Below, piece by piece: positions 1 to 64,000 of a stretch of DNA of 64,000 nucleotides. The position numbers and the translations under genes are program-made. The number at the start of each line of letters is the position of its first letter. Within the stretch, counting starts at the first letter, position 1. The notes below the pieces were generated by a model. That model was not told the origin of the DNA. It worked only from the letters and a program-made list of their open reading frames with translations, and did not search any database. The DNA lies in contig OX638353.1 in NCBI GenBank assembly GCA_951813255.1, positions 3,084,782-3,148,781 of the forward strand, read 5' to 3'. This DNA comes from an uncultured Dehalococcoidia bacterium. GTDB lineage: Bacteria > Chloroflexota > Dehalococcoidia > Lucifugimonadales > JAAXIE01.

Positions 1-52
1 TTGGAGGCTGGGCGTTGTGGGCACATCACCGGGTTCCCTCCTGCTAGGGAGA

Positions 53-892
53 TCAGTTAGTGGGTGTGAGCGTGTACCACAGGGCGCGCACCTGGCGCTG
101 GATTTCCGCTGCGTCATTGGCGTTGGGAGCCAGTTCCAGGTACTTGGCGAGATCGGCGGCAGCTAGGCTGTGACGGCCCCCTTGGGCGAACAGGGTAGCC
201 CGTTCTTTGTAGTTCGACGCGACCCGGGGATCGGTAATCACGATCAGGTCCATGACTGCCAAGGCTTGGCGCAACTGCCTCTGGCGCGTGTAGTTGATTT
301 TCAGGTTCCCTAGCAGGCGGACCAGTATCTGGCGATTGGAGTACGGTAGCAGGTGTTCCAAACGGAGGTTGAGCCGTCCCCGGAACATCGATTGCACCGA
401 CTGCAGGCACTCCCGGCCAGTCATCAGTCGCCCTTGGTGATAGGCGTCGACATAGAGACCTTCCCCCTCGCCATCGATACGCACGATGAAGTGGCCCGGC
501 AGCCCCACGCCCTCGGCCGGCAGCCCCAAGCGTCGCCCCACCTCCATGTAGACAAGCGACAGGGTGATAGGGATTCCCAAGTGGCGGTCCATTACCTGGC
601 TCAGGTAGCTGTTCCGGGGGTCATAGTAGTCGTCCTGGTTGCCGGTGAAGCCACGGCGTTGGAACAGGTACTCGCTGACGGCAGTGGCAAGCTCTCTTCT
701 ATCCTGGCTTGCGGTCGTGGACACATGGATGTCAGTGGCCATGGAGTCGAGTGCATTTAGATAACGCTGCACATCAATGGCAGGATAGATCTCGCCGCTG
801 ATCAGCAGCGCTGCCCGGGCCAAGTCGATGTCTTCGTCGCGATCCTGCAGAAGGCGCTGGTACTGCCTGCGAAAGGCAATGGGGGTTGGCAT
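53..892 (-). CDS. transglutaminase-like / SirB1 (UPF0162)-type protein with C-terminal TPR-like helical region
   Basis: 279-aa ORF. Central GLPGHFIVR...YVDAYH block resembles the transglutaminase-like core and the C-terminal part looks like helical repeats. Recognition by eye only. Confidence 0.55.
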   Translation of the reverse strand: MPTPIAFRRQYQRLLQDRDEDIDLARAALLISGEIYPAIDVQRYLNALDSMATDIHVSTTASQDRRELATAVSEYLFQRRGFTGNQDDYYDPRNSYLSQVMDRHLGIPITLSLVYMEVGRRLGLPAEGVGLPGHFIVRIDGEGEGLYVDAYHQGRLMTGRECLQSVQSMFRGRLNLRLEHLLPYSNRQILVRLLGNLKINYTRQRQLRQALAVMDLIVITDPRVASNYKERATLFAQGGRHSLAAADLAKYLELAPNANDAAEIQRQVRALWYTLTPTN

Positions 893-951
893 AAATGTTA
901 TCCCCTAAGAAAGGGTAGGTCTGCTCGACCTCCCACACATGGCACATTATA

Positions 952-2316
952 TCAACCTGACACAGCAGCAGTCAGGTCGAGAATCGTGCCCAGATCCGGC
1001 AGCCTTTCCAGCCTGCCCACCTGCTCCACCAGCTTGGCTCGCGCGGGTTCTGAGAGGACCGGCCCTGCCAAACGGTGGAACTTCTCCTCCACCTCTGTGT
1101 CGCTGAGGGGATTCCGCGGATGCCCCTTCGGGTAGATCGCTTCCTCAACTACGTTCTCCCCGGAACGTGTGGTCAGCGTCATGGTCGACGGCTGGGATTC
1201 GGGGTACCGCTCCGTATAGCTCGCCCGCTCGCTGATCGTTATCCGGTCCATCAGAGGTCGCAGTTTGGGGTCGTGTAGGCGTTCATCTTTGAAGGATGAG
1301 GGTGTGACCGTTCCATCGGTGAGGGCCACGGCTATCAAATACGGGAGGCTGTGGTCGGCAGTCTCGCGGGTCCGAGGGTCCCATTTATTGGGGTCGTTCC
1401 CTGCGCTGCTCCAAGCTGCGTGATACGTCTCCAAATGGATGGACTGGATATCATCCGGTGCAATCCTCTCTCGCAGTGCAAGGGCCATCCAGATGGCAGA
1501 TTGGGTGTGTATCTGAGAGGGGAAATACTTGAATCCCGGCTCCACCACCTTGAAATCGCTGCCCTTACTATCCAAGGGCTCCAAGTCGGCCGACCACCCC
1601 AGTTGTTCCCAAAGTCCTCGTCGTCCCTCGAAGGGTTCCGTAGGGCCACTCATGCCCTCGCGCGCCAGCATGGCGGCGAATACCCCGGCCCGGGCGGCCG
1701 CTGCGGTGGCACATCCCTTCCACATGGAAAGCTCGCCCACCCGCGTCTGCCCCAAGGCCAAGTTGGGAGTCACAGCTAGAGAGATGGCCTCACGTGTCTG
1801 CTCCAGCGAAAGGGACATCACGTTGGACGCGGCGCAGGCCGAACCCAGTGCTGCGAGCACTCCCTGATCCCAGCCCAGCTCTCCCAATGGTATCTGTTCC
1901 GCTATAGAGCAGAAGGCCTGGTAGGCCACTGCGATGGCGGTCATGGCCTGCGCCCCGCTGGCGTGGGTGGAGTCGGCGACGGCCAAGGCTGCCGGAATCA
2001 TGTCGCTTGGGTGGCCGCCTGCTACGGAGAAGAAGTTATCGTTGCAGTCGAGGTAGCGCACCATCACCGAGTTGGCAAAGGCCGCCATGTCGGGTGACGT
2101 GGCTTGTCCTGACCCTATGACGCGGGCTGGCTGGGAATGGGAGACCTGCCCCGCCAGCTTGCGGGCAATGCGCGCTGGCTCGCTGTCGTAAGCACCCAAG
2201 GCGCACCCCAGGGAGTCCAGCAGCCTGCGTCGCACATGGTGTGCGGCTTCAGGTGTGAGGTCCTCGTAGCTGAGGGATGAAGCATAGTTGGCCAACACGT
2301 CTACGGTACGGTCCAT
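952..2316 (-). CDS. MmgE/PrpD family protein (2-methylcitrate dehydratase-like)
   Basis: 454-aa ORF. N-terminus YASSLSYEDLTPEAAHHVRRRLLDSLGCALGA and overall length are typical of the MmgE/PrpD family. Confidence 0.85.
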   Translation of the reverse strand: MDRTVDVLANYASSLSYEDLTPEAAHHVRRRLLDSLGCALGAYDSEPARIARKLAGQVSHSQPARVIGSGQATSPDMAAFANSVMVRYLDCNDNFFSVAGGHPSDMIPAALAVADSTHASGAQAMTAIAVAYQAFCSIAEQIPLGELGWDQGVLAALGSACAASNVMSLSLEQTREAISLAVTPNLALGQTRVGELSMWKGCATAAAARAGVFAAMLAREGMSGPTEPFEGRRGLWEQLGWSADLEPLDSKGSDFKVVEPGFKYFPSQIHTQSAIWMALALRERIAPDDIQSIHLETYHAAWSSAGNDPNKWDPRTRETADHSLPYLIAVALTDGTVTPSSFKDERLHDPKLRPLMDRITISERASYTERYPESQPSTMTLTTRSGENVVEEAIYPKGHPRNPLSDTEVEEKFHRLAGPVLSEPARAKLVEQVGRLERLPDLGTILDLTAAVSG

Positions 2317-2450
2317 ATCATGCGCCCCTAAGCGTCCCCATAGCGGAGACGACGGCGATATGTTAGCATCTTGGCGGCTTCCCCGGCGTCAACACATTGG
2401 GTTGGGGCATGCCCCATCTGGCGGGCTTGTAACTTGGGAAGGAGCGCGAA

Positions 2451-2987
2451 ATGGCACGAGTCCCATTGAAAAATCGCGAGGATCTGTCGCCTGAAGACCA
2501 GCCGATATGGGATGAAGTAGGCAGTAGTCGTGGAGGCGTGGCCCCTAACTTCCAAGCCATATTCAACAACCCCCAAGCCGCGGGCAACCTAGCCCACTTG
2601 GGAGGCTACGTCCGCTTTGGCAACAGCCTCGACGAGAAGACCAAGTCCCTTGCAGCCCTCACCACTGCCCGCGAGGCTAATGGAGAGTACGTCTGGACGG
2701 TGCAGGTGCCCGGTGCCAAGCGAAACGGCATCAGCGATGCGACCATAGAGGCCATCCACCAGCGCACCGCTCCCGCGGGGCTCAGCGATGACGATGCCAT
2801 CATAGTGCGCTTCATCCAGGAATTGCAGCGTGACCACCATGTGTCCGATTCTGCTTATGCTGCCGCTGAGGGCAAGCTCGGCACAGCAGGCGTGGTGGAC
2901 CTTCTCATTCTCACCGGCTACTACTGGGGCTTGGCCCATACCCTGAACGGGCTGCAGGTAGACCCTCCTGGGGGCTCCATTCTGTAG
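2451..2987 (+). CDS. carboxymuconolactone decarboxylase (AhpD-like) family protein
   Basis: 178-aa ORF with GGAAGGAG RBS. Helical CMD-like sequence (FQAIFNNPQAAGNLAHLGGYVRF..., LILTGYYWGLAHTLN). Confidence 0.7.
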   Translation: MARVPLKNREDLSPEDQPIWDEVGSSRGGVAPNFQAIFNNPQAAGNLAHLGGYVRFGNSLDEKTKSLAALTTAREANGEYVWTVQVPGAKRNGISDATIEAIHQRTAPAGLSDDDAIIVRFIQELQRDHHVSDSAYAAAEGKLGTAGVVDLLILTGYYWGLAHTLNGLQVDPPGGSIL

Positions 2988-3057
2988 TCTCCTATCTGCT
3001 GGTCGTGCCCAGTCCTCAGCTGACAGCCCTTCATATCGCGAGTCCAGGAGGTTCCCA

Positions 3058-3441
3058 ATGCCAGGAGAGCCCATCATTCCCGCCGGTTCGGCTCCGCCTC
3101 TTGCACCATATTCCCCCGGCATGAAGTCGGGCAACACCATCTTCGTTTCCGGCACCATTCCCAACGACGCCAATGGCAACGTGGTGGGAAAGGGCGATAT
3201 CGTTGCCCAGACCGAGCGGGTGCTGGAGAGCGTCAAGGCTATCCTGGAGGCTGGCGGTGGCAGTATGGAGGATGTGGTGATGAATCACGTCTTCATCACC
3301 GATTACGCCAACTATGCCGCGATGAACGAGGTCTACGGCCGTTACTTCGGCAACACCCGCCCAGCGCGCTACTGTATCAAGTCAGAGTTGGTACATCCCG
3401 ACTGGCTGGTCGAAATCGCTTCCGTGGCGGTGCTGTCCTAG
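3058..3441 (+). CDS. ridA: RidA (YjgF/L-PSP) family enamine/imine deaminase
   Basis: 127 aa with AGGAGG RBS. PLAPYSPGMKSGNTIFVSGTIP...ARYCIKSELVHPDWLVEIASVAV is canonical RidA. Confidence 0.85.
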   Translation: MPGEPIIPAGSAPPLAPYSPGMKSGNTIFVSGTIPNDANGNVVGKGDIVAQTERVLESVKAILEAGGGSMEDVVMNHVFITDYANYAAMNEVYGRYFGNTRPARYCIKSELVHPDWLVEIASVAVLS

Positions 3442-3508
3442 TCTTCGCGCCAGAGCCACCTGAAAGCATTCTTTTCCACAGAAGTACAGCGAGAAGAAGG
3501 AGGTGCCC

Positions 3509-4381
3509 ATGCCTGATGGTAGAATCCGTGTAGGAAACGTGGAGGTTATCGGGCTGACCGACGCCTCCTTGGACTTTCCCCTGCCCCTCAGTGCCCTCTT
3601 CCCCGGCGTCCCAGCCCCCGCGTGGGACCCCTTCCGCCAGCGTTACCCCGACATCTTCCCCAGCCCCGATTCAGCCCACTTCCATTTTGGCTGTTATCTC
3701 ATCCGCTCAGAAGGCCAGACAATTCTGGTAGATACCGGCATCGGCAATGCCACCACAAACCCCGGCATTCAAGGGATGATGAGAGTGGACGGTCGCCTTC
3801 CAGCGGAGTTGCTCTCGCTCGCGGTGCGTCCCAGCGACATCGATACCGTTTTCTTCACTCACCTGCACATCGACCATGTGGGCTGGAACCTGAGCCAGCA
3901 TGGCCCCAATGCCAAGGCCACCTTCCCCAGCGCCCGGCATGTGATGCACCGAGCCGATTGGGAGTTCTTCCAACAGCCAGCCCAGCAGGAAGCGGCCAAG
4001 TACTGGGATGAGACCCTCGGCCCACTCGAGAGCTTGGGCTTGGTGGACCTTCTCGACGACGAGAAAGCCCTCACCAGTGAAGTGACTGCTGTTCCCTACC
4101 CCGGCCATACACCTGGCCACATGGTGCTGTCCATCGCCTCCCAAGGGGAGCATGCACTGGTGATCGGGGATGCTGCGATACATCCTGCACAAATTACTGA
4201 ACTCAACTGGGGCGTCATCTTCGAGTCGGACCAAGCGATGGCTGCGACCTCTCGACACCTGCTTTTCAGCCGGGCCGAGCATGACGACGCCACGCTGGTA
4301 GCCTGCCACTTCCCCGGCAAGGGCTTTGGCAAGCTCATCCGCGTCGAAGGGCGACGCTACTGGGAGAGCCTCGACATCTAG
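3509..4381 (+). CDS. MBL-fold metallo-hydrolase
   Basis: HxHxDH motif (FFTHLHIDHVGWN) and a later GHTPGH. ATG at 3509 preferred over GTG 3503 because the GAAGGAGG RBS ends at 3503. Confidence 0.8.
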   Translation: MPDGRIRVGNVEVIGLTDASLDFPLPLSALFPGVPAPAWDPFRQRYPDIFPSPDSAHFHFGCYLIRSEGQTILVDTGIGNATTNPGIQGMMRVDGRLPAELLSLAVRPSDIDTVFFTHLHIDHVGWNLSQHGPNAKATFPSARHVMHRADWEFFQQPAQQEAAKYWDETLGPLESLGLVDLLDDEKALTSEVTAVPYPGHTPGHMVLSIASQGEHALVIGDAAIHPAQITELNWGVIFESDQAMAATSRHLLFSRAEHDDATLVACHFPGKGFGKLIRVEGRRYWESLDI

Positions 4382-4437
4382 AGCGACTACATTTCATCCA
4401 AGCCCATCCAGCAACACATTTTGATAGGAGGCCCCCC

Positions 4438-4905
4438 ATGCAAGTAGAAGCCAAGCTCAAGGAAATGGGGATCGAGTTGATTTCTATGCCCAACAGGTCA
4501 ACGGGCAACTTCATTGGCGCCCGGCGCACCGGCAACTTGGTGTACACGTCCGGTCACGGCGCTGGAATACCCGAAGGCGGTTTCCTTCACGTAGGCAAGC
4601 TGGGGAGCGACCTGACCATCGAGCAGGGATACGCCTGCGCCCGCCAGACCATGATTAACCTGCTGACCACCCTCAAGGCTGAGATCGGCGATTTGGACAA
4701 GGTGAAACAGGTGGTCAAGCTGCTGTGCATGATCAACTGCGCGCCAGACTTCGGCGACACCCCAAGCGTAGCCAACGGCGCGTCTGACCTGCTGATTGAA
4801 CTCTATGGCGACTCCGGCCGTCATGCCCGCTCAGCAGTCGGCATGGGCTCCCTTCCCTCGGGTATGCCCGTGGAGATTGAGATGATCGTCGAAATCGAGG
4901 ACTAG
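4438..4905 (+). CDS. RidA/YjgF-like family protein (second, divergent paralog)
   Basis: 155 aa with AGGAGG RBS. ARRTGNLVYTSGHGA...ARSAVGMGSLPSGMPVEIEMIVEI resembles the YjgF fold family. Confidence 0.7.
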   Translation: MQVEAKLKEMGIELISMPNRSTGNFIGARRTGNLVYTSGHGAGIPEGGFLHVGKLGSDLTIEQGYACARQTMINLLTTLKAEIGDLDKVKQVVKLLCMINCAPDFGDTPSVANGASDLLIELYGDSGRHARSAVGMGSLPSGMPVEIEMIVEIED

Positions 4906-4909
4906 TGCC

Positions 4910-5995
4910 ATGAAGTTCGCCCACTTCTCCCAATTGTTCAACAAGGTGGGGATGGAGACGCCGGCGCGTTACGAGCAGATGTGGCGCGAGGTGGAATTGG
5001 CGGACGAGCTAGGCTTCGACTACGGTTTTCAGTCGGTACACCACTTTCACAAGCTGCGTCCCACGCCCGCGGTCTACTGCACGGGTGCGGCAGCCCGCAC
5101 TAAGCATTTGCGTTTGGGGCCCATGGGGTATACCGCAGGGCTGCATGACCCCATCAGCATCCTCGAAGAGGCCTTGGTGCTGGACAACATCACCAACGGC
5201 CGCTTCGAGTTGGGCCTGGTTTTCGGCGTCTATCCCGACTACTTCCGGGTGAAGGGCGCACAGCCGTCCATACGTCGCGAATGGGCAAAGGAGACGGTGC
5301 AGCTTGTAAACGCCTTCTACAAGCACGCCCGAGAGGCCCCCACCGACGGTGCGGGTCTCTTCAGCTTCCACGGCCCCATCCACAACTACGAAGAAGTGGA
5401 GTTCGCCATTCGCCCCGTGCAGCAGCCCGGGCCGCCCATCTGGCTCGCCTCTACCCAGCGGGAGACGATGCAGTTCCTAGCCCAAGAGGGTGCCCACGGT
5501 GGCTACCTGCACCTCAGCGACCGTCAGGAGATGTCGCCGCGCATTCAGGAGTTCCTAGCGTGGTGGGGTGAGGCGGGACACCCACAGCCACCCAACATCG
5601 GATACCTCTGCTTCGTCTACGTCGATGAGACCGATGAGTTGGCCATTCAGAAAGCCACACCGTGGGTGATCGCCAGCACCCGCGAGGTGTACGAGAACAC
5701 ACCTCGCCAAGGAGGCGTTTTCTCCCAATCTGAGGAGAAAGTTGGCCCACGCAGCGACGAGATATTCCGGAACAAGACGGACATCGACTTCCTGTTGCAA
5801 CGTAACCTAGTCTTCGTGGGCTCTCCGGAGACTGTGGCCAACCGCATCCGCGAAGCCGCTGGCGAGGGCATGTTCAACACGGTGATGGCGGAGTTCAATA
5901 TCGGCGCTGTTGGTGAGGAAGACCTGATGCGCTCCATCAATCTATTCGGCCAGCAGGTCATTCCCGCCCTGAGGGGATTCGATCCCACCTTGTAG
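4910..5995 (+). CDS. LLM-class (luciferase-like) flavin-dependent oxidoreductase
   Basis: 361 aa. MKFAHFSQL...YEQMWREVELADELGFDYGFQSVHHF is a typical LLM N-terminus. Confidence 0.8.
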   Translation: MKFAHFSQLFNKVGMETPARYEQMWREVELADELGFDYGFQSVHHFHKLRPTPAVYCTGAAARTKHLRLGPMGYTAGLHDPISILEEALVLDNITNGRFELGLVFGVYPDYFRVKGAQPSIRREWAKETVQLVNAFYKHAREAPTDGAGLFSFHGPIHNYEEVEFAIRPVQQPGPPIWLASTQRETMQFLAQEGAHGGYLHLSDRQEMSPRIQEFLAWWGEAGHPQPPNIGYLCFVYVDETDELAIQKATPWVIASTREVYENTPRQGGVFSQSEEKVGPRSDEIFRNKTDIDFLLQRNLVFVGSPETVANRIREAAGEGMFNTVMAEFNIGAVGEEDLMRSINLFGQQVIPALRGFDPTL

Positions 5996-6005
5996 GGGAG
6001 GGCCC

Positions 6006-7358
6006 CTATAGCTCAGTGGCGCCGTCGAAGTCGATGATCTCGGCGCGCTGGCGCTGGTAGGATATGTAACGCTTGGCGTCCATCGGTGGTTTGGCTTGGT
6101 CGAGGACGCCGTGGGCTTGCTCCGCGTCCTGGGCCAACAGGTCAATGGCCACCATGGCCATGATCTTGGCCGGGGTGATTACTGCCTTCTCGTAGTCGGC
6201 GATGATGTAACTCTTGCTGTGGCCCGGACCCGTGGCCCCACCAGCATAGGGGTGGCACACCGGTATCACATGGCTCAGGTCGCCCATGTCGGTTGAGCCG
6301 CCACGGTTGCGCCGGCTGGGTATCACGGCCACTCGCTCCGGCCCGAGCAGGTCTGAGGCGTTGGACTGGAAGAGGCTTTGCAGCATGGGGTCGTGGCGCA
6401 TGGGGAGGTAGCCAGGGATGTTGGTGATTTTCACCTTGGCGCCCACAGCCAAGGCGCCCGCCTTGAAACAGCGGTCCACCATGGAGTTGTTCTTCACCAC
6501 AGCTTCCGGGCTTGAGGAGCGGACCCTCCACTCCAGCCGGACATCGGCAGGGACCGCATTCACCGCCTCGCCACCCTTGGTGACAATGCCGTGGAAGCGC
6601 CCGGTCTCGTTCTCCCGGACCGTCTCCCGGTTGGCGTGAATTGCATTCAAAGCCCAAGTGGCGGCGTTCAGGGCGTTGATGCCCAAATGAGGAGCGCCAC
6701 CGGCATGGGCGGCGCGGCCGATGTATTGCACGTACTTCACCATGTGGCCGTTGCTGGTGCCTCCGACGGAGAAGGACTGCTCGCCCATGTCGCTGGCGGT
6801 GTGGCACATCATGGCCATCTGCACATCGTCAAAGGCCCCGATGCGGATTAGTTCCTGCTTGCCGCCGAGGAACTCCAGCTTGCCCTCTTCCCGCATTCGG
6901 AGGCGTCCTTCAACGTCGATGAACTCCTCGGCAGGGACGGCGAAGGGAGCGAGAGAGCCTGAGAGATGGGGCTTGATTTCGTCATCCACCAGACCGAGGG
7001 TAGCGCCCAGCATCATGCCGATCTGGCAGTTGTGACCGCAGGCGTGGGCTGCACCGGTATCGGAATCAGCGTTAGGGTGCTCGGTGACCACCAAGGAGTC
7101 GAGTTCTCCGATGATAGCCAGCCTTGGGCCGGGCCCGGCACCGAAGTCCACTTGCCCTTTGACACCGGTGATGGCGAGCCCGTCGGAGTAGGGCACGCCC
7201 ATGGCTTGGAACTTGTCCTTGACGATGTTGGCGGTACGATGCTCGTTGAAGCCGGTCTCCGGGTGCTCCAGGATATCGCGGGCGATGCCGATGAGTTCAT
7301 CCTTGCGACGGTCGATGGCTTGGCATGCCTTGCGCTTAAGTTCCTCCTTGGTGGGCAT
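6006..7358 (-). CDS. M20-family amidohydrolase (M20D-like)
   Basis: 450 aa. Metal-binding AAHACGHN, a later MMCHT, and GGSTDMGD near the C-terminus. Confidence 0.8.
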   Translation of the reverse strand: MPTKEELKRKACQAIDRRKDELIGIARDILEHPETGFNEHRTANIVKDKFQAMGVPYSDGLAITGVKGQVDFGAGPGPRLAIIGELDSLVVTEHPNADSDTGAAHACGHNCQIGMMLGATLGLVDDEIKPHLSGSLAPFAVPAEEFIDVEGRLRMREEGKLEFLGGKQELIRIGAFDDVQMAMMCHTASDMGEQSFSVGGTSNGHMVKYVQYIGRAAHAGGAPHLGINALNAATWALNAIHANRETVRENETGRFHGIVTKGGEAVNAVPADVRLEWRVRSSSPEAVVKNNSMVDRCFKAGALAVGAKVKITNIPGYLPMRHDPMLQSLFQSNASDLLGPERVAVIPSRRNRGGSTDMGDLSHVIPVCHPYAGGATGPGHSKSYIIADYEKAVITPAKIMAMVAIDLLAQDAEQAHGVLDQAKPPMDAKRYISYQRQRAEIIDFDGATEL

Positions 7359-7393
7359 CGAGACTCCTCTCTGATAATCGAAACAGGCAGGGC

Positions 7394-8728
7394 TTAGGCC
7401 GCGCCGTCGAACTCCTCTTCTTTGGCTAGGTTGCGCATGAACTTCAGGTACTCGTCGCGGGACATTTCGGGTTGGTGGCGAGACAGCACGTTGCGGCCTT
7501 GGCTTGCACCGTCGGCGAGCAGGTCGACAGCGGTGGTGGCTAGGGCCTTGGCCGCCGTAATTACTGCCAAGCTGTAGTCGCGTATCACGTAGTCGGCGCC
7601 GTGACCCAAGCCCGTGGCCCCGCCTACGTAGGGATGGAGGACGGGCATCAGGTAGCTCACGTCGCCCATGTCGGTGGAGCCGGTGCGGTGGGCTGCGTAG
7701 CCGACGTTGTCCTCGCCCACGAGGGACATGGCGTTGGAGCGGAACAGGTCGGCTAGGTTGTTGTCCTGCTTCATGGGGAGGTAGCCGGGGATGGTCTGGA
7801 TGTTGACCTTGGCGCCGACAGCCATGGCGCCGGCACGAAGGGCGCGGTCGACCTTGGCGTTGGCGTCCATGATGGCGTCGAGGGTCTTGCCACGGACGAA
7901 GGTCTCCATGCGGACATCGGCAGGCACGGCGCTGACCGCCTCGCCACCCTTGGTGATGATGGGGTGGACGCGGACGGTGTCGTCGTCCTTGAAGGTCTCG
8001 CGGTTGGCGTGAATGCCAGCCATGGCGAGGTGGGCAGCGTTCAGGGCGTTGATGCCGAGGTGGGGCGCGCCTCCGGCGTGGGCGCCCCGGCCTATGAACT
8101 GGATTTTCTTGGCGACGGTGCCGTTATTGGTGCCGCTGATGCAGAGTTGGCCTTCGTCGTGGTTGCTGGTGGTGTGGCACATCATGGCCATGTGGACGTC
8201 GTCGAACTCACCGAGGCGTATGAACTCGGGCTTGCCACCTAGGAACTCGATCTTTCCCTCACGGCGGAGGCCGTCGCGGTACTCGATCTCGATGTACTCC
8301 TCGGCGGGGACTGCCATGAATATCAGGCGGCCGCTGAGTTCCTCCAGCACGCGGGACTGGCGGAGGGCCGCTGCTGCACCCAGCATCATTCCGATCTGGG
8401 CGTGATGCCCGCAGGCATGGGCAGCGCCGGTCTGAGGGTCGGCATGGGGGTGCTCATTCACGATGAGGGAGTCGAGCTCGCCGATGATGGCGAGGGTAGG
8501 CCCGGAAGTTGCGCCCGTTATCTCGCCCCGCAGCCCCGTCATTGCTAGTTCCTGCCGAAAGGGTATGCCTAACTCGGCGAAGCGGTCAGCGACGACCTTG
8601 GCGGTCTTGACCTCGCGGAAGCCGGGCTCGGGGTGGCCGAGGATGGTGGTGGAGGCGCGGACGATTTCATCGGCGCGGGCGTCAATTTCGTCGATGACCC
8701 AGGCCTTGAGTTCCTCACGGGAGGCCAT
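7394..8728 (-). CDS. M20-family amidohydrolase, tandem paralog of 6006-7358
   Basis: 444 aa, collinear with the neighbour (AAHACGHHAQIGMMLGA, VHMAMMCHT, FIGRGAHAGGAPHLGINALNAA, GSTDMGDVS). Confidence 0.8.
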   Translation of the reverse strand: MASREELKAWVIDEIDARADEIVRASTTILGHPEPGFREVKTAKVVADRFAELGIPFRQELAMTGLRGEITGATSGPTLAIIGELDSLIVNEHPHADPQTGAAHACGHHAQIGMMLGAAAALRQSRVLEELSGRLIFMAVPAEEYIEIEYRDGLRREGKIEFLGGKPEFIRLGEFDDVHMAMMCHTTSNHDEGQLCISGTNNGTVAKKIQFIGRGAHAGGAPHLGINALNAAHLAMAGIHANRETFKDDDTVRVHPIITKGGEAVSAVPADVRMETFVRGKTLDAIMDANAKVDRALRAGAMAVGAKVNIQTIPGYLPMKQDNNLADLFRSNAMSLVGEDNVGYAAHRTGSTDMGDVSYLMPVLHPYVGGATGLGHGADYVIRDYSLAVITAAKALATTAVDLLADGASQGRNVLSRHQPEMSRDEYLKFMRNLAKEEEFDGAA

Positions 8729-9081
8729 GGCATCCTCCTAGTGGCACAGAGTGGGGCCGGCAGCAAGTCGGTTGGATTCTAGCAGAGGGAAGGCCAAAAG
8801 CAACCTGAGGGTTCTAGCGTGGGCTTTGAACGGCGGGGCGTAAAAGGGCGAGGATATCGGGCGCTAGAGGGGCAGGGCTGCCTCTCCGGGGTAGAGAATT
8901 TTGCGTACAACAGCGTAGCTGTGGCGCATGTTTTTGTATCTGGAATTGTATGCATTGTCCGCATTTTCCTTTCTGCGCAGCTAGGGCAATTTGTCCGCAT
9001 TTTGCGGCCCGACTGTGTCGGGTGTACCGGCTGAGGCTGTCTGCGATCCCACGGGCACTGCCTCCTGAAGGATGGGGCAAG

Positions 9082-9129
9082 AAGAGAGCGCAGGGGAGCC
9101 CCTGAAGGGTCAGTCCCCTGCGCTCTCTT
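9082..9129. terminator. perfect 16-bp inverted repeat (candidate bidirectional terminator at islet border)
   Basis: AAGAGAGCGCAGGGGA (9082-9097) pairs with TCCCCTGCGCTCTCTT (9114-9129) around a 16-nt loop. It lies downstream of the minus-strand nuclease gene. T-tracts are weak. Confidence 0.4.
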
Positions 9130-9236
9130 GGATTACTGTAGAACTAATGTGTGCAGAGTGTCACGGAGTTTGGGGTCCGGTGCGGAGCTGGTAATCAGTC
9201 ACTCGTGACCCAATCAGGGGGCACAGTCCATAGAAT

Positions 9237-10034
9237 TTAGTCTAGCGAATGTTGGATGCGGTAACGTCCGGATTTGACTAGGTTGATGCTATTGTAGTCA
9301 TTTGAGTCTTCAAAGCGGAATTGCCAAAGGTGATATTCATCGTTAGCTGTGCGTTGAAAGAACAAGGTGTACACTGGTTTCCTGGTCTGGATCTGCCATT
9401 GTCGGAAAGGGTAATAGAGCTGCCTGATGATAGTGTTGTCGGCGTTCCCGTTTTTGGCTTCAATCAGTACGACCTTGTCCTTTCCCTCATAGCCGGCATC
9501 CACCTCCGTTTGGACTCCCTCCGCAGCGATCTGGAAACCACCAACCATGAACTTGAATCCGGAGGTGTATTTTCTGCCTCGAATGGTGAGCACGAGAGAA
9601 GTATCTTCCATGAAGTGTCGGATTAGACTTAGCGCATACGCGTGATCTAGATGCTGCATCTCCGAGTTACCAACTCGGGAAGTCTCCAATTCAAACGGAA
9701 AAGTACTGTTGTAGCTTAGTAGAGCGGACGTGATGGGTGGGATATCAACGTATCCTTCACCCTTGACAATTGTGTACTGGCCGTTTTTCACCGGCAGGAT
9801 AAACAGCCCTCTATCTTGGAAGACCGTCGGGCGGCTCTCTCGGGTATCTTGCTTGCACAGGATGCGAACTTCTTTTTCTGCCGTCCTCTTGAAGTCCTGA
9901 CACGCGGTTTTTATCTGCTGAGCAGACAATGAGTATGGTGCCTTTTCGAAGTCATGGTCATGGATCAAACCATGATCGAAGATAGCTCTCCAGCTAGGCG
10001 AGTTACCATAAGTGGCCTGCATATCACCGATCAT
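9237..10034 (-). CDS. putative type II restriction endonuclease (PD-(D/E)xK-like)
   Basis: Last gene of the operon with the methyltransferase. VDAGYEGKDKVVLIEAK fits D...(E)xK. AT-rich (about 42-45% GC in the lines counted). ATG at 10034 has a GGAG RBS, and the long ORF start at 10115 would overlap the upstream ORF. Confidence 0.5.
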   Translation of the reverse strand: MIGDMQATYGNSPSWRAIFDHGLIHDHDFEKAPYSLSAQQIKTACQDFKRTAEKEVRILCKQDTRESRPTVFQDRGLFILPVKNGQYTIVKGEGYVDIPPITSALLSYNSTFPFELETSRVGNSEMQHLDHAYALSLIRHFMEDTSLVLTIRGRKYTSGFKFMVGGFQIAAEGVQTEVDAGYEGKDKVVLIEAKNGNADNTIIRQLYYPFRQWQIQTRKPVYTLFFQRTANDEYHLWQFRFEDSNDYNSINLVKSGRYRIQHSLD

Positions 10035-10056
10035 CACGGCTCCGCCAGTGCGAGGT

Positions 10057-10422
10057 CTACACGTGGTCGCCCAAAATTCTAATCTGGCAAGGTCGCACTG
10101 GCTCCCTGTTGTCAAACGCGAGTAGGAATTGCTCGCCTGCTCTATCGAGCCAATAGTAGTAGTCCCAATCGGCTATTATAGTTTCAGACACAACAGCACC
10201 GGTATTATCGACAAACCAGTCGTCGGCGTCGTCAAGCTTTATTTCGTTGACAGCGTGAGCAATCGGACACTCGTGCATTGAGCCGACGAGTCCGGCATCG
10301 ATGTGCCTTTGTTCGATGTTGACAAGGATGCCTTCCCCGTCATCTTCGTCGCCTAGAGGCTCGGAGAAGCCAATGTTCTTGTCTATGGTTAATGCTTCTC
10401 CAGGAAGCATGATAGTGACCAT
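10057..10422 (-). CDS. hypothetical hyper-acidic protein between the MTase and nuclease genes
   Basis: 121 aa with a very strong RBS (GGAGGAGGAAGG). About 25 Asp/Glu versus about 7 Lys/Arg. No motif recognised. Confidence 0.5.
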   Translation of the reverse strand: MVTIMLPGEALTIDKNIGFSEPLGDEDDGEGILVNIEQRHIDAGLVGSMHECPIAHAVNEIKLDDADDWFVDNTGAVVSETIIADWDYYYWLDRAGEQFLLAFDNREPVRPCQIRILGDHV

Positions 10423-10466
10423 TTGTTCCTTCCTCCTCCTCTGTTGTTATCCCGCGGAAGAGCTTG

Positions 10467-11357
10467 TCATCGGCAATGAGGGACGTAAGTGCCTCTTGTC
10501 TCCAACAACCGTCTCTGGACTGGGTGCTCATCTTGGAGACCATGGTTCTCCTGTGGTTGAGACGGACCGCACTCTGCTTGCAGGCGTCGGATGGTTAGGT
10601 CCACATACTCCGGCTCATTCTCGCAGACTATGAAAGGTCTATTCAAACGGAGGGCCGCTATCCCGGTTACCCCTGAGCCTGCGAATGGGTCCACGACTAG
10701 GTCTCCGGCCGTCGTGGAGGCACGGAGACATCGGTCAACAAGAGCAAGAGGCTTCTGTGTGGGATGTTTGCCGAAAAGCTTCTCGTCCCTCCCAGGGGGA
10801 AGGATGTTCCAGACGCTCTTCATTTGCCTGCCGCCGTTCTCCTGACGCATCTCCCCGTAGTTGAATGTGTACTTGTGCCGACTACCTTTAGGGGCTTTCG
10901 TGGCCCATAGGACTGTCTCGGTAGAGTGGGTGAAGCAGCGACAGCCGAGATTCGGGGGCGGATTGGGTTTCTCCCAGGTGATGTCGTTCAGGATACGGTA
11001 GCCTAGCTCGAGCATGGCCATCCCGACGCTCAAGTACACATGCAGAGTACCGGTCACCCAAATGGTCCCAGTTGGCTTAAGAATCCGGTGACACTCAGCC
11101 AGCCAACTACGATGGAACTCGTGGTCGAGTTGGAGGCCCTGACTCTTGTCCCAGGTGCCCTTGTTAACGGTGGTGCGCTTGCCAGCGACGCAGGTTGTCC
11201 CGTCGTTGGACAGAAGATAAGGAGGGTCGGTCCATATGCAGTCCACGCTGTCGGAAGGCAGGGTTTGCATAAAGTCCAATGCGTCCGCATGGAAGACCTG
11301 TGAAAGTCCATCGTCCGATGCCCAGACAGGTTCTACGAGAACTGGTTGTATTCGCAC
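10467..11357 (-). CDS. site-specific DNA methyltransferase, beta-class (N6-adenine or N4-cytosine)
   Basis: Motif IV DPPY (CIWTDPPYLL) is N-terminal to motif I (VVDPFAGSGVTG), and HPTQKPLAL is present. This is the circular permutation typical of beta-class amino-MTases. Confidence 0.85.
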   Translation of the reverse strand: MRIQPVLVEPVWASDDGLSQVFHADALDFMQTLPSDSVDCIWTDPPYLLSNDGTTCVAGKRTTVNKGTWDKSQGLQLDHEFHRSWLAECHRILKPTGTIWVTGTLHVYLSVGMAMLELGYRILNDITWEKPNPPPNLGCRCFTHSTETVLWATKAPKGSRHKYTFNYGEMRQENGGRQMKSVWNILPPGRDEKLFGKHPTQKPLALVDRCLRASTTAGDLVVDPFAGSGVTGIAALRLNRPFIVCENEPEYVDLTIRRLQAECGPSQPQENHGLQDEHPVQRRLLETRGTYVPHCR

Positions 11358-11533
11358 TCATCAGCCTTTGTCTATCAAGGTTGTGGCTTGTGTACCATCG
11401 TCTCCCCAGCGGTGTCAACGCGCAGATGGCATGGTCTAAGTGGCGCGCTGTTCGCCACGTTGCTTCGTTCGACGGGCCGGGCCTTCGATTGTGGTACCAT
11501 ACTTAAGACCATATCACTGGGAGGAGTGAGATC

Positions 11534-12193
11534 ATGATTTATGACGTTCGGACTTATGAGATTGCGCCGGGGCGGGTGCCTGATTACATGAAGAATGTGA
11601 AGGAGATTGCGATCCCCATACGGAATGACTATGGGGTGAAGCTGGGCGGGTGGTACCACTCGGAGGCGGGGCCACTGAACCAGGTGGTGCATATCTGGGC
11701 GTATGAGGACATCAAGCATATGGTGGAGGGCGCCGAGGCAGTGCGTGCCGACAAGCGGTGGACGGGAGAGTATATGCCGGCCAACCTTGGTCTGGTGCAG
11801 TCGCAGCGGGACTCCATCTCGGTGCAGGCGCCCTTTGCGCCGGAGTCGTACGAGACGGTGGAGTCGGCGGAGCCGCGGTTGTATGACATGCGGATTTACG
11901 ACATCAAGCCGGGGCAGATTCCCGTTTACATGGAGGCTGTGGAGCAGGTGGGGCTGCCGATACGGGAGGAATTGGGGGTGAAGCTGGCGGGGTGGTTCTA
12001 CAGCGACGTAGGTACACTGAACCAGGTGATGCATATCTGGGCATACAACGACTCGGACGACCTGTCGCGCAAGATGCGGGCGGTGTACCAGCATCCGGGT
12101 TGGACGGGCGAGTACATGCCGCGGGTGCGGGGCGTGATTGATGTGCAGCGGGACCAGTTGATGAGGGGTGGGGACTTCTTCCCTGGGCCGTAA
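11534..12193 (+). CDS. NIPSNAP family protein (two NIPSNAP domains)
   Basis: 219 aa. Internal duplication: MIYDVRTYEIAPGRVPDYM...LNQVVHIWAYED and LYDMRIYDIKPGQIPVYM...LNQVMHIWAYND. Confidence 0.8.
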   Translation: MIYDVRTYEIAPGRVPDYMKNVKEIAIPIRNDYGVKLGGWYHSEAGPLNQVVHIWAYEDIKHMVEGAEAVRADKRWTGEYMPANLGLVQSQRDSISVQAPFAPESYETVESAEPRLYDMRIYDIKPGQIPVYMEAVEQVGLPIREELGVKLAGWFYSDVGTLNQVMHIWAYNDSDDLSRKMRAVYQHPGWTGEYMPRVRGVIDVQRDQLMRGGDFFPGP

Positions 12194-12204
12194 AGGCCGG
12201 GATT

Positions 12205-12558
12205 TTGACTGAAGAGAGTGCGACAATTCAAGCTGGTGGACGGATCTTTACGAAATCCGCCCACTTGTTTACAGGGCTACATCCGGAGATGAACGACCAG
12301 ATCAGGGCCTACATCCTAGAGAATTGGGTGATAGCTGGCGACCGTCAGGACCCCGAGACTGGCAAGCGGTCACGGAACTACATGGTAGAGGTACCCGAAT
12401 TAGGTAAGATGGCCATGGTGGCAGTATCGCTGGAGGAGGACTCTCCTACCAACTTCATCACCACGTCCCATCCGGTCGGGAAGCTGACAGCAAAATGGCG
12501 GCAAGGTGGCTTGGACTACTTCTATCGCCGTTTCGAGCGCGTGGAGATACGGAGATGA
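12205..12558 (+). CDS. hypothetical protein, 4-bp-overlapped partner of the DUF2283 gene (possible toxin-like partner)
   Basis: 117-aa ORF from TTG (first ATG at 12289). Its stop overlaps the downstream ATG (ATGA). No family motif securely recognised. Confidence 0.4.
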   Translation: MTEESATIQAGGRIFTKSAHLFTGLHPEMNDQIRAYILENWVIAGDRQDPETGKRSRNYMVEVPELGKMAMVAVSLEEDSPTNFITTSHPVGKLTAKWRQGGLDYFYRRFERVEIRR

Positions 12559-12947
12559 GCAATCTCACGGTGTCGTATGACCCGGTAGCCGACTCCCTAC
12601 TAGTCACAACAGGCGAGGCCGCGGTATGCAGCGACCAGATGGTCTCAGAGGCCGCACATGTCGTGTTGGACTTTGCGAAAGACGCGTGTTACAGCGAAGT
12701 GGTTTGTGTGGAGGTGTTAGGGGCTTTAGCCCTGTTCCCGCTAGGAAGAAAGGGATACGACAAAAGCACGGACACTCTTGTGCTGGGCACGAAAAAAGGG
12801 GCGACCGCAGTGGTGAACGGAGACCTGGTAGTTTACTGGGGCCGAGACCCGGAGGACCCCGATGATGCCGCAGACTGGCCTATAGGCTTGGAGGTCCGTG
12901 CCGCCAGCAAGTGGTTCCAAAGCCTCCACATGGAACACTGCCCCTAG
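12555..12947 (+). CDS. DUF2283 domain protein
   Basis: Begins MSNLTVSYDPVADSLLVT, matching the YDxxxDxL signature of DUF2283. Start chosen at the internal ATG that overlaps the upstream stop. Confidence 0.6.
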   Translation: MSNLTVSYDPVADSLLVTTGEAAVCSDQMVSEAAHVVLDFAKDACYSEVVCVEVLGALALFPLGRKGYDKSTDTLVLGTKKGATAVVNGDLVVYWGRDPEDPDDAADWPIGLEVRAASKWFQSLHMEHCP

Positions 12948-13050
12948 TCACAGCATCTCTTCCGTTAACCCTCCAAGTGGCTCATCCCAGCGCGAACTTA
13001 CAGCGATGTGAGCTACCTCCTGTCCCTTCTTTCAGGCACAGGCCGGACTC

Positions 13051-14076
13051 CTAGTGGCTGAGCACCAGCTTGCCGAAGAAGTCGCGGCTGGCCATGGTGC
13101 GGTGGGCTTCGGCGGCTCCTTCCAAGGGGAAGGTGCGGCCTACCACCCCACGCAGGCCGCCAGCGTTGACCACTTTCATCATTTCGCCGAAGGTGCGGCG
13201 GGGGCGGCCTCCGCTGCCCATGAGGGTGAGGGGTCGGCCCTGCAGGATTGAGAGGTCCATGTCGGTGCGGTTGCCGGAGGTGGTGCCGGTGATGACGAGG
13301 CGGCCGCCGGGCTTGAGGCTGCGGAGGTTCTGTTCCCACACGGCTGCTCCGACCACGTCGAAGACCATGTCGACACCACGGCCGTTGGTGAGTTCCATGA
13401 TGCGCTCGCTGAAGTTGGGCGTGTCGTTGTAGTTGATGACCTCGTCGGCGCCGAGTCCCTTGGCGCGCTCCAGCTTCCAGTCGCTGCCTGCGGTGGTGAT
13501 TACGCGGGCGCCAATGTGCTTGGCGATCTGGATACCGGTGCTGCCGACGCCACTGCCAGCGGCTTGGATGAGGATGTCCTCCCAAGGCTGTAGCTGGCCG
13601 CGGGTCATGACGCAGTGCCACGCGGTGTGGCCAGCGATGGGGAGGGCGGCGGCTTCTTCGAAAGACATGTCGTCGGAGAAGCGGTAGACGTTGATGGCGG
13701 GGACTACGCAGTACTCGGCGTGGCCGCCGTCGATGTCGGCGCCGAGGCGCTTCTGATTGGAGCAGTACTGGTCGATGCTCTGGAGGCAGTTCTCGCAGGT
13801 CCCGCACTTGACGCGGTTGTCGACGAGGACGCGGTCACCTGGCTGGAGGCCAAGGGAGTCGGAGCCTGCCTGCACCACTTCTCCGGCCATGTCGAGGCCG
13901 AGGATGCGGGGGAAGCCGCCGGTGGCGCCACGGGAGCGGACACCGAGGTCGGCGAAGTTGATGGCACTGGAGCGGACGCGAATCAGCACCTCGCCCGGCT
14001 CGGGTTCTGGGTTGGGGCGGTCGCCGTAGATCATGACTTCGGGTCCGCCAGCCTCGTTGATGTAGACCGCTTTCAT
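13051..14076 (-). CDS. zinc-type alcohol dehydrogenase / quinone oxidoreductase (MDR superfamily)
   Basis: 341 aa. GEVLIRVRSSAINFAD, CGTCENC structural-Zn-like motif, AAGSGVGS Rossmann motif. Confidence 0.85.
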   Translation of the reverse strand: MKAVYINEAGGPEVMIYGDRPNPEPEPGEVLIRVRSSAINFADLGVRSRGATGGFPRILGLDMAGEVVQAGSDSLGLQPGDRVLVDNRVKCGTCENCLQSIDQYCSNQKRLGADIDGGHAEYCVVPAINVYRFSDDMSFEEAAALPIAGHTAWHCVMTRGQLQPWEDILIQAAGSGVGSTGIQIAKHIGARVITTAGSDWKLERAKGLGADEVINYNDTPNFSERIMELTNGRGVDMVFDVVGAAVWEQNLRSLKPGGRLVITGTTSGNRTDMDLSILQGRPLTLMGSGGRPRRTFGEMMKVVNAGGLRGVVGRTFPLEGAAEAHRTMASRDFFGKLVLSH

Positions 14077-14141
14077 GGGGGACCTCCGTACCGGGCGTCG
14101 GGTGAGAATCGCGGATTTCGAGGTATGGTATCATACCTGCC

Positions 14142-14825
14142 ATGACTAATCGGATAGCTTGGTTCAGGTTGGCGGTCGTAGCTGTGGGGGCAGCATTTCT
14201 GATGTCCTGTGGGGATGCTGCGACGCCGTTAGCGACTCAGGAACCTACTCGCGCGGCCACTCCGACAGTAGCTCCCACACCAGTTGAGACGCCAATCACC
14301 GAAGGAGGCAGCACCATTACTCAGTACTCAGCACCGCCCCCAATGACCATCGACCAGGATAAGAGCTACACCGCCACCATACAGACCAACCATGGGGACA
14401 TGGTGATTGACCTCTTCCCCAAAGAGGCGCCCATTACGGTCAACAACTTTGTGTTTCTTGCGCGGGAGGGGTTCTACGACGGGGTGGTGTTCCACCGGAT
14501 CATTGCCGACTTCATGATCCAGGGTGGCGACCCTACCGGGACGGGGCGTGGCGGTCCCGGATACCGTTTCCAAGACGAGAAGGTGATGCGGCCCTATTCG
14601 AGGGGCACGCTGGCGATGGCGAATGCAGGGCCGAACACCAATGGCAGCCAGTTCTTCATTGTGCACCAGGACTACCCGCTGCCGCCGAACTACAACGTGT
14701 TCGGGTTGGTGAGGGAAGGGCTGGATGTGCTGGATGCGCTGGCTAGCGTAGCAGTGGGTGGGCCGCAGCGGTCGGACCCGCTGGAGCCGCAGGTGATACA
14801 GACTATCCAGATAACTGAGGAATAG
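14142..14825 (+). CDS. cyclophilin-type peptidyl-prolyl cis-trans isomerase, lipoprotein
   Basis: Signal peptide with lipobox (FLMSCG), Thr/Pro/Ala linker, FHRIIADFMIQGGDP and NGSQFFI cyclophilin motifs. Confidence 0.9.
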   Translation: MTNRIAWFRLAVVAVGAAFLMSCGDAATPLATQEPTRAATPTVAPTPVETPITEGGSTITQYSAPPPMTIDQDKSYTATIQTNHGDMVIDLFPKEAPITVNNFVFLAREGFYDGVVFHRIIADFMIQGGDPTGTGRGGPGYRFQDEKVMRPYSRGTLAMANAGPNTNGSQFFIVHQDYPLPPNYNVFGLVREGLDVLDALASVAVGGPQRSDPLEPQVIQTIQITEE

Positions 14826-14892
14826 GCGCGTCCTCCGTCATACCGGTGCGTGCCGGTGTCCGGGGTCCTGATTCGGAGATGGGGGTAATGAG

Positions 14893-15087
14893 ATGGTAGG
14901 AATGCGTGATGATGGCAGCGTCGAGGCCATGGCGCAGGAGCTTCAGGAAAAGGCTGCGGATCTCTGGGGACAGGAGCGAGCGAGTCGTATGGGGCCCGCG
15001 ATGCGGCAGGCTGCGGAGTACCTGCAGCAGGTGGCGAACAATCTTCCCAAGCGGGAGGAGGAGCCGGCGTTCTTCTTGGGGAGGTAG
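14893..15087 (+). CDS. hypothetical small helical protein upstream of the retropepsin-like gene
   Basis: 64-aa ORF on the same strand, 48 bp upstream of 15136. No motif. Coding status uncertain. Confidence 0.3.
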   Translation: MVGMRDDGSVEAMAQELQEKAADLWGQERASRMGPAMRQAAEYLQQVANNLPKREEEPAFFLGR

Positions 15088-15135
15088 TGAGGGGCTGGTG
15101 ACCGGCAGGGTGCTACAATCCCTTCGAGGGGCTGT

Positions 15136-15486
15136 ATGGGAATCTTCGACGTTACGATTGGCATCGGCCACCCCGAAGGCGGTGATTTGGCCGAAGCCTC
15201 AGCTATGGTCGACACTGGATCGATTCATACCATGTTGCCAGCGGGGTTCCTAGAAGGACTCCGCATAAGGCGAGACAGACTGGGAATCTTTGAGATTGCC
15301 GACGGGACTGAAGTTGAGTATGGATATGGTACTGCGCGCATATCCATAGGTGGGGACGAGTGGGCCTGCCCGGTAATCTTCGGGCCGGAAGGGCAATACC
15401 TGGTTGGGGCGACCACACTGGAGATATTCGGATTGGCCGTTGACCCACGGGGACAACAGCTGATCCCGCGTCCTCGCCGCATCTGA
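15136..15486 (+). CDS. stand-alone retropepsin-like (clan AA) aspartyl protease domain protein
   Basis: 116 aa. Catalytic-type VDTGS motif and C-terminal LVGATTLEIFGLAVDP. Homologous to 39573-39929. Confidence 0.65.
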   Translation: MGIFDVTIGIGHPEGGDLAEASAMVDTGSIHTMLPAGFLEGLRIRRDRLGIFEIADGTEVEYGYGTARISIGGDEWACPVIFGPEGQYLVGATTLEIFGLAVDPRGQQLIPRPRRI

Positions 15487-15562
15487 ATTTCTGCGCTCGT
15501 CCATACCCGACCCATCTCATGCGTTTACCCAATTGCGACCCGATTGCGAATGGAGGTGACCT

Positions 15563-16912
15563 ATGGCCGAGGCTTATGAGTTGAGCTTGTCAGAGTCGGC
15601 TCAGGAGATTGCGTCGGGACGGCTTTCGCCAGTGGAATTGTCGCAGTCGCTGCTGGGGCGGATCGATGCCAAGGAGAACCTGCAGGCGTGGGTCACTGTG
15701 GACCGGGAAGAGGTGCTGGGAGCGGCGTCGAGGGCTGAGGAGGCCATCGGCAAGGGGGAGTCGCTGGGCGCGCTGCATGGGGTGCCCATTGGGCTCAAGG
15801 ACATCTTCTATACGGCAGGCATGAAGACGACTGCGTGTTCGCCTTTATATTCCGACTTTGTGCCGGAGTACGATGCTACGGTGGTGGCCAAGCTCAAGGA
15901 GGCTGGGGCCATTGTGCTAGGGAAGGCGGTTACTACGGAGTTTGCGACGGCGGACCCGTCGCCGACGCTCAATCCTTGGAACCATGCACATACGCCGGGT
16001 GGGTCGAGCAGCGGGTCTGCTGTGGCGGTGGCTACGTCCATGTGTGCGGGGGCTTTGGGGTCTCAGACGGGCGGGTCGACCTGCCGGCCTGCGTCCTACA
16101 ACGGGATTGTGGGGTTGAAGCCGACCTATGGGCGTCTCAGCAAGTATGGGGTTATTCCGGCGTCTTGGTCGCTGGATACGGTGGGAATACTGGTACGCGA
16201 TGTGATCGACGCCACCCTGATGCTGCAGGTGATGGCGGGGTATGACCCCAATGACCCGTCGTCGGCGCATGAGCCGGTGCAGGACTATGTGGGGCCCGTG
16301 GCGAACTACCCGATGGCGCCGCGGGTGCGACTGATACGGCAGCACTTTCTTGAGGTGTGCGACGATGAGACGCGGGCCAACACTGAGTGGGCTTTTGACA
16401 AGTTTGCTGACCTAGGGTGCGAGGCTGATGAGGTGGGGCTGCCTGCCAGCTTCGACACCTGCTACTCGGCGCACCGCGTGGTGATGGATGTGGAGTGCGC
16501 CACCTTCCACGAGGAGTTGTTCCGTCAGCACCCTGACCAGTATGGTCCGAAGCTGCGTTCCACCATTGAATCGGGCATGCTGATGCCTGGGGTGCGCTAC
16601 CTGCAGGCGCAGCGAATGAGGAGCGCCTTTGCCCGCGACATGCGGGAGTTGGTGGCAGGTGGGGCGATACTGGTGACGCCGACGACTCCAGCGGTGGCGC
16701 CGCGGGACTTGGGTACCACGGGTGATCCCGTCTTCCAGAGCCCCTGGACATCCTGCGGACTGCCCACCATCACCCTCCCCTCGGGACTGAACGCCGACGG
16801 CTTGCCGTTCGGGGTGCAGCTTATCGGGGCCCCGTTCCGTGAGGATGAGTTGTTGTGTGCTGCGCGCTGGTGTGAGGCAGCACTGCGACAAAGCTTGCGC
16901 CCGCCGGAGTAG
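15563..16912 (+). CDS. amidase (amidase-signature family, GatA-like)
   Basis: 449 aa. GGSSSGSAVAVA signature and LHGVPIGLKDIF. Confidence 0.9.
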   Translation: MAEAYELSLSESAQEIASGRLSPVELSQSLLGRIDAKENLQAWVTVDREEVLGAASRAEEAIGKGESLGALHGVPIGLKDIFYTAGMKTTACSPLYSDFVPEYDATVVAKLKEAGAIVLGKAVTTEFATADPSPTLNPWNHAHTPGGSSSGSAVAVATSMCAGALGSQTGGSTCRPASYNGIVGLKPTYGRLSKYGVIPASWSLDTVGILVRDVIDATLMLQVMAGYDPNDPSSAHEPVQDYVGPVANYPMAPRVRLIRQHFLEVCDDETRANTEWAFDKFADLGCEADEVGLPASFDTCYSAHRVVMDVECATFHEELFRQHPDQYGPKLRSTIESGMLMPGVRYLQAQRMRSAFARDMRELVAGGAILVTPTTPAVAPRDLGTTGDPVFQSPWTSCGLPTITLPSGLNADGLPFGVQLIGAPFREDELLCAARWCEAALRQSLRPPE

Positions 16913-16968
16913 GGTCATTTGTGCACTAACGATGGGACCTATTTCGCCGCATATACGGGAGAACTGAC

Positions 16969-17196
16969 ATGGCTGACTCCAGAGTAGCTGACTTGACGAT
17001 TGGGGAGTTCAAGACCCTCGTGCGGGAGTCGGTCGCCGAATCGATCGCTGAACTGCTGGGGGATCCTGATGAAGGGTTGCCCTTGCGGGATGACTTCGCG
17101 GAAGAACTCAGGCAATCTCTTAAGGAAGTCCGCGACGGTGGTGGAACTTCCAGTCTAGCGGAGTTCGTGCTACGCGAACCCGAGCCGGAGGGTTGA
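16969..17196 (+). CDS. putative antitoxin of the RelE/ParE-type pair
   Basis: 75-aa acidic ORF. Its stop (TGA 17194-17196) overlaps the TTG start of the toxin gene. Confidence 0.5.
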   Translation: MADSRVADLTIGEFKTLVRESVAESIAELLGDPDEGLPLRDDFAEELRQSLKEVRDGGGTSSLAEFVLREPEPEG

Positions 17197-17456
17197 ATCC
17201 GGATGTTGAACTGACTTCCAAGGCCAGTGCCGACCTGCGGCGCTTGGATCCCTCCGTCGCGCGTCGGGTCATCGACAAGCTGCAGTGGTTGGCAGATAAC
17301 TTCCATGTACTGAGACACGAACCATTGAGTGGTGACTGGGAGCGCGTGTTCAAGCTCCGCGTCGGAGCCTACCGTGTTTTGTATTCCATTGAGGGCGACC
17401 AGAGGGTAGTCGTTCACTTTGTTAGGCATCGAAGAGAGGTGTACAGGAGACCATGA
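17193..17456 (+). CDS. type II toxin, RelE/ParE family
   Basis: 87 aa. LTSKASADLRRLDPSVARRVIDKLQWL...KLRVGAYRVLYSIEGDQRVVVHFVRHRREVY is typical of RelE/ParE. TTG start with GGAG RBS. Confidence 0.75.
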   Translation: MNPDVELTSKASADLRRLDPSVARRVIDKLQWLADNFHVLRHEPLSGDWERVFKLRVGAYRVLYSIEGDQRVVVHFVRHRREVYRRP

Positions 17457-17480
17457 CTCGACCTCGTTACGTTGTGGGTA

Positions 17481-17534
17481 GCGCGTTGGTGCGAGGCCTC
17501 GTTGCGCCAGAACCGGCGCCCACCGGAGGGGTAG
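17481..17534 (+). repeat. copy B of the amidase 3'-terminal coding segment (relic)
   Basis: Translates in frame as ARWCEASLRQNRRPPEG*, compared with the amidase end ARWCEAALRQSLRPPE* (16862-16912). It lies directly before the MNT start codon. Confidence 0.75.
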
Positions 17535-17536
17535 TG

Positions 17537-17854
17537 ATGACCTCGGACGGTACAGTCGCAACCATGGTGGAGCGTATCGTGGAGCGGTTTCAGCCATGCC
17601 GTGTAATGCTTTTTGGGTCTCGCGCCAAGGGCACGGCCACCGAGTGGAGTGATGTGGACCTGCTGGTGGTACTGGAAGGGGTGACGGACAAGAGGCAAGC
17701 AACAGTGGAAATGCGCCGTGCGCTCGGGGACCTAATGGTTAGCAAGGACATCGTGGTGACTACTGAAGATGAGATCCAGCTCCGTGGTCATGTGTTGGGA
17801 ACTGTCCTCCACGCTGCGCTCAGTGAAGGCAAAACCGTCTATGAGCGACGTTGA
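17537..17854 (+). CDS. nucleotidyltransferase (MNT) antitoxin-type protein of an MNT-HEPN pair
   Basis: LFGSRAKGTATEWSDVDLLVV (GSx10-11DxD pol-beta NTase motif). ATG 17537 has a GGAGGGG RBS and matches the start of the relic copy at 18337. Confidence 0.8.
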   Translation: MTSDGTVATMVERIVERFQPCRVMLFGSRAKGTATEWSDVDLLVVLEGVTDKRQATVEMRRALGDLMVSKDIVVTTEDEIQLRGHVLGTVLHAALSEGKTVYERR

Positions 17855-18257
17855 CCCCACGGTAGACGAAGCCCGCCGCTGGCTCCGCTTTGCGGAGGAA
17901 GACCTCAAGGCTGCGCACATTCTCATGTCGGCTGCCGAGCCTTCGTCGCGACACGCTTGCTGGCTATCCCAACAAGCAGCAGAGAAGAGCCTCAAGGCCG
18001 GGCTAATACTTGAGAGCATTGCATTTCCATTCACACATGACCTTGATGTCTTGCGCAATCTTCTCCCCAGTGGATGGTCGGTGAAGGAAACACACTCGGA
18101 TCTGGCGGACTTGACGGAGTGGGCGGTAGAGGGCAGGTATCCCGGAGATTGGCAGGAACCCACGTTGGACGACGCTATTCGTGCCGAATCAGCGGCCACT
18201 CTGGTCTACGAGTTGATAAGTTCAGAAATGACCCGTCGTGGTCTGACCCCAAACTAG
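17841..18257 (+). CDS. HEPN domain protein (toxin-type partner of MNT)
   Basis: RRWLRFAEEDLKAAHIL...AAEKSLKAGL...FPFTHDLDVL matches the HEPN Rx4-6H region. Overlaps the MNT gene by 14 bp. Confidence 0.8.
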   Translation: MSDVDPTVDEARRWLRFAEEDLKAAHILMSAAEPSSRHACWLSQQAAEKSLKAGLILESIAFPFTHDLDVLRNLLPSGWSVKETHSDLADLTEWAVEGRYPGDWQEPTLDDAIRAESAATLVYELISSEMTRRGLTPN

Positions 18258-18277
18258 AGTTCACTATATGACCGTGC

Positions 18278-18334
18278 GCGGCGCAGTGGTGTGAGGCGGC
18301 GTTGCGACAGAGCCTGCGCCCGCCGGAGGGGTAG
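18278..18334 (+). pseudogene. copy C of the amidase 3'-terminal coding segment (relic of a displaced amidase allele)
   Basis: Reads AAQWCEAALRQSLRPPEG*. It differs from the live gene end mostly at synonymous positions (gca/gcg, ctg/ttg, caa/cag, ttg/ctg). Confidence 0.7.
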
Positions 18335-18336
18335 GC

Positions 18337-18450
18337 ATGACGTCAGACGGGACAGTCGCAACCATGGTGGAGCGGTTCCAGCCAAGCCGAGTTCTACTGT
18401 TCGGCTCCCGCTCTCGAGGCACTTGCAGTGAGCGGACGATGTTGATTCCT
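18337..18450 (+). pseudogene. truncated, frameshifted MNT nucleotidyltransferase remnant
   Basis: MTSDGTVATMVERFQPSRVLLFGSRSRGT parallels intact MNT MTSDGTVATMVERIVERFQPCRVMLFGSRAKGT. It then loses frame before the DxD motif and is cut off by the convergent oxidoreductase gene. Confidence 0.7.
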
Positions 18451-18451
18451 T

Positions 18452-19426
18452 CTACGGACGCAACAACACCTTCCCAAAGCTTCTCCTGTCCGCTAGATGG
18501 CGGTGGGCGTTGCCTGCCTCGCTTAGGGGGAAGACGCGGTCGATTACGGTGCGGAGCTTGCCTTGAGCGCAGAGGTCGAGAATGGTCTGGAGTTCCTGCA
18601 TGACTCCTCCGGAGCTCATCTGGGCGGCTAGGGAGAAGCCCTGAAGGGTGAGGAGGCGGTTGAGCATGAGGCCCGGTTCGACGGTGGCGGGCTGGCGGCT
18701 GGTGTTTCCGACGGTGACGGCGCGGCCACTCATGGCTAGGGCTTGGATGCTCTTGGTAAGCACCTCGCCGCCAACGGCCTCAAGTACAACATCAACACCT
18801 GCCCGGTCCGTGATGGACATCGTCTCGGTGAGGAAGTCGGCTTCGGTGTAGTTGATGCAGTGGTCTGCGCCGAGTTCGCGGGCCTTGTCGAGTTTGTCCT
18901 GGGAGCCGGCGGTGGTTATGACGGTGCAGCCCATATGCTTGGCGATCTGGATGCCTGCCATGCCCACGCCACTGCCTGCAGACTGGATGAGGGCCGTCTC
19001 GCCTTGCTTGAGGTTGGCGACGTTACGAAGGGAGAACCAAGAGGTGAGGAAGACTATGGGGATGCTGGCGGCCTCGTCGAAGGAGACCCCATCGGGTATG
19101 GGAACGGTGCCTGCCTCGTTGACGGCGGTCATCTCGGCGTAGCCGCCGTGGGGCAGAGTGGCGACCACCCGCTGGCCGACTTGCCGGGTGCTGACTTCGG
19201 AGCCGACGGCGACAATCGTGCCAGCAACGTCCCAGCCGATGATCAGGGGCAGAGAGGGCGCTGCGCCACCGCCATAGCTGCCATCGCGTCGGAAGAGGTC
19301 GCCACGGTTGACGGAGGCCGACTCGATGCGGAGGAGCACTTGGCGGGGGCGGGGCTCAGGGTCGGGGACATCCTCGTAGCGGAATACGTCCTCGTTGCCT
19401 GTCTCGTGGATGATGGCGGCTTTCAT
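18452..19426 (-). CDS. NADPH:quinone oxidoreductase / MDR-family dehydrogenase
   Basis: 324 aa. VLLRIESASVNRGD and SAGSGVGMAGIQIAK. Confidence 0.85.
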   Translation of the reverse strand: MKAAIIHETGNEDVFRYEDVPDPEPRPRQVLLRIESASVNRGDLFRRDGSYGGGAAPSLPLIIGWDVAGTIVAVGSEVSTRQVGQRVVATLPHGGYAEMTAVNEAGTVPIPDGVSFDEAASIPIVFLTSWFSLRNVANLKQGETALIQSAGSGVGMAGIQIAKHMGCTVITTAGSQDKLDKARELGADHCINYTEADFLTETMSITDRAGVDVVLEAVGGEVLTKSIQALAMSGRAVTVGNTSRQPATVEPGLMLNRLLTLQGFSLAAQMSSGGVMQELQTILDLCAQGKLRTVIDRVFPLSEAGNAHRHLADRRSFGKVLLRP

Positions 19427-21063
19427 TGCGTCCCTCCACTGGTCGTTGGTGCCGTTGGTGCCGCGCTGGCATATTGCTGGCGCAGCACCTTCTTATCGAA
19501 CTTGCCCACGGCAGTCTTGGGCATTTCATCGATGAATATCACGTCGTCGGGGAGCCACCAGCGTGCGAACTTGTCCTCCAAGTGGGCGAGCACGGTATCG
19601 CGGTCCAGGGAGTCCCTGTGCTCGGCGGTGGGCACCACGTAGGCCAGTGGGCGTTCCTGCCAGCGATCGTGGGGGATGCCAATGACGGCGGCTTCGTAGA
19701 CGGCGGGGTGGGCCATGATGGCTGCTTCGAGATCGACGGAGGAGATCCATTCGCCACCGCTTTTCACCATGTCCTTGGCCCGGTCGACGATCTGGACATA
19801 GCCCTCGGGATCGACGGTGACCACATCACCGGTGTGGTACCAGCCGTCGATGAAGGTGTCGCCAGAGCGCTCGTCGTCCAAGTACTCGCCGGCGACCCAA
19901 GGGCCACGGACAAGGAGTTCGCCTGAGTTCACACCGTCCCACGGGAGGTCTGTGCCGTTTTCGTCTACCAGCCGTATCTCCAAACCGGCAACGGGTAGGC
20001 CCTGCTTGACGCGGACATTCATTTTGGCGTCGTCGTCCCATGATTCCATGTGGCTCTTGTAGTTACAGATGGTGACGAGAGGAGTTGCCTCGGTCATGCC
20101 GTAGGCATGGGTCATGGGGATGCCCATGTCGTCGAAGGCCCGGAACATGTAAGGAGGTACGGCAGACCCACCGCTGACCAGGGAGCGCAGGCTACTCAAG
20201 TCGCAGGAACCTTCAGAGCGGGCGACGTAATCCAGCACGCCAATCCAGATGGTGGGGACGCCGAGGCTGATGGTGACCTTTTCCTGCTGGATGAGGTTGC
20301 AGACGGCGGCGGCATCGGGCCGGGGTCCGGGAAGAACAAGTGTGGCGCCGAGGAAGGCCGAGGTGTAGGGGACGCCCCAGGTGTTGGCGTGGAACATGGG
20401 GACCACCGGGAGAATCACATCGCGCTCGCTGAGGGAGAGGGAGTCGGTCATGCACTGCGTCAGAGTGTGGAGGTAGAGGCCACGATGGGAGTATGTCACG
20501 CCCTTGGGGTCCCCAGTGGTGGCTGAGGTGTAGCAGAGGCCAGCAGGGTCGTCTTCTCCGAGTTCCGGGAAGTCGTAGCTGTCGGAGGCCTGTGCCATGA
20601 GAGTTTCGTAATCGTGGGCGTTGGGCAGGCCTTGGGACGCGATCTCGTCATCGGTCATCACTACGAACTGCTTCACCGTTTCCAGCCGTGGCGCGATGGC
20701 TTCGATGGCGGGGAGCAGGTCCTCGTCTATGAGAAGCACCTTGTCTTTGGCGTGGTTGATGATGTGGACGAGGTCGTTGGGGGCGAGGCGGATGTTGATG
20801 GTATGGACTACTGCACCCATACAGGGGGCGGCGAAATACGCCTCGAGGTAGCGGTAGGTGTTCCAGCCGAAGACTCCGACGCGGTCGCCCTTTTCGACGC
20901 CGAGGGATGACAGGACGTTCGACAGGCGGCAGACGCGTGTGTAGAGGTCGGCATAGGAGTAGCGGTGGATGCTGCCGGGCAGACGGGTGACGACTTCCTT
21001 GCGCGGGAAGTAGATGCGCGCACGATTCAGGATGCTGGTTATGGTCAACGGGTATTTCATCAT
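19423..21063 (-). CDS. AMP-dependent acyl-CoA synthetase (fatty-acid-CoA ligase family)
   Basis: AMP-binding motifs YTSATTGDPKGV, YGMTE, GWYHTGD, GGEWISS. ATG at 21063 (MMKYPL...) has a GGAGA RBS; the ORF can extend to 21114. Confidence 0.85.
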   Translation of the reverse strand: MMKYPLTITSILNRARIYFPRKEVVTRLPGSIHRYSYADLYTRVCRLSNVLSSLGVEKGDRVGVFGWNTYRYLEAYFAAPCMGAVVHTINIRLAPNDLVHIINHAKDKVLLIDEDLLPAIEAIAPRLETVKQFVVMTDDEIASQGLPNAHDYETLMAQASDSYDFPELGEDDPAGLCYTSATTGDPKGVTYSHRGLYLHTLTQCMTDSLSLSERDVILPVVPMFHANTWGVPYTSAFLGATLVLPGPRPDAAAVCNLIQQEKVTISLGVPTIWIGVLDYVARSEGSCDLSSLRSLVSGGSAVPPYMFRAFDDMGIPMTHAYGMTEATPLVTICNYKSHMESWDDDAKMNVRVKQGLPVAGLEIRLVDENGTDLPWDGVNSGELLVRGPWVAGEYLDDERSGDTFIDGWYHTGDVVTVDPEGYVQIVDRAKDMVKSGGEWISSVDLEAAIMAHPAVYEAAVIGIPHDRWQERPLAYVVPTAEHRDSLDRDTVLAHLEDKFARWWLPDDVIFIDEMPKTAVGKFDKKVLRQQYASAAPTAPTTSGGTQ

Positions 21064-21184
21064 GGTGCTGTCTCCGAAAGCCCGCTGGATGGATTCCATT
21101 CTATTCGGGTGCATGGGAAGCGTACAACGTCGTCGTCACGATGACTCTAGGAAACGGAAAATGTATAAGTTCATCAAAAACGTA

Positions 21185-21214
21185 TTGACTTAACATTGAA
21201 GTACATGCTAGTGT
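21185..21214 (+). promoter_or_regulatory. sigma70-like promoter candidate for SBP gene 1
   Basis: TTGACT, 18-nt spacer, TAGTGT, about 85 nt upstream of the ATG. Confidence 0.35.
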
Positions 21215-21298
21215 CGCGCTGTTTGTGGTGAGCATTCGACTTCCATAAGCTGCGATTGATCTACGGTATCGTCCTTATCTTCCAACTGGAGGTGGCCG

Positions 21299-23215
21299 AT
21301 GGTAGGTTCAAGAAGATTCAGGGCAGCGATAATCGGAGTAATGCTGCTGATGCTGGCGGTGATCATCGCCTGCGGCGAGGAAGCCACGGAGACAGCGGCG
21401 CCAACTGCCGCGACCGCCGCGCCCCCGGCGGCGGAAATTGTGACCCTTCCCCCATCGGTCACGGGACAGACTCCTGTTGCGACCGCCACCACAGCCGCCG
21501 CAGTTCCCGCTACACCCACTCCCGGAACCGTGCCCGAAGGCACCTTGGACGTGGGCATGGCAGTTCTTGGCCCTTACGTAGCGACCAACTACGAGGCGGG
21601 CTACTTCCAGAACAGGTTCGCTGAGCTGGTGACCCACGAGACCCTTTTCATCATGGGGTATGACGGCGAGTGGGAGCACCGCTTGGTGACAGGGTTTGAC
21701 GTCTCGCCTGATGGGCTGACCTACACGATCAGACTACAGGAAGGCGCCAAGTGGCATAACAGGACCAACCCCGGCGAGTGGGGTGAGTTCAACGCCGACG
21801 ATTTCATCTGGTCAATCGGTGAGATTGCCCGTGAAGGCGGGTCGCACGTGCAGAACGGCAACACCCGTAAGGTGTTCAGGTGCGATGGGTGCGAGCTGAC
21901 CAAGATTGACGATTACACGGTGCAACTCAAGCGCCCCACCCCCACTTTCCAGCTTACCTGGTACAGCCAAGCCCCCATCCCCGGCTTCTCCATGAACAGC
22001 AAGAAGCATTTCGACGCTGTGACCCCGGAAGAAGCGGTGTTGCAGGATGTGGGCACTGCCCCTTGGGAGATGGTGGAGCACAAGACCGACGAACTCCGCC
22101 GGATGCGCGCAGTCGAGGACCACTGGCGGCACGTCCCGGAGTTCGCCGAGATGATCTGGTGGGACATACCGGAAGAGTCCACCAAGCTGGCCAACTTCCA
22201 AGCTGGACAGCTGGATACGGGCATCTTCAACTCGGACTCCATACAGGCCATGAAGGACGACCCCGTCAATAACCTGACCTTTATGGTCTTCCCCGCCGCC
22301 ATCATCCAGATGATGTGGTTTGAGGCAAATCACTACACACCCGACTCCCCGCACCACCAGCCGGATGCGGAAGGCAAGGTCAAGGTGCCGGTGGACCCAC
22401 ACTACTCCGACTATCGGAATCTGTGTGACAACGGCGAGAACGGTGATGACACCCGTCCTTGGGTTGCCTGTGACCGGGATGTGAACTCTGCGGAGTGGGA
22501 GCGGGCACGCAAGGTGCGCGAGGCGATGCTCCGGGCCATCAACCGCGACGAGTTGATTAACAACATCGCCTTTGGAGAGGGCGAGCCTTGGTACATCGGC
22601 ATCTGGGCGAACCGTGGGCGGATGCAGCAACTCGGCTTGGACAAGCTGGGGCCGCCTGATGGGCCTAGGCCGATGGACTACGATCCTGAGTTGGCTAAAC
22701 AGTTATTGGTAGAAGCAGGCTACCCCGACGGTTTTGAGGTACCTATTGCCAAGAGGCTGGGTACGGGCACCCTGCTCACAGTCAAAGAGGCCGTTGCAGG
22801 CATGTGGGAGAAGATCGGCCTCACGACCAAGCTGCGGAACGAGCAGCCCGCCTCCTACCGTGTGAAGAGCCAGCAACGTACAGCCATAGACATCTATGGG
22901 CTGAACGACGCGCCCAGCTTCCCGGAACCGCTGCGGGTGTACAGCACGGTCTACACCTCATCCAGTGGTGGCATGTTCGGTGTCAATCACCCCATCATGG
23001 ATGACCTCATTGCCAAGGCGGAAACCACGTATGACACTGACGAGCGTTGGAGGGTGCAGGGAGAGCTGGCTGAGTTCATCTTCGAGAACGTTCTCAGCAT
23101 GCCCCTGTACGCTGAGAACGCGGTCTGGCCTCTCAGTGGCGAGGTGGATTCCTGGCAGGTAGCTCCGGCCGAGTTGGACTGGCTCAGCTACTGGGATATG
23201 CCACGCCGGAAGTAA
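21299..23215 (+). CDS. ABC-transporter family-5 (peptide/oligosaccharide-type) substrate-binding lipoprotein, paralog 1
   Basis: 638 aa. Lipobox LAVIIACGEE, Ala/Thr/Pro tether, then an SBP_bac_5-like body. GGAGG RBS. Confidence 0.8.
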   Translation: MVGSRRFRAAIIGVMLLMLAVIIACGEEATETAAPTAATAAPPAAEIVTLPPSVTGQTPVATATTAAAVPATPTPGTVPEGTLDVGMAVLGPYVATNYEAGYFQNRFAELVTHETLFIMGYDGEWEHRLVTGFDVSPDGLTYTIRLQEGAKWHNRTNPGEWGEFNADDFIWSIGEIAREGGSHVQNGNTRKVFRCDGCELTKIDDYTVQLKRPTPTFQLTWYSQAPIPGFSMNSKKHFDAVTPEEAVLQDVGTAPWEMVEHKTDELRRMRAVEDHWRHVPEFAEMIWWDIPEESTKLANFQAGQLDTGIFNSDSIQAMKDDPVNNLTFMVFPAAIIQMMWFEANHYTPDSPHHQPDAEGKVKVPVDPHYSDYRNLCDNGENGDDTRPWVACDRDVNSAEWERARKVREAMLRAINRDELINNIAFGEGEPWYIGIWANRGRMQQLGLDKLGPPDGPRPMDYDPELAKQLLVEAGYPDGFEVPIAKRLGTGTLLTVKEAVAGMWEKIGLTTKLRNEQPASYRVKSQQRTAIDIYGLNDAPSFPEPLRVYSTVYTSSSGGMFGVNHPIMDDLIAKAETTYDTDERWRVQGELAEFIFENVLSMPLYAENAVWPLSGEVDSWQVAPAELDWLSYWDMPRRK

Positions 23216-23249
23216 TAACGCAGCATTCGCGAAAAAAGTGACCGAACGA

Positions 23250-23287
23250 AAGAGCCCCGGCTAGTGTGGCCGGGGCTCTTCTGGTTT
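23250..23287 (+). terminator. terminator hairpin after SBP gene 1
   Basis: AAGAGCCCCGGC (23250-23261), 7-nt loop, GCCGGGGCTCTT (23269-23280), then CTGGTTT. Confidence 0.55.
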
Positions 23288-23404
23288 CGAAAGGAGCAAC
23301 TTCGCCATATTACGCGCAATGGCATAGGCTCTCACAAGGGCTGGGACGGGTCCGTTGTACTCCCAGGTGTGCAGGAATGCGGTAAACAACAGACCATTTA
23401 TGGA

Positions 23405-23433
23405 TTGACGAGGGGCAAAGGCTCTGCTAACCT
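23405..23433 (+). promoter_or_regulatory. sigma70-like promoter candidate for SBP gene 2
   Basis: TTGACG, 17-nt spacer, TAACCT. The -10 region CTCTGCTAACCTACACCGTCGC is conserved with promoter 3. Confidence 0.4.
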
Positions 23434-23510
23434 ACACCGTCGCCTTGAGGGGCGCCTATTTGATGTTGGGTGCCTCACTGGGTATTGGCATACTTGATTG
23501 GAGGTCACGG

Positions 23511-25460
23511 ATGTTAGGTACTTGGAGAGGCAAATCCGTGATAGTAGGGGTGCTGCTCCTGCTGTTAGCGGTGATCATAGCTTGCGGAGAAGAGGCAACG
23601 GATGCGCCGGCCCCGGCTGCAACAGCCACGTCGGCAGCTGAGGTCGTAACTCTGCCCCCATCGGTTACCGGTCAGACACCGGTTGCCACACAGGCTCCGG
23701 TAGCGGCAACGCCTGAAGCCGACGATGCAATGATGGCAATGAAACCCGAAGGCACGTTGGACGTCGGCATGGCCAACCTTGGTCCCTATGTGGCCACCAA
23801 CTACGATGCTGGCTACTTCCAGAACCGCTTTGCAGAGCTGGTTACCCACGAGACCCTGTTCGTCATGGGATACGACGGTGAGTGGGAACACCGCTTGGTG
23901 AAGAGTTTCGATGTTTCGCCCGATGCCCTCACTTACACGATTCGTCTGCAGGAGGGCGCCAAGTGGCACGCTGGAGCTGAGTCCCAAGGCGATTGGGGCA
24001 ATCTCAATGCCGACGACTTCATATGGTCCATCGGTGAGATATCTAAAGAAGGCGGGAAGCATGTGCAGCGCGGAAACACCGAAAAGGTGTTCGGCTGTGA
24101 CGGTTGCAGCCTGACCAAGATCGACGACCTGACTGTTGAGCTAAAGCGACCGACCCCCACCTTCCAGCTCACTTGGTTCAGCCAAGCCCCCATCCCCGGT
24201 TTCTCCATGAATAGCAAGACGCATTACGACACTGTAGGTCAGGATGTGGCGTTGCTGGAGGACGTGGGTACCGCTCCTTGGGAAATGGTAGAACACCGCA
24301 CGGACGTGCGTCGCCACATGAAGGCGGTTGAGGACCACTGGAGGCACACTCCTGAGTTCGCCGAAATGATCTGGCACGACATACCGGAAGAGTCCACCCG
24401 CTTGGCCAACTTCCTAGCTGGCGAATTGGACACCGGTATCTTCAACTCGGACTCACGTCAGGCGATCCAGGATGCCATCAGCTCCGGCACCCACCCGGAC
24501 ACGAAGTTCATGGTCTTCCCTGCTGCCATCATCCAGATGATGTGGCATGAGGGCGGACACTACACCCCGGACTCCAAGCACCACCAGCCCAACGAAGAGG
24601 GCGACATACCCAACGACATCGACGATTTCATTGGTAACTTTGAGAACATCTGCGACGACTCCGAGATCGTAAACGGTGTTGCGACGGAGATGAGCTCTGA
24701 CGATCGTCGGCCGTGGATTTCCTGCGACCGCGATGTCAACTCCCCTGAGTGGGAGCGAGCGCGGAAGGTCCGCGAGGCTATGCTGCGCAGTATCGACCGC
24801 GATAGCCTCATCAACAACATCGCCTTCGGCGAGGGCGAGCCTTGGTTCGTCGGCATCTGGGCCAACCGTGGCCGGATGCAGCAACTGGGATTGGATACGC
24901 TGGGCCCTGGCGACATGGACTATGACCCTGTCGCTGCCCAGGAACTCCTGGCAGAAGCCGGTTACGCTGACGGGTTTGCCGTTCGCGTGAACAAGCGCCT
25001 AGGCACGGGCACCCTTCTGTTGGTAAAGGATGCTGTGGCCACTGACTGGCTCGAAATGGGCTTGGATGTGACACTGCAGAACCAGCAGCCCGCTGCATAC
25101 CGTGTGACTAGCCAAGCACGGAAAGTAAACGACATCTACGGGTTGAACGACGCTCCCAGCTTCCCCGAGCCCCTCAGGGTTTACAGCACGGTGTACACGT
25201 CTTCAGGGACCAACCTGTTCGGTATCAACCACCCGGACATGGACCAGTTCATCCTGGACGCGGAAGCCGAGCTGGACACCGATGCACGGTGGGGGATACA
25301 GGGTGAATTGGCTAAGTTCATCTACGAGAACGTGCTGAGCATGCCTCTGTACGCTGAAAACGCCGTATGGCCTCTTGGGCCTGAGGTAGACTCCTGGCAG
25401 GCCTCCCCTGCCGAGCTCGACTGGCTGAGCTACTGGGACCACCCACGGCGTCGCCAGTAA
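23511..25460 (+). CDS. ABC-transporter family-5 substrate-binding lipoprotein, paralog 2
   Basis: Start moved to ATG 23511 (GGAGGT RBS; MLGTWRGKSVIVGVLLLLLAVIIACGEE). Collinear with paralogs 1 and 3. Confidence 0.8.
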   Translation: MLGTWRGKSVIVGVLLLLLAVIIACGEEATDAPAPAATATSAAEVVTLPPSVTGQTPVATQAPVAATPEADDAMMAMKPEGTLDVGMANLGPYVATNYDAGYFQNRFAELVTHETLFVMGYDGEWEHRLVKSFDVSPDALTYTIRLQEGAKWHAGAESQGDWGNLNADDFIWSIGEISKEGGKHVQRGNTEKVFGCDGCSLTKIDDLTVELKRPTPTFQLTWFSQAPIPGFSMNSKTHYDTVGQDVALLEDVGTAPWEMVEHRTDVRRHMKAVEDHWRHTPEFAEMIWHDIPEESTRLANFLAGELDTGIFNSDSRQAIQDAISSGTHPDTKFMVFPAAIIQMMWHEGGHYTPDSKHHQPNEEGDIPNDIDDFIGNFENICDDSEIVNGVATEMSSDDRRPWISCDRDVNSPEWERARKVREAMLRSIDRDSLINNIAFGEGEPWFVGIWANRGRMQQLGLDTLGPGDMDYDPVAAQELLAEAGYADGFAVRVNKRLGTGTLLLVKDAVATDWLEMGLDVTLQNQQPAAYRVTSQARKVNDIYGLNDAPSFPEPLRVYSTVYTSSGTNLFGINHPDMDQFILDAEAELDTDARWGIQGELAKFIYENVLSMPLYAENAVWPLGPEVDSWQASPAELDWLSYWDHPRRRQ

Positions 25461-25488
25461 ACCAGTCTCAACCCAGAGTGCAAATGCG

Positions 25489-25522
25489 GAGCCCCGGCCA
25501 TGTGGCCGGGGCTCTTCTTTTT
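25489..25522 (+). terminator. rho-independent terminator after SBP gene 2
   Basis: GAGCCCCGGCC, 4-nt loop, GGCCGGGGCTC, followed by TTCTTTTT. Confidence 0.7.
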
Positions 25523-25553
25523 CGAGTGGTCAGTCCCGGCCCGTACGAGCCAT

Positions 25554-25582
25554 TTGACTAAGTATTGGCGCTCTGCTAGCCT
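25554..25582 (+). promoter_or_regulatory. sigma70-like promoter candidate for SBP gene 3
   Basis: TTGACT, 17-nt spacer, TAGCCT. CTCTGCTAGCCTACGCTGTCGC is conserved with promoter 2. Confidence 0.4.
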
Positions 25583-25661
25583 ACGCTGTCGCTTTAGGTC
25601 ACTCGGCGTTCGGCTTGCTCCGACCAACGCGGCAAGAACTATTTGTAATGGAGGTCTCTGA

Positions 25662-27608
25662 ATGTTTGGTAACAGAGGATCCAAGGCCGCCATAGTGGGG
25701 ATTTTGCTGCTATTGTTGGCGGTCATTATCGCGTGCGGTGAGGAGGCAACGGCTACGCCAGCGCCCGCAGCCACTGCTGCACCCGCTGCCCCTGCAGCGA
25801 CGGCAGCGGCTGCCCAGCCCGCCGCGACGGCAGCCCCTGCAGCCCCTGCAGCACCGGCACCCGCGGCCACCCCCGGAGCGGTGCCTGCGCCAGCCCCGGC
25901 AACGCCTGCGCCGACGGCTGCCATGATGGACGGCGAGAAGCCCGAAGGAACCTTCAACGTGGGCATGTCGGGTCTCGGCCCCTACGTGGCTACGCTCTAT
26001 GATGCAGGCTACTTCAAGAACCGGTTTGCCGAGTTGGTCACACACGAGACCCTCTTCATCATGGACTATGAGGGTGAGTGGGCCCCCCGGCTGATTAAGA
26101 GCTTTGATATCTCCCCCGACGGACTGACCTACACCATGTACCTGCAAGAAGGTGCCAAGTGGCACGCAGGTGCTTCGGCCGCGGGCGACTGGGGTGAGTT
26201 CAACGCCGACGATTTCATCTGGTCAATCGGTGAGATCGCCCGCGAAGGCTCGAACCATGTGCAGTCGGGCAACACTCGCAGGGTGTTCGAGTGCGATGGC
26301 TGCGCGTTGACCAAGATCGACGATTACACAGTGGAGCTCACCCGCCCAGCTCCAACGTTCGAGTTGACGTGGTACAGCCAAGCTCCCATCCCCGGCTTCT
26401 CCATGAACAGCAAGAAGCACTATGAGGCCGTGGGCCAAGACGTGGCGTTGCTGGAAGATGTAGGCACCGCCCCTTGGGAAATGGTGGAACATATCACCGA
26501 CGACCGCCGCGTTATGAAGGCAGTGGAAGACCACTGGCGCCATGTCCCCGATTTTGCGGAGATGGTCTGGCACGACATGCTTGAAGAGTCCACCCGCTTG
26601 GCCAATTTCCAGGGCGGTCTTCTGGACACGGGCATCTTCAACTCGGACTCCGTCCAAGCGATGAAGGACAGTCCCGTTGAGGGGCAGACCTTCATGGTAT
26701 TCCCTGGGGCCATCGTCCAGATGCTGTGGTTCGGTGGCGGCCATTACACACCCGACTCCCCACACCATCATCCTGATGCTAATGGCGACATCCGGGTAAG
26801 GGTGGATGAGGAAGGAACCAGTTACACGTACTTCTGCGACGATGGCAGCGGTGAGGACCAGAGGCGCCCGTGGGTGTCTTGTGATCGGGAGGTCGGCTCT
26901 GAGGACTGGGAGAGGGCTCGCAAGGTACGCGAGGCCATGACCATATCCATCAACCGGCAAGCGCTGATCAACAACATCGCGTTTGGCGAGGGCGAGCCGT
27001 GGTACATCGGCATCTGGGCCAACCGTGGCCGGATGCAGCAACTGGGCCTAAATGACCTGTCGTGGGAATACAACCCCGAGCGGGCCAAGGAACTGCTGAC
27101 TGAGGCAGGTTACCCCGACGGCTTCAAGGTGCCCATCGCCAAGAGGTCCGGCACCGGCACGCTTCTCCTGGTGAAAGACGCCGTGGCCGGTATGTGGGAA
27201 CAGATCGGACTGGAGACCGAGCTACGCAACGTGCAGGCAGCGTCCTACCGGACGATAAGCCAAGCCCGCAAGGCCAACGACATATACGGCCTGAATGATG
27301 CTCCCAGCTTCCCCGAGCCTCTAAGGGTGTATGGCACAGTTTACAGTTCCGACACCAACGACATGTTCGGAGTCAACCACCCGGAGATTGACCGGCTCAT
27401 TGAAAAGATACGGGCGACCTTGGACACCGACGCGCGGTGGGGGGTCCAAGGAGAGTTGGCGGAGTTCATCTTCGACCAGGTATTCAGCATGCCTCTGTAT
27501 GCTGAGAATGCCGTCTGGCCCCTCAGTGGCCGGGTGGGCCCTTGGCAGGCTGCCCCCGCTGAGCTGGACTGGCTGAGCTACTGGGAGATGCCTCCGCGCA
27601 AGAACTAG
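25662..27608 (+). CDS. ABC-transporter family-5 substrate-binding lipoprotein, paralog 3
   Basis: 648 aa. Lipobox LAVIIACGEE, the longest Ala/Pro tether, and a conserved body (NIAFGEGEPWYIGIWANRGRMQQLGL, SMPLYAENAVWPL). Confidence 0.8.
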   Translation: MFGNRGSKAAIVGILLLLLAVIIACGEEATATPAPAATAAPAAPAATAAAAQPAATAAPAAPAAPAPAATPGAVPAPAPATPAPTAAMMDGEKPEGTFNVGMSGLGPYVATLYDAGYFKNRFAELVTHETLFIMDYEGEWAPRLIKSFDISPDGLTYTMYLQEGAKWHAGASAAGDWGEFNADDFIWSIGEIAREGSNHVQSGNTRRVFECDGCALTKIDDYTVELTRPAPTFELTWYSQAPIPGFSMNSKKHYEAVGQDVALLEDVGTAPWEMVEHITDDRRVMKAVEDHWRHVPDFAEMVWHDMLEESTRLANFQGGLLDTGIFNSDSVQAMKDSPVEGQTFMVFPGAIVQMLWFGGGHYTPDSPHHHPDANGDIRVRVDEEGTSYTYFCDDGSGEDQRRPWVSCDREVGSEDWERARKVREAMTISINRQALINNIAFGEGEPWYIGIWANRGRMQQLGLNDLSWEYNPERAKELLTEAGYPDGFKVPIAKRSGTGTLLLVKDAVAGMWEQIGLETELRNVQAASYRTISQARKANDIYGLNDAPSFPEPLRVYGTVYSSDTNDMFGVNHPEIDRLIEKIRATLDTDARWGVQGELAEFIFDQVFSMPLYAENAVWPLSGRVGPWQAAPAELDWLSYWEMPPRKN

Positions 27609-27630
27609 ACCAAGTGTAGCGCTTGCTGCA

Positions 27631-27668
27631 AAAGAGCCCCGGCCGCAATGGCCGGGGCTCTTGTTTTT
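27631..27668. terminator. bidirectional rho-independent terminator (SBP gene 3 / convergent AKR gene)
   Basis: AAAA-GAGCCCCGGCC, 5-nt loop, GGCCGGGGCTC-TTGTTTTT. A-tract on one side and T-tract on the other. Confidence 0.7.
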
Positions 27669-27725
27669 GGGCGACGTTGTCACTGTGCAGGGCGCATACA
27701 TCCCTGGCTACCGGCGTCTATGGTG

Positions 27726-28559
27726 TCAGGCGACGCGGTTTAGCATCTCAATCTGGTCCATGGTCAGGACGATGTCCGGGGACGCACAGTTCTGCTCCAC
27801 CCGCTCCACCTTGTCCGACTTGGGGATGACGACGACATTGGGGCGTGACAGGCACCATGCAAGGGCTACCTGCGCCCAACTTGCGCCCACCTCGGACGCT
27901 ACCTGCTCCAAGGCATCTATTGCAGGGCGTCGCGTGATGAGAGACCGGGCCGTCAACCCGCCACGATCCAAGGGTGTGTGGGCGATCAGGGTCACATCGT
28001 TATCCTGGCAATATGGCAGGAGTTCGGCCTCGACGTCGCGACGGGTCAGGCTGTATCGCACTTGGTTGGACACTATGGGATGGCGTGAGGTCGCCTCCTG
28101 GGCTTCAACCAGCTGGGATGTCGAAAAGTTGCTGACGCCGATGAAGCGCACCTTGCCTTGGTCCACCAGTGTCTCCATGGCTCCCATGGTCTCTGCGATG
28201 GGTACGCGGGTACTGGGGAAGTGGACCTGGTAGAGGTCGATGTAATCGGTACTCAAGCGTCGTAGGCTGGCGTCGGCCGCTCTCAGTAGGGAGTGGTATT
28301 CCAAGTGGCCGGGAGAGACCTTGGTGGCCACGAAAACTCGCTCTCGCTGGTGTGCCACAGCCTCGGCTACGATTCCTTCGCTGCCGTAGCTCTCCGCGGT
28401 ATCAATCCAGGCACCCAGTTCGATACCCCGACGGAGTGGGCCCGCGCCACCGTGGTAGCGCGAGGTCCCCAGCCCTATGCTGGGTAGGTCCGCTCCGCTC
28501 GAGCCCAACGGCCTAAGCTTCACTGACGAAATACCCCTCTTCAATGGCGTTGGTGACAT
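27726..28559 (-). CDS. aldo/keto reductase
   Basis: 277 aa. LGLGTSRY, IDTAESYG, LSTDYIDLYQVHFP. The start may be the downstream GTG (about 28523), because the long ORF overlaps yraN by 47 bp. Confidence 0.85.
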   Translation of the reverse strand: MSPTPLKRGISSVKLRPLGSSGADLPSIGLGTSRYHGGAGPLRRGIELGAWIDTAESYGSEGIVAEAVAHQRERVFVATKVSPGHLEYHSLLRAADASLRRLSTDYIDLYQVHFPSTRVPIAETMGAMETLVDQGKVRFIGVSNFSTSQLVEAQEATSRHPIVSNQVRYSLTRRDVEAELLPYCQDNDVTLIAHTPLDRGGLTARSLITRRPAIDALEQVASEVGASWAQVALAWCLSRPNVVVIPKSDKVERVEQNCASPDIVLTMDQIEMLNRVA

Positions 28560-28902
28560 GCTGCAGGTCGGAAACTGCCCCGTCTGCCGCCAGAAGCACG
28601 GCTACTAGGTCGATGCGCCAGTCGGCTGTCCCCGGCTCGCGTTCCTGCAGGTAGGTCTCAGCGGTGGCTGTGAGCCTGGCAATCTTGCCTTTGGAGAGGG
28701 ACTCCTGTGGGGTGCCGTAGCTCAGGCGTCGCCGGGTGCGCACCTCCACGAAGACCAACGTATCGTCTTCCTGAGCGACGATGTCGATTTCGCCCCAACG
28801 GCAACGGTAGTTGGCTTCCAGGACTCGATAGCCCTGCGCCTCCAGGTGCTTGCGGGCTGTGTGCTCGCCGAAGGCCCCCGTACGGCTCCGGGCGGTGGGC
28901 AT
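28513..28902 (-). CDS. yraN: YraN family (UPF0102) endonuclease-like protein
   Basis: GEHTARKHLEAQGYRVLEANYRCRWGEIDIVAQEDDTLVFVEVRTRR. ATG 28902 shares one nt with the rnhB stop (TGATG). Confidence 0.75.
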   Translation of the reverse strand: MPTARSRTGAFGEHTARKHLEAQGYRVLEANYRCRWGEIDIVAQEDDTLVFVEVRTRRRLSYGTPQESLSKGKIARLTATAETYLQEREPGTADWRIDLVAVLLAADGAVSDLQHVTNAIEEGYFVSEA

Positions 28903-29573
28903 CAGGAGGAGACCTCGGTCATGATTTCCGTCGCGCCTGGCCCTGGCATGGTAAAAAGGGGCATGGTGCGAAGAGGAGCAAAGGAGCGGCGGTGCATGGG
29001 ACAAGGACCGCGGTCAGATAACTGCCGCAGGTGTTGGGGGGTGGCGTATCCCTTATGGCGCGAGAACCCGTAACCGGGGTAGTTGCGGTCTGCTTCTTCC
29101 ATCAAGGAGTCGCGCGTGACCTTGGCTACGATGGATGCAGCGGCTATCGAGTAGGAGAGCCCATCCCCGCTCTTGATGGTCTGGTACGGTACACCGGGTT
29201 CGAAGAGGGGAACGTAGTCGGCCAGCACGTAGTCCGCTGGGCGCATCAGGTCAGCAAGGGCGCGGTACAGTGCCCGGCGGGTGGCGTTGCCAATGCCGAT
29301 GGCATCAATCTCGTCGCGGTGGGCAATGCCTACGCCGATGCCCAAGGCGTGGCTCCTGATTTCCTGAAGGCAACGATTTCTCTGGCGAGCAGTGAGCTTC
29401 TTGCTGTCGTTCACGTCGACGAGCCAGTCGGGCACATCAGGAAGCCCTTGGGGAAGCACGACAGCGCCCGCTAGCACCGGGCCAGCCAGCGGCCCGCGCC
29501 CCACTTCATCGACACCCGCAACCCGGTGATACCCCTTGCGCTCCAGTGACCTTTCGAACTCAAGCGAGGGCAT
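28902..29573 (-). CDS. rnhB: ribonuclease HII
   Basis: VAGVDEVGRGPLAGPV and DSKKLT motifs, 223 aa. Confidence 0.9.
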   Translation of the reverse strand: MPSLEFERSLERKGYHRVAGVDEVGRGPLAGPVLAGAVVLPQGLPDVPDWLVDVNDSKKLTARQRNRCLQEIRSHALGIGVGIAHRDEIDAIGIGNATRRALYRALADLMRPADYVLADYVPLFEPGVPYQTIKSGDGLSYSIAAASIVAKVTRDSLMEEADRNYPGYGFSRHKGYATPQHLRQLSDRGPCPMHRRSFAPLRTMPLFTMPGPGATEIMTEVSS

Positions 29574-30679
29574 TACGTTCGCTGGCCCACCGCCGCGGGG
29601 ATGCGTTGGGATTCGATATACCCACCACCTAGCACGTAGTCTTCTTGGTAAAAGACTGCCGCCTGTCCTGGCGTCAGGGCCCGCTGCGGGGCATCGAATT
29701 GGACCACTGCGCTCCGGTCTCCTTGGGGATGGAGAATAGCAGGCGCTTCCGAGGCCTTGTATCGCACCTTCACGGACACTTCAGTGGGACCTTCTGGAGG
29801 ATACGACGCCACGTAGTTTATGCCTGAGACTTGAAGCGTGTCGCTATACAGGTCTTCCTCAGGGCCGACCACCACCTCCGAGGTCTCGGCATCAATGGCT
29901 ACGACATACATGGGGTGATCAGTTTGCAGACCCAAGCCACGGCGCTGACCCACGGTGTAGAGGTGGATGCCTTGGTGCTGGCCCAGCGTGTTTCCTGCAG
30001 TGTCCACAATACGGCCTGCATTGCCCTCCAGCCGCTGCGACAGAAACTCGCGGTAGTCCCCCAAGGGGATGAAGCAGATGTCCTGGCTGTCCGGCTTGTC
30101 AGCGTTGGGGAACCGGGCCTCTAGGGCCAGCCTGCGAGTTTCTTCCTTGTAGTGTGTGCCCAGTGGCATTAATGTGTGCGCCAACTGCTGCTGCCTCAGA
30201 CCGAACAGAACATAAGACTGGTCCTTGGTGGGGTCGACCGCCTTCATCAGTGAGAACCGGCCAGCGTGCTCGGTCACCCGCGCGTAATGCCCGGTGGCCA
30301 CGTAGTCTGCATCAAGGGCGCGAGCGCGCTCCAATAGGAACGAGAACTTGATTTTGTCGTTGCAGGCAATGCAAGGATGGGGCGTGCGCCCGGAGGCGTA
30401 CTCGCTCGTGAAGTAGTCGATGACGTGGCTGCGGAACTGGTCCTGCACGTTCAGCACATAGTGGGGGACTCCCAATTGCCGGCATACTGCCCGCGCGTCT
30501 TCTACGTCGTCTATGGTGCAGCAGCCACGGTAGTGGGAGGGCAAGTCCGCCTGCTCCAAGCTGTACAGCTTCATCGTGACGCCAATCACGTTATAGCCAG
30601 CATTCTTCAGCAGCAGTGCAGCCACCGAAGAATCGACCCCGCCGCTCATCGCGACAACTACTGTTGTGGTGGTGTTCAT
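29573..30679 (-). CDS. mnmA: tRNA 2-thiouridine(34) synthase MnmA
   Basis: VVVAMSGGVDSSVAA PP-loop, DQSY, conserved Cys residues. ATG 30679 (MNTTTTVVVAMSGG) preferred over 30709. Confidence 0.9.
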   Translation of the reverse strand: MNTTTTVVVAMSGGVDSSVAALLLKNAGYNVIGVTMKLYSLEQADLPSHYRGCCTIDDVEDARAVCRQLGVPHYVLNVQDQFRSHVIDYFTSEYASGRTPHPCIACNDKIKFSFLLERARALDADYVATGHYARVTEHAGRFSLMKAVDPTKDQSYVLFGLRQQQLAHTLMPLGTHYKEETRRLALEARFPNADKPDSQDICFIPLGDYREFLSQRLEGNAGRIVDTAGNTLGQHQGIHLYTVGQRRGLGLQTDHPMYVVAIDAETSEVVVGPEEDLYSDTLQVSGINYVASYPPEGPTEVSVKVRYKASEAPAILHPQGDRSAVVQFDAPQRALTPGQAAVFYQEDYVLGGGYIESQRIPAAVGQRT

Positions 30680-30758
30680 ACTGGGAACCCTCTGGCAAAT
30701 GCAATACAAAGAGCGAGCGTGCCTCTAGGACAACCGGAACCTGAAGAAGTCGCCAAGA

Positions 30759-31028
30759 TCATTGTGCATTGAGGTCATCGATCAAACGAGCGACCTCCGC
30801 TAATTGGACGTCAGAGAGCTCCTGCAATCTGGCTGTCAGGTTGGACGGTACGCTCGCCGATTCATCCAGCCTATCTTGGACGTCATCGTAGTCTCCACTG
30901 GCTAGGCGTTCCTGCTCTTGCTGGGCCTCATGATCATCGGGAGCGTCGGGATGCCGGTCAGGGTCGATGAGTCGGAATATCTCTTCCTCATCATCGCCGC
31001 TTCCATATATGGACCTAATGCTGGTCAT
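30759..31028 (-). CDS. hypothetical hyper-acidic 89-aa protein coupled to the Panacea-domain gene
   Basis: ATG shares one nt with the upstream TAA (TAATG). About 24 Asp/Glu, 0 Lys, 7 Arg. The C-terminal LQELSDVQLAEVARLIDDL helix is reminiscent of addiction-module components. Confidence 0.45.
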   Translation of the reverse strand: MTSIRSIYGSGDDEEEIFRLIDPDRHPDAPDDHEAQQEQERLASGDYDDVQDRLDESASVPSNLTARLQELSDVQLAEVARLIDDLNAQ

Positions 31029-31492
31029 TATCCTTGCTGTTGTTCGATCAGCGCAGCGTAGTAGTCTCTGATAACGTGGTTGTGGATGATCTGCCTTCGC
31101 TTATCCCGTCGATAAGTCTGTTCCCACGGCGAGTTTTCTACGTGGGTCATCCGGGATAGGCGAGTCCCGTCAAGTTCCCCATATCGCTTCCAAACAACCC
31201 GAATCACTTTCTCTTCCTGATCACTGAAGGTGGTCTCCTCCGTCAAGATAGGCTCCGTGATCCGGTCTCCACCGTAGTGTTTCAGCTCGTGGTATAGTGC
31301 CCTGATGACTGGGCCATGTTGCCATGATTCGACGGCGTCTTGGAACAAAGGTCCATTGCCTAGCCCTAGCATCCATGCGTGGCAGAAGTACGTCAGCTTC
31401 TGTGCCTTCATGGGCGTGATGGGGGTCTCGTCTACTATAGATAACCGGATTAGTTTATCAGCGACTGCTAGGGCACTATGCCGCGCACCCAC
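31028..31492 (-). CDS. DUF4065 / Panacea-domain protein (SocA/GepA-like antitoxin-type)
   Basis: 154 aa from GTG with GGAGGTG RBS. ITPMKAQKLTYFCHAWMLGLGNGPLFQDAVESWQHGPVIRALYHELKHYG matches the DUF4065 core (KLxKLxYfa...fxAWxxGPV). Confidence 0.7.
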   Translation of the reverse strand: MGARHSALAVADKLIRLSIVDETPITPMKAQKLTYFCHAWMLGLGNGPLFQDAVESWQHGPVIRALYHELKHYGGDRITEPILTEETTFSDQEEKVIRVVWKRYGELDGTRLSRMTHVENSPWEQTYRRDKRRQIIHNHVIRDYYAALIEQQQG

Positions 31493-31652
31493 GGTGCACC
31501 TCCAAGGTCGGAGTGGCGCGATTGTACCACCGATAATCTGACGCGTCTAAGTTATGTTCAAACAGGTAACAGAAACTTAGGTCACTAACGGAAGCTACAC
31601 ACCACTCGTTACTATGGGTGAAGTTGGGCACCTTGGCAAGAGGAAAATGTCG

Positions 31653-31682
31653 TTGACCCCTTCCAGCGGGCAGGACTAGAAT
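31653..31682 (+). promoter_or_regulatory. sigma70-like promoter candidate for rsfS
   Basis: TTGACC, 18-nt spacer, TAGAAT, 33 nt upstream of the rsfS ATG. Confidence 0.35.
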
Positions 31683-31714
31683 GGAACTAATAACTCCCTT
31701 GAAGCGAAGATTGT

Positions 31715-32065
31715 ATGGCCCTCACCCCTGATGAAATTGCCCACACCGTGGTGGAGATAGCCTCCGACAAGCTGGCGGAGAATATCGTCATGCTGGATAT
31801 CCGGGGCATGACGACCTTTGCCGACTACTTCGTGATCCTGTCCGCGGGCAGCAGCCGGCAGGTCTCTGCTTTGCAGGAGGACTTGGAGAAGGGGATGAAG
31901 GATGCAGGGGTGCCCCTCCACCACCGTGAGGGCAGCGCCGCGTCGGGTTGGATGCTGCTGGACTTCAGCGATGTCATCGTCCACATCTTCGGCGAGGAAG
32001 AGCGGGAGCACTACCAGTTGGACCGGCTCTGGTCGGGAGCGCCACAGGTCGTTACTGTTCTATGA
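31715..32065 (+). CDS. rsfS: ribosome silencing factor RsfS
   Basis: 116 aa. DYFVILSAGSSRQVSALQEDL...GWMLLDFSDVIVHIFGEEEREHYQLDRLW. Confidence 0.85.
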   Translation: MALTPDEIAHTVVEIASDKLAENIVMLDIRGMTTFADYFVILSAGSSRQVSALQEDLEKGMKDAGVPLHHREGSAASGWMLLDFSDVIVHIFGEEEREHYQLDRLWSGAPQVVTVL

Positions 32066-32516
32066 CCCAGGGGTCCACCGACCTGCTGTAGTCCACTATC
32101 TCCGATTCCTCAAAAAATAGCGCGATTTCGCGCTGTGCCGCTTCCAGCGAGTCGGAACCATGCACCAGGTTGCGCCCGATGTCAGTGGCGAGGTCGCCCC
32201 GTATGGTCCCCGGCGATGACTGCAAGGGATTGGTTGCCCCCATGGTGTTGCGTACCATCTCCACTACGTTGGGGCCCTGCAAGACCATGGCCACCAGAGG
32301 GCCCGAGGTAATGAAGTCGACCAAGCCTGGGAAGAACGGGCGCTCGACATGGGCCTCGTAATGGCGTGAGGCCATGGCCTTATCCATGTGGATCAGCTTC
32401 ATCGCTGCTATGAGTAGTCCCCGGCCTTCCAGCCTGCCGATGATGGTGCCCACCAGCCCGCGCTGCACCGCATCGGGCTTCAGTAGCACCAGAGTGCGCT
32501 CTTTGTTATCCGCCAA
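32052..32516 (-). CDS. ndk: nucleoside-diphosphate kinase
   Basis: ERTLVLLKPDAVQRGLVG and NLVHGSDS. Its 3' end overlaps the rsfS 3' end by 14 bp. Confidence 0.95.
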   Translation of the reverse strand: MADNKERTLVLLKPDAVQRGLVGTIIGRLEGRGLLIAAMKLIHMDKAMASRHYEAHVERPFFPGLVDFITSGPLVAMVLQGPNVVEMVRNTMGATNPLQSSPGTIRGDLATDIGRNLVHGSDSLEAAQREIALFFEESEIVDYSRSVDPWVIEQ

Positions 32517-32571
32517 GGCGGTCCTCCTGTATCCAACTATGTCTTTATATCGTGGGGAATGTCAGACTTAC

Positions 32572-33285
32572 CTAGCTGCTAACGACCCGTGGCGTTGCGG
32601 GGCGCCCGATGGTGGGGCGTCGCAGGTAGAAGGGTTGTAGGGTGGACAAGTCCTCGGTCCTGCCTTCTGCCAGTCTGCTCCACCCCAGCTCTGCCAGAGC
32701 CCAGAGGCGTCCTGAATGGCCTCCATTGATTACCAGTGCGCGTTCTCCCAGTGCTTCTTTCAAGTGCTGTTCGCGCCCAGGGACGCCTTCGCCGCAGAGC
32801 ACGAGGTCGGAGGTCAAATTATCAGCAAGCGTTTCCAGGTCTTCGGGGCCGCATATGCGTTCCTCCGCGATACGGCTCCAAGTATCCCCCTGTTGAAATG
32901 TGGCTGTGGCTACCTCGTTCCGCCCCACGTCCAGCAACGAGCATACGGGGAGTCCGGTCGACGCATAGGGCCAAGCCTCGCATTCGAGGGTCCCCACGGC
33001 CACCACAGGAACGCCGTGGGGCATGGCCAACCCCTTGGCTGCGCTCATGCCCACGCGCAGTGCGCTAAACCCCCCAGGACCCGAAGCGACGGCGATCCCC
33101 TTTAGGTCCGCACGGCCCGCCCTGGCGCGTTGCAGAACACTCTCAATGGCGGGGAGCAACTCTTTGGTATGGTTCTGAGTCGAATGCCACGAGAGGCTGC
33201 AGACAACCCTGTCCTGGTTGCGCAGGGAGACTCCCGCGTAGCGGGTGGAAGTATCAATGGCCAGCAATAACTGATTGAGTTCCAA
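32572..33285 (-). CDS. tsaB: tRNA t6A37 biosynthesis protein TsaB
   Basis: LLAIDTSTRYAGVSL and VASGPGGFSALRVG. Confidence 0.8.
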   Translation of the reverse strand: MELNQLLLAIDTSTRYAGVSLRNQDRVVCSLSWHSTQNHTKELLPAIESVLQRARAGRADLKGIAVASGPGGFSALRVGMSAAKGLAMPHGVPVVAVGTLECEAWPYASTGLPVCSLLDVGRNEVATATFQQGDTWSRIAEERICGPEDLETLADNLTSDLVLCGEGVPGREQHLKEALGERALVINGGHSGRLWALAELGWSRLAEGRTEDLSTLQPFYLRRPTIGRPATPRVVSS

Positions 33286-33304
33286 GGGTGATCAGGCTCC
33301 AGCG

Positions 33305-33796
33305 TCAACTCTTGGCATGGGTGGGGAACTGTCCATGAATCGCTTCCAGATGTGGCCGGTAACGTCCACTGGCATCTTCAAACTCCACAAGACGGGAGGA
33401 AGGCCCGTCCAACTGCCCCAGCGTCACCACAAGGGCATCCACTTGGTACATCCCTTGGGCTCTTTCCGCCCACTCCACCACACCCACGCCGTCCCTGCCC
33501 AACACCTCGTCGAGGGCCAAATCCCATATCTCCATGGGGTCTTCCAGACGGTACAGGTCGATATGGTGCAGGGTGCAGCGCCCCTGGTACCGGGTGGCTA
33601 TGACAAAGCTGGGGCTGCGCGTGTAGGCCTGTACCCCCAAGCCTGTGGCAATTCCCTGGGTTAGGCAGGTCTTGCCAGCGCCAAGCTGACCGTTCAAAAG
33701 AAAGACATCTCCCTCGCTGGCGGCGCTTCCCAGACACGCTCCAAGATCGCGGGTCTCTTCCGGGCTGTGAGTGACTATCTTGAGAGGGGAGTCCAT
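33305..33796 (-). CDS. tsaE: tRNA t6A37 ATPase TsaE
   Basis: LNGQLGAGKTCLTQGIA P-loop and HIDLYRL. Confidence 0.85.
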   Translation of the reverse strand: MDSPLKIVTHSPEETRDLGACLGSAASEGDVFLLNGQLGAGKTCLTQGIATGLGVQAYTRSPSFVIATRYQGRCTLHHIDLYRLEDPMEIWDLALDEVLGRDGVGVVEWAERAQGMYQVDALVVTLGQLDGPSSRLVEFEDASGRYRPHLEAIHGQFPTHAKS

Positions 33797-34798
33797 CTAC
33801 TTGAAGTGGTCCCAGCCACGGACATTTACGTCCCTAGCCTCCCCGGAGGGTTCAAGGAGACGCACTGTACCAGCAGGCCCGTCCGTGATCTCACCGATGA
33901 TGGCCGCCGGCGGCCCCAGCTTTTCTATGGCCCGTGACATCACATCAGCCGGAGCCGCAAATAGCAGCAGGTAGTCCTCACCCCCATTCAGGGCCATATC
34001 CAGCGCATCGTGGGGAAACGCTCTCTGCAACAGCGGGTGTACCGGCACAGCATCGCTGCGTACTTCGGCGCCCACTCCACTGGCAGTGCACAGCTTGCTG
34101 AGGTCGTCCAGCAGTCCGTCGCTCACATCCATGGCGACGCCAACTCCGGCTTGGGAGATAAGCAGGCCCTGCTGCACATGGGGTTCAGGCCGCCGGTGGG
34201 CGCGTCTCAAGAAGGCGTCCGCCTCTGCATCGGCTTCCATGCCCTCCAGCATGAGGCGCAGGCCCCCAGCGGAGGAGCCCAGATACCCGCTGACCGCAAC
34301 CTGATAACCCGGCTGGGCAGTGGAACGCAGCATGGGCTTACCCGAGTGTACGCCGTTCAGGGAGAGAGTGATGAACATCGTCGGCGAGCGAACGATATCG
34401 CCGCCCACGATGGAAACGTCGTACTTGCGGGCCGCCTCCAGCATCCCCTCATATAAAGCGCGTATGTCTTCCACCTGCGTGTCGGCTGGCAGACCCAGGG
34501 TGACCAGTGAATACAGAGGAAGTCCTCCCATGGCAGCGATATCGCTCACGTTGGCCGCCATCAGCTTCCAGCCCAAGTCCGCCCAAGGTGTGGTGTCCCG
34601 CGTGAAGTGGACGCCCTCGACCACCGTATCGGTGGTAGCAAGCTCGGTAGCCCATGAAGTCTCCCAAGCAGCAGTGTCATCACCTATACCCAGAGTCAGA
34701 CGGAACCCATTGGCCCCAGCCCCCTCAGGGTCAGGGCCAATCACCCCGGCCAGAACCTCAATAAGCCCGAACTCGCCAACTTCACTTACCAGCATCAC
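33797..34798 (-). CDS. thiL: thiamine-monophosphate kinase
   Basis: GIGDDTAAW, VEGVHF, and the SDIAAMGG AIR-synthase-like fold. Confidence 0.85.
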   Translation of the reverse strand: MMLVSEVGEFGLIEVLAGVIGPDPEGAGANGFRLTLGIGDDTAAWETSWATELATTDTVVEGVHFTRDTTPWADLGWKLMAANVSDIAAMGGLPLYSLVTLGLPADTQVEDIRALYEGMLEAARKYDVSIVGGDIVRSPTMFITLSLNGVHSGKPMLRSTAQPGYQVAVSGYLGSSAGGLRLMLEGMEADAEADAFLRRAHRRPEPHVQQGLLISQAGVGVAMDVSDGLLDDLSKLCTASGVGAEVRSDAVPVHPLLQRAFPHDALDMALNGGEDYLLLFAAPADVMSRAIEKLGPPAAIIGEITDGPAGTVRLLEPSGEARDVNVRGWDHFK

Positions 34799-34906
34799 GA
34801 GAGAGATTATAGCCTCGGCACCTATGGGGGCTCAAATGAGATGACATGCGAAATGGGGCGTGCAAGAATGCTCCGGGCAGAAGCTCTGAGCGAATGGGGG
34901 AGTCTC

Positions 34907-36034
34907 ATGCAGCCTGGTACCTCAGGGTCAAACTTCGAGCGGGTCGGCAGCGTCGAGCCGGAACGCGACAGCTTGGGCGCGATTATCGAAGCAGGACCGC
35001 AGACGAATCAGCCACTCCACAAGTATGGCCGAGGTCCGTTCTGTAGGTTTCGGATTGCTCAGGGGCATAACTGGCAGCGTAGCGGAGTATACGTTCTGAC
35101 AGTGAACGGAGTGGCCCACTACGTGGGCGAGTGCAAGAACCTGGCTATGATTTGGGGGCACGTCGGTCACATAGGGACGCGAGCGGTCGAGGCGGGCGGG
35201 CAGCAGACCTTCTGCCGTTTGAACACGTTGATACTTGACGAGGCGAAACGGGGATCTGAACTGGTCTTGTGGTTCCAAGCCGTTGAAGATGCTGGCGAGC
35301 GCCGAGCTTTGAAGGCCCAACTGATTGGCTCGCGGAATCCGGCTTGGAACCTGCCTGTTCGAGACTCCTCGCGCGCCATTTCACCTCCTCCCCGACGTCG
35401 TCACGCACCTTCGCGGATTGAGCAGCCTTCTCAGGTGGTAACTCGCCCGTCTGTTGCTCCGGAGGAGGCGGAGACTCCTACACGTCAGGGGCCGGGCATT
35501 CTTTCCGCAATCAAGAGCCTTCTCGGCATGGAGCGCCCCGACATAGAAGAAAGTGCATCCTCAAACGACCGTCGCTTCGGCGGTTTGCTATTCTCGTACG
35601 TCGGCCGCATCCAGCCAGAACAGGATGCTCGCGGTCAGGTTATCGAGGAGTATCCGCAACGCAAGTTCCGCAACGTGAAGAACCTGCCTCTTAGCAGATA
35701 CGGCTCCGGGCCCTTCTGCCGCTTTCGAGTGGGGCAGGGATGGCAGCGCAGCGGAGTCTATGCCCTCGTGTGTGGCACCGAGGTCCGCTACATCGGAGAT
35801 GCGGTGAACTTGGAACGTCGATGGGGTTACATGGGTTATGGGCAGATATCGCCCCGAGCCTGCTACCAAGGAGGCCAAGACACCAACTGTCGCATCAACA
35901 ACCTAATTCTTCAGGAGACCAAAGCTGGTAGAGAGTTCCACCTGTGGTTCCATCCAGTAGAGGGGCAGAAGCACGTCCGACGCGCTGTTGAAGCGCAACT
36001 GATGGCGTCCCTTCAACCCCCATGGAACCGGTAG
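34907..36034 (+). CDS. internally duplicated GIY-YIG-like nuclease-domain protein
   Basis: Two units of about 145 aa (about 34934-35353 and 35591-36031), each with YGxGPFCRFR, GVYxL-x8-Y(V/I)G and (K/E)AQL(I/M)xxxxPxWN, joined by an Arg/Pro/Ser-rich linker. ATG 34907 has a GGGGGAG RBS; the ORF can extend to 34841. Confidence 0.6.
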   Translation: MQPGTSGSNFERVGSVEPERDSLGAIIEAGPQTNQPLHKYGRGPFCRFRIAQGHNWQRSGVYVLTVNGVAHYVGECKNLAMIWGHVGHIGTRAVEAGGQQTFCRLNTLILDEAKRGSELVLWFQAVEDAGERRALKAQLIGSRNPAWNLPVRDSSRAISPPPRRRHAPSRIEQPSQVVTRPSVAPEEAETPTRQGPGILSAIKSLLGMERPDIEESASSNDRRFGGLLFSYVGRIQPEQDARGQVIEEYPQRKFRNVKNLPLSRYGSGPFCRFRVGQGWQRSGVYALVCGTEVRYIGDAVNLERRWGYMGYGQISPRACYQGGQDTNCRINNLILQETKAGREFHLWFHPVEGQKHVRRAVEAQLMASLQPPWNR

Positions 36035-36087
36035 CGTGAATATCTAATCCAGTTGGAACCAGCAGGCATCATTATCCGTGCCTGAAA

Positions 36088-36339
36088 TCAATTGTCACCT
36101 GCTTGAGGGTGAGAGGGGCTTGTGGCAATGGAACGGGCCTTTTGCAAGAAATCGCGCAGCGACCAGGACGCCCCGTCTATCTCGATGGCTACGACATGAT
36201 CTTCGGCATCGTAGTCCAACACCACCCCTCCCGCTACCTCAATTGAGTAGGTGCTGGGAGACTCGCCGATTTGAACACGCAGCATGTCAGAAGTGATGTC
36301 GTAGACGACTTCGGGTTCTTGTACTATCTCCTTAGCCAT
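36088..36339 (-). CDS. DUF2283 domain protein
   Basis: VVYDITSDMLRVQIGE...VVLDYDAEDHVVAIEI, immediately downstream of valS on the same strand. The ORF may extend to 36357. Confidence 0.55.
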   Translation of the reverse strand: MAKEIVQEPEVVYDITSDMLRVQIGESPSTYSIEVAGGVVLDYDAEDHVVAIEIDGASWSLRDFLQKARSIATSPSHPQAGDN

Positions 36340-36359
36340 TTCTCTGCTTCCGAACATCT

Positions 36360-39143
36360 TTACCCCAGCTGCGCCAGCAACTCCTCCAGTTGTTCCTTCC
36401 GCGTAAGGTGGGCCTGCTGCTGGTTTTCCATCCGCTGCCGCACCTCCGCGGGGGCCTTGGCGCGGAAATCCTCGTTGCCCAGTTGACCCGTCAGTCTGTC
36501 GATCTGCTTGAGGAGGTCGCTGTGTTCCTTCTCCAGCTTGATGCGGTCCTGACCTTCGGGCTTCGTGTCTGCTAGGGGCAGCCAGATACGGGCGCTGGCG
36601 TAGCCGTGGGCCTCAGCGCCTCCCGCATGGAAGAGAGCATACTGAGTGGTGTCCGTGCTGGGGGTGGCGCCTCCGGGCTGGACCACCGTTAGGTCCGATA
36701 TACGGGCCAAGCTCTTGATCGCCGCAGCTTCGGAGGATATTGCCTCGTAGAAGGATGCTGCCACCGCCGCTTGCACCTGCTCACTCGGCCCGTCGATGGC
36801 AACAGTGGCCTCGATTTGCTGTCCAGCGGGAATCTTCTCCTCGGCGCGATAGTTCCGCACTTGGGTGATGATGTCCTGTACCAGGTTCAACTCGGCCTCG
36901 ACGGCTGCGTCGATGGCAGCGCGTTCGGCCTTGGGATAGTCGGAGACCATGATGGAATCGGGCAGGCTTGCCGGGTTGGGGACATGAGGCTTGAGCCTCT
37001 GCCATATCTCCTCCGTGATGAAGGGCATGAAGGGGTGGAGCAGACGCAACGTCTGCTCCAACACGTGGGCAAGCACCGGCAGCGGGGACTCGGATTCAGG
37101 GTCCCGCAGACGCAGCTTGGCCAGCTCAATGTACCAGTCGCAAAACTCGTGCCAGATGAACTCGTACAGCTCGCGTTGAGCTTCACCCAGTTCGAAGTGT
37201 TCCAGATAACCGTTGACGGCGTCGGCGACCTGGTTCAAGCGACTGATTATCCAGCGGTCTTCACGGTGTGTCGGGGCCAGTGGGGAGGCGTGGCCATTGG
37301 AGGCATCAGCCCCCTCCATGCTCACCAGCAGGAAGCGCGAGGCGTTCCACAGCTTGTTGGCGAAGTTGCGGCTGGCTTCCAGCTTGCCATCGGTCAACCG
37401 CAGGTCGTTCCCCGGCGAAGTGCCAGTCGTGAGAGCGAAGCGCAGGGCATCGGTGCCATACTGGTCGACCAGGAGCAGGGGGTCCATGGCGTTGCCCCGG
37501 CTCTTGCTCATCTTGGCCCCGTTGGCGTCACGAATCAGGCCGTGCAGGTAGACAGTGTGGAAGGGCTCGTGGCCCATGTTCTCAATGCCGAGCATGATCA
37601 TGCGGGCTACCCAGAAGAAGAGGATGTCGTAGCCCGTCTCCATGACCGCAGTGGGATAGAAATAGTCCAAGTCCTCGGTGTTATCAGGCCACCCAAGCGT
37701 TGAGTGAGTCCACAGCCCGGAGCTGAACCAAGTGTCCAGCACGTCCTGGTCCTGCTCCACATTGGCAGAACCGCACTTGCTGCACTGCCCAATCTCATCC
37801 ACCGATGCCATCTCGGCCCCACAGGCACGGCAGTACCACACAGGAATCCGGTGGCCCCACCATAGCTGGCGGCTGATGCACCAGTCGCGTATGTTCTCCA
37901 GCCAGTTGAGATACACCCGGCCAAAGCGGTCAGGCACAATGCGGATGCGCCCTTCGGCCACGGCTGCATACGCCCGCCCAGCGATGGAGGCTGGGTCATC
38001 GTGGCTGCCCACGTTCAGGAACCACTGCACGCTGATCAGGGGCTCCAAAACACTGGAGCAGCGCTGGCACTGCCCCACGGAGTGGTTGTACGGTTCGACT
38101 TTTTCCAGCAGGCCTTCCCGCTCCAGTTGGGCCACGACTTCGCGACGCGCTTCGAAGCGGTCGTACCCTGCATAGGGCCCGCCCTCTGACGTGATGTGCC
38201 CGTTCGGCCCAATCACCGTTACCGCGGGAAGGTTGTGGCGCTGCCCGATTTCGAAGTCGACGGGGTCATGGCCAGGGGTGACCTTGAGGCATCCGGTGCC
38301 GAACTCAGGCTGTATGGCCTCATCGCCCACGATGGGTATGGAGCGCCCAATGATGGGCAGGGTCGCATCGCGCCCCACCAAGTGGCTGTACCGCTGGTCA
38401 TCCGGGTGCACTGCGACGCCCGTGTCGCCCAGCATCGTCTCGGGCCGGGTGGTGGCAACGGTGACGTGACCATCGTCGCCCCCGTCCTTGGAGGCCAGCG
38501 GATAACGGATGTGGTAAAGAGCGCCTTCGTGCTCCTCGTGCTCCACCTCAAGGTCGGAAAGGGCCGTGGAGCAGCGGGGACACCAGTTGATGATGCGCTC
38601 GCCACGGTAGATGAGGCCCTTGTTGTAGAGGTTGACGAAGGTGGTGCGGACAGCCTTGGCCGGGCCGGCGTCCAAGGTGAAACGCAGGCGGGACCAGTCG
38701 CAGGATGCCCCAAGGCGCTTGTGCTGCTCGTCGATGGTGTTCCCGTACAGTTCGACCCACTGCCATACGCGGTCCAGAAAGGCTTCCCGCCCCAGTTCCT
38801 CGCGGCTGGTGCCCTCGGAGGCAAGCTGGCGCTCCACGACCCACTGGGTGGCGATGCCAGCATGGTCCTTCCCGGGCAACCAGAGGGCAGAGTCGCCCAT
38901 CATGCGGTGCCAGCGGATGAGAACATCCTCCGTGGCTGCGGTGAGGGCATGCCCAAGATGCAGCTCGCCAGTCACGTTGGGCGGGGGCATAATCACCACG
39001 AAGGGATCCTTCCCCGACTCGATCTTGGGAGTGAACCAGCCGCCGTCCTCCCAGAGCTGGTAGATACGTGGTTCAACGTCGGCAGGGCTATAAGCCCGTG
39101 GAATATCCGCCCCAGGGCGCTCGTCAGGTCCTCGTTCTGTCAT
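36360..39143 (-). CDS. valS: valine--tRNA ligase
   Basis: 927 aa. PPPNVTGELHLGHA (HIGH) and KMSKS motifs, C-terminal coiled coil. Confidence 0.95.
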   Translation of the reverse strand: MTERGPDERPGADIPRAYSPADVEPRIYQLWEDGGWFTPKIESGKDPFVVIMPPPNVTGELHLGHALTAATEDVLIRWHRMMGDSALWLPGKDHAGIATQWVVERQLASEGTSREELGREAFLDRVWQWVELYGNTIDEQHKRLGASCDWSRLRFTLDAGPAKAVRTTFVNLYNKGLIYRGERIINWCPRCSTALSDLEVEHEEHEGALYHIRYPLASKDGGDDGHVTVATTRPETMLGDTGVAVHPDDQRYSHLVGRDATLPIIGRSIPIVGDEAIQPEFGTGCLKVTPGHDPVDFEIGQRHNLPAVTVIGPNGHITSEGGPYAGYDRFEARREVVAQLEREGLLEKVEPYNHSVGQCQRCSSVLEPLISVQWFLNVGSHDDPASIAGRAYAAVAEGRIRIVPDRFGRVYLNWLENIRDWCISRQLWWGHRIPVWYCRACGAEMASVDEIGQCSKCGSANVEQDQDVLDTWFSSGLWTHSTLGWPDNTEDLDYFYPTAVMETGYDILFFWVARMIMLGIENMGHEPFHTVYLHGLIRDANGAKMSKSRGNAMDPLLLVDQYGTDALRFALTTGTSPGNDLRLTDGKLEASRNFANKLWNASRFLLVSMEGADASNGHASPLAPTHREDRWIISRLNQVADAVNGYLEHFELGEAQRELYEFIWHEFCDWYIELAKLRLRDPESESPLPVLAHVLEQTLRLLHPFMPFITEEIWQRLKPHVPNPASLPDSIMVSDYPKAERAAIDAAVEAELNLVQDIITQVRNYRAEEKIPAGQQIEATVAIDGPSEQVQAAVAASFYEAISSEAAAIKSLARISDLTVVQPGGATPSTDTTQYALFHAGGAEAHGYASARIWLPLADTKPEGQDRIKLEKEHSDLLKQIDRLTGQLGNEDFRAKAPAEVRQRMENQQQAHLTRKEQLEELLAQLG

Positions 39144-39356
39144 GCTATTGCCTTCCGGCCCTTTGCCTTCCCATCAGAAAGAACCATGATACACCCAAGC
39201 TGTACGAGGAGGAACATTGTGCTATCTGGCCAGATACGCGCACACTGCGACATTTTGGTAGGCTTTGTGAGTGGCAGCCGGGCCTTCCTTAACCCGATAG
39301 GCGGAGGTTCAGTGGGACAGAACATCGCCTCCCAAATGCTCACCCGAGATAAATGA

Positions 39357-39569
39357 ATGCGCCGACACTTGCTGCCCATCGCTTTGCTCATAGCCATGGC
39401 CCTGCTGTGCTTCCTTGCCCTGTATTTGGTGATGGGTATGCTTGAAGGAGAGAACCACGATTCCTATTGGGAGGAACGAGGACTGGGTAACTGCAACCGG
39501 ATACATGCAGAGGTGAAGGGCGGTGTGTGGGTATATGAGTGTCGGGACAGACCTGATGACTTCCAGTAA
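39357..39569 (+). CDS. hypothetical small membrane protein
   Basis: 70 aa with an N-terminal TM helix (LLPIALLIAMALLCFLALYLVMGML). AT-rich region. Confidence 0.35.
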   Translation: MRRHLLPIALLIAMALLCFLALYLVMGMLEGENHDSYWEERGLGNCNRIHAEVKGGVWVYECRDRPDDFQ

Positions 39570-39572
39570 GCG

Positions 39573-39929
39573 CTACCCTCTCAGTGGGACGGACTCAAGC
39601 TCTTGATCTATGGGATTGACCTTGAATCCAAGAATCTCCAAAGACGTGGCCCCAAGTAGGACTTGAGTGTCCTCCGGCCCAAACCATATGGGGCACGGAG
39701 ACTTCTTACCCTGGCACTCTATCATCACCATGCCAACATCCCGCCACTCGATCGAGTCATTGCCAATTACTACCATATCCTTTTCAGGTAAGGGGTGGAC
39801 GCTCAGTTCATGCAACATAGTCGCAGGAGCCTTGGACTTGGTAGCTCCGGTATCGACCAACACCTCAACCTGTCTGGCCTCACCACCATTGACATTGGAT
39901 ATATGTATATACGTTACGACTGATCCCAC
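39573..39929 (-). CDS. stand-alone retropepsin-like (clan AA) aspartyl protease domain protein, second copy
   Basis: VLVDTGAT, CPIWFGPE and LLGATSLEILGFKVNP align with 15136-15486. GTG 39929 (AGGAAG/GAGGAG upstream) gives 118 aa, matching the paralog's 116 aa. The track ORF extends to 40196. Confidence 0.6.
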   Translation of the reverse strand: MGSVVTYIHISNVNGGEARQVEVLVDTGATKSKAPATMLHELSVHPLPEKDMVVIGNDSIEWRDVGMVMIECQGKKSPCPIWFGPEDTQVLLGATSLEILGFKVNPIDQELESVPLRG

Positions 39930-40322
39930 ACTTAAAGCTTCCTGCTCCTCATAATTGGATCGAGCGGGGTTCGACGTCGGCTGGGTTGTAAGCGCGTAGA
40001 ATGTCAGCGCTGGGGCGCTGCTCACACACACACGCATGGGGAACGCCGTGACGGAGGCATCACCCAGGAACGATGAACTAATGGCAAAGACTTCCGGCAA
40101 GGAAGCATGCAGGGCTGGACCATGGTTCATCTGGGGGCCTACCACCAAGAAGAAGAAGGATACGACCATAGTGGCGGCGACGGGCAGGTCTGGCATTGGG
40201 CCATCCTGTTACCCTCATGCGATACTCATACATTGGAGCGAGCATCGAGCTGAGGGAGCGCACCGTCACTTCGGAGCGCGAGAAATGGACCATCCCAACC
40301 GGATAACTGAGGATGATTTGTC

Positions 40323-41024
40323 ATGAAAACCATCACAAACAGGCGAGCTCTGGCAACGGTGACTCTGATTGTACTGATGGCAGGATCGATACTGGGATAC
40401 ATGGTTTATCTCAGTGGAGATCAAACGGTGTCTGCTCAAGAGGCAGGACGAACGGCCCTGGGCGAGCGCGACAGTCTGATCGACAGTCTCACCGAAAACT
40501 CCGTCCTATATCAGAAGTTCCAGCTGACTAGACAGTTGGAAGGTGACTATCCCAACGTGGTGACTCAAGAATCGTGGCAACAGGTGGACTCTGACGGTAA
40601 TATGTCAGCTGAGTACACCGAGACCCGAAACCAGAAGGGTGTGCTGGTCGCGACCTCCCGCAGTACAAGCGAGATCACCGTCTTCACTGACCTCATATCA
40701 GGTCGGTCAGAGGAAATGTCGTCTCTGGTAGGCAGTGATCTAACCTCATGGATAACCCACATCTGGACACTCCCGCAGATATTGGGGGATGGTGACTACA
40801 CATCCAGTGGTAGTGGGACGCTGAATGGTCAAAGCAGCAGCATCTATGAGACCACAGTCCGCCTACCAGCAGATGAGTTTGGACCAGCAAGGACGTTCAG
40901 GAAGGAAGTGGAGTTAGTCACCGACCGACCTCTCCTGTACAGACAATCCACATACGATCAAAGTGGAACCCTCTTAAATGAGACAACCTTGCTGAGCTAT
41001 AAGGTAGTGCAGGAAATGCCCTAG
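40323..41024 (+). CDS. hypothetical membrane-anchored or secreted protein
   Basis: 233 aa. N-terminal TM/signal anchor (ALATVTLIVLMAGSILGYMVYL), Ser/Thr-rich body, about 47% GC. Confidence 0.5.
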   Translation: MKTITNRRALATVTLIVLMAGSILGYMVYLSGDQTVSAQEAGRTALGERDSLIDSLTENSVLYQKFQLTRQLEGDYPNVVTQESWQQVDSDGNMSAEYTETRNQKGVLVATSRSTSEITVFTDLISGRSEEMSSLVGSDLTSWITHIWTLPQILGDGDYTSSGSGTLNGQSSSIYETTVRLPADEFGPARTFRKEVELVTDRPLLYRQSTYDQSGTLLNETTLLSYKVVQEMP

Positions 41025-41056
41025 AGAGTTCCCTGAACATAGTGTGCTGAACCTGT

Positions 41057-41099
41057 GGCGTCTGATATCAGCGATCACGTAACGCTGATATCAGACGCC
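41057..41099. terminator. perfect 17-bp inverted repeat between convergent genes
   Basis: GGCGTCTGATATCAGCG (41057-41073), 9-nt loop, CGCTGATATCAGACGCC (41083-41099). Each arm also contains the palindrome CTGATATCAG. Confidence 0.45.
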
Positions 41100-41391
41100 T
41101 CCACCAGCCCCTCCTCCGGTCAGACTCATGGGTGAACACCTTAGTACTGGATGCTCGACGCACTACCCCATGTTCGCGTACCCATAGTGTGAGTTCCTCA
41201 TATGGGATAGGTGGCCCACTCCACACCACCTCATTATTCTCTCGAGTCACGAAGACCTCTACCATGGCATCCTCTCCTGAGGGAAAGACTTCAGGGTTGA
41301 TCCACACAGGATCAGTGTCTTGTCCCATCTTCATCTGACCGCTCCTTACATCGACCAGTTGTTGACATCCAAACGGCCGGACAGATACCAT
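41068..41391 (-). CDS. hypothetical protein
   Basis: 107-aa ORF (possible internal start MKMGQDTDPVW). No motif recognised. Confidence 0.4.
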   Translation of the reverse strand: MVSVRPFGCQQLVDVRSGQMKMGQDTDPVWINPEVFPSGEDAMVEVFVTRENNEVVWSGPPIPYEELTLWVREHGVVRRASSTKVFTHESDRRRGWWRRLISALRDR

Positions 41392-41840
41392 TTGAAACGA
41401 GCCACCCTAGGTTGTGTTGGCAGGATTGGCTGCATACTAAGCAGTTCCCGCCTTGGGCCTAGGGTGGCTCTTCTGGATAATACACAAATGCTCAAGAACC
41501 CTGTCAAGCCCTGATATCAAATGACACCGAGAGAGAAAATCGAGTGTGTGATCCTAGGGATGTTCATTCTAGGATGTGTTGGATTCGTCTTGGCTTACCT
41601 AGGCGCTGCGTGGCTGTCAGTTCTGAGGCAGTGGACAGTATGGTGAGGGCATGATTACGCCGCCTCCGCTGCTGCACCTGCTCCGACCGAAGGAGCATTG
41701 GGTCGATGATGAGGTGTCCTACTGTACTGCCAAGGCCAACGCCCTGCGCCGGTACACCCACAAGGTGACGGAGTTCTCTCGGGAGCACTACCATCGTCGG
41801 CACAGTCGGAGATATCGGAGTTCCAGAGGCTCCACCCCGC

Positions 41841-42248
41841 GTGTCCGTGGAGACTCGCATCAACAGGGGTTACTCCGAGCGGGACTTGGACAACGCGATG
41901 GAGGCCATTCATTTCGCCCTGCTACAACAGGACGAGGTGGAGGACGCCGTTACGTCGTTTGACGACGGAACCATCGCGTCTCGCGTGGTGCTCTCCATCG
42001 GGACTCCAGCCGACAGCGCCCTCCGAGACCTGAGACGGTTGTCGGGGGAGATGCTGGTTCAAGACAAGTCCAACTTGGCCGACTACATCAGCGTCACCGT
42101 GGATGAGGTGGAGTCGACCGACGAACTCGGCGGAGAGGAGATCAGCAGTTACCACTATGGCGGTGAGGTGATCTCTGGATGCACGCCAGTACCGGATTTT
42201 TGCATTAATGCCCCCAACCCCTTGACAACCCCGAACCATATGTTCTAA
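41841..42248 (+). CDS. hypothetical acidic protein
   Basis: 135-aa ORF from GTG, followed by a terminator-like hairpin. No motif recognised. Confidence 0.4.
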   Translation: MSVETRINRGYSERDLDNAMEAIHFALLQQDEVEDAVTSFDDGTIASRVVLSIGTPADSALRDLRRLSGEMLVQDKSNLADYISVTVDEVESTDELGGEEISSYHYGGEVISGCTPVPDFCINAPNPLTTPNHMF

Positions 42249-42295
42249 CATACTCCTAGATGCACTAGAACAGTGCGTCAATTGCGCGCACTTGG

Positions 42296-42336
42296 GGACT
42301 GACCCCAAACAGGTCGGTCCCGGTGCGTCTTTTTTT
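42296..42336 (+). terminator. rho-independent terminator candidate
   Basis: GGACTGACC, 7-nt loop, GGTCGGTCC (one G-U pair), then a run of 7 T at 42330-42336. Confidence 0.45.
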
Positions 42337-42388
42337 GCCCGCATTCCTGCCGGGGCCACCACCAAAATCTCTTGGAGGTGCCCGCCCC

Positions 42389-43015
42389 ATGGACCAACAG
42401 CCCACGCACAACACCCCTTTTCGCTGCCGCCCCTGCGTCCTCATCTTCAGGCCCAGCCCCAACCCCACCATCGACGTCGTCCGTCTCCGCAAGTCCCTCA
42501 GTTACGACAACGACGTCTTCCGTTGCGCCCGCTGCGGCCTCCTCTTCAGCCCCCCAACCCTCTCTCACCTCTCCGTTCGTCCTGAAGTCGAAGGACACGC
42601 TCCTCAGCTACGACGTGAGACAAAAAAACCCAAGCTGAACAGCTACGAGCGTGAGACAAATGAGACCGCTTCCGCCCCCGAAAAAAAGTGCGCCAGCTAC
42701 GGCATAGGCCGCCCCTCGGCGCCTCGGTTCGTCCCGAATCGCCCCCCAAACTGCTTCTCCCAGATACGGCGTGAGACAGCAAAATCCAAGCTGAACAGCT
42801 ACGCACGTGAGACAGATGAGACAGGAAATAGCTACGAAAAACAAACTTTCAGCTACGACCGTTGTCTTACCCCTATCTGCAAGTCACCCCAGACCCGTCC
42901 CCAAAATCACGCCTCCCAGCTACGGCGTGAGACAGCAAAATCCAAGCTGAACAGCTACGCACGTGAGACAAGTGAGATCCGCCCCTCATTCCACACCTCG
43001 GAGGTGACAAGATGA
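42389..43015 (+). CDS. possible zinc-ribbon protein whose 3' half spans the repeat array (coding status uncertain)
   Basis: ATG 42389 with GGAGGTG RBS. N-terminus FRCRPC-x27-FRCARCG (CxxC...CxxC). The stop overlaps the terS ATG (ATGA). The C-terminal half is encoded by the 156-bp-period repeats. Confidence 0.35.
   Translation: MDQQPTHNTPFRCRPCVLIFRPSPNPTIDVVRLRKSLSYDNDVFRCARCGLLFSPPTLSHLSVRPEVEGHAPQLRRETKKPKLNSYERETNETASAPEKKCASYGIGRPSAPRFVPNRPPNCFSQIRRETAKSKLNSYARETDETGNSYEKQTFSYDRCLTPICKSPQTRPQNHASQLRRETAKSKLNSYARETSEIRPSFHTSEVTR
42603..42978 (+). repeat. array of three ~64-bp conserved blocks at an exact 156-bp period, each with two CAGCTACG-N2-3-CGTGAGACA motifs
   Basis: Full motifs start at 42605, 42640, 42761, 42796, 42917 and 42952. 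Degenerate half-sites at 42694, 42829 and 42850. 42765-42814 is identical to 42921-42970. Confidence 0.85.
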
Positions 43016-43434
43016 GTCGCAAGCAGGACCGGAAGAAACGCGCCTCCAAGAAGATTGCCAACAACACGGGGACCGTCTACGACGCCAGCCGCCGCTCAGC
43101 TAGCCAGCACAGGTTCCTCACTGCCCACCAGTTGGGTGCTCCCACCACGCAGGCCGCCCAAATCGCCGGAGTCTCCAGGGCCACCCTCTACCGCTGGCGC
43201 GATGAGGACCCCGAATTCGCCCAAGCCTGGCTCGAGTCCCGAGACAAGTCCATGGAGGACCTCGAGGTCGCAGCCTACAGGCGTGCCATCCAAGGCAACG
43301 ACCGCCTCCTCATGTTCCTCCTCAAGTCCCACATGCCCCTTACCTACAACAAGCGTCAACAGCCCATCACGCCTGACAAGTCCAAGAGCTTCAATTTCTC
43401 CGACATCGCCGAGAGGTTCCGCCAATGTCAGTAA
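43012..43434 (+). CDS. terminase small subunit-like HTH protein
   Basis: 140 aa with GGAGGTG RBS. HTH (TTQAAQIAGVSRATLYRWRDEDPEFAQAW) followed by an EDLEVAAYRRAIQGNDRLLMFLLKSHMP helical region typical of small terminases. Overlaps the terL start. Confidence 0.6.
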   Translation: MSRKQDRKKRASKKIANNTGTVYDASRRSASQHRFLTAHQLGAPTTQAAQIAGVSRATLYRWRDEDPEFAQAWLESRDKSMEDLEVAAYRRAIQGNDRLLMFLLKSHMPLTYNKRQQPITPDKSKSFNFSDIAERFRQCQ

Positions 43435-44912
43435 AACTCGTCCCTCCCAGACCCACCGTCAAGCAGGACGTCTCCACGCCGGATCTCTCCGGCTCCCCCC
43501 TCCCCATCTCGGATGATGAGGGCCTGATTATGGAGCGTTGCCTCCGCTCCCCCAGCCTCTTCGCCCGCAATATCCTCGGCGTCCAGCTCTGGAGCAAGCA
43601 GGAAGAGGTGCTGAAGGCCCTCCAAGGCCACAGGCGCGTCGCCGTCAAGGCCGGAAATGGCCTCGGCAAAGGCTTCACCGCCGCCGTGGCCGTCCTCTGG
43701 TTCCTCACCTGCCACTCCCCCGCCATCGTCCTCACCACCGCCCCCACCGCCCGGCAGGTCCGGCACGTCCTCTGGCGGGAGATCCGCCGTCTTCATGGCA
43801 ACCATGCCGACCTTCTGGGTGGCAGGATGTTCAACACCCGGTTCGAAATTGCCGACGATCGTTTTGCCCTAGGCCTGTCCACCGACGAGGCGGACCAGTT
43901 CCAAGGGTTCCATTCCCCCAACATGCTGATCGTGGTGGACGAGGCGGAGGGTGTAACCGAACCCATCTACGATGCCATCGAGGCAGTGATGACCACGGGC
44001 AACTGCAAGCTGCTGCTCATCGGCAACCCCACCAGCGACTCCGGAACATTCCGACGCGCTTTCCACGAAGACCGGCGTATCTTCCAAAACATCACCATAT
44101 CAGCCCTGGAGTCGCCCAACGTGGAGCAACAGGACGTGGTCATCCCTGGGCTGACCACAGGCGAATGGGTGGCGGAGCGCAGAACGATGTGGGGCGAGGG
44201 AAGCCCGATGTACCAAGCGCGGGTGCTGGGCAACTTCTGCGACCACCCCCAAGACAACCTCATTCCCCTGAGCAAAATCGAGCAGGCTATTTCTCTCTAT
44301 GCCGAGGGCTGCGATGATGACCCGCTGGCAGAGGAAGAGGAAGGAGCGAGTGAGCCGGCTGTGCTGGCGCCCACCGTACTGGCGCCCACCGTACTGGCAG
44401 TAGACGTAGCGCGCTTCGGCCCCGACCAGAGCGTGCTGCTGCTAGCCAACTCCAACAGGGTCCTGGACATTCAGACTCACCAAGGACTGGACACCATGGA
44501 ACTGACAGGCCGCATCGTGGACGCGTACCGCCAGTGGGCCCCCGAACGGATCGTGGTGGACGAAATCGGCATCGGAGCAGGCGTATTGGACCGCCTGAAG
44601 GAGCTTGACCTGCCAGTGTCGGGCATCAATGTAGGACGGCCCGCCCGGCAACGGCGTCAGTTCGCCAACCTGCGGGCCGAAGGCTACTGGAGCCTCTACG
44701 AGCTGTTCAACCAGGGAGCGATAGCAATCCCCAACGACCCCGAACTTGCCGGCCAGCTATCCTCCCTGCGCCACCGCTACAACAGCAAGGGCCAGTTCCT
44801 CATCGAACCCAAAGAGGAAACCCGTACCCGGGGCCTGCCATCCCCCGACAAAGCAGACGCCCTCATGCTGGCGTTCTTGAGGAACACGGGCGGTGTGAGG
44901 TTGCATACGTAA
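43425..44912 (+). CDS. terminase large subunit-like ATPase-nuclease
   Basis: Deviant Walker A (KAGNGLGKGF), Walker B (MLIVVDEAEG), LLLIGNPTS coupling motif. C-terminal RNase-H-like nuclease acidic motifs (LAVDVARFGPD, VVDEIGIGAG, SPDKADAL). Confidence 0.75.
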   Translation: MSVKLVPPRPTVKQDVSTPDLSGSPLPISDDEGLIMERCLRSPSLFARNILGVQLWSKQEEVLKALQGHRRVAVKAGNGLGKGFTAAVAVLWFLTCHSPAIVLTTAPTARQVRHVLWREIRRLHGNHADLLGGRMFNTRFEIADDRFALGLSTDEADQFQGFHSPNMLIVVDEAEGVTEPIYDAIEAVMTTGNCKLLLIGNPTSDSGTFRRAFHEDRRIFQNITISALESPNVEQQDVVIPGLTTGEWVAERRTMWGEGSPMYQARVLGNFCDHPQDNLIPLSKIEQAISLYAEGCDDDPLAEEEEGASEPAVLAPTVLAPTVLAVDVARFGPDQSVLLLANSNRVLDIQTHQGLDTMELTGRIVDAYRQWAPERIVVDEIGIGAGVLDRLKELDLPVSGINVGRPARQRRQFANLRAEGYWSLYELFNQGAIAIPNDPELAGQLSSLRHRYNSKGQFLIEPKEETRTRGLPSPDKADALMLAFLRNTGGVRLHT

Positions 44913-44992
44913 GGCACGTTGTCAGTGCTGGCCCATCCGTTGGATATAATGGCAATCAACACGCGGTATCAGAAATAAAACAGGGGGACAAC

Positions 44993-46006
44993 ATGGCGGA
45001 GTTCAAGATTGTGGCTCAGGGGCGTCCCAACTTTGTTGACGACTACAGGTTCGAGATGGAGGGGCTGCAGGGTCTGGATTATGAGATTACCGAGGTTCCG
45101 GCCGCGTCGGACGATGAGTTCCTAGCCGGGGCCCATGACGCGGACGCGATCATAACCAGGGACATGCCCCTATCCCAGAATGTGGTCAACGGGTTGGAGA
45201 AGTGCAGGATCATCGCACTGGACAGCGTCGGCACCGACTTGGTGGACGTCCGGGCGGCTACGGCCAAGGGCATCCCCGTAACCAATTGCCCGGACACCTT
45301 CGTCCAAGAGGTGGCCGAGCACACGGCGGCCCTGATCTTGGGCGCACACCGGCGGCTGTTGGCCGTGGACAGACTGGTCCGGGAGGGCCGCTGGGCGGAA
45401 GGGAGGCCGGCATTGTACCAGTTCCCCCGGCTCTACGGTCAGACGCTGGGGCTGATCTCCTTCGGGAACATCGCCAGGGCCGTAGTACCTTTGATGAAGC
45501 CCTTCGGACTCCGAATCCTAGCCCACGATCCCTTCGTCAGGGAGACCGTGATGGTCCAATTCGGCGTGGAGCCAGTGGGACTGAGGGAATTGCTTCAACG
45601 ATCGGATATCGTCTCAAACCATCTTCCCGGCACCGGCGGCACCAGGAGGATGATTGGGGAGGAGCAGTTCAGGATGATGAAACCCTTAGCGATTTTCGTC
45701 AACACCGGCAGGGGCTCCACCGTGGACGAGGCTGCCTTGGCAAGAGCCCTGGAAGAGGGCTGGATCAGTCACGCCGCGCTGGACGTGATGGAGACGGAGC
45801 CGCCGGACTCCGGCAACCCCCTCCTTGGCTTGGAAAACGTCACGTTGAGTGCCCACGTCGCCTCGGCGTCGGGCAGATTTGCAGAGGGAGCTAGGACCAG
45901 GGCAGGGAGGGAGATCGCGCTGGTGCTGAGGGGCCGCTGGCCCATGTCATGCGTAAACCCTTCAGTGCTGGACGACTCCGGCCTCCTCAGATGGCAGCCC
46001 GCGTAG
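44993..46006 (+). CDS. D-isomer-specific 2-hydroxyacid dehydrogenase family protein
   Basis: 337 aa. NAD-binding GLISFGNIARAV and catalytic-region FVNTGRGSTVDE...ALDVMETEP...SAHVAS. Confidence 0.85.
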   Translation: MAEFKIVAQGRPNFVDDYRFEMEGLQGLDYEITEVPAASDDEFLAGAHDADAIITRDMPLSQNVVNGLEKCRIIALDSVGTDLVDVRAATAKGIPVTNCPDTFVQEVAEHTAALILGAHRRLLAVDRLVREGRWAEGRPALYQFPRLYGQTLGLISFGNIARAVVPLMKPFGLRILAHDPFVRETVMVQFGVEPVGLRELLQRSDIVSNHLPGTGGTRRMIGEEQFRMMKPLAIFVNTGRGSTVDEAALARALEEGWISHAALDVMETEPPDSGNPLLGLENVTLSAHVASASGRFAEGARTRAGREIALVLRGRWPMSCVNPSVLDDSGLLRWQPA

Positions 46007-46087
46007 TTGGCTGGGTCCCAGGTCACTGCTCCGTAAAGAAATCCCCCTGAAAACAGGTCCTCCGCCTCCAGCCTCCTAAGCTGGGTT

Positions 46088-46122
46088 GATACGGCCTCCA
46101 CCGCCCAACTGGAGGCCGTATC
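46088..46122. terminator. 13-bp perfect hairpin (terminator candidate without T-tract)
   Basis: GATACGGCCTCCA (46088-46100), 9-nt loop, TGGAGGCCGTATC (46110-46122). Confidence 0.3.
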
Positions 46123-46277
46123 ACGTTCTATGCCAGACCGCGGGCGGAATTCCCAGAGGGGTCACTCAAGAATCAACACATCCGAGGTGAGCGCGCCGGA
46201 CACCAGAATCCCAACGATTACTGCTACCATCAATGCCAACCCCAGCAAAATAAGAATGCGAACCATCTCTGGGCCAT

Positions 46278-46745
46278 TCAGTCAGTCAGAATGTCGACAT
46301 TCAAGGCATTGTCGATAAAGTCCGCCCGTGAGAAAACCGACCTGTCAAATGGCCACGGGTCATATACCTTGCCTGTGTGAAGGCCGTATGCCGTGGTACT
46401 CCAGTATACGGGCCCACCACTATCACCGTCCTCCGAGTCGTGGGTCTCCATCATCAGCAGATTGCATGCGTCATTCATGCAAACATCCATCCGGCGCACA
46501 TCATTGCACTTCCGATTAGTCGATGCCCCGTTTCGGCAAAGACGCTGGCCATTCTCAGGAGTGCCTACCGCAGTGATAGACCTGCGATAGTCGGCGAGGC
46601 CCTTCCTTGGGAAACTGCAAGTATGTGCCTGAAAACTGCTAGTGGGTGTGCCGACGCCTGTCCGTCGCTTCAAGTTACTGATAGTCGGCGAGGCCTCCTT
46701 GGGTAAACCGCTCAGGACGAACGGAGGAGTAGCGGGCATTTCCAT
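46278..46745 (-). pseudogene. C-terminal fragment of a chymotrypsin-fold (S1, alpha-lytic/streptogrisin-like) serine protease
   Basis: 155-aa ORF carrying the Ser motif DSGGPVYW (preceded by GD) with C-terminal-barrel-like context. No canonical TAxHC His motif, and too short for a complete S1 domain. Confidence 0.45.
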
Positions 46746-46769
46746 AGCGATGACCTAGGTGGCTGATTG

Positions 46770-48008
46770 CTACGGGTGACGACAGGGGTGGTCTTGGGGT
46801 TCAGGATGGGTCTTGCGTTGGAGGATGGCAGCGACGCGGTCTAGGACTTGGTGGGCTACTTCGGGTTTGGACATTAGGGGGAGGTCGTCTACTTGGTTGT
46901 TGGGGTGGATCAGGAGGACTTTGTTGGTGTCGGCGCCGAAGCCTGAGCCTTCGGCGGTGACGTCGTTGGCTACGATGAGGTCGAGGTTTTTTTCGGTGAC
47001 CTTGGCGCGGGCGTTCTGTAGGAGGTCGTTGCTTTCGGCGGCGAATCCGATGCGGACGAGGGGGTTGGTGGCTTGGGCTAGGATGTCGTCGGTTTTTTCG
47101 AGGTCGAGGGCCCACTGATTGGAGCTTTTCTTGACCTTGGACGGAGCGACAGAGGCGGGGCGGTAGTCGGCCACGGCGGCGGCCATTATCAGGGCGTCGG
47201 CTTGCGATGTGGCATTGAGGACGGCCTGCTTCATCTGCTCGGCGGTCTCGACGCGGACCATTTCAACGGCAGGCGGGTCGTCCAAGCCTTGGACGGTGGA
47301 GACGAGGATGACGCGGGCGCCTCGATCGCGGGCGGCCTCGGCCAAGGCGTAGCCCATCTTGCCGGAGGAGCGGTTGGTGATGACGCGGACGGGGTCGATG
47401 GGTTCACGGGTGCCTCCGGCGCTGATGACGATGGTGCGGCCAGCCAGGTCGCTGTTGCGGCCGAGGACGGCTTGGATGTGTCCTAGTATCTCGGTGGGCT
47501 CGGCGAGGCGCCCCATGCCGACGAGGCCTGAGGCTAGGCGTCCTGCGCCGGGGCCGACCACGACGGCGCCACGGTCGCGGAGGAGGGACATGTTGTGCTG
47601 GGTGGCTGGGTGGTCCCACATGTGGGCGTCCATGGCTGGCGCAAGCAGCAGAGGGGCTTCGGTGGCCAAGGCGGTGGCTGTGAGGGCGTCGTCGGCTAGG
47701 CCTTGGGCGAGGCGGGCAAGGGTGTGGGCGGTGGCCGGGGCGATGGCGAGTATCTCTGCACGGCGGGCGAGGGCGACGTGCTCGACAGCCAGTTCAGAAT
47801 GGGTGTCGAACATGTCGGTGACCACTGGGCGGTGGGTGAGGCTGCGAAAGGCCAGGGGGGTGACGAACCTGGCGGCGTCGGTAGTGAGGATGACATCTAC
47901 ACTCGCGCCCTGCTGGGCAAGCTTGCTGGTGAGGTCCAGGGCTTTGTAGCAAGCGATACTGCCGGTGACACCGAGGACTATGTTCTTGTCTTGAAGGACT
48001 GAAGGCAT
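46770..48008 (-). CDS. coaBC: bifunctional phosphopantothenoylcysteine decarboxylase / phosphopantothenate-cysteine ligase
   Basis: 412 aa. NIVLGVTGSIACYKALDL flavoprotein N-terminus and ISAGGTREPIDPVRVITNRSSGKMG ligase motif. Confidence 0.9.
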   Translation of the reverse strand: MPSVLQDKNIVLGVTGSIACYKALDLTSKLAQQGASVDVILTTDAARFVTPLAFRSLTHRPVVTDMFDTHSELAVEHVALARRAEILAIAPATAHTLARLAQGLADDALTATALATEAPLLLAPAMDAHMWDHPATQHNMSLLRDRGAVVVGPGAGRLASGLVGMGRLAEPTEILGHIQAVLGRNSDLAGRTIVISAGGTREPIDPVRVITNRSSGKMGYALAEAARDRGARVILVSTVQGLDDPPAVEMVRVETAEQMKQAVLNATSQADALIMAAAVADYRPASVAPSKVKKSSNQWALDLEKTDDILAQATNPLVRIGFAAESNDLLQNARAKVTEKNLDLIVANDVTAEGSGFGADTNKVLLIHPNNQVDDLPLMSKPEVAHQVLDRVAAILQRKTHPEPQDHPCRHP

Positions 48009-48011
48009 AAA

Positions 48012-48806
48012 TCAGTCCTCCTGTTTTTCTGAGTCATGTGGGTCATGGTTGAGGTCGTAAATCATGCGGAGGCCGAGGAGCGTGAGGTCGGGGTTGACGG
48101 CGTCGAAGACGGAGGTCTCACCGGCCATGAGGTCGGCTAGCCCGCCGGTGGCGATGACCTTGGCCTCCTGGCCCAACTCGCTCTTGAAGCGGGCTACCAT
48201 GCCCTCGACAAGACCAGCGTAGCCGAAAATCAGGCCAGACTGCATGGCGGTCACGGTGTTGCGGCCGATGGCTGCTGCCGGGGGCGTCAACTCGACGCGG
48301 CGCAGTTGGGATGTGCTCTGGTAGAGGGCATCGGCCGACAGGTTCATGCCGGGGGCCAAGGCCCCTCCGAGGTACTTGCCATCGGCGGAGATGGCGTCGA
48401 AGACAGTGGCGGTGCCGAAGTCCACTACGATGACGGGTCCGCCGTAGAGCTTGAGGGCGGCCACCGCGTCGGCCACGCGATCGGTGCCGACGTCACGGGG
48501 GGAGTCGTACTGGATGGAGATGCCGGTCTTGACACCAGCGGACACGGTGAGGGGTTGCACAGAGAAGTAGTTGCGGCAGACCTCTTCGAAGGTGGGGATC
48601 AGGGGAGGCACCACGCTGCAGATGCAGGCACCGGTGATGTTTGAAGGGGGGACCCCCCGATAGGACATGATGTTGGCCATGAGCAGGCCGTATTCGTCGG
48701 GCATGCGGCGGGCGTCGGTGGCCAAGCGCCAAGTGGACTTGAGGGTCTGGGCCTCGAAGACGCCCAGGGTGACATTGGTGTTGCCTATGTCGAGAACTAG
48801 GAGCAA
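48012..48806 (-). CDS. coaX: type III pantothenate kinase
   Basis: MLLVLDIGNTNVTLGVF, VVDFGTATVFD, GGLA. Confidence 0.9.
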   Translation of the reverse strand: MLLVLDIGNTNVTLGVFEAQTLKSTWRLATDARRMPDEYGLLMANIMSYRGVPPSNITGACICSVVPPLIPTFEEVCRNYFSVQPLTVSAGVKTGISIQYDSPRDVGTDRVADAVAALKLYGGPVIVVDFGTATVFDAISADGKYLGGALAPGMNLSADALYQSTSQLRRVELTPPAAAIGRNTVTAMQSGLIFGYAGLVEGMVARFKSELGQEAKVIATGGLADLMAGETSVFDAVNPDLTLLGLRMIYDLNHDPHDSEKQED

Positions 48807-49006
48807 GAGAAGCGCCTACCGTGTGGTATCGTGCTAATAGCGATTGATGGCACCAGTGTAGCACAGCGCACGTACCGGGAATTAAGGCCTTCACGGCCGG
48901 CTCTTCCGTCGATGTCCAGGTCTAGAGAGGGTCCACCAAGGGGGGCAATTCTTGACCCTCCCAGATAGGCAGGATAGACTGTGCTAGCTTTACACATGGG
49001 CGAAGC

Positions 49007-50722
49007 GTGAGTTGCTGCCGCCCAATTTGTGTGCATAGGGAGGGACTCTTGGCAGAAGTTAGCGGTGGTGAAATCGCTGCAAAGGCACTCCTGAACGAAG
49101 GAGTGGATACTATATTTTTCCTGACGGGTGGGCCTATTACGCCCATCATCGTGGAGGCCAACAAGCTCGGGATACGCTGTGTCGATGTGAGGCATGAGCA
49201 GGCTGCTGCGATGGCGGCCCATGGATATGCTCGGAGCACCGGCAAGCCGGGTGTCTGCATCTGTGCGTCGGGCCCCGGTACCACCAATGCCGTGACCGGC
49301 ATAGCCAATGCGTTCGTTGATTGCGTGCCGATTCTGACCATCGGTGGGGCCAGCCCGGCCATCCAGTTCGGGATGGGCGGGTTCCAGGAAATCGATCAGC
49401 TGGCCATGATGAAGCCAATCAACAAGTGGTCGGACCGGGTGCTGCAGACCCACCGGATACCGGAGATGATCAGCACCGCTTTCCGGCAGGCCACTACCGG
49501 CAAGCCCGGCCCTGTCTACCTGGACTTCCCCAAGGACACCATTGATGAGGTGGCGGACGAGGAGCAGGTTGTGTATCCCAGCAAGCCCCGCACTACGGCG
49601 CGGGCTGAGGGCGACAGGCAATTGATCAAAGAGGCCATTGAGATACTGTCCAAGGCGGAGAGGCCGGTTATTCTTGCGGGCACCGGGACCTACTGGTCCC
49701 AGTCCGGGACCGAGTTCCAGGAATTCGTCGAGATGAGCAAGATTCCTTTCTACACGATGCCCCAGACCCGCGGCATCGTGCCCGATGACCACCCGATGAG
49801 CTTCCTTGGTGCACGCACGAAGGCGTATGCAGAGGCCGATGCGGTGCTGGTGATGGGGACGCGGTTCAACTACATGGTGGCGTTCGGACAGTCCCCGCGG
49901 TTTGCGCCCGACGTCAAGTTCATACAGGTGGACATCGACCCTGCTGAGATCGGTCACAACCGCGACGTTGAAGTGGGGATCATAGGCGACTGCAAGGCTG
50001 TGTTCCAGCAGTTGATCTATGAGGGACGCCCTGTCTTTGAGGGACGGGATGAGTTGCCCTGGGTCGACGAACTGCGGGCACGTGACGCCGCCAACCGGGA
50101 GCGCTCCGAGGTGCAGATGGCCTCGGACCAGACGCCGATTCATCCGCTGCGGTTGTGCCGCGAGGTGCGGGACTTCCTGGACCGGGATGCTACGCTGATT
50201 GTGGACGGGCAGGAGATATTGAACTTCGGGCGCCAGTCCATACCGACGTTCACGCCGGGCAGCCGGTTGAACTCGGGGCCCTTCGGCAATATTGGGACCG
50301 GTGTGCCATTCGGCATGGCGGCCAAGATTGCCCGGCCCGATAAGCAGGTGCTGGTGCTCACGGGGGACGGATCCTTTGGATTCAATGGCATTGAGCTGGA
50401 CTCGGCGGTACGCAACAACATCCCCTTCGTGACGGTGATCAGCAACAACGCAGGCTGGGCCTCAGGTGCGGTCTCTCGTCAGGATGAGCCGGGTCGGTTC
50501 CTCGGCTTCAGCAACTACGAGCAGATGGCCGAGGCGTTCGGCTGCTACGTGGAGAGAGTGGAAGATCCTGAGCAGATACGCCCCGCTCTGGAGCGGGCAT
50601 TCGCTGCGGGCATTCCCGCCTTGGTAAACGTGGTGGTCGACTCGGAGGTAAAGGTGGTTACGCAGCCCTTCTCGGCGTATCAGAAGGGCGCTGTGGGAGT
50701 GAAACAGAGCTACAAGGACTAG
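49007..50722 (+). CDS. thiamine-pyrophosphate-dependent enzyme (acetolactate synthase / oxalyl-CoA decarboxylase-like)
   Basis: GGEIAAKALLNEGVDTIFFLTGGP and TPP motif GDGSFGFNGIELDSAVRNNIP...NN. The true start may be the in-frame TTG at 49049. Confidence 0.85.
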   Translation: MSCCRPICVHREGLLAEVSGGEIAAKALLNEGVDTIFFLTGGPITPIIVEANKLGIRCVDVRHEQAAAMAAHGYARSTGKPGVCICASGPGTTNAVTGIANAFVDCVPILTIGGASPAIQFGMGGFQEIDQLAMMKPINKWSDRVLQTHRIPEMISTAFRQATTGKPGPVYLDFPKDTIDEVADEEQVVYPSKPRTTARAEGDRQLIKEAIEILSKAERPVILAGTGTYWSQSGTEFQEFVEMSKIPFYTMPQTRGIVPDDHPMSFLGARTKAYAEADAVLVMGTRFNYMVAFGQSPRFAPDVKFIQVDIDPAEIGHNRDVEVGIIGDCKAVFQQLIYEGRPVFEGRDELPWVDELRARDAANRERSEVQMASDQTPIHPLRLCREVRDFLDRDATLIVDGQEILNFGRQSIPTFTPGSRLNSGPFGNIGTGVPFGMAAKIARPDKQVLVLTGDGSFGFNGIELDSAVRNNIPFVTVISNNAGWASGAVSRQDEPGRFLGFSNYEQMAEAFGCYVERVEDPEQIRPALERAFAAGIPALVNVVVDSEVKVVTQPFSAYQKGAVGVKQSYKD

Positions 50723-50885
50723 GCTCACGCAGCCGATGGGCCAAGAGGACTGAAGAAGCGAGCGCCTGGACAAGCGTCCGGGCGCTCGTTGCGCATGTGG
50801 CTTACTTGTCGCCTTAGCCATGCCTCGGATGTAGAATCCACTGGTCGTTTTACCCGATGATTGATCACTGACAAGGAGCCCTTTC

Positions 50886-52046
50886 ATGACAACCACGACC
50901 CCAGAAGAGGCACGCAGTCAGATTGTGAATATGGTGCGCGATTTTGTGCGACGTGACGTTCTGCCAATTGCGGATGAGCATGAGCAGAAGGACATTGTGC
51001 CTCTGGGCCTCATCGAGCAAATGAAGGGTATGGGGTTGTTCGGCATCACTGTTCCGGAAGAATGGGGCGGAATGGGGCTGGACTATACGACCTTCGCCAT
51101 GATTTTCGAGGAGATTTCCAAGGGGTGGATGAGCGTAGGCGGCATCATCGGCACCCACCACATCATGACCTACGTCATCTCGAACTTTGGGACGGAGGAG
51201 CAGAAGTCGAGGTTCCTGCCTGCGATGGCGCGGGGTGAGATGAGGGGTGGGCTGGCTCTCACTGAGCCGGATGCAGGGAGCGATGTTCAATCACTGTCTT
51301 TGTCGGCCACCAAGGATGGTGAGGAGTATGTGCTGAACGGGACCAAGATGTTCATCACGAATGGGCGCCATGGCGATACGTTTGCGGTGCTGGCCCGAAC
51401 TGACCCCAATGTTACGCCGAAGCACAGGGGTCTTAGCTGCTTTATAGCGGAGAAGGGGCCGGGGTTTGAGGTTGGGAGGGACTTGGACAAGCTGGGGTAC
51501 CGCGGGCTGGATACCTGTGAACTCATATTCAAGGACTACAGGGTGGCGGCTGACAGGCTGGTTGGCGGGGAGGAGGGCCACGGTTTCCAGCAGGTGATGA
51601 GCGGGCTGGAAACCGGGCGGATCAATGTGGCGGCCCGGTCGGTGGGGGTAGCAACGGCTGCCTTCGAGGCCTCCATCAAGTATGCTCAGCAGCGTGAGAC
51701 TTTCGGGAAGCCCATCAGCCAGCACCAAGCTATACAGCTCAAGCTGGCGGACATGGCGACCAAGATCGAGGCGGCACGCCTGCTGACCTACCAAGCTGCT
51801 GAGAAGAAGGACCGGGGGGAGCGGGTGGACCTGGAGGCGGGGATGGCCAAGCTCTTTGCGAGTGAGATTTGCGCTGAGGTTACGTTGGAGGCCATGCGTA
51901 TCCATGGTGGTGTGGGCTACATCAAGGAGTCCCCGGTTGAGCGTTATTACCGGGATGCACCGCTGATGATAATTGGAGAAGGCACGAACGAGATTCAGAG
52001 AATACTGATAGCGAGGCAATTGCTACGGAGGTACCCCGTAGATTAG
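50886..52046 (+). CDS. acyl-CoA dehydrogenase
   Basis: 386 aa. GLALTEPDAGSD, FITNG, QRETFGKPI, IGEGTNEIQR. Confidence 0.9.
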   Translation: MTTTTPEEARSQIVNMVRDFVRRDVLPIADEHEQKDIVPLGLIEQMKGMGLFGITVPEEWGGMGLDYTTFAMIFEEISKGWMSVGGIIGTHHIMTYVISNFGTEEQKSRFLPAMARGEMRGGLALTEPDAGSDVQSLSLSATKDGEEYVLNGTKMFITNGRHGDTFAVLARTDPNVTPKHRGLSCFIAEKGPGFEVGRDLDKLGYRGLDTCELIFKDYRVAADRLVGGEEGHGFQQVMSGLETGRINVAARSVGVATAAFEASIKYAQQRETFGKPISQHQAIQLKLADMATKIEAARLLTYQAAEKKDRGERVDLEAGMAKLFASEICAEVTLEAMRIHGGVGYIKESPVERYYRDAPLMIIGEGTNEIQRILIARQLLRRYPVD

Positions 52047-52128
52047 AAGGCAGTCGTCCGCGTGAAGCGCAAAAAGCGAGGCCACCCCAGACGGGGTGGC
52101 CTCAATGTTTCCGGCTGATGGTTGGCGG

Positions 52129-52644
52129 CTATACCTTACCGAGGGCCGCCTCGACCTCGGGCAACTGGCCCCAGCGCATGCCGTGGGGGTCGTTGGTCAG
52201 TTGCATGCGTTGGCCCTTGGAGTTCTTCAGGCCGTTGGGGTGATAGACAAGCTCGATCATGTTGCCGTCGGGGTCGTGGATGTAGGTGTAGAACTCGCCG
52301 TTGTCCTCGCGGTTGCCGTACAGAGGATGGTCGCCACCGATGAGACGGGAGGCAGCGCCGCCGCCCATGCGGGAGTATTCGACTCCCTCCTTGTCCAAGT
52401 GGGCCAGCATCTCGTCCCAGTTCTGCACTTCTACGGCAAAGTGTACTGAGGGATGTAGGGTCACCTCGTTCACCTCGCTGAAGTGCATCTCGGCATTGCC
52501 GAGATTCAACTGTAGCTGGCGCTTGTTGAGATCGCCTCGATCGAGGAAGGTGCAGCCCAGTACCCTCTCGTACCAGTCGCGGGTCCGCTGGCGGTCTGTG
52601 ATTTGCACATTCAGGTGGTGAACCATGATAACTTTGCTGCCCAT
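52129..52644 (-). CDS. VOC (glyoxalase/bleomycin-resistance/dioxygenase) family protein
   Basis: 171 aa. HHLNVQITD...HFAVEV...DPDGNMIEL. Confidence 0.75.
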   Translation of the reverse strand: MGSKVIMVHHLNVQITDRQRTRDWYERVLGCTFLDRGDLNKRQLQLNLGNAEMHFSEVNEVTLHPSVHFAVEVQNWDEMLAHLDKEGVEYSRMGGGAASRLIGGDHPLYGNREDNGEFYTYIHDPDGNMIELVYHPNGLKNSKGQRMQLTNDPHGMRWGQLPEVEAALGKV

Positions 52645-52736
52645 GTCATCGCCTCCTAATTCCTATATTCCGTTGTTCCTCCCGATGTTGGGACATATTG
52701 TATTGCGGCTTTTCTATTGCTGCAATCCTGAACCTA

Positions 52737-53582
52737 CTAGTGGGAAGCGGTGAATTCCAGTATCCAGTCACGCACTCTCTGGGGCGTCTGCTCGGGTACG
52801 GTGTAGTCCTTGTAGTCCACGTTGGGCAGGCACTCTTCGAGGTAGCGGGCTGCTGAGGTAGCGTGGAAGGGGTCGTGACCGGGGATGACGATGGCGGGGA
52901 TGTCCATCCCCATCAGCTCTTCGGGTTCGCCTCCGGGGGAAGTGTCGCGGTCGTATAGCTTGCGCTGGGTGGCCATGACCGCGGCAGAGTAGAGGTCCAC
53001 GTCCTGGGCTAGGAAACCCTCGGTGAATGCCTCGTCCCGGGATATGACCGTGGCCCAAGGGCCTGCCTCGGGCGCGACGTTGAATCCGCCCTTTTCCTTG
53101 GCTACCTCCACCACACCCTGCAAGCCCTTCTCGCGAACGCAGGCTAGGTGCGCGCCGAAGTTGCGTTCGCCGTACTGGCGCCAGCGGACGCCACCGGTGG
53201 GCCAGTGGAGCACCAAGCCACGAGTGGTCTCGGGGTAGCGCAGGCCGAAGGCTACTGCGAGGTTGCAGGCCATGCAGCCGCCCATGATGTAGGCTTGGGA
53301 GATACCCAGATGGTCGAGGAGGCCCTTGGCTTGAACGCAGTATTGGTCCCAGCCCAGAGCTTCCACGCGGCCGCCCGACTCACCTGCCTCGCGGCGGTCG
53401 TAGATGATGCAGGTATGGTTCTGGGTGAAGTGGTCGAGGGGTTCGATGGCGGTCCAGGCACCGAAAGTGCGCCAGTTGGCGAGCACGGAGTTGAATCCGC
53501 CGTGGGCCATCATGAGCATCGGAGGCCCTGACCCGTGGACCTCGTAGTGGGTGCTGATGCCGTCAATCTCAACGTGTGGCAT
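52737..53582 (-). CDS. alpha/beta hydrolase
   Basis: ATG 53582 with GGAGGA RBS (MPHVEIDGISTHYEVHGSGPPMLMMAHGG). Nucleophile-elbow-like GGCMA. The long ORF extends to 53714. Confidence 0.75.
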   Translation of the reverse strand: MPHVEIDGISTHYEVHGSGPPMLMMAHGGFNSVLANWRTFGAWTAIEPLDHFTQNHTCIIYDRREAGESGGRVEALGWDQYCVQAKGLLDHLGISQAYIMGGCMACNLAVAFGLRYPETTRGLVLHWPTGGVRWRQYGERNFGAHLACVREKGLQGVVEVAKEKGGFNVAPEAGPWATVISRDEAFTEGFLAQDVDLYSAAVMATQRKLYDRDTSPGGEPEELMGMDIPAIVIPGHDPFHATSAARYLEECLPNVDYKDYTVPEQTPQRVRDWILEFTASH

Positions 53583-53722
53583 TGGGAGTCCTCCAGCGTC
53601 TCTGTGGTTTAAGGCAGCCTGATATGCCGTTTGTGACGGAAGTATAGCACTAGGGCTATAATGCCTTTTTCCGGGACCGGATAGACCGTTATCTCCTTCC
53701 GTAGAGGTTCCCAAGGGAGGTT

Positions 53723-54769
53723 TTGGTGAGCAAGATTGCCATAATGGGTGCGGGGGCTCTGGGCTGTTATATCGGGGCCTTTTTCATTCGCGAGGGAATG
53801 GACGTCACGTTTCTCGACATGTGGCCTGAGCATGTGGAGACCTTGAGGCGGGACGGGTTGCGAGTCAGCGGCAGCCAGGGCGAGTTCTCTGTGCCTGCCA
53901 AGGCGTTACACCTCACGGATGCCCAAGGTATCGATGAACCCTTCGACATCGCATTCGTGGCTGTGAAGTCGTATGACACTGAGTGGGCGACTCACTTCAT
54001 CAAGCGGTACGTCAAGCCTGACGGGTATTTCGTGTCGGCGCAGAACAGCATGAACGACCAGACCATTGCTTCCATCGTTGGTTACCAGCGGGAGTTGGGG
54101 TGCATCGCTTCACACATTGAGGTGGCCCTCTGGGAGCCGGGGCACGTTACCCGTGGTGGGTCGGTGGGCCGTGACCATGGGCACGTGGTGTTCCGAGTGG
54201 GCGAGATGAACGGGCACATCAGCCCCCGAGCCCAGGAAGTGGCGGGTTGGCTGGACTGCATTGATGCTGCCAAGGCTACGAGCAACCTGTGGGGTGAGCG
54301 GTGGGCCAAGCTGGCGCAGAACAGCATTGGCAATGCGGTCTCGGCCATGTCGGGTCTGGGGTCGCAGGGCATGGCTGAGAGCCCGGATGCCCGTTCCGTC
54401 CGGATTCACATCGGCAAAGAGACAGTGCAGGTAGGCAAGGCACTGAACTATCAGATTGAGGAGATCAGCGGCATGGACCCGGACCTTTGGGGCGCAGCCG
54501 ATGACCCTGATGCGTTCAACCAACTGGATGAGATGCTGAAGGCACGGGGTGGCCGGGTGGACTGGCGAGCCTCGATGGCGCAGGACGTGGCCAAGAGGCG
54601 GCGCTCCGAGATTGACCATCTGAACGGGCTAGTGGCAGCCAAGGGGCGGGAAGCGGGCATTGCGACGCCGGTGAACGAGGCCACGGTAGACGTGATGCAC
54701 GATATCGACGCGGGACATGTCGAGCCAGATGCCAGTCTGCTGGACCGCTTGGTACAGGCGCAGCCGTAG
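53723..54769 (+). CDS. panE: 2-dehydropantoate 2-reductase (ketopantoate reductase, ApbA/PanE family)
   Basis: IAIMGAGALGCY Rossmann motif, VAVKSYD, 348 aa. GTG 53726 is the likelier start. Confidence 0.7.
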   Translation: MVSKIAIMGAGALGCYIGAFFIREGMDVTFLDMWPEHVETLRRDGLRVSGSQGEFSVPAKALHLTDAQGIDEPFDIAFVAVKSYDTEWATHFIKRYVKPDGYFVSAQNSMNDQTIASIVGYQRELGCIASHIEVALWEPGHVTRGGSVGRDHGHVVFRVGEMNGHISPRAQEVAGWLDCIDAAKATSNLWGERWAKLAQNSIGNAVSAMSGLGSQGMAESPDARSVRIHIGKETVQVGKALNYQIEEISGMDPDLWGAADDPDAFNQLDEMLKARGGRVDWRASMAQDVAKRRRSEIDHLNGLVAAKGREAGIATPVNEATVDVMHDIDAGHVEPDASLLDRLVQAQP

Positions 54770-54809
54770 TCCCATTACCGCAAATCCCACGTTAGGGCAG
54801 GAGCTACAG

Positions 54810-55298
54810 ATGATCGTCCACACCGAGCCCAAGGACTTCTTCATGTTCACGGTGCACTTCATCTTCAACCGGGAACATCCGGACGCTGAAGACGAAGGGG
54901 TTAAGGCTTACCTGGAGGAAAAGCAGCTATACCCCAAGCGTACCAGCAAGACTGAGCACCAAGGGTGGCCGGCAGACGTGTGGTCTTTCGGGGGCTGCTA
55001 CTTGGGGCGTCACCTGGGCGCCATTGGTGAGATGCAGCGGAAGACCGTGGAGCGAGAACTGGTGACTGCCCAAGTGGAGCGATTGGTGAGGCAGGAACCG
55101 CAACAGGAGATGCTATCGCTCACTGCCGGCATGTCGGAGCCTGACCTGCAGGGTCTGGTCGCGGGCTTGGTGGAGGAGTTTCACCAAGACTCGTCTTTTG
55201 GCCTCGACGACAAAGGGCAGCTTGTGCTGACGCTGGAAGACAGCGTCGTGGAGTCGCGCGCCAAGGAGTTGGTGGGACGTAGGGCTGGTTGTCGTTAG
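54810..55298 (+). CDS. hypothetical protein
   Basis: 162-aa ORF from ATG 54810. No motif recognised. Confidence 0.4.
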   Translation: MIVHTEPKDFFMFTVHFIFNREHPDAEDEGVKAYLEEKQLYPKRTSKTEHQGWPADVWSFGGCYLGRHLGAIGEMQRKTVERELVTAQVERLVRQEPQQEMLSLTAGMSEPDLQGLVAGLVEEFHQDSSFGLDDKGQLVLTLEDSVVESRAKELVGRRAGCR

Positions 55299-56158
55299 CC
55301 CTGAATGCCATTGGCGAAAGCGATAATTGCCTCGGCCAAGAGTTGCGGGCGCTGTAGCGGGATATCGTGGATGGATTCTTCCATCCACAAGACTTGGCAG
55401 TCCTTCAGCAGGTCCTGTGCCATGCTCACCATCCTTACCTTAGAGTTGGTGAACAACGCCTCCCGGTCGCCCCTAGGCTCCCGCCATGCGGGTACTATCA
55501 GAACCGGTGCTTCCACTCTGCGGAATAGCTGGCTCGGTTTGTGCTCCCACAAAGCTCGAACGCACTGCATGTGATTTTCACGGGTCAGGTAAGGGCTTAC
55601 TTCGCCTGCGGGGCCGATGTGGAAGTTTGCCTGGAAGAACTCCTCGACCTCGGGGCACCACAGGGTCCCCAAGTCTCCTGCCTTGACGCGCTTCAGCAGG
55701 GCGTCCCAAGTGGTTCCGGTGAAGTCGGGCGGGGCCATCCGCAATTGGGCGTTGTCCCAGTTCATTCCCGGCATGCTGGCCACTTCGATGGTCCCACCGT
55801 CCACCATGATGATTCCTGCGGTGGAGTCGGGGTGCTCGACGGCGTACTGGAGGACGACGTTTCCGCCCCAAGAGTGGCCAGCCAGCAGAGGGCGGTTCAA
55901 GCCGATATGCTCCGTGAAGGCTTGGAGGTCACTGCAGATGGACTGGAAATCGTAGCCGCGGTCGGGTCCTTCGGTCTGGCCGTGGCCCCGCTGGTCCAAG
56001 GCGTAAACTGTGAATCGCGATGTTAACTGTGGAGCAGTCAGATCCCAAATACGGCAGTTGGATGCCAAGCCGTGGAGCAGCACGAGCGGAGGGCCGTTGC
56101 CGCCCCAATCGCGGTAGTGGAAATTCAGGCCGCGTAGTGCCACTTGTTTGTCTTGCAC
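55295..56158 (-). CDS. alpha/beta hydrolase
   Basis: PPLVLLHGLASN and GHSWGG nucleophile elbow. Confidence 0.8.
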   Translation of the reverse strand: MQDKQVALRGLNFHYRDWGGNGPPLVLLHGLASNCRIWDLTAPQLTSRFTVYALDQRGHGQTEGPDRGYDFQSICSDLQAFTEHIGLNRPLLAGHSWGGNVVLQYAVEHPDSTAGIIMVDGGTIEVASMPGMNWDNAQLRMAPPDFTGTTWDALLKRVKAGDLGTLWCPEVEEFFQANFHIGPAGEVSPYLTRENHMQCVRALWEHKPSQLFRRVEAPVLIVPAWREPRGDREALFTNSKVRMVSMAQDLLKDCQVLWMEESIHDIPLQRPQLLAEAIIAFANGIQG

Positions 56159-56357
56159 CTAGCTACCTCTCGGTGATGTCGTAGTCAGAACGTGCTGTTG
56201 GGTCACCATCTCTAGTGGCCGCGTCTATATGGGCGCATACATTCGACAGGTGATGATGAACGCCAGGAACAGGATTCCGAAGAAGATGGCAAACACCAGA
56301 AACCAACGGTGTGCTTCCATTATCGCGCCCGATGGCTAGCTGGAAAAGAGGCTAGCA

Positions 56358-57152
56358 TCATGCATTCAGGAAGGCGGTGACTCGCTCGGTAAACTGCACT
56401 GGCTGTTCGAGCATCAAGAGGTGCCCCGCGCTTTCAAGGGTCTCCACCTGCGACCCGGGCAGGAGTCTCTGCAAGGCGGGGGCATATGCGGGAGAGATTA
56501 TCTTGTCCTGTGCGCCCCAGAGGATGAGTGTGGGGGCGTTCACACGGTAGAGTCGGCGCTTCAGGCCTTTATCGGGTATGGGCCAGAGGAACTTGCCCAC
56601 GGCGGAGAGTCCCGAAATCCGTTCCAGCGCGAGAATCGCGCGTGTCTCGTCGTTCTCTTCTTGGGAACGTGCTTCCTGCGCTGCCGGGCTGTCGGGATCG
56701 GCCCAGAGAGCATCGGAAAGATCCTTGGGGTTCATGCCGAAGAAGTCAGCCACCGGGGCCTCGTCCAACCAGAGGCCGGCAGCGCTGGCGAGCACGAGTT
56801 TATTCACGCGATGAGGGTCCAAGGCAGCCACCTCGGCGGCGGCCATGGCGCCTATGAAATGTCCTACAATGTGCGCCGAAGAAAGGCTGAGGGTATCCAT
56901 GAGCTCCATGTGGTAGAGGGCGAGGTCGGTGGTATCTTCCAGATATTCTATGCCTTGGGTCTCGCCGTAGCCGGGAAACCAAGGTGCGTATACGGTGAAG
57001 TCGTTAGCTAGTTGGTCGAGGAAGGAGGACCAACCACCTGCTGGTCCCAAGGCGCCGTGCAGGTAAAGGAGGGGTTCGCCTGAACCAGCCTTCAAGAGGC
57101 TGGTTGAGAAGCGCCCGCCTGCGAGGGAGAGAGTGAGCTTTTCTGGGACCAT
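56358..57152 (-). CDS. alpha/beta hydrolase
   Basis: EPLLYLHGALG, the elbow variant GHFIG, and a C-terminal GHLLMLEQP His motif. Confidence 0.75.
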   Translation of the reverse strand: MVPEKLTLSLAGGRFSTSLLKAGSGEPLLYLHGALGPAGGWSSFLDQLANDFTVYAPWFPGYGETQGIEYLEDTTDLALYHMELMDTLSLSSAHIVGHFIGAMAAAEVAALDPHRVNKLVLASAAGLWLDEAPVADFFGMNPKDLSDALWADPDSPAAQEARSQEENDETRAILALERISGLSAVGKFLWPIPDKGLKRRLYRVNAPTLILWGAQDKIISPAYAPALQRLLPGSQVETLESAGHLLMLEQPVQFTERVTAFLNA

Positions 57153-57161
57153 GCTCTTTCC

Positions 57162-58391
57162 CTAGCCGGTCTTGCCGGGCACAGATGGCTGACGTACGTG
57201 CTGCAGGGGTTGGGGCCACCAACGGTTGTCGTACTCTTCCCACAAGTCGCGCAGATATGGGAGGACTTCGGTGCCGAAGAGGTGGGTGTTCTTGAAGGCC
57301 CGTTCTCGTGGCATGTCGCCGAACTGAAGGAGGAGCATAAGGTTGCCAACCCTGAGCTCCTTGATGGCGTGGCGCAGTTCCTCACGCACGGTGGCGGGGC
57401 TACCTGCTATGACGTTGCCGGCGTCGATGAAGTCCTTCCAAGTGAACTCGGTATTCTGTTCGCGTCGTGCTGCCACCGTCGCTTGACTCAAGCCGCTGCG
57501 TACGCTGCGCTCGCTGCGATAGCCGGGGGCGCTAGCGTAGGACGCTGGGACGTGGAGGCACTTCTTGAAGAAGTACTCGATGTCGTCCTTGTACTCGTCG
57601 ATCTGGTTGTCCTGCTCTGAGACGGCGACCAACTGAAGGAAGCCAGCGTGGTAGGGGTTGAACTCCTTTTCGCGGCGGTCCAGTTCTTCCCAGAAGCCAT
57701 CGAGGACCATCTTGCCGACCTTGTAGCCCTGGTAGCTGAGGTAGCAATAGACGTAGTCGTAATCGATGGTGAAATCCCAAGTCTCCAGACTACCGGACCC
57801 GGGCACCCAGATGGGGGGATGGGGCTGCTGGTAGGGGCGGGGCCAGATATCGACGTACCGTGTCTGGGTGTGCTTGCCGTTGAAGGCGAAAGGCTTCCGC
57901 TCCGTCCACGCCTTAATCACCAAGTCGTGGGCTTCCAGGTATTTCTCTCGGAGGGTGGCAGGGACCTGGCCGTAGGCGAACACTGTGTCCATGGAGGTGC
58001 CGAGGGGGAAGCCGGCGATGAGACGCCCACCGCTCATGACGTCCAGCATGGCGAATTCTTCGGCCACGCGCGTCGGCGGATTGTATAAGGCCAAGCTGTT
58101 GCCAAGCACAACCATGGCTGCCTGGGATGTGCGTCGCACCATGGAGGCTGCCATCAGGTTGGGGGAGGGCATGAGCCCGTAGGCGTTGTTGTGGTGCTCG
58201 TTGACGCACAGCCCGTCGAAGCCCATGGTCTCGGCGTATTCAAGCTCATCGAGGTAGTCGTTGTAGAGTTCGTGCCCCTTGGCTGGGTCGAACAGGTCAT
58301 TGGGGACGTCCACCCAAACGCTGCCATACTGCTTCTCAAAATCGGGAGGGAGGAACTGATAGGGCATCAGGTGGAAAAAGCATAGCTTCAT
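57162..58391 (-). CDS. LLM-class flavin-dependent oxidoreductase
   Basis: 409 aa. MKLCFFHLMPY...YAETMGFDGLCVNEHH. Confidence 0.85.
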   Translation of the reverse strand: MKLCFFHLMPYQFLPPDFEKQYGSVWVDVPNDLFDPAKGHELYNDYLDELEYAETMGFDGLCVNEHHNNAYGLMPSPNLMAASMVRRTSQAAMVVLGNSLALYNPPTRVAEEFAMLDVMSGGRLIAGFPLGTSMDTVFAYGQVPATLREKYLEAHDLVIKAWTERKPFAFNGKHTQTRYVDIWPRPYQQPHPPIWVPGSGSLETWDFTIDYDYVYCYLSYQGYKVGKMVLDGFWEELDRREKEFNPYHAGFLQLVAVSEQDNQIDEYKDDIEYFFKKCLHVPASYASAPGYRSERSVRSGLSQATVAARREQNTEFTWKDFIDAGNVIAGSPATVREELRHAIKELRVGNLMLLLQFGDMPRERAFKNTHLFGTEVLPYLRDLWEEYDNRWWPQPLQHVRQPSVPGKTG

Positions 58392-58586
58392 GGCGGGCTT
58401 CCCCCTTCCGGGGCGGGTTGAGTTGCGACAGGTGGGATTCTACACCTTAGGGGATGTTTGGAGCGAGGGGATTAGACAATTTGGCGGCTTAGCATTATCG
58501 GACTCAACACCGTCTATCGTGGGATGAGGGGACGCGTTCGCGTCCATTAGCCGGGACCCGGTATGGGCTCAGACCTTGGCGGGGCC

Positions 58587-59276
58587 TTACTCCTGCCCCA
58601 CAGGTGGGGCCTTGGGGAGTGACAGCGCCCCGAGCAGGAGAAGGCCGCTTCCGACCAGTGTCAGCGCGAGGGCACCTTCCGTGGGGGTCATGGCGTTGCT
58701 AGTGCATGTGCCGCGTATGTCATGGACTGAAAGGCTCTGGGAGGAGCGGAACGTACTGCCAGAGCGTTGGATGTTGGGCTCGCGCTCCTCCCAATAGTAC
58801 TGGCCTCCTTCATCTGTTGTAAGCACCCAACATCTGGCATCTTGACTCATATTCAATGCAAGCAGTGAGACGCCGACCATTGCTGCCGCGACTATGGCGC
58901 CTACCGTGAGAAATGGAAGTCCGGCAGTCCCGGGCGGGAGCATGTACCCACGAGCCGCTGCCGCCCCCAAGAGAAGAACGGAAGGAACGAACAGGAGTCC
59001 CACGGAGAAGATGGCAACGAAGGTGAGGGCCATCGACAAAAGGACTGCTGCAAGGAGTAGCGGGCCTTCAGCACTACTCCCAGGCCGAAGCCAAACGTAA
59101 CCAGCGATGAAGGCGGGAGACATGAGGGCCAATCCCAATGCCAACCGACCAAGGGCTTCGGGTACCAAGGGGCCGCCCCAATCGTTGATGATAGGGATAG
59201 CGATGGCGACTACAGCAGGGACGCCAGCTGCGATGGCGGCAACGAGTGCGAGCCAGTTGCGGCGGTAGTTTGTCAT
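58587..59276 (-). CDS. hypothetical polytopic membrane protein
   Basis: 229 aa with about 5-6 hydrophobic helices, a Trp/Glu-containing loop and a final TM segment. Confidence 0.5.
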   Translation of the reverse strand: MTNYRRNWLALVAAIAAGVPAVVAIAIPIINDWGGPLVPEALGRLALGLALMSPAFIAGYVWLRPGSSAEGPLLLAAVLLSMALTFVAIFSVGLLFVPSVLLLGAAAARGYMLPPGTAGLPFLTVGAIVAAAMVGVSLLALNMSQDARCWVLTTDEGGQYYWEEREPNIQRSGSTFRSSQSLSVHDIRGTCTSNAMTPTEGALALTLVGSGLLLLGALSLPKAPPVGQE

Positions 59277-59291
59277 TAGGAAGGGAACAGG

Positions 59292-59366
59292 TGGAGCGGG
59301 CGATGGGGATCGAACCCACGACGGCTAGCTTGGAAGGCTAGCGCTCTACCACTGAGCTACACCCGC
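59292..59366 (-). tRNA. tRNA-Gly (anticodon UCC), CCA encoded
   Basis: The reverse complement GCGGGTGTAGCTCAGTGGTAGAGCGCTAGCCTTCCAAGCTAGCCGTCGTGGGTTCGATCCCCATCGCCCGCTCCA folds as a cloverleaf. The anticodon loop is CTTCCAA. Confidence 0.9.
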
Positions 59367-59436
59367 ATCGTTTCTATTTTAGGCGAGGGGGCCGCTCTTT
59401 TTCCAGACCGAGCGGCCCCGCTCTTTCGACCCTGGG

Positions 59437-61515
59437 CTAGAGGAGATTCCAGAGGCCTGCCCCATCCTGGACCTGTAGCAACACCGGCGCGAACACGAGG
59501 GATACGATGGCCATGAGCTTGAGCAGGATGTTCAACGAGGGGCCGGAGGTGTCCTTGAAAGGGTCGCCAACCAAGTCGCCTTCCACGGCGGCTTTGTGAG
59601 GCTCAGAACCCTTGCCTCCGAAGTGGCCCAACTCGATGTACTTCTTGGCGTTGTCCCAAGTGCCGCCAGAGTTGGCCATGGTGATAGCCAGGATGAACCC
59701 GGCTGCCACTGCTCCGATGAGGAGACCTCCCAAGGCTTCCGCTCCCAGCAGGAAACCCACCACCAGAGGGACTGAGACGGCCATGATGCCGGGCAGGACC
59801 ATTTCTCGCAGCGAGCCCCGGGTACTGAGGTCAACACACCTTGCATAATCGGGGCGCCCGGTGCCTTCCATGATGCCGGGTATCTCGCGAAACTGGCGAC
59901 GCACTTCGTTGACCATGTGGTAGGCTGCCCGGCCGACTGCTTTCATGGTCATGGAGGCGAAAAGGGAGGGGAGCATTGCACCGATGAGCAGGCCGACGAG
60001 GGTGGTGACGCTGAGCAGGTCCAGAACATCCAGGTCTACTGCCTGGGCATAGGCTGCCATCAGTGCCAGTGAGGTGAGAGCCGCCGACCCGATAGCGAAT
60101 CCCTTGCCGGTGGCAGCGGTGGTGTTGCCCAAGGCATCCAAGGCGTCGGTGCGCTGCCGTACTTCGGGGGCCAGTTGGGCCTGCTCGGCTATTCCTCCAG
60201 CATTGTCGGCCACGGGGCCGTAGGCGTCGGTGGCTAGGGTGATGCCTAGGGTGGAGAGCATCCCCACGCCCGCCATGGCCACGCCGTAGAAGTCAGCGAG
60301 AACGTAGGCCGCCAAGATTGCTCCGACGACCATGAGTAAGGGCAGCATCGTGCTCTGCATGCCCGATGCCAAGCCACTGATGATGGTGGTGGCGACACCG
60401 GTCTCCGCCGATTCGGCCACGTTCTTGGTGGGGCCATAGTCGTAGGAAGTGTAGTACTCGGTGCCCACGCCGATTATGACGCCCGCTCCGAGGCCGGCGA
60501 CGATACACCAGAAGATGTCGAAGTCGCTCACGTTTGGCGCGATGATGCCGTCCAAGTCGAGCCACCACACCACGAGGAAGGAGAAGACGAGCACCAAGAT
60601 GGCGGCGCCGAAAATTCCACGGCGCAGGGCCCACAAGAGCTCGCCGAAAGATGCCCGCTCACCGCTTCGGACGATGAAGGTGGCCAGCATAGAGGCCACG
60701 ATACCGCCTCCGGCGATGACCAGGGGCAGCAGGGCCACATGGCTCTTCCAGCCTGCGGTCAACCCGGCTGCGGCAACAGCCGTGCCAGCCAGGGCGATGG
60801 CTGCGATGATGGAGCCAACGTAGGACTCGAAGAGGTCGGCCCCCATGCCGGCAACGTCACCGACGTTGTCGCCGACGTTATCGGCGATGACGGCGGGGTT
60901 TCGCGGATCGTCTTCCGGTATGCCAGCTTCGACCTTGCCCACTAAGTCGGCTCCGACATCGGCTGCCTTGGTGTATATGCCCCCGCCCACCCTAGCGAAC
61001 AGGGCGATGGAGGATGCGCCGAAGCCGAACCCGACCACGTAGTTGATATCCTCATATACGAAGTAAAGGATGGTGACGCCCAACAGGCCGATGCCCACCA
61101 CGGTCATGCCCATCACTGCGCCACTGGAAAAGGCGACCCGCAGGGCAGGATTCAGGCCGCGCATGGCATTGGCTGCGGTGCGTCCGTTGGCACGGACAGC
61201 CACGCTCATGCCTATGAACCCGGCTGCGGCGGAACAGATAGTACCCGCCAGGTAGGCTATGGCAGTGCGGGGAATTATTTCGTCGTAGGAGTACCAGTCG
61301 ACCAGGACCCATATCGCAGCGAATACAAGCACTATGAAGGGGACCAGCACGAAGTACTCGCGCTTGAGGAAGGCGTACGCTCCCTCGCGGATGGCTTCGC
61401 CGATGCGTCGGATGTGGGCATTGCCCTCGTCCACCATCATGACACGCGCTGCCAGAGCAGCGGAGAAGGCCAAGGCTACGGCTCCACAGATTATGGCTAT
61501 AAGGATGGCGGTAAT
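59437..61515 (-). CDS. hppA: membrane-bound ion-translocating pyrophosphatase
   Basis: [65 protein letters not shown]. The 5' end is extended to an in-frame ATT at 61515 (see findings). The canonical-start ORF begins with TTG at 61473. Confidence 0.9.
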
Positions 61516-61695
61516 TGCTTTACCTCCAGATTAAAGAACTAGGGTGCAGACAAAAAATCAGGCGCCCTTTGGGCACCTGTGGCTATGTACGGGGCTCATA
61601 ACATCAGTGTTGTCTGCGCCCCCACGGGCAACTGCGGAATCTAGCATGACGGCCGCAAGGTGTCAAGAATTCGTAATCCACGGAGGCGCGCCGGG

Positions 61696-62349
61696 TCAGG
61701 AGGACCCTTGGGATTTCTGCCACTCGGCAAGGCGGGCTTCTAGGTGGCTCTGTCTCATGGCCATGGTCAGATCGCCGCGGGTGCGCTCCAGGACGCCCCG
61801 CATGGCGTCGGTGGAGTGGCGCAGACCTCCGGTGACGCCTTCCGGGAAGTCCATAGTAACCAGCAGGGTGTATATCTCGTCCATGATGCCGAGGAAGGGC
61901 TCGCAATCGGCTGGGTCGTCGTGACGCAGGCGGTCGAGGATGAAACGGCGCAACTCGCCGATGGACTCGGCCATGCCGTTGAGGTAGGGGGCTGCGTCCA
62001 CTCCCAAATCGGCTGGATAAGGGAGAGGGGTACCGGAGATGAGGGCCAAGGTGATGTTGCCTTCGGTGTACTCTTTGCGAGCATCGGAGAGGAAGCCTGC
62101 GAAGTATATATCCGGGTTGTTTTCGAGTATGGGGGCAGTATCCGCCAACTGTTCCTGGGCCTCCTGAAGCAGGCGGCGTGCGGTGTCGAAGTCCAAGCGA
62201 TGTACTGCCCGGATGGCATTGGCGGAGAGGCGTATGACTCCGCGGGATATGCGCAGTCCTTCTTCGCGGGCCCTGTGCTTGGACGAGAGTTCGGCGTGGG
62301 CAATGGAAGCCACTTCGTCCAAGCCAGAGAGTCTGCCTGTTTCGGTCAC
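61696..62349 (-). CDS. translin family protein
   Basis: 217 aa, all helical. DARKEYTEG...YLNGMAESIGELRRF matches the translin QEYxEA...YLxGxxDxxGELxR pattern. Confidence 0.6.
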   Translation of the reverse strand: MTETGRLSGLDEVASIAHAELSSKHRAREEGLRISRGVIRLSANAIRAVHRLDFDTARRLLQEAQEQLADTAPILENNPDIYFAGFLSDARKEYTEGNITLALISGTPLPYPADLGVDAAPYLNGMAESIGELRRFILDRLRHDDPADCEPFLGIMDEIYTLLVTMDFPEGVTGGLRHSTDAMRGVLERTRGDLTMAMRQSHLEARLAEWQKSQGSS

Positions 62350-62351
62350 CC

Positions 62352-63320
62352 TTATCCTCCAGCTGAGGCGATGCGGTCCGACAACCGCCGGGCTGCTGCC
62401 TGGGGGTCGGTGGCAAGGCCGATGGCGCTGCTGACGCAGAGTGCGTCGGCTCCTGCCTGCACCACCTCGGTAACGTTGTCTTCGTTGATGCCGCCAATGG
62501 CTACGACTTTGGCCGGGATTTCCTGGGCCGCGAGGGTTGCCTTGATGCGACGCACCGGCTCGCAGCCAACGGGAGCGCGACCAGTTGACTTGGTGCCTGT
62601 GGGGTAGATGGGCCCGATGGCGATGTGGTCTGCGCCTTGGGCCGCTGACTCAGTGGCGTGGTCGGGGGTGGGATTCGAGCGGCCCAGTAGCTGGGAAGGC
62701 CGCAGCATTTTGCGGGCTTCACCTATGGGCAGGTCCGTCTGCCCCACATGCAGCCCGTCGGCCTCCGAGAGCCGGGCGACATCGGCATGGTCGTTGATGA
62801 TGAGCAGGGCCCCATGCTGATGGCACAGGCGTTGCAGGTCGCGGGCGAGGGGGAAGATCATTCCCTTGTCGCGAAGCTTGTCGCGTAATTGCAGGACCCG
62901 AACGCCGCCAGCCAAGGCGGCGGCGGTGACCTCGACGGGGTGTCGACCGGCAGTCACTTCGGGGTCGATGATGAAGTAGAGGCCGCGGAGACGCTGGGCG
63001 CGGTCCTGACGCCAGCGGGCACCGACCTCCCGGTGCATGGCCTCCAAGGCGGTGCCGATGGCGGGGGTCCAGTTTCCCAAGCGGACGGTAAGGTCGCGCA
63101 GGACGCTGCGGGTGGTGGTGAGCATGTCCCAGATGCTGCCGAAGGAGGGGACGGCGCCCAAGGTCTCGTGGGGTACAACGGACAACTCGGGGGGGGTGGC
63201 GGAGGCGAGATTCCGGGCCAGTTCGTCGGATAAACCGAGTTGGCCCCAACCTTCGGTCAGAGCTTGGAGGCACTCGGCGAAGTATGCCAAGCCAGCTGTA
63301 GTGTCGAGGGGTGTGGTCAC
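62352..63320 (-). CDS. thiE: thiamine-phosphate synthase with an N-terminal extension of about 110 aa
   Basis: The C-terminal ~210 aa is ThiE-like (LYFIIDPEV, VLQLRDK, LIINDHADVA, GRSNPT, GPIYPTGTK, AIGGI). The N-terminal 110 aa has no recognised motif. Confidence 0.8.
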   Translation of the reverse strand: MTTPLDTTAGLAYFAECLQALTEGWGQLGLSDELARNLASATPPELSVVPHETLGAVPSFGSIWDMLTTTRSVLRDLTVRLGNWTPAIGTALEAMHREVGARWRQDRAQRLRGLYFIIDPEVTAGRHPVEVTAAALAGGVRVLQLRDKLRDKGMIFPLARDLQRLCHQHGALLIINDHADVARLSEADGLHVGQTDLPIGEARKMLRPSQLLGRSNPTPDHATESAAQGADHIAIGPIYPTGTKSTGRAPVGCEPVRRIKATLAAQEIPAKVVAIGGINEDNVTEVVQAGADALCVSSAIGLATDPQAAARRLSDRIASAGG

Positions 63321-63658
63321 AGATCCATTCCCTTGGGCAGATCGCCGTCGCGGGCTGCCTTGATAGTTTCCTGTACGCTGTCGGGGACATCCATGCCGTG
63401 TTTGCGGAAGGACTCTTCGACGTTGCGGCCTATGTTGCGCGGGTCGCTGTAGTAGTTGGGGTCAGCGTAGCCGGGTGGCGGGCCGGACTCCTGGTGGATG
63501 GTGGCAACGGATTTATGGTGGGCAAAGGAGGAGATGAGGCGTCGCATATTGGCAGAGGCGCAATGGGAGCACTGGGCCTCGACCTCCTGGCCCACTGACT
63601 TGGTAAGGACTGAGGAGCGCTTTCCGCATTCGAGGCAACGGTACTCATATATGGGCAT
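63317..63658 (-). CDS. FmdB-family zinc-ribbon protein
   Basis: MPIYEYRCLECG...CSHC (CxxC-x17-CxxC). Overlaps the thiE start by 4 bp. Confidence 0.7.
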   Translation of the reverse strand: MPIYEYRCLECGKRSSVLTKSVGQEVEAQCSHCASANMRRLISSFAHHKSVATIHQESGPPPGYADPNYYSDPRNIGRNVEESFRKHGMDVPDSVQETIKAARDGDLPKGMDL

Positions 63659-63672
63659 GCAGGTCTCCCGGT

Positions 63673-64000
63673 CTACTCGAAGTCGTCGTAGCTGTCGTCC
63701 GAGCTGAAGCCGTGTTCTTCGGCGAAGGCCTCGGCTTCCAATTCGTCGATGGTGTGGTCGAAGTCGGGACCGACTGCACCGCTCAGTTCGCGGCGCATGT
63801 GCCTGAGATAGGCTGCCATCTCGCGGGGGTCGCCGTCGTCACCGCCCAGGCCTGTGGTGTCGGGGAGGCTGTCACCCCAGGACTTGTGGATGGCGACCCT
63901 GGAGATCAGCTTGGACATATCCTGCCCACCGCAGTGGTCGCATTTAGGGGCAGGCTCTTCGGAGAAAGTGCGCACCAGCACCGAGGAGCGGCGACGGCAG
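63673..64000 (-). CDS. FmdB-family zinc-ribbon protein, 5' end beyond the window
   Basis: The in-frame sequence ...CRRRSSVLVRTFSEEPAPKCDHCG runs to the window edge and aligns with CGKRSSVLTKSV...CSHC of the neighbour. Acidic C-terminal tail. Confidence 0.6.
   Translation of the reverse strand, partial: CRRRSSVLVRTFSEEPAPKCDHCGGQDMSKLISRVAIHKSWGDSLPDTTGLGGDDGDPREMAAYLRHMRRELSGAVGPDFDHTIDELEAEAFAEEHGFSSDDSYDDFE

Follow-up and report, generated by a model that had tools for sequence, protein, structure and literature searches.

Displaced ends of an amidase gene line a variable slot, probably fed by recombination, in an uncultured Dehalococcoidia bacterium

In the genome of an uncultured Dehalococcoidia bacterium, an amidase gene and a convergent quinone oxidoreductase (QOR) gene enclose a variable slot in which the 3' end of the amidase gene occurs three times. 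The question raised by this locus is how the two additional gene ends came to lie there among putative toxin-antitoxin (TA) genes. The window, i.e., the whole stretch of 64,000 nucleotides that was analyzed, contains, in order, the amidase with its end (copy A), an AT-ParE gene pair, copy B, an MNT_B-HEPN_B pair, copy C, an MNT relic (MNT') and QOR (Table 1). An earlier note on this DNA interpreted the layout as successive arrivals of TA cassettes that recombined within the amidase end and pushed older junctions downstream. Our analysis supports that reading with refinements, and we put the probability that the slot is a variable islet fed by recombination, in which sequential displacement is anchored in the amidase gene, at about 0.7.

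Table 1. Features of the slot and its borders in the window
Feature	Coordinates	Strand	Basis
Amidase gene, 449 aa, left anchor of the slot	15563..16912	+	Pfam PF01425, E 3e-90
Copy A, live amidase end (…LLCAARWCEAALRQSLRPPE, stop), mosaic	16852..16912	+	Repeat search, alignment
AT-ParE cassette leader, 56 nt	16913..16968	+	Conservation among relatives
Putative antitoxin (AT), 75 aa, without recognized family	16969..17196	+	Constant pairing with ParE
ParE/RelE-superfamily putative toxin, 87 aa	17193..17456	+	PF05016
Spacer between ParE and copy B, 14 nt	17457..17470	+	Likeness to L075/L076 stub start
Copy B, displaced amidase end (LWVARWCEASLRQNRRPPEG, stop)	17471..17534	+	Repeat search, alignment
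MNT_B, minimal nucleotidyltransferase, putative antitoxin, 105 aa, intact	17537..17854	+	PF01909/PF18765
HEPN_B, putative toxin, 138 aa, intact	17841..18257	+	PF05168, 68 bits
3' flank of the MNT-HEPN unit, 16 nt	18258..18273	+	Comparison with L072, L071
Copy C, displaced amidase end (PCAAQWCEAALRQSLRPPEG, stop)	18274..18334	+	Repeat search, alignment, mosaic analysis
MNT' relic, decayed resident MNT allele	18337..18449	+	Alignment to L070 MNT
QOR, zinc-type ADH family, conserved right slot border	18452..19426	-	Pfam ADH_N + ADH_zinc_N

Copies A, B and C (repeat families D1 and D13) are diverged versions of the last ~60 nt of the amidase gene. Their similarity is far above chance: A and C are 84% identical over 55 nt (blastn, E = 1.6e-11), B and C with the adjoining MNT heads are 85% identical over 94 nt (blastn, E = 1e-25), and A and B are 73% identical. 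A degenerate 42-nt pattern matches only A and C in the 64 kb and had 0 matches in 100 shuffles, and a repeat search found no further gene-end repeats of this stub type elsewhere in the window. The three copies delimiting cassettes, their translations (Table 1) and their neighbors, an intact MNT after B and a frameshifted, truncated MNT remnant after C, are thus as the earlier note described them; only the left edges that it gave (16862, 17481 and 18278) have to be moved, each copy extending about 10 nt further left. The differences are largely synonymous, again as claimed, with pN/pS of 0.06–0.21 in Nei-Gojobori comparisons: 0.06 for A and C (Sd 7.5, Nd 1.5, P = 8e-5), 0.18 for A and B (P = 6e-4), and 0.21 for the MNT_B head and the MNT' relic (P = 1.6e-4). 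The overall ranges are 0.43–0.73 for pS and 0.06–0.36 for pN/pS.

Pfam assignments at the locus comprise amidase, ParE_toxin, NTP_transf_2/Polbeta (MNT), HEPN and zinc-type QOR, and the GC content of the cargo is 49–57% compared to 63–64% in the flanks. The putative ParE toxin scores 51.4 bits against PF05016 (cut-off 23) and below the cut-off against TIGR02385 (RelE_StbE); only 16 homologues at E<=1e-8 were found among 5.8 billion proteins. The AT protein, whose stop codon overlaps the ParE start (GTTGA), has no match in Pfam, NCBIfam or PADLOC, and its pairing with ParE is invariable in L001, L073 and L075–L079, the pair being conserved in 8 loci. After the amidase stop, the leader recurs in conserved form in L069, L075 and L076; L001 and L073 have a more diverged version, and the foreign loci L077 and L078 an unrelated sequence. 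MNT_B carries the GSX10DXD motif (GSRAKGTATEWSDVD, residues 27–41) and scores 36.4 bits against the MntA equivalog NF047752, below the cut-off of 60; its six closest homologues (P0002–P0007, 98–77% identity) without exception occupy this same slot behind the orthologous amidase. HEPN_B overlaps the MNT_B stop by 14 nt, contains no Rx4-6H motif but only the reversed HDLDVLR, and has no relative among solved structures in a sequence search of the PDB. Strain contigs X10 and X12 carry the HEPN gene with internal deletions, and its tblastn match is split in L068 and L069. A consensus scan of 16600–18700 detected no promoters or terminators, and a search for RNA runs containing the locus returned none.

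The flanking order PPIase-amidase…QOR-AMP ligase is kept in 16 related Dehalococcoidia contigs. The amidase orthologues in L001–L004 and L070–L076 are 90–98% identical at the amino acid level, with conserved upstream synteny, and the QOR orthologues among the relatives are 82–97% identical. A synteny comparison that took in L001–L004 and L068–L076, together with strain variants from Logan contigs, revealed at least nine distinct fillings of the slot, which bears out the expectation of a hotspot with alternative fillings. The gene end is indeed a landing pad, as had been proposed, but it is not specific for TA cassettes: an SBP paralogue, a DGQHR/DpdB-like gene, an AriA/PtuA-like ATPase gene, an FRG-domain gene and a PIN gene are also found there. 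The last ~60 nt of the amidase might also contain the promoter or operator of MNT; at four live junctions the last 30 nt of the gene are barely more conserved (24/30) than upstream segments (20–22/30). The clade comes partly from runs labeled sponge metagenome, and a scan of JGI metagenomes with the amidase as query brought up no relative above 59%.

In five relatives an MNT gene starts 1–2 nt past the amidase stop, and the live amidase-MNT junction is seen in L070, L071, L072 and L074; MNT directly after the amidase stop is the common and probably the ancestral state of the clade. The closest relative is L070 (amidase 98% identical at the amino acid level), and its live junction is the one that recurs at copy C, where 47 nt across the junction, GGGGTAGGCATGACG…GTGGAGCG, are identical in both. 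Judging by this identity, the right part of copy C and the DNA downstream of it are the resident junction of the lineage, and the older junction lies downstream, as the earlier note proposed. The MNT' relic is likewise 94.7% identical in nucleotide sequence to the live L070 MNT and only 76.6% identical to its neighbor MNT_B; relative to the L070 allele it has an in-frame 12-nt deletion between GTGGAGCG repeats, a 1-nt frameshift deletion near 18437, and a truncation 2 nt before the QOR stop codon (18452–18454). The same lesions are present in L068 and L069.

Copy B provides MNT_B with its native 5' flank and its Shine-Dalgarno sequence, and the right half of the copy with the junction (TTGCGCCAGAACC…GGGGTAG.GATGACCTCGGACG) resembles the live amidase-MNT junction of L071. 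It is common to L068 and L069 and cut to ~34 nt in L001. Across the loci the stubs measure 0 nt (L073), ~34 nt (L001), ~59 nt (L071), 64 nt (window) and ~155 nt (L075 and L076). The stub of the latter two (amidase residues 409–449) begins directly after the ParE stop, and its first bases, CTCTGC(C/T)CTCCCGGTCAAC, resemble CTCGACCTCGTTAC in the 14-nt spacer of the window. Copy B therefore looks like a ~155-nt stub that has been shortened and whose full form persists in L075 and L076, and the spacer is probably the left tip of that once-longer stub. At the other end of the MNT_B-HEPN_B pair, the first 9 nt of the 16-nt flank (AGTTCACTA) also follow HEPN in L072, and a related spacer precedes the L071 stub, which has kept its connection to the former amidase-SBP intergenic region; a search behind that stub found the SBP start and no MNT or AT-ParE relic.

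Copies A and C are both mosaics. The left 28 nt of copy A match the live L070 end at 27/28 positions and its right 27 nt match L069x at 27/27, i.e., the left half is of the resident type and the right half of the type that travels with AT-ParE. Copy C has a left part of the donor type (27/28) and an L070-like right part. The amidase body is L070-like over its whole length up to the repeat (93.6% nucleotide identity), and a search for a breakpoint within it found none. Since both copies are mosaics, a block of 1,419 nt comprising AT-ParE, copy B and MNT_B-HEPN_B is bounded on both sides within the repeated segment, a hallmark of homologous recombination, and the block probably entered the lineage as one unit by crossovers in that segment. 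Consequently, arrivals in this genome may be fewer than layers. The MNT-HEPN pair is not simply an arrival.

From these patterns we infer a recombination pathway and a direction of events. DNA of a related strain would enter the slot anchored by homology in the amidase gene, so that the newcomer carries its own amidase 3' end and the enzyme stays intact. The old amidase end of the recipient would not be replaced but left downstream as a non-coding stub joined to its former neighbor, and repeated rounds would stack the junctions by age. The resident state would have been amidase-MNT_C-HEPN_C, live in L070, with MNT 2 nt past the amidase stop. The 1,419-nt block (the right half of A, AT-ParE, stub B, MNT_B-HEPN_B, the spacer and the left half of C) would then have entered by crossovers within the repeated amidase-end segment of ~55 nt, for which ordinary homologous recombination should suffice when the donor is stub-flanked (a double crossover, an unequal exchange or a single crossover with a circle). 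The resident pair, now redundant, would have decayed to the MNT' relic. Junctions formed for the first time would require one illegitimate joint each, best explained by homology-facilitated illegitimate recombination; candidates are the ParE-stub joint at about -155 in L075 and L076 and the joint of the HEPN spacer with the stub at about -59 in L071. The ParE-stub joints (L075, L076) and the HEPN-spacer-stub joints (L071, window) have no extended homology, and microhomology of 2–3 nt is indistinguishable from chance. The ParE-type and MNT-HEPN modules presumably resist loss by post-segregational addiction, which would favor stacking over clean replacement.

Several observations count against the displacement model. 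B has its left edge at -61/-64, C at -58 and the L071 stub at -59, so that all three fall in a range of ~6 nt, a regularity greater than expected from random illegitimate joints, and a 55-nt arm of 73–84% identity is short for RecA-type exchange. The edge of C may be inherited from an L071-type stub, and that of B may result from a secondary deletion. In principle the direction could also be the reverse, if an A x C excision in a window-like ancestor gave rise to L070. The L069 contig begins with a HEPN end, the spacer, a hybrid stub (C-left 28/28, A-right 27/27) and AT, and this start could be a circle or tandem junction, with an assembly chimera as the alternative. A more speculative extension, which we consider less likely than not, is that the stubs serve as portable homology arms that turn small TA units into mobile cassettes independent of an integrase. 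Through exchange between stubs, a stub-flanked block could either be released as a circle or become duplicated in tandem, the product would be knocked into any amidase-bearing genome by ordinary homologous recombination, and the L069 start would be the reciprocal exchange product caught in a natural population. The Logan contigs of 12 runs contained no circle or tandem junction and no recombination intermediate. The sole joint that goes back (X7, 18429 to 17642) proved to be an intact L070-type MNT allele and not a C-A joint.

The regular edges also bear on the alternative of site-specific integration, in which the amidase 3' end would be the attachment site of a tyrosine or serine recombinase encoded elsewhere, and the 619-nt and 800-nt units would be integrase-less, CIME- or integron-like cassettes accreted in tandem between att-derived direct repeats. 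Such a process would account for the direct repeats flanking each unit, for a newcomer that restores the gene end as integrative elements do, for the A and C crossovers within the repeat, for the resemblance of L069x to a reciprocal, attP-like junction, and for stub edges within ~6 nt in the window and L071; the ssrA islands of Dehalococcoides accrete likewise (PMC3146451). We nevertheless regard it as unlikely. No recombinase was found at 6–33 kb of the window (at least 10 kb around the locus), in agreement with the earlier note, and none turned up in the conserved flanks at 16 related loci; the stubs range from 0 to ~155 nt in length, and there is no conserved inverted repeat or hairpin, all of which argues against site-specific integration. 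Moreover, the B-MNT and C-MNT' junctions are the native chromosomal junction of relatives, and the longest identical run of A and C is 14 nt. An attC-like structure of the stubs was rejected: when either strand of A, B and C was folded as DNA, z-scores were -1.4 to +0.2, and the folds differed from copy to copy with no common structure. A recombinase acting in trans is compatible with this neighborhood search.

The direct repeats, 619 and 800 nt apart, and the two MNT 5' ends in tandem would also be expected if the amidase-end/MNT-HEPN segment had been duplicated locally in tandem in this genome and had then diverged and decayed where it lay. We consider this very improbable, and it is already contradicted by the synonymous excess, which indicates divergence while coding, by the mosaics, and by the relic being closer to the live MNT of another genome than to its neighbor; in addition, AT-ParE sits between A and B. 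The relics therefore derive from diverged, once-coding alleles and not from a recent local duplication, as the earlier note maintained. Least probable of all is that strain variants were merged into a chimeric contig during assembly or binning. Several strains occur per sample, and contigs break at repeats, L068 and L069 both beginning there, but an independent Logan contig (run X1, 8,338 nt) has 0 differences from the window over 16500–18800, a contig of 1,464 nt (X8) bridges 17010–18476, and L068 and L069, which come from other samples, have the same layout.

Sequential displacement anchored in the amidase gene has its nearest counterparts in polymorphic-toxin loci, where displacement arrays of the Rhs, CDI and effector-immunity types are known. 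[quoted passage not shown] As in those systems, a conserved upstream gene serves as homology anchor, the newcomer brings a new 3' end with cargo, older 3' fragments and partner genes move downstream into an array, and no dedicated recombinase is involved. Here the incoming module joins the anchor's 3' end with its own copy (the mosaic A behind an L070-like amidase body), and older ends are kept with their partners (C-MNT' as the L070 junction; the L071 stub with the SBP intergenic region). Unlike those loci, the anchor is an ordinary amidase whose displaced part is its conserved C-terminus (PF01425) rather than polymorphic cargo, the toxins are separate genes, the stubs are 34–155 nt of non-functional coding DNA, the cargo consists of self-contained TA or defense-type genes, and the host belongs to an uncultured Dehalococcoidia lineage. 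The ssrA islands of Dehalococcoides (McMurdie 2011, PMC3146451) are of the same class, with repeated insertion at the 3' end of one gene and a direct repeat of the gene end marking each layer, but they have a site-specific recombinase and a fixed short repeat. At the amidase locus, by contrast, no recombinase adjoins the array, the direct repeats have neither fixed length nor a common identical core, and the units measure only 0.6–0.8 kb; nor were an integrase and attC-like hairpins in A, B and C found, as would characterize an integron. The slot also resembles hotspots and defense islets flanked by core genes, intervals between conserved genes with varying accessory, defense and TA genes, for example those of the E. 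coli defense-island survey (PMC10121019), which are usually explained by exchange via homology in the flanks. An ordered series of displaced gene ends is not normally left behind at such hotspots, whereas at the amidase locus the stubs preserve the sequence of events and are themselves capable of serving as homology arms.

The cargo has similar partial relatives. Like type VII MntA/HepT modules (PMC7641770; PMC2701414), MNT_B and HEPN_B are small overlapping genes with a GSX10DXD nucleotidyltransferase and a HEPN-domain partner, but HEPN_B is of the PF05168 type without Rx4-6H, and the MntA equivalog score is below its cut-off. In a module of type VII, the HEPN protein would be toxic and would be neutralized through AMPylation by its MNT partner. 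AT-ParE, with a ParE-fold putative toxin behind a small overlapping upstream gene, is arranged like ParDE-type modules (PMC7641770; PMC2701414), but the 75-aa partner falls outside the recognized antitoxin families of ParDE and RelBE modules (ParD, Phd/YefM, RelB and others).

The locus is an unusually legible record of how a core-gene hotspot is filled without the machinery of mobile elements: every event leaves a dated stub, so that the order of arrival and the crossover points can be read from the sequence. With it, the logic of sequential displacement, known from polymorphic-toxin loci, reaches an ordinary metabolic gene whose cargo is of the TA and defense kind, in an uncultured, symbiont-type lineage of Chloroflexota that lacks genetics. 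It also suggests that replacement may become accretion when the TA modules are addictive, and that the short gene ends left over may later act as homology arms that move blocks of cassettes between strains.

The amidase-to-oxidoreductase slot of the window, as laid out from direct reading and an ORF listing of 15.0-20.5 kb with domain calls by profile (Pfam), is summarized in the table. The live 3' coding end of the amidase is referred to as copy A, and the two displaced copies, or stubs, as B and C.

Features of the variable slot and its borders
Feature	Window coordinates	Remarks
Amidase	15563-16912	
AT (75-aa ORF, ParE partner)	16969-17196	
ParE-family toxin	17193-17456	
MNT nucleotidyltransferase (MNT_B)	17537-17854	
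HEPN protein (HEPN_B)	17841-18257	
MNT'	from 18337	short, broken MNT-like ORF
Quinone oxidoreductase (QOR)	18452-19426	zinc-type; minus strand, convergent
AMP-dependent ligase		after QOR

The earlier note had described three diverged amidase ends with stacked cassettes, and this finding is real: the repeats exceed chance and recur in an independent contig. A repeat search detected a family of three 55-nt direct repeats starting at 16855, 17474 and 18274, of which the second and third (B and C) have a 101-nt extension in common, and no other repeats of the amidase-end kind elsewhere in the 64-kb window. Copies A and C are 84% identical across 55 nt (E 1.6e-11), B and C with the MNT head are 85% identical across 94 nt (E 1e-25), and a degenerate 42-mer pattern has 0 matches in 100 shuffles; the similarity among the copies far exceeds chance. 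In the amidase frame, A translates to LLCAARWCEAALRQSLRPPE, B to LWVARWCEASLRQNRRPPEG and C to PCAAQWCEAALRQSLRPPEG, each ending in a stop codon. Nei-Gojobori counting of synonymous and nonsynonymous differences gives pN/pS of 0.06 for A and C (P 8e-5), 0.18 for A and B (P 6e-4) and 0.21 for the heads of MNT_B and MNT' (P 1.6e-4), with pS of 0.43-0.73 in these comparisons. Because of this strong synonymous excess, we conclude that the copies diverged while still coding. The layout did not arise through misassembly, since an 8.3-kb Logan contig from an independent sequencing run (X1) is identical to the window across 16500-18800 and the repeats are also spanned by a contig of run X8 and by the related loci L068 and L069. 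Another repeat in the window consists of three tandem copies of a 156-nt unit (42577-42977; 66-85% identity, internal motif CTACG.CGTGAGACA) that fall within a 230-aa ORF (42323-43015).

Related loci were collected by scanning the amidase against 185,579 species genomes, which led to Dehalococcoidia MAGs (L001-L004, amidases 90-94% identical in amino acids to that of the window), and by looking up the closest MNT and ParE homologues (L068-L076); some of the runs holding the locus are labelled sponge metagenome. The flanks are kept in all of these loci, namely PPIase, a small aspartyl-protease-like ORF and the amidase on one side and QOR, the AMP ligase and an SBP_bac_5 gene (SBP) on the other, and the interval between amidase and QOR varies among them.

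Contents of the amidase-QOR interval in the window and related loci
Locus	Filling
Window, L068, L069	AT-ParE, stub B, MNT-HEPN, stub C, MNT'
L001	AT-ParE, stub, 296-aa gene (minus strand) in 51% GC DNA
L002, L003	SBP paralogue only
L004	AriA/PtuA-like ATPase
L070	MNT, truncated HEPN, DGQHR/DpdB-like gene in 49% GC DNA
L071	MNT-HEPN, stub, SBP
L072	MNT-HEPN, SBP
L073	AT-ParE directly then MNT, then 572-aa LRR-containing ORF at HEPN position; no stub
L074	MNT, SBP
L075	AT-ParE, stub, FRG-domain gene
L076	AT-ParE, stub, 258-aa gene, PIN

The cargo has a GC content of 49-57%, against 63-64% in the flanks. Logan contigs reveal further strain variants, one with AT-ParE and a 21-nt B stub fused to the QOR end (X5) and one with an intact MNT of L070 type (X7). 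Since the fillings differ among relatives, which do not all have the same arrangement, the slot is a hotspot, as the earlier note had proposed. Its ancestral filling was probably amidase-SBP, because a further SBP_bac_5 paralogue sits inside the slot in several relatives (L002:7421-9403; L003:7429-9873); in the window, three tandem SBP_bac_5 paralogues lie to the right of the AMP ligase (21299-27608). The small ORF at 15136-15486, which every relative retains immediately before its amidase, and another at 39573-40196 have weak retroviral-type aspartyl-protease matches (E ~1e-4). At L070:4400-6115 the HEPN gene is interrupted after ~30 codons by the 49% GC DNA with its DGQHR (DpdB/DndB-like) gene, leaving an orphan MNT. 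The leucine-rich-repeat ORF of L073 (L073:5305-7023) begins at the MNT overlap, at the usual HEPN start; no HEPN match is recorded for it, the assembly is of low coverage, and the ORF is possibly a frameshift artefact.

The origin of the stubs can be read from their junctions. In L070, L071, L072 and L074, MNT starts 1-2 nt past the amidase stop (…CCGGAGGGGTAG-G(C)-ATG), so the amidase end is the native 5' flank of MNT; a GGAGGGG Shine-Dalgarno sequence sits inside it. The nearest relative is L070 (amidase 98% identical in amino acids and 93.6% in nucleotides, QOR 97% in amino acids). Its live amidase-MNT junction is identical to the C-MNT' junction across 47 nt, and MNT' is 94.7% identical to the L070 MNT versus 76.6% to MNT_B located 800 nt upstream, from which it follows that C-MNT' is the resident allele of the lineage. 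MNT' is now disabled by three lesions, which L068 and L069 also have: the loss of 12 nt, a frameshift of 1 nt and truncation where the QOR gene stops. B-MNT_B is a different allele, similar to the live L071 junction. Both A and C are mosaics: A agrees with the L070 live end at 27/28 positions in its left 28 nt and with the type associated with AT-ParE at 27/27 in its right 27 nt, and C agrees with the C type of L068/L069 at 27/28 in its left 28 nt and runs on as L070 sequence in its right part. As the amidase body displays no change of nearest relative along the gene, the window carries, relative to L070, one 1,419-nt block (619 + 800 nt), both ends of which fall within the repeated 55-nt segment.

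Stub lengths are not fixed, being 64 nt for B, 61 nt for C, 0 nt in L073, ~34 nt in L001, ~59 nt in L071 and ~155 nt in L075 and L076, where the stub covers amidase residues 409-449 and begins immediately past the ParE stop. Stub B is probably a long stub shortened by internal deletion, because the 14-nt spacer upstream of it is similar to the start of the long stub and the left edge of B is common to L001. The L071 stub remains joined to the old amidase-SBP intergenic region, and MNT-HEPN therefore once displaced a junction of L002 type. The joint of HEPN, spacer and stub in the window may be inherited from an L071-type ancestor, as the first 9 nt past HEPN are common to the window and L072 and a related spacer lies upstream of the L071 stub; the right half of C may have been made by a crossover with the resident amidase end. 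The left edges of the stubs nearly coincide (-58 to -64), which is explained only in part.

Anchored recombination fits the data. The left junction would be supplied by homology within the amidase and the right junctions on first arrival would be illegitimate, resembling homology-facilitated illegitimate recombination (HFIR). Once a stub lies downstream of a cassette, the block is bounded by amidase sequence on both sides and could move by ordinary homologous recombination. The reading of the earlier note, in which toxin-antitoxin (TA) cassettes land at the amidase end, is supported with these refinements. Site-specific integration at the amidase end is improbable: searches of 6-33 kb of the window detected no recombinase, the stubs vary in length, B and C run on into native chromosomal junctions, and the copies contain neither a hairpin nor a conserved inverted repeat. 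A recombinase acting in trans is conceivable.

A possible trace of exchange between A and C occurs at the start of contig L069 (L069:1-84), where the HEPN 3' end, a 16-nt spacer, a hybrid stub (28/28 to the left part of C, 27/27 to the right part of A) and the AT leader precede AT-ParE-B-MNT-HEPN-C-MNT'-QOR. This could be the expected reciprocal product, a circle or tandem duplication, or possibly a chimera formed in assembly through a run of 24-32 nt that the copies share. A contig from the sister sample (L080), however, has amidase upstream of A, and the junction is reproduced by none of the Logan contigs examined.

Among the cargo genes, ParE belongs clearly to PF05016 and overlaps the stop of AT, for which profile searches found no described family. 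The AT-ParE pair is rare (16 homologues at E<=1e-8) and is present also at unrelated loci of other genomes (L077-L079), which makes it a mobile module. MNT_B has the GSX10DXD motif and HEPN_B is of PF05168 type; the two probably form a two-gene module working like type VII systems (PMC7641770), although the pair is not classed as a type VII member because Rx4-6H was not found in the HEPN_B protein and the MntA equivalog score of MNT_B is under its cut-off. At the end of ParE, an ATG that shares bases with the stop (ATGA) begins a frame (17453-17854) that continues across stub B into MNT and would yield a 133-aa MNT with an N-terminal extension, whose translation is possibly coupled to that of ParE. 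What keeps this frame open is a TGC in B, at a position where A and C read TGT and then GA. Toxin genes are decaying in several strains: ParE is frameshifted in L001 and L068, and HEPN has lost 162 nt and 138 nt internally in strain contigs of runs X10 and X12 (window 17902-18065 and 18117-18256), gives a split tblastn match in L068 and L069, and is truncated in L070. Besides these window intervals, the eroding toxin genes lie at L068:903-1315 and L001:7634-7898. The MNT genes remain intact. The toxin-gene decay is consistent with selfish modules eroding once arrived. Elsewhere in the window, a lower-GC3 stretch (9237-12226) with a DUF6996/DUF6997 protein, an N6/N4 DNA methyltransferase and two family-less ORFs looks like a restriction-modification-type islet, and a gene for a SocA/Panacea-domain protein (antitoxin-type domain; 31028-31492) amid the housekeeping genes for RNase HII, MnmA, RsfS and NDK could represent a further small TA insertion.

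The known process that comes closest is sequential displacement at the loci of Rhs and of T6SS effector-immunity genes, which has been proposed to proceed by HFIR and then by homologous recombination (PMC5361080), and the second-closest is the recombinase-dependent tandem accretion at ssrA in Dehalococcoides (PMC3146451). The window locus differs from both in that it is anchored in the gene of a housekeeping enzyme, carries TA and defence modules as cargo, and retains the stubs as passive leftovers in which the order of events is recorded.

Follow-up and report, generated by a model that had tools for sequence, protein, structure and literature searches.

The window analyzed here, a 64,000-nucleotide stretch of the genome of an uncultured Dehalococcoidia bacterium, carries on its minus strand a compact two-gene cassette consisting of panA and a small downstream ORF that encodes a hyper-acidic partner protein (Table 1). 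The order of genes in this region is thiL-tsaE-tsaB-ndk, a divergent rsfS, panA, the acidic ORF, mnmA, rnhB, and yraN. Judging by its sequence, the pair looks like a toxin-antitoxin (TA) module. The junction of the two genes reads CAAGGATAATGACC on the minus strand, as a result of which the TAA stop codon of panA and the ATG start codon of the acidic ORF both use base 31028. This one-base TAATG overlap confirms the translational coupling that had been proposed in the initial annotation of the locus.

Table 1. Features of the panA cassette in the window
Feature	Position	Strand	Description
panA	31028..31492	-	154 aa; GTG start; stand-alone Panacea/DUF4065 protein
Hyper-acidic partner ORF	30759..31028	-	89 aa; ATG start; no transmembrane segment
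Cassette promoter (predicted)	31521..31550	-	TTAGAC - 17 nt - TGgTACAAT; extended -10
panA Shine-Dalgarno GGAGGTG	31497..31503	-	4 nt 5' of GTG; read from sequence
SD-like AAGGA for the coupled acidic ORF	31031..31035	-	Inside panA 3' end; read from sequence

The predicted expression signals of the cassette recur in related loci. A promoter scan returned TAGACG-17-TACAAT plus TG, and when the window is compared with L081, a contig with an identical gene order, the sole conserved block of the spacer upstream of panA is AACTTAGAC...AGATTATCGGTGGTACAATCGCG. The promoter and the strong Shine-Dalgarno sequence are both kept in L081 and in many further loci. The TGnTACAAT box is also found 5' of panA in L001-L007 and L013, a GAGGTG or GGAGG sequence occupies the equivalent position in nearly all orthologous panA loci, and purine-rich GGAG/GAGG boxes lie 5-10 nt 5' of the downstream start codon in other loci. 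No terminator-like site was seen at the cassette, and an Rfam search of the pair and its surroundings returned no credible non-coding RNA. A 51-aa ORF located upstream (31476..31631, minus strand) was considered as a hidden toxin and rejected; it has no family match, and L081 keeps only the promoter block of this spacer.

PanA is a standard Panacea protein

The 154-aa protein had been assigned to the Panacea/DUF4065 family, and this assignment is upheld by its match to PF13274 (SocA_Panacea) at 70.6 bits, far above the cut-off of 25.7 (E = 2.6e-19). PanA consists of the Panacea domain only, with no N-terminal HTH, PAD1, ZBD, or other extra domain, and it shows neither catalytic nor membrane features in addition to the standard fold. 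The universal residues of the Panacea core are kept with the exception of H59, those retained being K32, L33, Y35, H38, W40, E55, W57, G60-P61-V62, Y67, S113, T116, H117, P122, and W123. The AlphaFold2 model (pLDDT 94, pTM 0.91) resembles Panacea-like phage proteins with a TM score of about 0.7. Position 59, which is His in the window and L081 and Tyr or Phe in the rest of the clade, lies just ahead of strand 2, i.e., at the position described for Y56 of B. choladocola PanA, in which a Y56A mutation abolishes neutralization (PMC10440598).

Only one PDB entry matches the PanA model meaningfully, and it is also the top hit: 7yk3_B from the DarTG complex (prob 0.92, E 0.09, TM 0.38-0.45). In this same structure, 7YK3, DarG binds DarT through its C-terminal inhibitor domain, to which DUF4065 proteins have been described as homologous (PMC13621843, 2026). 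This inhibitor domain is the sole solved example of the fold. However, the match is weak, there is no macrodomain at the locus, and the partner is no DarT-like ADP-ribosyltransferase.

Among the NCBIfam models, PanA is most similar to SocA (NF047745; 90.3 bits, E = 1.1e-25), the proteolytic adaptor of the type VI SocAB system of Caulobacter. The cassette shares with SocAB the Panacea domain, the antitoxin-first gene order, and a partner that lacks any recognizable domain, and a degron or a tag for adaptor binding could be provided by the conserved, disordered N-terminal region of the partner. By analogy, PanA might act as a proteolytic adaptor that delivers an acidic toxin to ClpXP, thereby keeping it low by constant degradation. 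We consider this scenario improbable, since the PanA score falls well short of the SocA equivalog cut-off of 190 bits, the partner matches none of the described families, and Kurata et al. saw neutralization without ClpXP or Lon in all nine of the PanAT pairs that they assayed (PMC8832971).

The partner defines a family of hyper-acidic soluble proteins

The composition of the 89-aa partner is extreme. It contains 15 Asp and 9 Glu together with 7 Arg and no Lys, which agrees with the absence of Lys and the count of about 24 acidic residues given previously, and its net charge is -17.3 with a pI of 4.05. Across the family, the charge ranges from -14 to -26. AlphaFold2 produces a non-compact model (pLDDT 73.7, pTM 0.32), in which residues 1-30 are of low confidence and helices span residues 31-43, 47-57, 64-69, and 73-88. 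The last of these exceeds a pLDDT of 90 and corresponds to the C-terminal helix that had been called from the sequence. As modeled, the low-confidence N-terminus and the low pTM are the picture of a protein that would fold on a partner.

Family members share the signature MSLPSxYGSxD(D/P)EEE(I/L)FRLxxPDx(H/L)P ... (D)YDDxQxxxDE ... LxxLSxExLAxVxR(L/F)I, with P23, D31, Y47, Q51, and E56 being invariant. In the window protein, this corresponds to a disordered N-terminus bearing SxYGSGDDEEE(I/L)FRLxDPDxHP, a YDDxQ...DE helix, and a C-terminal amphipathic helix. It is the disordered N-terminal motif that is the best conserved part of the family. None of the approximately 60 members examined contains a transmembrane segment: the maximal Kyte-Doolittle score over 19 residues lies between -0.26 and 1.18 in 26 members and is no higher than 1.13 in 35 further representatives, as compared to 1.69-3.56 in 25 of the transmembrane-type partners described below.

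Searches of Pfam, NCBIfam, PADLOC, PHROG, and the PDB gave no match for the acidic protein and revealed no enzyme domain; PanA likewise has no match in PADLOC. A structural search with the model of the acidic protein found no PDB fold match, and tblastn of the acidic ORF against 50,697 phage records gave no hit. A possible relationship to DUF6627/PA2779 was rejected, as the scores were below the cut-offs (16.5 bits vs 27 and 17.4 vs 40) and only 1 of 26 members matched at all. These profile and structure searches set the acidic proteins apart as a previously undescribed family, and the earlier view that the partner is unlike known toxin families holds for all the profiles and PDB structures compared.

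Small hyper-acidic proteins that mimic nucleic acids or bind RNA polymerase are known from phages, such as Ocr, Ugi, AcrIIA4, and T4 AsiA, and some of these (AsiA) are toxic upon expression. On the basis of general knowledge, the acidic protein is comparable to them in its size class (80-120 aa), a pI near 4, and helices that would fit the occupation of basic DNA- or RNA-binding surfaces. It has the charge expected of a DNA mimic, whose carboxylates would form an ordered array on a compact fold, but its model is non-compact (pTM 0.32). The proteins named are phage-encoded, whereas the acidic family has no phage hit, and it has no sequence or fold match to any of them.

The pair is conserved among the Dehalococcoidia

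A word-based search identified 122 PanA homologues of ~155 aa, mostly with 55-81% identity. In a genome scan sampling one genome per species, 19 loci encode a PanA 58-78% identical to that of the window, after which identity falls sharply to 45% or less. All 19 belong to Dehalococcoidia/Chloroflexota MAGs, and every one has, starting at or adjoining the panA stop codon (ATGA, GTGA, or TAATG), an ORF that encodes 78-105 aa, of which 20-34 are Asp or Glu. An HMM of the acidic family matches only these 19 among 80 Panacea loci. Three added contigs, L081 (PanA ~80.5% identical), L164 (53%), and L166 (frameshifted), bring the total to 22 loci, which represent different species-level genomes or contigs. 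Every one of the 22 loci whose PanA reaches 53% identity or more has the acidic ORF directly 3' of panA, all being from Dehalococcoidia/Chloroflexota, and the expectation that a genuine partner should be retained beside DUF4065 genes in other genomes is therefore borne out. Outside the window, the two genes either overlap or are separated by gaps of no more than 10 nt. Because the partner differs in L165 (PanA 44% identical), the limit of the acidic-partner clade can be placed between 46% and 53% PanA identity.

When 1.84 billion representative proteins were searched exhaustively with a profile, only 44 members of the acidic family were found (E <= 0.001), nearly all of 59-105 aa. Many of these are on contigs that also carry PanA matches, and in the loci examined, every match to the acidic family lies directly 3' of panA. 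No third gene is conserved across lineages. It is evident that the cassette is real, self-contained, composed of two genes, and found only in Dehalococcoidia. It also has all of the computational features by which PanAT pairs are called (Kurata et al. 2022), namely the domain, the spacing (genes no more than 100 nt apart on one strand), the conservation, and the reciprocity, with no longer operon around it.

As GC-rich genomes contain many spurious ORFs, one could argue that the acidic ORF is simply a chance open frame and that PanA is an orphan. Conservation refutes this idea to the point that we regard it as practically excluded. The ORF follows every orthologous panA, it has invariant residues, its dN/dS is about 0.29 with synonymous sites saturated in most pairs, it is also predicted by independent gene finders, and it has 44 representatives among the 1.84 billion proteins searched; these observations identify it as a real gene.

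Selection, co-divergence, and genomic sites

Among pairs of loci with measurable dS, dN/dS is about 0.11 for panA, as compared to the higher value for the acidic ORF given above, and the mean identity of PanA (65-67%) exceeds that of the acidic protein (41%). The PanA and acidic protein distance matrices are correlated (r=0.60), with 0 of 2000 Mantel permutations reaching as high a value. Both genes are under purifying selection and they co-diverge. The initial annotation had also suggested that a cognate toxin may have been lost from the locus; this is disfavored because of the co-divergence, the purifying selection on both genes, and the lack of a third conserved gene.

The mnmA and rsfS flanks that had been recognized in the window are matched in L081, where the left neighbor belongs to the tRNA_Me_trans Pfam families (MnmA) and the right neighbor is RsfS. 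Identities between the window and L081 are 94% for Ndk, 91% for RsfS, 80.5% for PanA, 79% for MnmA, 72% for RnhB, 67% for YraN, and 65% for the acidic protein. In six other species (L002-L007), the pair is located between radA and moaE, with PanA 73-75% and RadA 74-79% identical, while L008, L010, L012, L014, and L016 have a third set of flanks in common. Thus, the cassette occupies several sites among housekeeping genes, each of which is stable over deep divergence, and PanA changes at a rate similar to that of housekeeping proteins, i.e., as slowly as RadA or MnmA. An empty mnmA-rsfS site was not found, the metagenome scan having returned only distant relatives (RsfS no more than 62% identical); in one of these, L158, a different 115-aa ORF is present at the mnmA-rsfS junction.

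The GC content of the pair is indeed lower than that of its flanks (0.537 vs 0.607), as had been noted, but this does not mark recently acquired DNA. The cassette is 4-16 points below its flanks in 17 of 17 loci measured, including lineages in which the pair has kept one site for long enough that synonymous sites are saturated, and the mnmA-rsfS site is common to L081 with housekeeping proteins 67-94% identical. Recent horizontal transfer was rejected as an explanation on these grounds; since the GC dip is present in all 17 loci, it is a constant property of the cassette rather than a mark of recent arrival.

Sister systems encode membrane-type partners

The nearest PanA relatives, 31-46% identical to that of the window and several of them from Dehalococcoidia, are in nearly all cases followed by a coupled ORF of 110-140 aa. 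The products of these ORFs have a common layout: the N-terminus is acidic or charged, and after it come a strongly hydrophobic helix, the motif WH(Y/L)(L/F)xPxxWxWLxxxQ, and a second hydrophobic segment. A similar arrangement occurs in an E. coli phage for which both PanA and PanT are annotated; its PanA is 35.5% identical to that of the window and the 182-aa PanT has an acidic N-terminus of ~110 aa followed by two transmembrane helices. As the sister PanAs hold a membrane-type partner in the toxin position, the acidic ORF, which lacks a membrane segment, by its position occupies the toxin slot. The cassette resembles the membrane-type PanAT systems, such as the E. coli STEC/phage PanA-PanT (Kurata et al. 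2022, Ernits et al. 2023), in that a Panacea-only PanA of ~155 aa comes first, a small coupled partner with an acidic and unstructured N-terminus lies 3' of it, and the two genes form a self-contained unit. In contrast, the partner studied here is devoid of a transmembrane segment, is far more acidic, and has no significant sequence relationship to the membrane-type partners, and the cassette is vertically inherited at fixed housekeeping sites, away from prophages and mobile elements.

These parallels raise the possibility that the acidic ORF derives from a membrane-type PanT that has lost its transmembrane helices and might now function as a non-toxic PanA-binding decoy or regulator, for instance in cross-talk with the transmembrane-type PanATs of the same genomes. 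Both partner types do coexist in two genomes (L014 with L021 and L016 with L037), and short motifs recur in the same order in the two families: EE(I/L)F...P..H vs QIFKSAFEPSNH and, further on, LxxLSxEQLAxV(xRF) vs WxWLxxxQLxxV(xxF). With the first transmembrane helix (TM1) excised, hhalign aligns 65 columns collinearly, albeit with weak statistics. However, homology with the membrane-type PanTs, though suggested by the motifs, is not supported by four tests (transmembrane family, E. coli phage PanT, TM1 excised, and shuffle), none of which was significant: hhalign comparisons reach a probability of only 0.2-3.8% (P 0.011-0.27) and align short motifs only, and in an HMM-versus-shuffle control the mean z is 0.81 with all scores <8 bits. 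Strong purifying selection across at least 20 species also shows that the protein has a function of its own and is no relic. We therefore view a disarmed derivative as rather doubtful.

A panA pseudogene and the polarity of the pair

In L018, panA is a clear pseudogene with two in-frame stops and the core changes W57C, Y59Q, P122L, and H139D, while the acidic ORF beside it is still open and retains P23, D31, Y47, Q51, and E56. Such a pattern of decay favors a partner that is non-lethal without PanA, and with it a reversed polarity or a non-toxic derivative lacking transmembrane helices. It is hard to reconcile with a potent PanA-dependent toxin, unless missense changes or the lost translational coupling had already disarmed the toxin. 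Conversely, L018 stands alone as a case, and with the family HMM the acidic ORF of this locus scores 61 bits vs 85-118 bits in relatives, so the whole module may be decaying.

The L018 locus also shows the order of decay expected if PanA were the harmful component. With this polarity, PanA would be an effector or a sensor/adaptor, and the acidic protein would be its inhibitor, an antitoxin or anti-adaptor whose degradation or titration would unmask PanA. Several other features point in this direction. An acidic, disordered, and faster-evolving protein is typical of antitoxins, as seen here both in dN/dS and in mean identity; three PanAs were themselves toxic in E. coli in the study of Kurata et al., in which eight predicted PanTs were non-toxic (PMC8832971); and Ernits et al. 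have proposed that Panacea is primarily a sensor (PMC10440598). Arguing against a reversed polarity, no Panacea protein has been demonstrated to be the toxin of its pair, and nothing in the window PanA goes beyond the standard fold. Furthermore, in the sister systems of this layout the downstream partner is of the membrane type, a kind validated as toxic in other PanAT pairs, and in PanAT, where partners are swapped, PanA is normally the more conserved of the two proteins (PMC8832971). Together with the reservations concerning L018, this leaves reversed polarity as unlikely in our estimation, albeit the most serious of the competing explanations.

A candidate PanAT module with a soluble effector

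All experimentally characterized Panacea proteins neutralize a partner, and stand-alone Panaceas act by direct binding (PMC8832971, PMC10440598). Given these functional data, the structural parallel with DarG, and the layout of the sister systems, a model in which PanA sequesters its partner is the most economical. Our preferred, though still tentative, interpretation is that the cassette may constitute a PanAT-type module of the Dehalococcoidia in which PanA neutralizes a new soluble acidic effector by binding it. Sequestration is supported by PanA being a standard Panacea domain with its core intact, as in the characterized neutralizing proteins, as well as by the invariable pairing of the two genes, the absence of a third gene, their correlated divergence, and purifying selection.

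Based upon these features, a sequence of events can be proposed. PanA would be made first from the cassette's own promoter and would presumably bind the small protein translated along with it, at the disordered and acidic N-terminal segment, and so hold this protein inactive. Contact at the N-terminus is suggested both by the conserved disordered motif of the acidic family and by the one dissected stand-alone PanA:PanT pair, in which Panacea is predicted to touch the unstructured N-terminus of the toxin (PMC10440598). In the position where relatives of PanA have a toxin, the acidic protein would be a new soluble, membrane-independent effector. Once freed from PanA, it might occupy a basic surface with which a host or phage protein binds nucleic acids, which seems the most plausible target considering the family-wide negative charge (-14 to -26) and the helical C-terminal half. 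Physical binding, a growth-inhibitory partner, its target, and any role in phage defense are components of the model that we infer.

Several observations weigh against the sequestration of a toxic effector. Firstly, the partner itself is more reminiscent of an antitoxin or inhibitor, having no transmembrane segment, no enzyme fold, a charge of about -17, and a pTM of 0.32, and in this it is unlike any validated PanT. Secondly, its occupation of fixed single sites for long periods and the housekeeping pace of PanA are unlike typical mobile addiction modules. Thirdly, the L018 pseudogene lies beside an open acidic ORF. Lastly, the E. coli results of Kurata et al. include toxic PanAs as well as harmless predicted PanTs (PMC8832971).

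Panacea is the prime example of a "universal" antitoxin domain, and sensing or another role beyond binding is an open question in the field. The clade described here offers a clean natural case, in which the partner of a Panacea-only protein has none of the features so far invoked for PanT toxicity, neither membrane helices nor an enzyme fold, and the pair is kept at fixed chromosomal sites under housekeeping-level constraint. Should the acidic protein prove toxic, it would exemplify a new soluble mode of PanT action; should it be non-toxic, Panacea pairs could be other than classical TA modules. Either outcome bears on the hypothesis of Panacea as a sensor. There is a limited chance that the cassette is a quasi-housekeeping module of a more novel kind, in which either the roles are inverted or non-TA (PanA as effector or sensor, the acidic protein as inhibitor) or the partner is a soluble nucleic-acid-mimic effector. 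The former would be the first such Panacea system, and a mimic effector would be of a kind unseen among TA toxins. The pair is small (154 + 89 aa) and easily testable, and it adds a motif-defined protein family to the poorly annotated Dehalococcoidia.

The initial annotation considered the pair to be non-canonical, which is overstated with regard to gene order. The partner has no match among known toxins, as described above, yet the gene order is that of the sister PanAs and of the commonest PanAT layout, in which PanA comes first with a coupled downstream partner (943 of 1268 pairs; PMC8832971). What is unusual here is a partner that is hyper-acidic, soluble, and disordered, its restriction to a single clade, and its long-term vertical maintenance. 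One more family of PanAT partners is in itself unsurprising, because 88 partner clusters are already known, 41 of which have no recognizable domain (Kurata et al., PMC8832971). The largest of these clusters, T1, includes a pair from the Chloroflexi (PMC8832971).

Residue 59 of PanA and a pseudogene copy

The stand-alone Panacea (DUF4065) protein PanA of the window carries His at position 59, as does its syntenic relative L081 (WQHGPV and WKHGPV, respectively), whereas this position is Tyr or Phe in all other aligned PanAs of the clade shown. The residue is located immediately before strand 2, and mutation of a Tyr in a comparable place before strand 2 of another PanA abolished neutralisation (PMC10440598).

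In the Dehalococcoidia MAG locus L018, panA is a pseudogene in which codons 17 and 113 are in-frame stops (TAG and TGA, respectively) and which also has the substitutions W57C, Y59Q, P122L and H139D. The downstream ORF encoding the hyper-acidic partner retains an open frame and the invariant residues (P23, D31, Y47, Q51 and E56), and its family-HMM score is lower, at 61 bits.

Coordinates of the features described in this part
Feature	Locus	Position	Strand	Remark
panA codon 59	window	31316-31318	minus	His
panA/acidic ORF cassette	window	30759-31492	minus	measured for GC
rsfS and ndk 3' ends	window	32052-32065	plus (rsfS), minus (ndk)	convergent, 14-nt overlap
Palindrome (example)	L002	3966-3990		upstream of panA
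panA pseudogene and acidic ORF	L018	4001-4740
Extended PanA	L014	4001-4546		181 aa
Split panA and acidic ORF	L166	2501-3662		frameshifts
Third ORF	L164	3279-3539		86 aa
ORF at mnmA-rsfS junction	L158	2734-3081		115 aa

Composition and irregular loci

In every genome measured (L001-L019 and the window), the GC content of the cassette is 4-16 points lower than that of its 4-kb flanks, a deficit that persists even where synonymous sites have saturated during the cassette's stay at one position. Expression, codon use or silencing could each be the cause.

The palindrome ATACCAAATATGGTAT, limited to loci with the pair between radA and moaE, is found ~15-35 nt upstream of panA in L002, L005 and L006, after the -10 box and before the SD. 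It may serve as an operator, although PanA lacks a DNA-binding domain.

In the acidic-type locus L014, PanA is extended and the acidic ORF starts late, and frameshifts split both genes of L166; these could be either assembly indels or decaying copies. The most divergent locus, L164, includes a third ORF, not seen in other acidic-type loci, that has a hydrophobic N-terminus and shares 4 nt with the end of the acidic ORF.

Membrane-type partners and the mnmA-rsfS site

Alignment of the ORFs directly 3' of panA in L020-L071 revealed a family of PanA partners with two TM segments. This family is widespread, ranging from Chloroflexota to Proteobacteria and Acidobacteriota, and has the signature WH(Y/L)(L/F)xPxxWxWLxxxQ and no Pfam match. 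Since acidic-type and TM-type pairs both occur within single genomes (L014 with L021 in MAG S8_392, and L016 with L037 in OY762251.1), cross-talk between the two is possible.

At the mnmA-rsfS junction of a distant relative (L158), a different ORF stands in place of the Panacea pair, comprising a coiled-coil followed by a possibly winged-helix-like C-terminus. Conservation of the adjoining rsfS-ndk-tsaB-tsaE-thiL block, in which rsfS and ndk converge, extends far outside the acidic-partner clade.

Follow-up and report, generated by a model that had tools for sequence, protein, structure and literature searches.

Each domain of a GIY-YIG nuclease has a single active site, and the manner in which such enzymes cut both DNA strands, or confine themselves to one, is a recurring question. 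T4 EndoII, I-TevI and I-BmoI, Eco29kI, Hpy188I and Cfr42I represent differing solutions to strand cutting. A gene in a 64-kb stretch of Dehalococcoidia DNA, here called the window, raises the question in another form. Its product carries two GIY-YIG-like units in one chain, and the catalytic residues are complete in the second unit only. A natural pair of one live and one dead unit would be a genetically fixed answer to the strand question.

The gene and its internal duplication

The coding sequence of the two-unit protein, 34907..36034 (+, stop codon included), was defined from the ORF listing and the N-termini of homologues and gives 375 residues counted from M23. An in-frame upstream ATG at 34841 opens a longer ORF of 397 residues (34841..36034, +), which is the basis of the residue numbering throughout. 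The true start is likely to be M23 at 34907, the start already chosen in the initial annotation, because a Shine-Dalgarno-like GGGGAG can be read in the sequence 5 nt upstream of this ATG (34897..34902, +) and the homologues all start at the corresponding residue.

The protein is comprised of unit 1, a degenerate EndoII-like GIY-YIG domain (residues 30-171; 34928..35353, +), a linker (residues 172-247; 35354..35581, +) and unit 2, likewise an EndoII-like GIY-YIG domain but complete in its catalytic residues (residues 248-397; 35582..36031, +). Self-comparison aligns residues ~30-171 with ~248-397 at 72 identities in 148 positions (49%, E 7e-45), far above chance. The two repeats of about 145 residues described in the initial annotation are thereby borne out, and every motif listed there was found. 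These are YGRGPFCRFR in unit 1 and YGSGPFCRFR in unit 2 on the N-terminal side, the GIY-YIG pair SGVYVL..YVG and SGVYAL..YIG, LWF in both units, and the C-terminal pair KAQLI..PAWN and EAQLM..PPWN. The block given as NxCR(L/I)N is also present, as TFCRLN and TNCRIN respectively, but T(F/N)CR(L/I)N is its more exact form. The duplicated architecture is kept in ~28 homologous proteins, and the 64-kb window holds no further copy of the nuclease unit outside this gene.

The linker, described in the initial annotation as rich in Arg, Pro and Ser and about 75 residues long, measures 76 residues, of which P, R and S account for 11 each. AlphaFold predicts it to be disordered (pLDDT 29-39, below 50). 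Among homologues it varies between 37 and 115 residues, with a mean pairwise identity of 32% and no conserved column.

Fold and superfamily membership

The AlphaFold (AF2) model contains two domains with pLDDT above 90 (92-97 in unit 1 and 83-96 over most of the length of unit 2). Both units, as the structure prediction proposed in the initial annotation was meant to reveal, have the beta-beta-alpha-alpha-beta-alpha order and the three-stranded sheet with flanking helices of the GIY-YIG fold. The pTM of the two-domain model is only 0.45, so the mutual placement of the domains is not confident and a pseudo-dimer is unproven. Of the covalent pseudo-dimer that had been suggested, the duplicated domains stand, one with and one without the catalytic residues, but their pairing in space is conjectural.

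Foldseek matched the model to T4 EndoII (2wsh, probability 1.0) and to UvrC (1ycz, probability 0.99). The model of a single-unit relative gave UvrC at TM 0.67 and rmsd 3.2 A and EndoII at probability 1.0, and viral EndoII proteins matched as well. A single-sequence phmmer search against the PDB returned nothing real, and a profile of relatives was therefore needed. The profile of 40 single-unit relatives reached T4 EndoII with E 1.3e-5 and UvrC with E 2.6e-4, its positions 33-154 aligning with EndoII 14-139, which is nearly the whole unit. The phage family phrog_1111, labelled 'endonuclease', matches both units (E 1.8e-7). Searches of the protein and of each unit with Pfam, NCBIfam and PADLOC gave sub-threshold matches only. 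PF01541, the Pfam model recommended in the initial annotation, scored 14.5 bits against a gathering score of 22.6 and covered only residues 304-329, because the model is too distant from this family; the homologue P0027 passes it at 30.2 bits. The GIY-YIG assignment, which the Pfam model fails to recover in the window protein, is supported by the relatives' profile and by the fold matches.

Unit 2 and UvrC align in register at six positions (R327 with R39, E384 with E76, Y307 with Y19, Y317 with Y29, Y333 with Y43 and N396 with N88), and R57 of EndoII corresponds to R327. The Tyr pair of the GIY-YIG motif is present in both units (Y84/Y94 and Y307/Y317), as is the counterpart of UvrC N88, since N170 and N396 both lie within P-x-W-N. 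The Arg about 8 residues past the Gly of YIG and the Glu of the last helix are present in unit 2 and absent from unit 1. The protein qualifies for the superfamily through unit 2, whereas unit 1 belongs to it solely by its ancestry and its fold.

Catalytic residues and selection

The set in unit 2 consists of Y307, Y317, R327 (35819-35821), Y333, E384 (35990-35992) and N396, together with R339, C341 and N349 at further family positions. Unit 1 retains Y84, Y94 and N170. I104 (35150-35152) replaces the catalytic Arg and aligns with R327, K158 (35312-35314) replaces the metal-binding Glu and aligns with E384, and H110 stands where the second catalytic Tyr, the equivalent of Y333, would be. Two more family-invariant positions are altered, V116 replacing the Cys and F124 the Asn. 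Across the family unit 1 is altered at the equivalents of Y333, R339, C341 and N349, but the unit 1 of the window protein retains the equivalent of R339 as R114. The earlier observation that only unit 2 has the Arg and the Glu is therefore correct, but the degeneracy is wider than described, as it extends to the equivalents of Y333, C341 and N349.

About 170 units of the wider family follow the pattern Y-Y-R-Y-(R/K)-C-N-E-N, with the catalytic-type residues near-invariant. In the two-unit homologues unit 1 reads Y-Y-(I/V/S)-(V/I)-x-V-(H/Y/F)-K-N, so that in all of these ~28 proteins the Arg has become I, V or S and the Glu has become K. Neither of the two doubts raised in the initial annotation, a non-nuclease fold or poor conservation of the supposed catalytic residues, is borne out, because profile and fold are those of GIY-YIG enzymes and the residues are near-invariant in the ~170 units and consistently replaced in unit 1.

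Loss of the residues has not been accompanied by loss of constraint. Mean identity among homologues is 60% for unit 1 and 66% for unit 2, and the conserved columns number 51 and 62, against none in the linker. Pairs that involve the window protein itself are saturated in dN/dS, and omega was taken from closer, unsaturated homologue pairs only, which gave 0.16-0.19 for unit 1, 0.21-0.24 for unit 2 and 0.4-1.2 for the linker. As judged from these sequences, purifying selection acts on unit 1 no less strongly than on unit 2, and the linker is not conserved. Unit 1 is a clean example of a pseudo-enzyme domain retained by selection. One two-unit homologue, P0067 (locus L009), has neither the Arg nor the Glu in either unit and is still under purifying selection, so the conserved function may not be catalysis.

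Comparison with known enzymes

T4 EndoII (DenA, PDB 2wsh; phrog_1111) is the best match of both the profile and the fold. The match spans the N-terminal region, the GIY-YIG core and the middle region, where K76 aligns with N349 of unit 2, and at ~140 residues EndoII is similar in size to each unit. Sequence identity is only 15-21%, and the invariant motifs GPFCRF, GYGxISPRNCY and GGQxTNCRIN are peculiar to the present family. EndoII is a single-domain phage protein with identical active subunits, whereas the two-unit protein belongs to a cellular host and combines two diverged copies, one of them dead, in one chain. EndoII nicks unmodified cytosine DNA as a homo-oligomer, a dimer or tetramer of which only one or two sites cut, yielding mostly nicks (PMC2764454). 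DNA binding is improved in EndoII that lacks E118 and is poor in the R57A mutant (PMC2764454); by analogy with the latter, the Arg-less unit 1 may bind DNA weakly.

The N-terminal GIY-YIG domain of UvrC (1ycz) superimposes with TM 0.63-0.67 and rmsd 3.2-4.2 A, and the six residues in register with unit 2 are catalytic or structural. Unlike UvrC, the two-unit protein has no UvrB-binding, EndoV or HhH domains and possesses extra N-terminal and middle segments; its gene does not occur universally, and nothing in its surroundings was seen to point to repair. For the defence GIY-YIG enzymes CMoRE/PD-T4-3 (9u75) and SNIPE a weak fold match was seen. Both are stand-alone systems, with no methylase, in which a GIY-YIG effector is joined to a sensing or targeting module (PMC12923530; bioRxiv 10.1101/2025.11.03.685801). 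The two-unit protein differs from them in having no SRA-like or DUF4041/TM module, no PADLOC match and no defence-island context.

Three further groups were compared. Restriction enzymes of the Eco29kI/Hpy188I/Cfr42I type would call for an adjoining cognate methyltransferase, and none lies near this gene. A homing endonuclease of the I-TevI type is contradicted by the missing NUMOD-type domain and mobile boundaries and by synteny with valS in a distant genome. The Ssn family (cd10448) consists of minimal single-domain ssDNA nucleases of ~94 residues whose gene is flanked by a repeated target motif (PMC11893778). Compared with that description, the ~145-residue unit with its EndoII-type extensions is too large, and no flanking repeats were found, so that this family was rejected.

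Single-chain pseudo-dimers that arose by internal duplication are represented by the C-terminal domain of Sau3AI and by monomeric tandem LAGLIDADG enzymes, and heterodimeric nicking enzymes such as Nt.BspD6I embody a comparable live/dead concept. Where one copy in such nucleases is inactive, it is a DNA-binding or allosteric partner, or limits cutting to one strand. Their folds (PD-(D/E)xK and LAGLIDADG) are unrelated to GIY-YIG. No described case of a live/dead duplicate within the GIY-YIG fold was found in the literature, and publications on DUF7662/DUF7669 and on tandem, duplicated or inactive GIY-YIG domains yielded no description of the two-unit architecture. This agrees with the initial annotation, which did not recognize the architecture among characterized GIY-YIG enzymes.

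Family and genomic setting

Two- and three-unit forms turned up in Dehalococcoidia MAGs only, with 7 loci among 185,579 species represented by one genome each. They derive from a large, uncharacterized single-unit family of ~1,000 clusters at 50% identity that spans Bacteria and Archaea. Fusions to HEPN, NYN, ARPP-1, HTH, DUF7662 and DUF7669 domains occur among its members, and a zinc ribbon also serves as an accessory module. Unit 2 is 50-63% identical to, and clusters with, single-unit relatives of DUF7662-linker-unit composition (P0031-P0040). The layout is shared, an N-terminal accessory module being followed by a linker and a C-terminal catalytic unit; the relatives carry DUF7662, DUF7669, HTH or a zinc ribbon as this module, whereas here it is a dead nuclease copy. 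DUF7662 has no sequence match in the PDB. In its model the elements follow a winged-helix-like order, but fold matches are weak and limited to the DNA-binding domain of CodY (probability 0.16).

Architecture and copy number are unstable, with one, two or three units and tandem arrays. Degenerate paralogues without the Arg and the Glu also occur as separate genes (the L006 array, the stand-alone P0071, L021 and L025). Some of these adjoin active units, but the stand-alone unit-1-type genes of L021 and L025 do not. The nuclease protein diverges faster than valS (~50% versus 77% identity).

In the window, the nuclease gene is convergent with a DUF2283 gene (36088-36357, -; Pfam E 5.3e-11) that lies directly downstream of valS (36360-39143, -), which is 77% identical to an L004 gene with valyl-tRNA synthetase Pfam domains. 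The nuclease homologue of that locus, P0004, shares the valS neighbourhood. No DUF2283 gene was found beside nuclease homologues at E <= 1e-10, and no link to the nuclease was seen. Both neighbours had been named in the initial annotation, and the lack of an adjacent methyltransferase noted there holds for ~8 kb around the gene and for the listed neighbours of the two-unit homologues. No repeats, tRNA genes or GC shift indicative of a mobile element were found around the gene.

The initial annotation also proposed a survey for enrichment in defence islands. Two-unit genes lie among housekeeping genes instead (valS, cytidylate-kinase-like, CinA, gyrA, SecA, thiL and tsaBE, with polX in L004), and a defence-island setting is rejected for this subfamily on that ground. 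Synteny blocks are common to L001/L007 and to L008/L010/L015. An all-against-all BLAST of 388 neighbours, with Pfam and PADLOC searches of the 110 immediate ones, revealed no conserved partner gene, only scattered defence and mobile genes. The neighbours of single-unit relatives include DpdF, DrmC, DndB, SspE, GmrSD, type I S subunits and integrases. PADLOC gave no matches on 40 single-unit relatives, and no PADLOC model fits the family. The family lies outside PADLOC and falls below the Pfam threshold, yet it repeatedly adjoins defence genes, which makes it a candidate source of new defence effectors.

Proposed function and alternative explanations

The two-unit protein is probably an EndoII-like DNA endonuclease with a single active site, whose dead N-terminal paralogue serves as a DNA-binding or partner module. 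In a lineage of the Dehalococcoidia, the ~145-residue unit was duplicated and the copies were joined head to tail. The C-terminal copy keeps the one-metal centre (two Tyr, Arg, a third Tyr, Glu and Asn). In the N-terminal copy the Arg and the third Tyr are gone, Lys stands in place of the Glu, and family-invariant positions of the DNA-contacting 'middle region' have changed, but the fold is retained and conserved by selection. Tethered by the flexible linker at the place where the closest single-unit relatives have DUF7662, the dead domain would act as a non-catalytic nucleic-acid-binding or partner module and may imitate the other subunit in a dimer of the EndoII type, with the result that one strand would be nicked per DNA-binding event. 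Architecture, fold, residue pattern, conservation and distribution are observed, whereas activity of unit 2, DNA as its substrate, nicking and this role of unit 1 are inferred. The nicking, homing-like and defence roles offered in the initial annotation are likewise conjectural. Biologically, an accessory conflict-type nuclease, for defence or selfish, is most likely, if weakly supported, rather than a core repair enzyme; the patchy distribution, the HEPN/NYN/ARPP-1/HTH fusions and the defence genes near single-unit relatives speak for this role, and the housekeeping surroundings of the two-unit genes and the lack of a PADLOC match speak against it.

Unit 1 could instead be a built-in inhibitor or immunity domain that covers the dimer interface or the DNA-binding face of the active unit. 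A methylase-less nuclease would then stay silent until triggered by phage infection or by proteolysis of the linker, much as in a fused toxin-antitoxin pair. The absence of a methyltransferase or other self-protection gene nearby would fit, as would the long, disordered, fast-evolving linker and the recurrence of R/E-less paralogues as separate genes, some beside active units (L006 array; P0071, L021, L025). A known autoinhibitory element of a defence GIY-YIG enzyme is the acidic loop of CMoRE (PMC12923530). We consider inhibition unlikely, however, as the AlphaFold model gives no support for intramolecular contacts (pTM 0.45), the dead domain is also fused to HEPN RNases, where paralogue-specific inhibition is impossible, and the unit-1-type genes of L021 and L025 have no active unit beside them. 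A housekeeping function outside conflict systems, in which Dehalococcoidia would have co-opted the protein as a nuclease for repair or for specific DNA structures, or for DNA binding without catalysis, is suggested by neighbours such as valS, thiL, tsaBE, polX (in L004), CinA and gyrA, by UvrC being among the closest structural relatives and by P0067, which has no catalytic residues in either unit. It is quite unlikely in view of the very patchy occurrence (7 two- or three-unit loci in the set of 185,579 single-genome species), the unstable number of units (1-3, in tandem arrays), the divergence of the protein to ~50% identity where valS is at 77%, and the fusions and defence-gene neighbours of the wider family.

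A free-standing homing-type or selfish mobile endonuclease, which would spread by cutting a specific chromosomal site, is very unlikely. The gene is solitary, has no conserved partner and occurs in at least five genomic contexts, with the L002 and L003 copies near transposases and a recombinase, and there is a weak match to TIGR01453 'group I intron endonuclease'. This match, however, scores 18.3 bits against a cutoff of 56 and covers the GIY-YIG motif only. NUMOD or other homing-type DNA-binding domains, an intron or intein context, flanking repeats and element ends were not found, the intergenic spaces are tight and the GC content matches the surroundings. The gene has the same place beside valS in a genome where valS identity has dropped to 77%, which together with the synteny blocks argues for long vertical residence.

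Relationships of the two units

In a neighbour-joining tree (BLOSUM distances, midpoint rooting, without support values) unit 2 groups with the Chloroflexota DUF7662-linker-unit proteins. The unit-1-type domains form one clade, in which stand-alone proteins and fusions to HEPN_Swt1 are also found; the dead domain thus behaves like a module in its own right. It is conceivable, and we put it forward tentatively, that the unit-1-type domain, a GIY-YIG fold without catalytic function, has been exapted into a portable module that recognizes nucleic acids or acts as a partner, and that the two-unit protein is a hard-wired nickase. If so, the module would serve in at least three settings, joined to an active GIY-YIG nuclease, joined to a HEPN_Swt1 RNase, and by itself, and would be the first described pseudo-nuclease partner domain of the GIY-YIG superfamily. 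The two-unit protein would be a naturally occurring, asymmetric enzyme of the EndoII type, made of one chain and having precisely one active site, and possibly a ready-made scaffold for strand-specific nicking enzymes.

In the same tree the unit-1 clade is sister to other degenerate sequences, unit 2 of P0067 and P0081, a grouping that may reflect attraction from shared substitutions.

Gene organization and internal duplication

The open reading frame (34841..36034, plus strand of the window) encodes 397 amino acids from its first ATG, and residue numbering follows this frame. The true start is likely M23 at 34907, as chosen in the initial annotation: GGGGAG lies 5 nt upstream and all homologues start at the equivalent residue. 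Unit 1 (residues 30-171; 34928-35353) and unit 2 (residues 248-397; 35582-36031), both on the plus strand, are joined by a 76-residue linker with 11 Pro, 11 Arg and 11 Ser. The internal duplication is real, since the two halves are identical at 72 of 148 positions (49%; BLASTP E 7e-45), and the shared motifs described earlier were all found in both units. The duplication is also old, because its trace at the nucleotide level is reduced to a 19-nt remnant.

Fold and relation to endonuclease II

The Pfam GIY-YIG model scores 14.5 bits on the window protein (cutoff 22.6) and covers residues 304-329 only; the NCBIfam model TIGR01453 reaches 18 bits where 56 are required, and PADLOC returned nothing meaningful. 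Both units match the PHROGs family phrog_1111, 'endonuclease' (E 1.8e-7). An AlphaFold2 model built from 25 homologues contains two domains with pLDDT >90, both of beta-beta-alpha-alpha-alpha-beta-alpha order, and a disordered linker (residues 171-240, pLDDT <50); the pTM of the whole model is 0.45. Foldseek matched this model in the PDB to T4 endonuclease II (EndoII, 2wsh; probability 1.0), the GIY-YIG domain of UvrC (1ycz; 0.99) and Hpy188I, and among viral models to phage 'Endonuclease II' and GIY-YIG proteins. The model of a single-unit relative gave UvrC with a TM score of 0.67 (rmsd 3.2 A) and EndoII with probability 1.0.

A sequence profile made from 40 stand-alone single-unit relatives matches EndoII over almost the whole unit (E 1.3e-5) and UvrC with E 2.6e-4. 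In the UvrC alignment every catalytic residue is in register with unit 2: Y307, Y317, R327, Y333, E384 and N396 correspond to UvrC Y19, Y29, R39, Y43, E76 and N88, respectively. R57 of EndoII aligns with R327. The family-invariant N349 is matched by K76 of the EndoII 'middle region', which has been linked to recognition and binding (PMC2764454). The two-unit protein thus resembles EndoII both by profile and by fold. On these matches the repeats are GIY-YIG domains, the fold originally proposed for them, and are of the EndoII type. Though below the Pfam threshold, the window protein joins the superfamily through unit 2, which has the fold, both Tyr, the Arg, the Glu and the Asn.

No GIY-YIG protein with a tandem or pseudo-dimeric arrangement came up in full-text literature searches, and no architecture with two GIY-YIG domains was found in excerpts of the 2006 superfamily census (PMC1564403). 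For JCVI-syn3.0, a lone 'inactivated GIY-YIG copy' has been suggested (PMC13621843).

Asymmetry of the two units

All units were aligned to one HMM and nine positions were read in each. About 170 units carry the signature Y-Y-R-Y-(R/K)-C-N-E-N, among them the second unit of every two-unit protein except one; the residues earlier called catalytic are conserved among homologues. All unit 1 sequences read Y-Y-(I/V/S)-(V/I)-(S/T/A)-V-(H/Y/F)-K-N. In the window protein R327, Y333, C341, N349 and E384 of unit 2 are replaced in unit 1 by I104, H110, V116, F124 and K158, while R339 is kept as R114. The comparison agrees with the initial annotation that Arg and Glu are lost from unit 1 and kept in unit 2; unit 1 also lacks the Tyr equivalent to UvrC Y43 and up to three more family-invariant residues.

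Unit 1 is not decaying. The mean pairwise identity of 21 full-length homologues is 60% in unit 1, 66% in unit 2 and 32% in the linker, and 51 of 144, 62 of 150 and 0 of 45 columns, respectively, are at least 90% conserved. Omega, taken from the three homologue pairs whose dS is not saturated, is 0.16-0.19 for unit 1, 0.21-0.24 for unit 2 and 0.39-1.16 for the linker. Unit 1 is folded in the model and is conserved, and three residues of the one-metal centre, Arg, Tyr and Glu, are missing from it; the linker is flexible and unconstrained.

The two-unit homologue P0067 (locus L009, 7998-8984) has neither R nor E in either unit. Its unit 2 also lacks the Tyr (signature YYQFACHKN), yet omega for this homologue is still about 0.2-0.4; the protein would have zero intact active sites.

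Distribution and origin

A word-indexed search gave about 28 two-unit homologues (340-350 amino acids, 44-61% identical), all metagenomic and none named, together with many single-unit relatives. Used as the query of an exhaustive HMMER search, the family profile matched 1,051 clusters at E <= 1e-3 (311 at E <= 1e-30). Almost all are single-unit proteins that align with its unit 2 half, and the two-unit proteins form three clusters. Among 185,579 species, represented by one genome each, two- and three-unit genes were found only in Dehalococcoidia MAGs (7 loci), and single-unit relatives in Proteobacteria, Bacillota, Planctomycetota, Chloroflexota, Bathyarchaeota, Nitrosarchaeum, Methanoperedens and others.

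Neighbour joining places all unit-1-type sequences in a single clade of 40. Among its members are dead units that stand alone (P0071, L021, L025) and others joined to the RNase domain HEPN_Swt1 (P0041, P0076, P0113); in these three metagenome proteins it is the dead domain that is fused C-terminally to the Swt1-like HEPN domain. Unit 2 groups with Chloroflexota single-unit proteins, many of which consist of the accessory domain DUF7662, a linker and a unit; the dead unit therefore occupies the place of DUF7662 in the nearest relatives. The elements of the DUF7662 model follow a winged-helix-like order, with weak fold support.

The unit architecture is still being experimented with in this lineage. 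A tandem array in Dehalococcoidia OY282385.1 (L006, 7445-9668) has a 156-residue single unit followed by a 547-residue protein of unit order 2-1-2. Its first two units are near-identical, with Glu-to-Lys and the Arg kept, a sequence pattern that indicates a recent duplication and a second path to inactivation. P0027 (L010, 7965-9758) has two dead units followed by an active one (1-1-2). At L007 (about 7975-9017) codon 8 is an in-frame stop (MGRNFAG*VFERVG), and this copy could be a pseudogene, contain a sequencing error or start further downstream.

Proposed mode of action and alternatives

The window protein is a tandem EndoII-like GIY-YIG protein in which unit 2 carries the complete catalytic residue set. 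It would have one active site, and unit 1 would be a non-catalytic DNA-binding or partner module; with such an arrangement, cleavage would likely be strand-limited (nicking), unless molecules pair. Functional analogues in other folds include Sau3AI and the tandem LAGLIDADG enzymes. EndoII, the closest characterised enzyme, makes this reading plausible by analogy: the E118 side chain hinders DNA binding and E118A binds better (PMC2764454). The Glu-to-Lys change, seen in unit 1 as well as in relatives that degenerated independently, would presumably favour contact with phosphate. Against the partner-module and nicking reading, EndoII R57A binds poorly (PMC2764454), AlphaFold does not settle how the two domains are placed relative to each other, and P0067 points to at least one lineage in which catalysis is dispensable. 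In-built auto-inhibition is an unlikely alternative. The original observation is sound and its interpretation largely right, the function being a prediction.

The gene is divergent from thiL and convergent with DUF2283 and valS. Homologue P0004 also adjoins valS, and the valS of its genome shares 77% identity with that of the window; other homologues have different syntenic blocks in common (L001/L007; L002/L003; L008/L010/L015). Most neighbours of two-unit genes are housekeeping genes, and only L002/L003 have McrBC and transposases nearby; no conserved partner gene was found across the homologue neighbourhoods. A housekeeping role in repair or DNA binding is rated as improbable. A selfish or homing enzyme is more improbable still: the GC content of the gene is that of its surroundings, flanking repeats were sought around it in the window and none were found, and an I-TevI-type homing enzyme was rejected on the missing NUMOD domain, the sub-threshold score and the synteny. 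A type II restriction enzyme was also rejected, as the gene has no methylase; none lies near it in the window, as already noted in the initial annotation. The Ssn family, with a minimal domain of about 94 amino acids and flanking repeats (PMC11893778), was rejected on those features.

The wider single-unit family

Immediate neighbours of single-unit genes include integrases, GmrSD, DndB, DpdF, DrmC, SspE, PDC-S11 and type I specificity subunits, and fusions include HEPN_Swt1, NYN RNase, ARPP-1, CpXC, HTH, DUF7662 and DUF7669. These neighbours and fusions suggest that the single-unit family may consist of conflict-system effectors; none of the PADLOC models recognises it. In P0088 an active unit occurs together with HEPN_Swt1 and DUF7662. 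In other metagenome proteins units are joined to DUF7669, NYN RNase and DUF7662 (P0143), ARPP-1 (P0171), CpXC and DUF7662 (P0142) and an XRE-type HTH (P0070), multi-effector architectures typical of conflict systems.

Other genes near the homologues and in the window

In three genomes of Dehalococcoidia the gene just upstream of the two- or three-unit gene is cytidylate-kinase-like (PF13189; L008 1931-2803, L010 7127-7939, L015 7235-7960), which could reflect shared synteny or a functional link. At L003 (3048-3882) the gene for a stand-alone DUF7662 protein of 134 amino acids immediately precedes one for a PIN-domain protein, in the manner of a toxin-antitoxin pair; next to these two are a serine recombinase and an HNH nuclease.

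In the window a SocA/Panacea antitoxin-like gene (31031-31492, minus strand; Pfam E 2.6e-19) and, directly downstream, an acidic unannotated ORF of 89 amino acids (30762-31028, minus strand) lie within a low-GC patch (0.53) and may form a toxin-antitoxin-like pair. The segment 39200-44900, of lower GC (0.52-0.55) and with ORFs lacking a Pfam match, contains a weak retropepsin-like match (39576-40196, minus strand) followed by an HTH protein (43012-43431) and an AAA_19 P-loop protein (43425-44909), and may be a mobile-element remnant.
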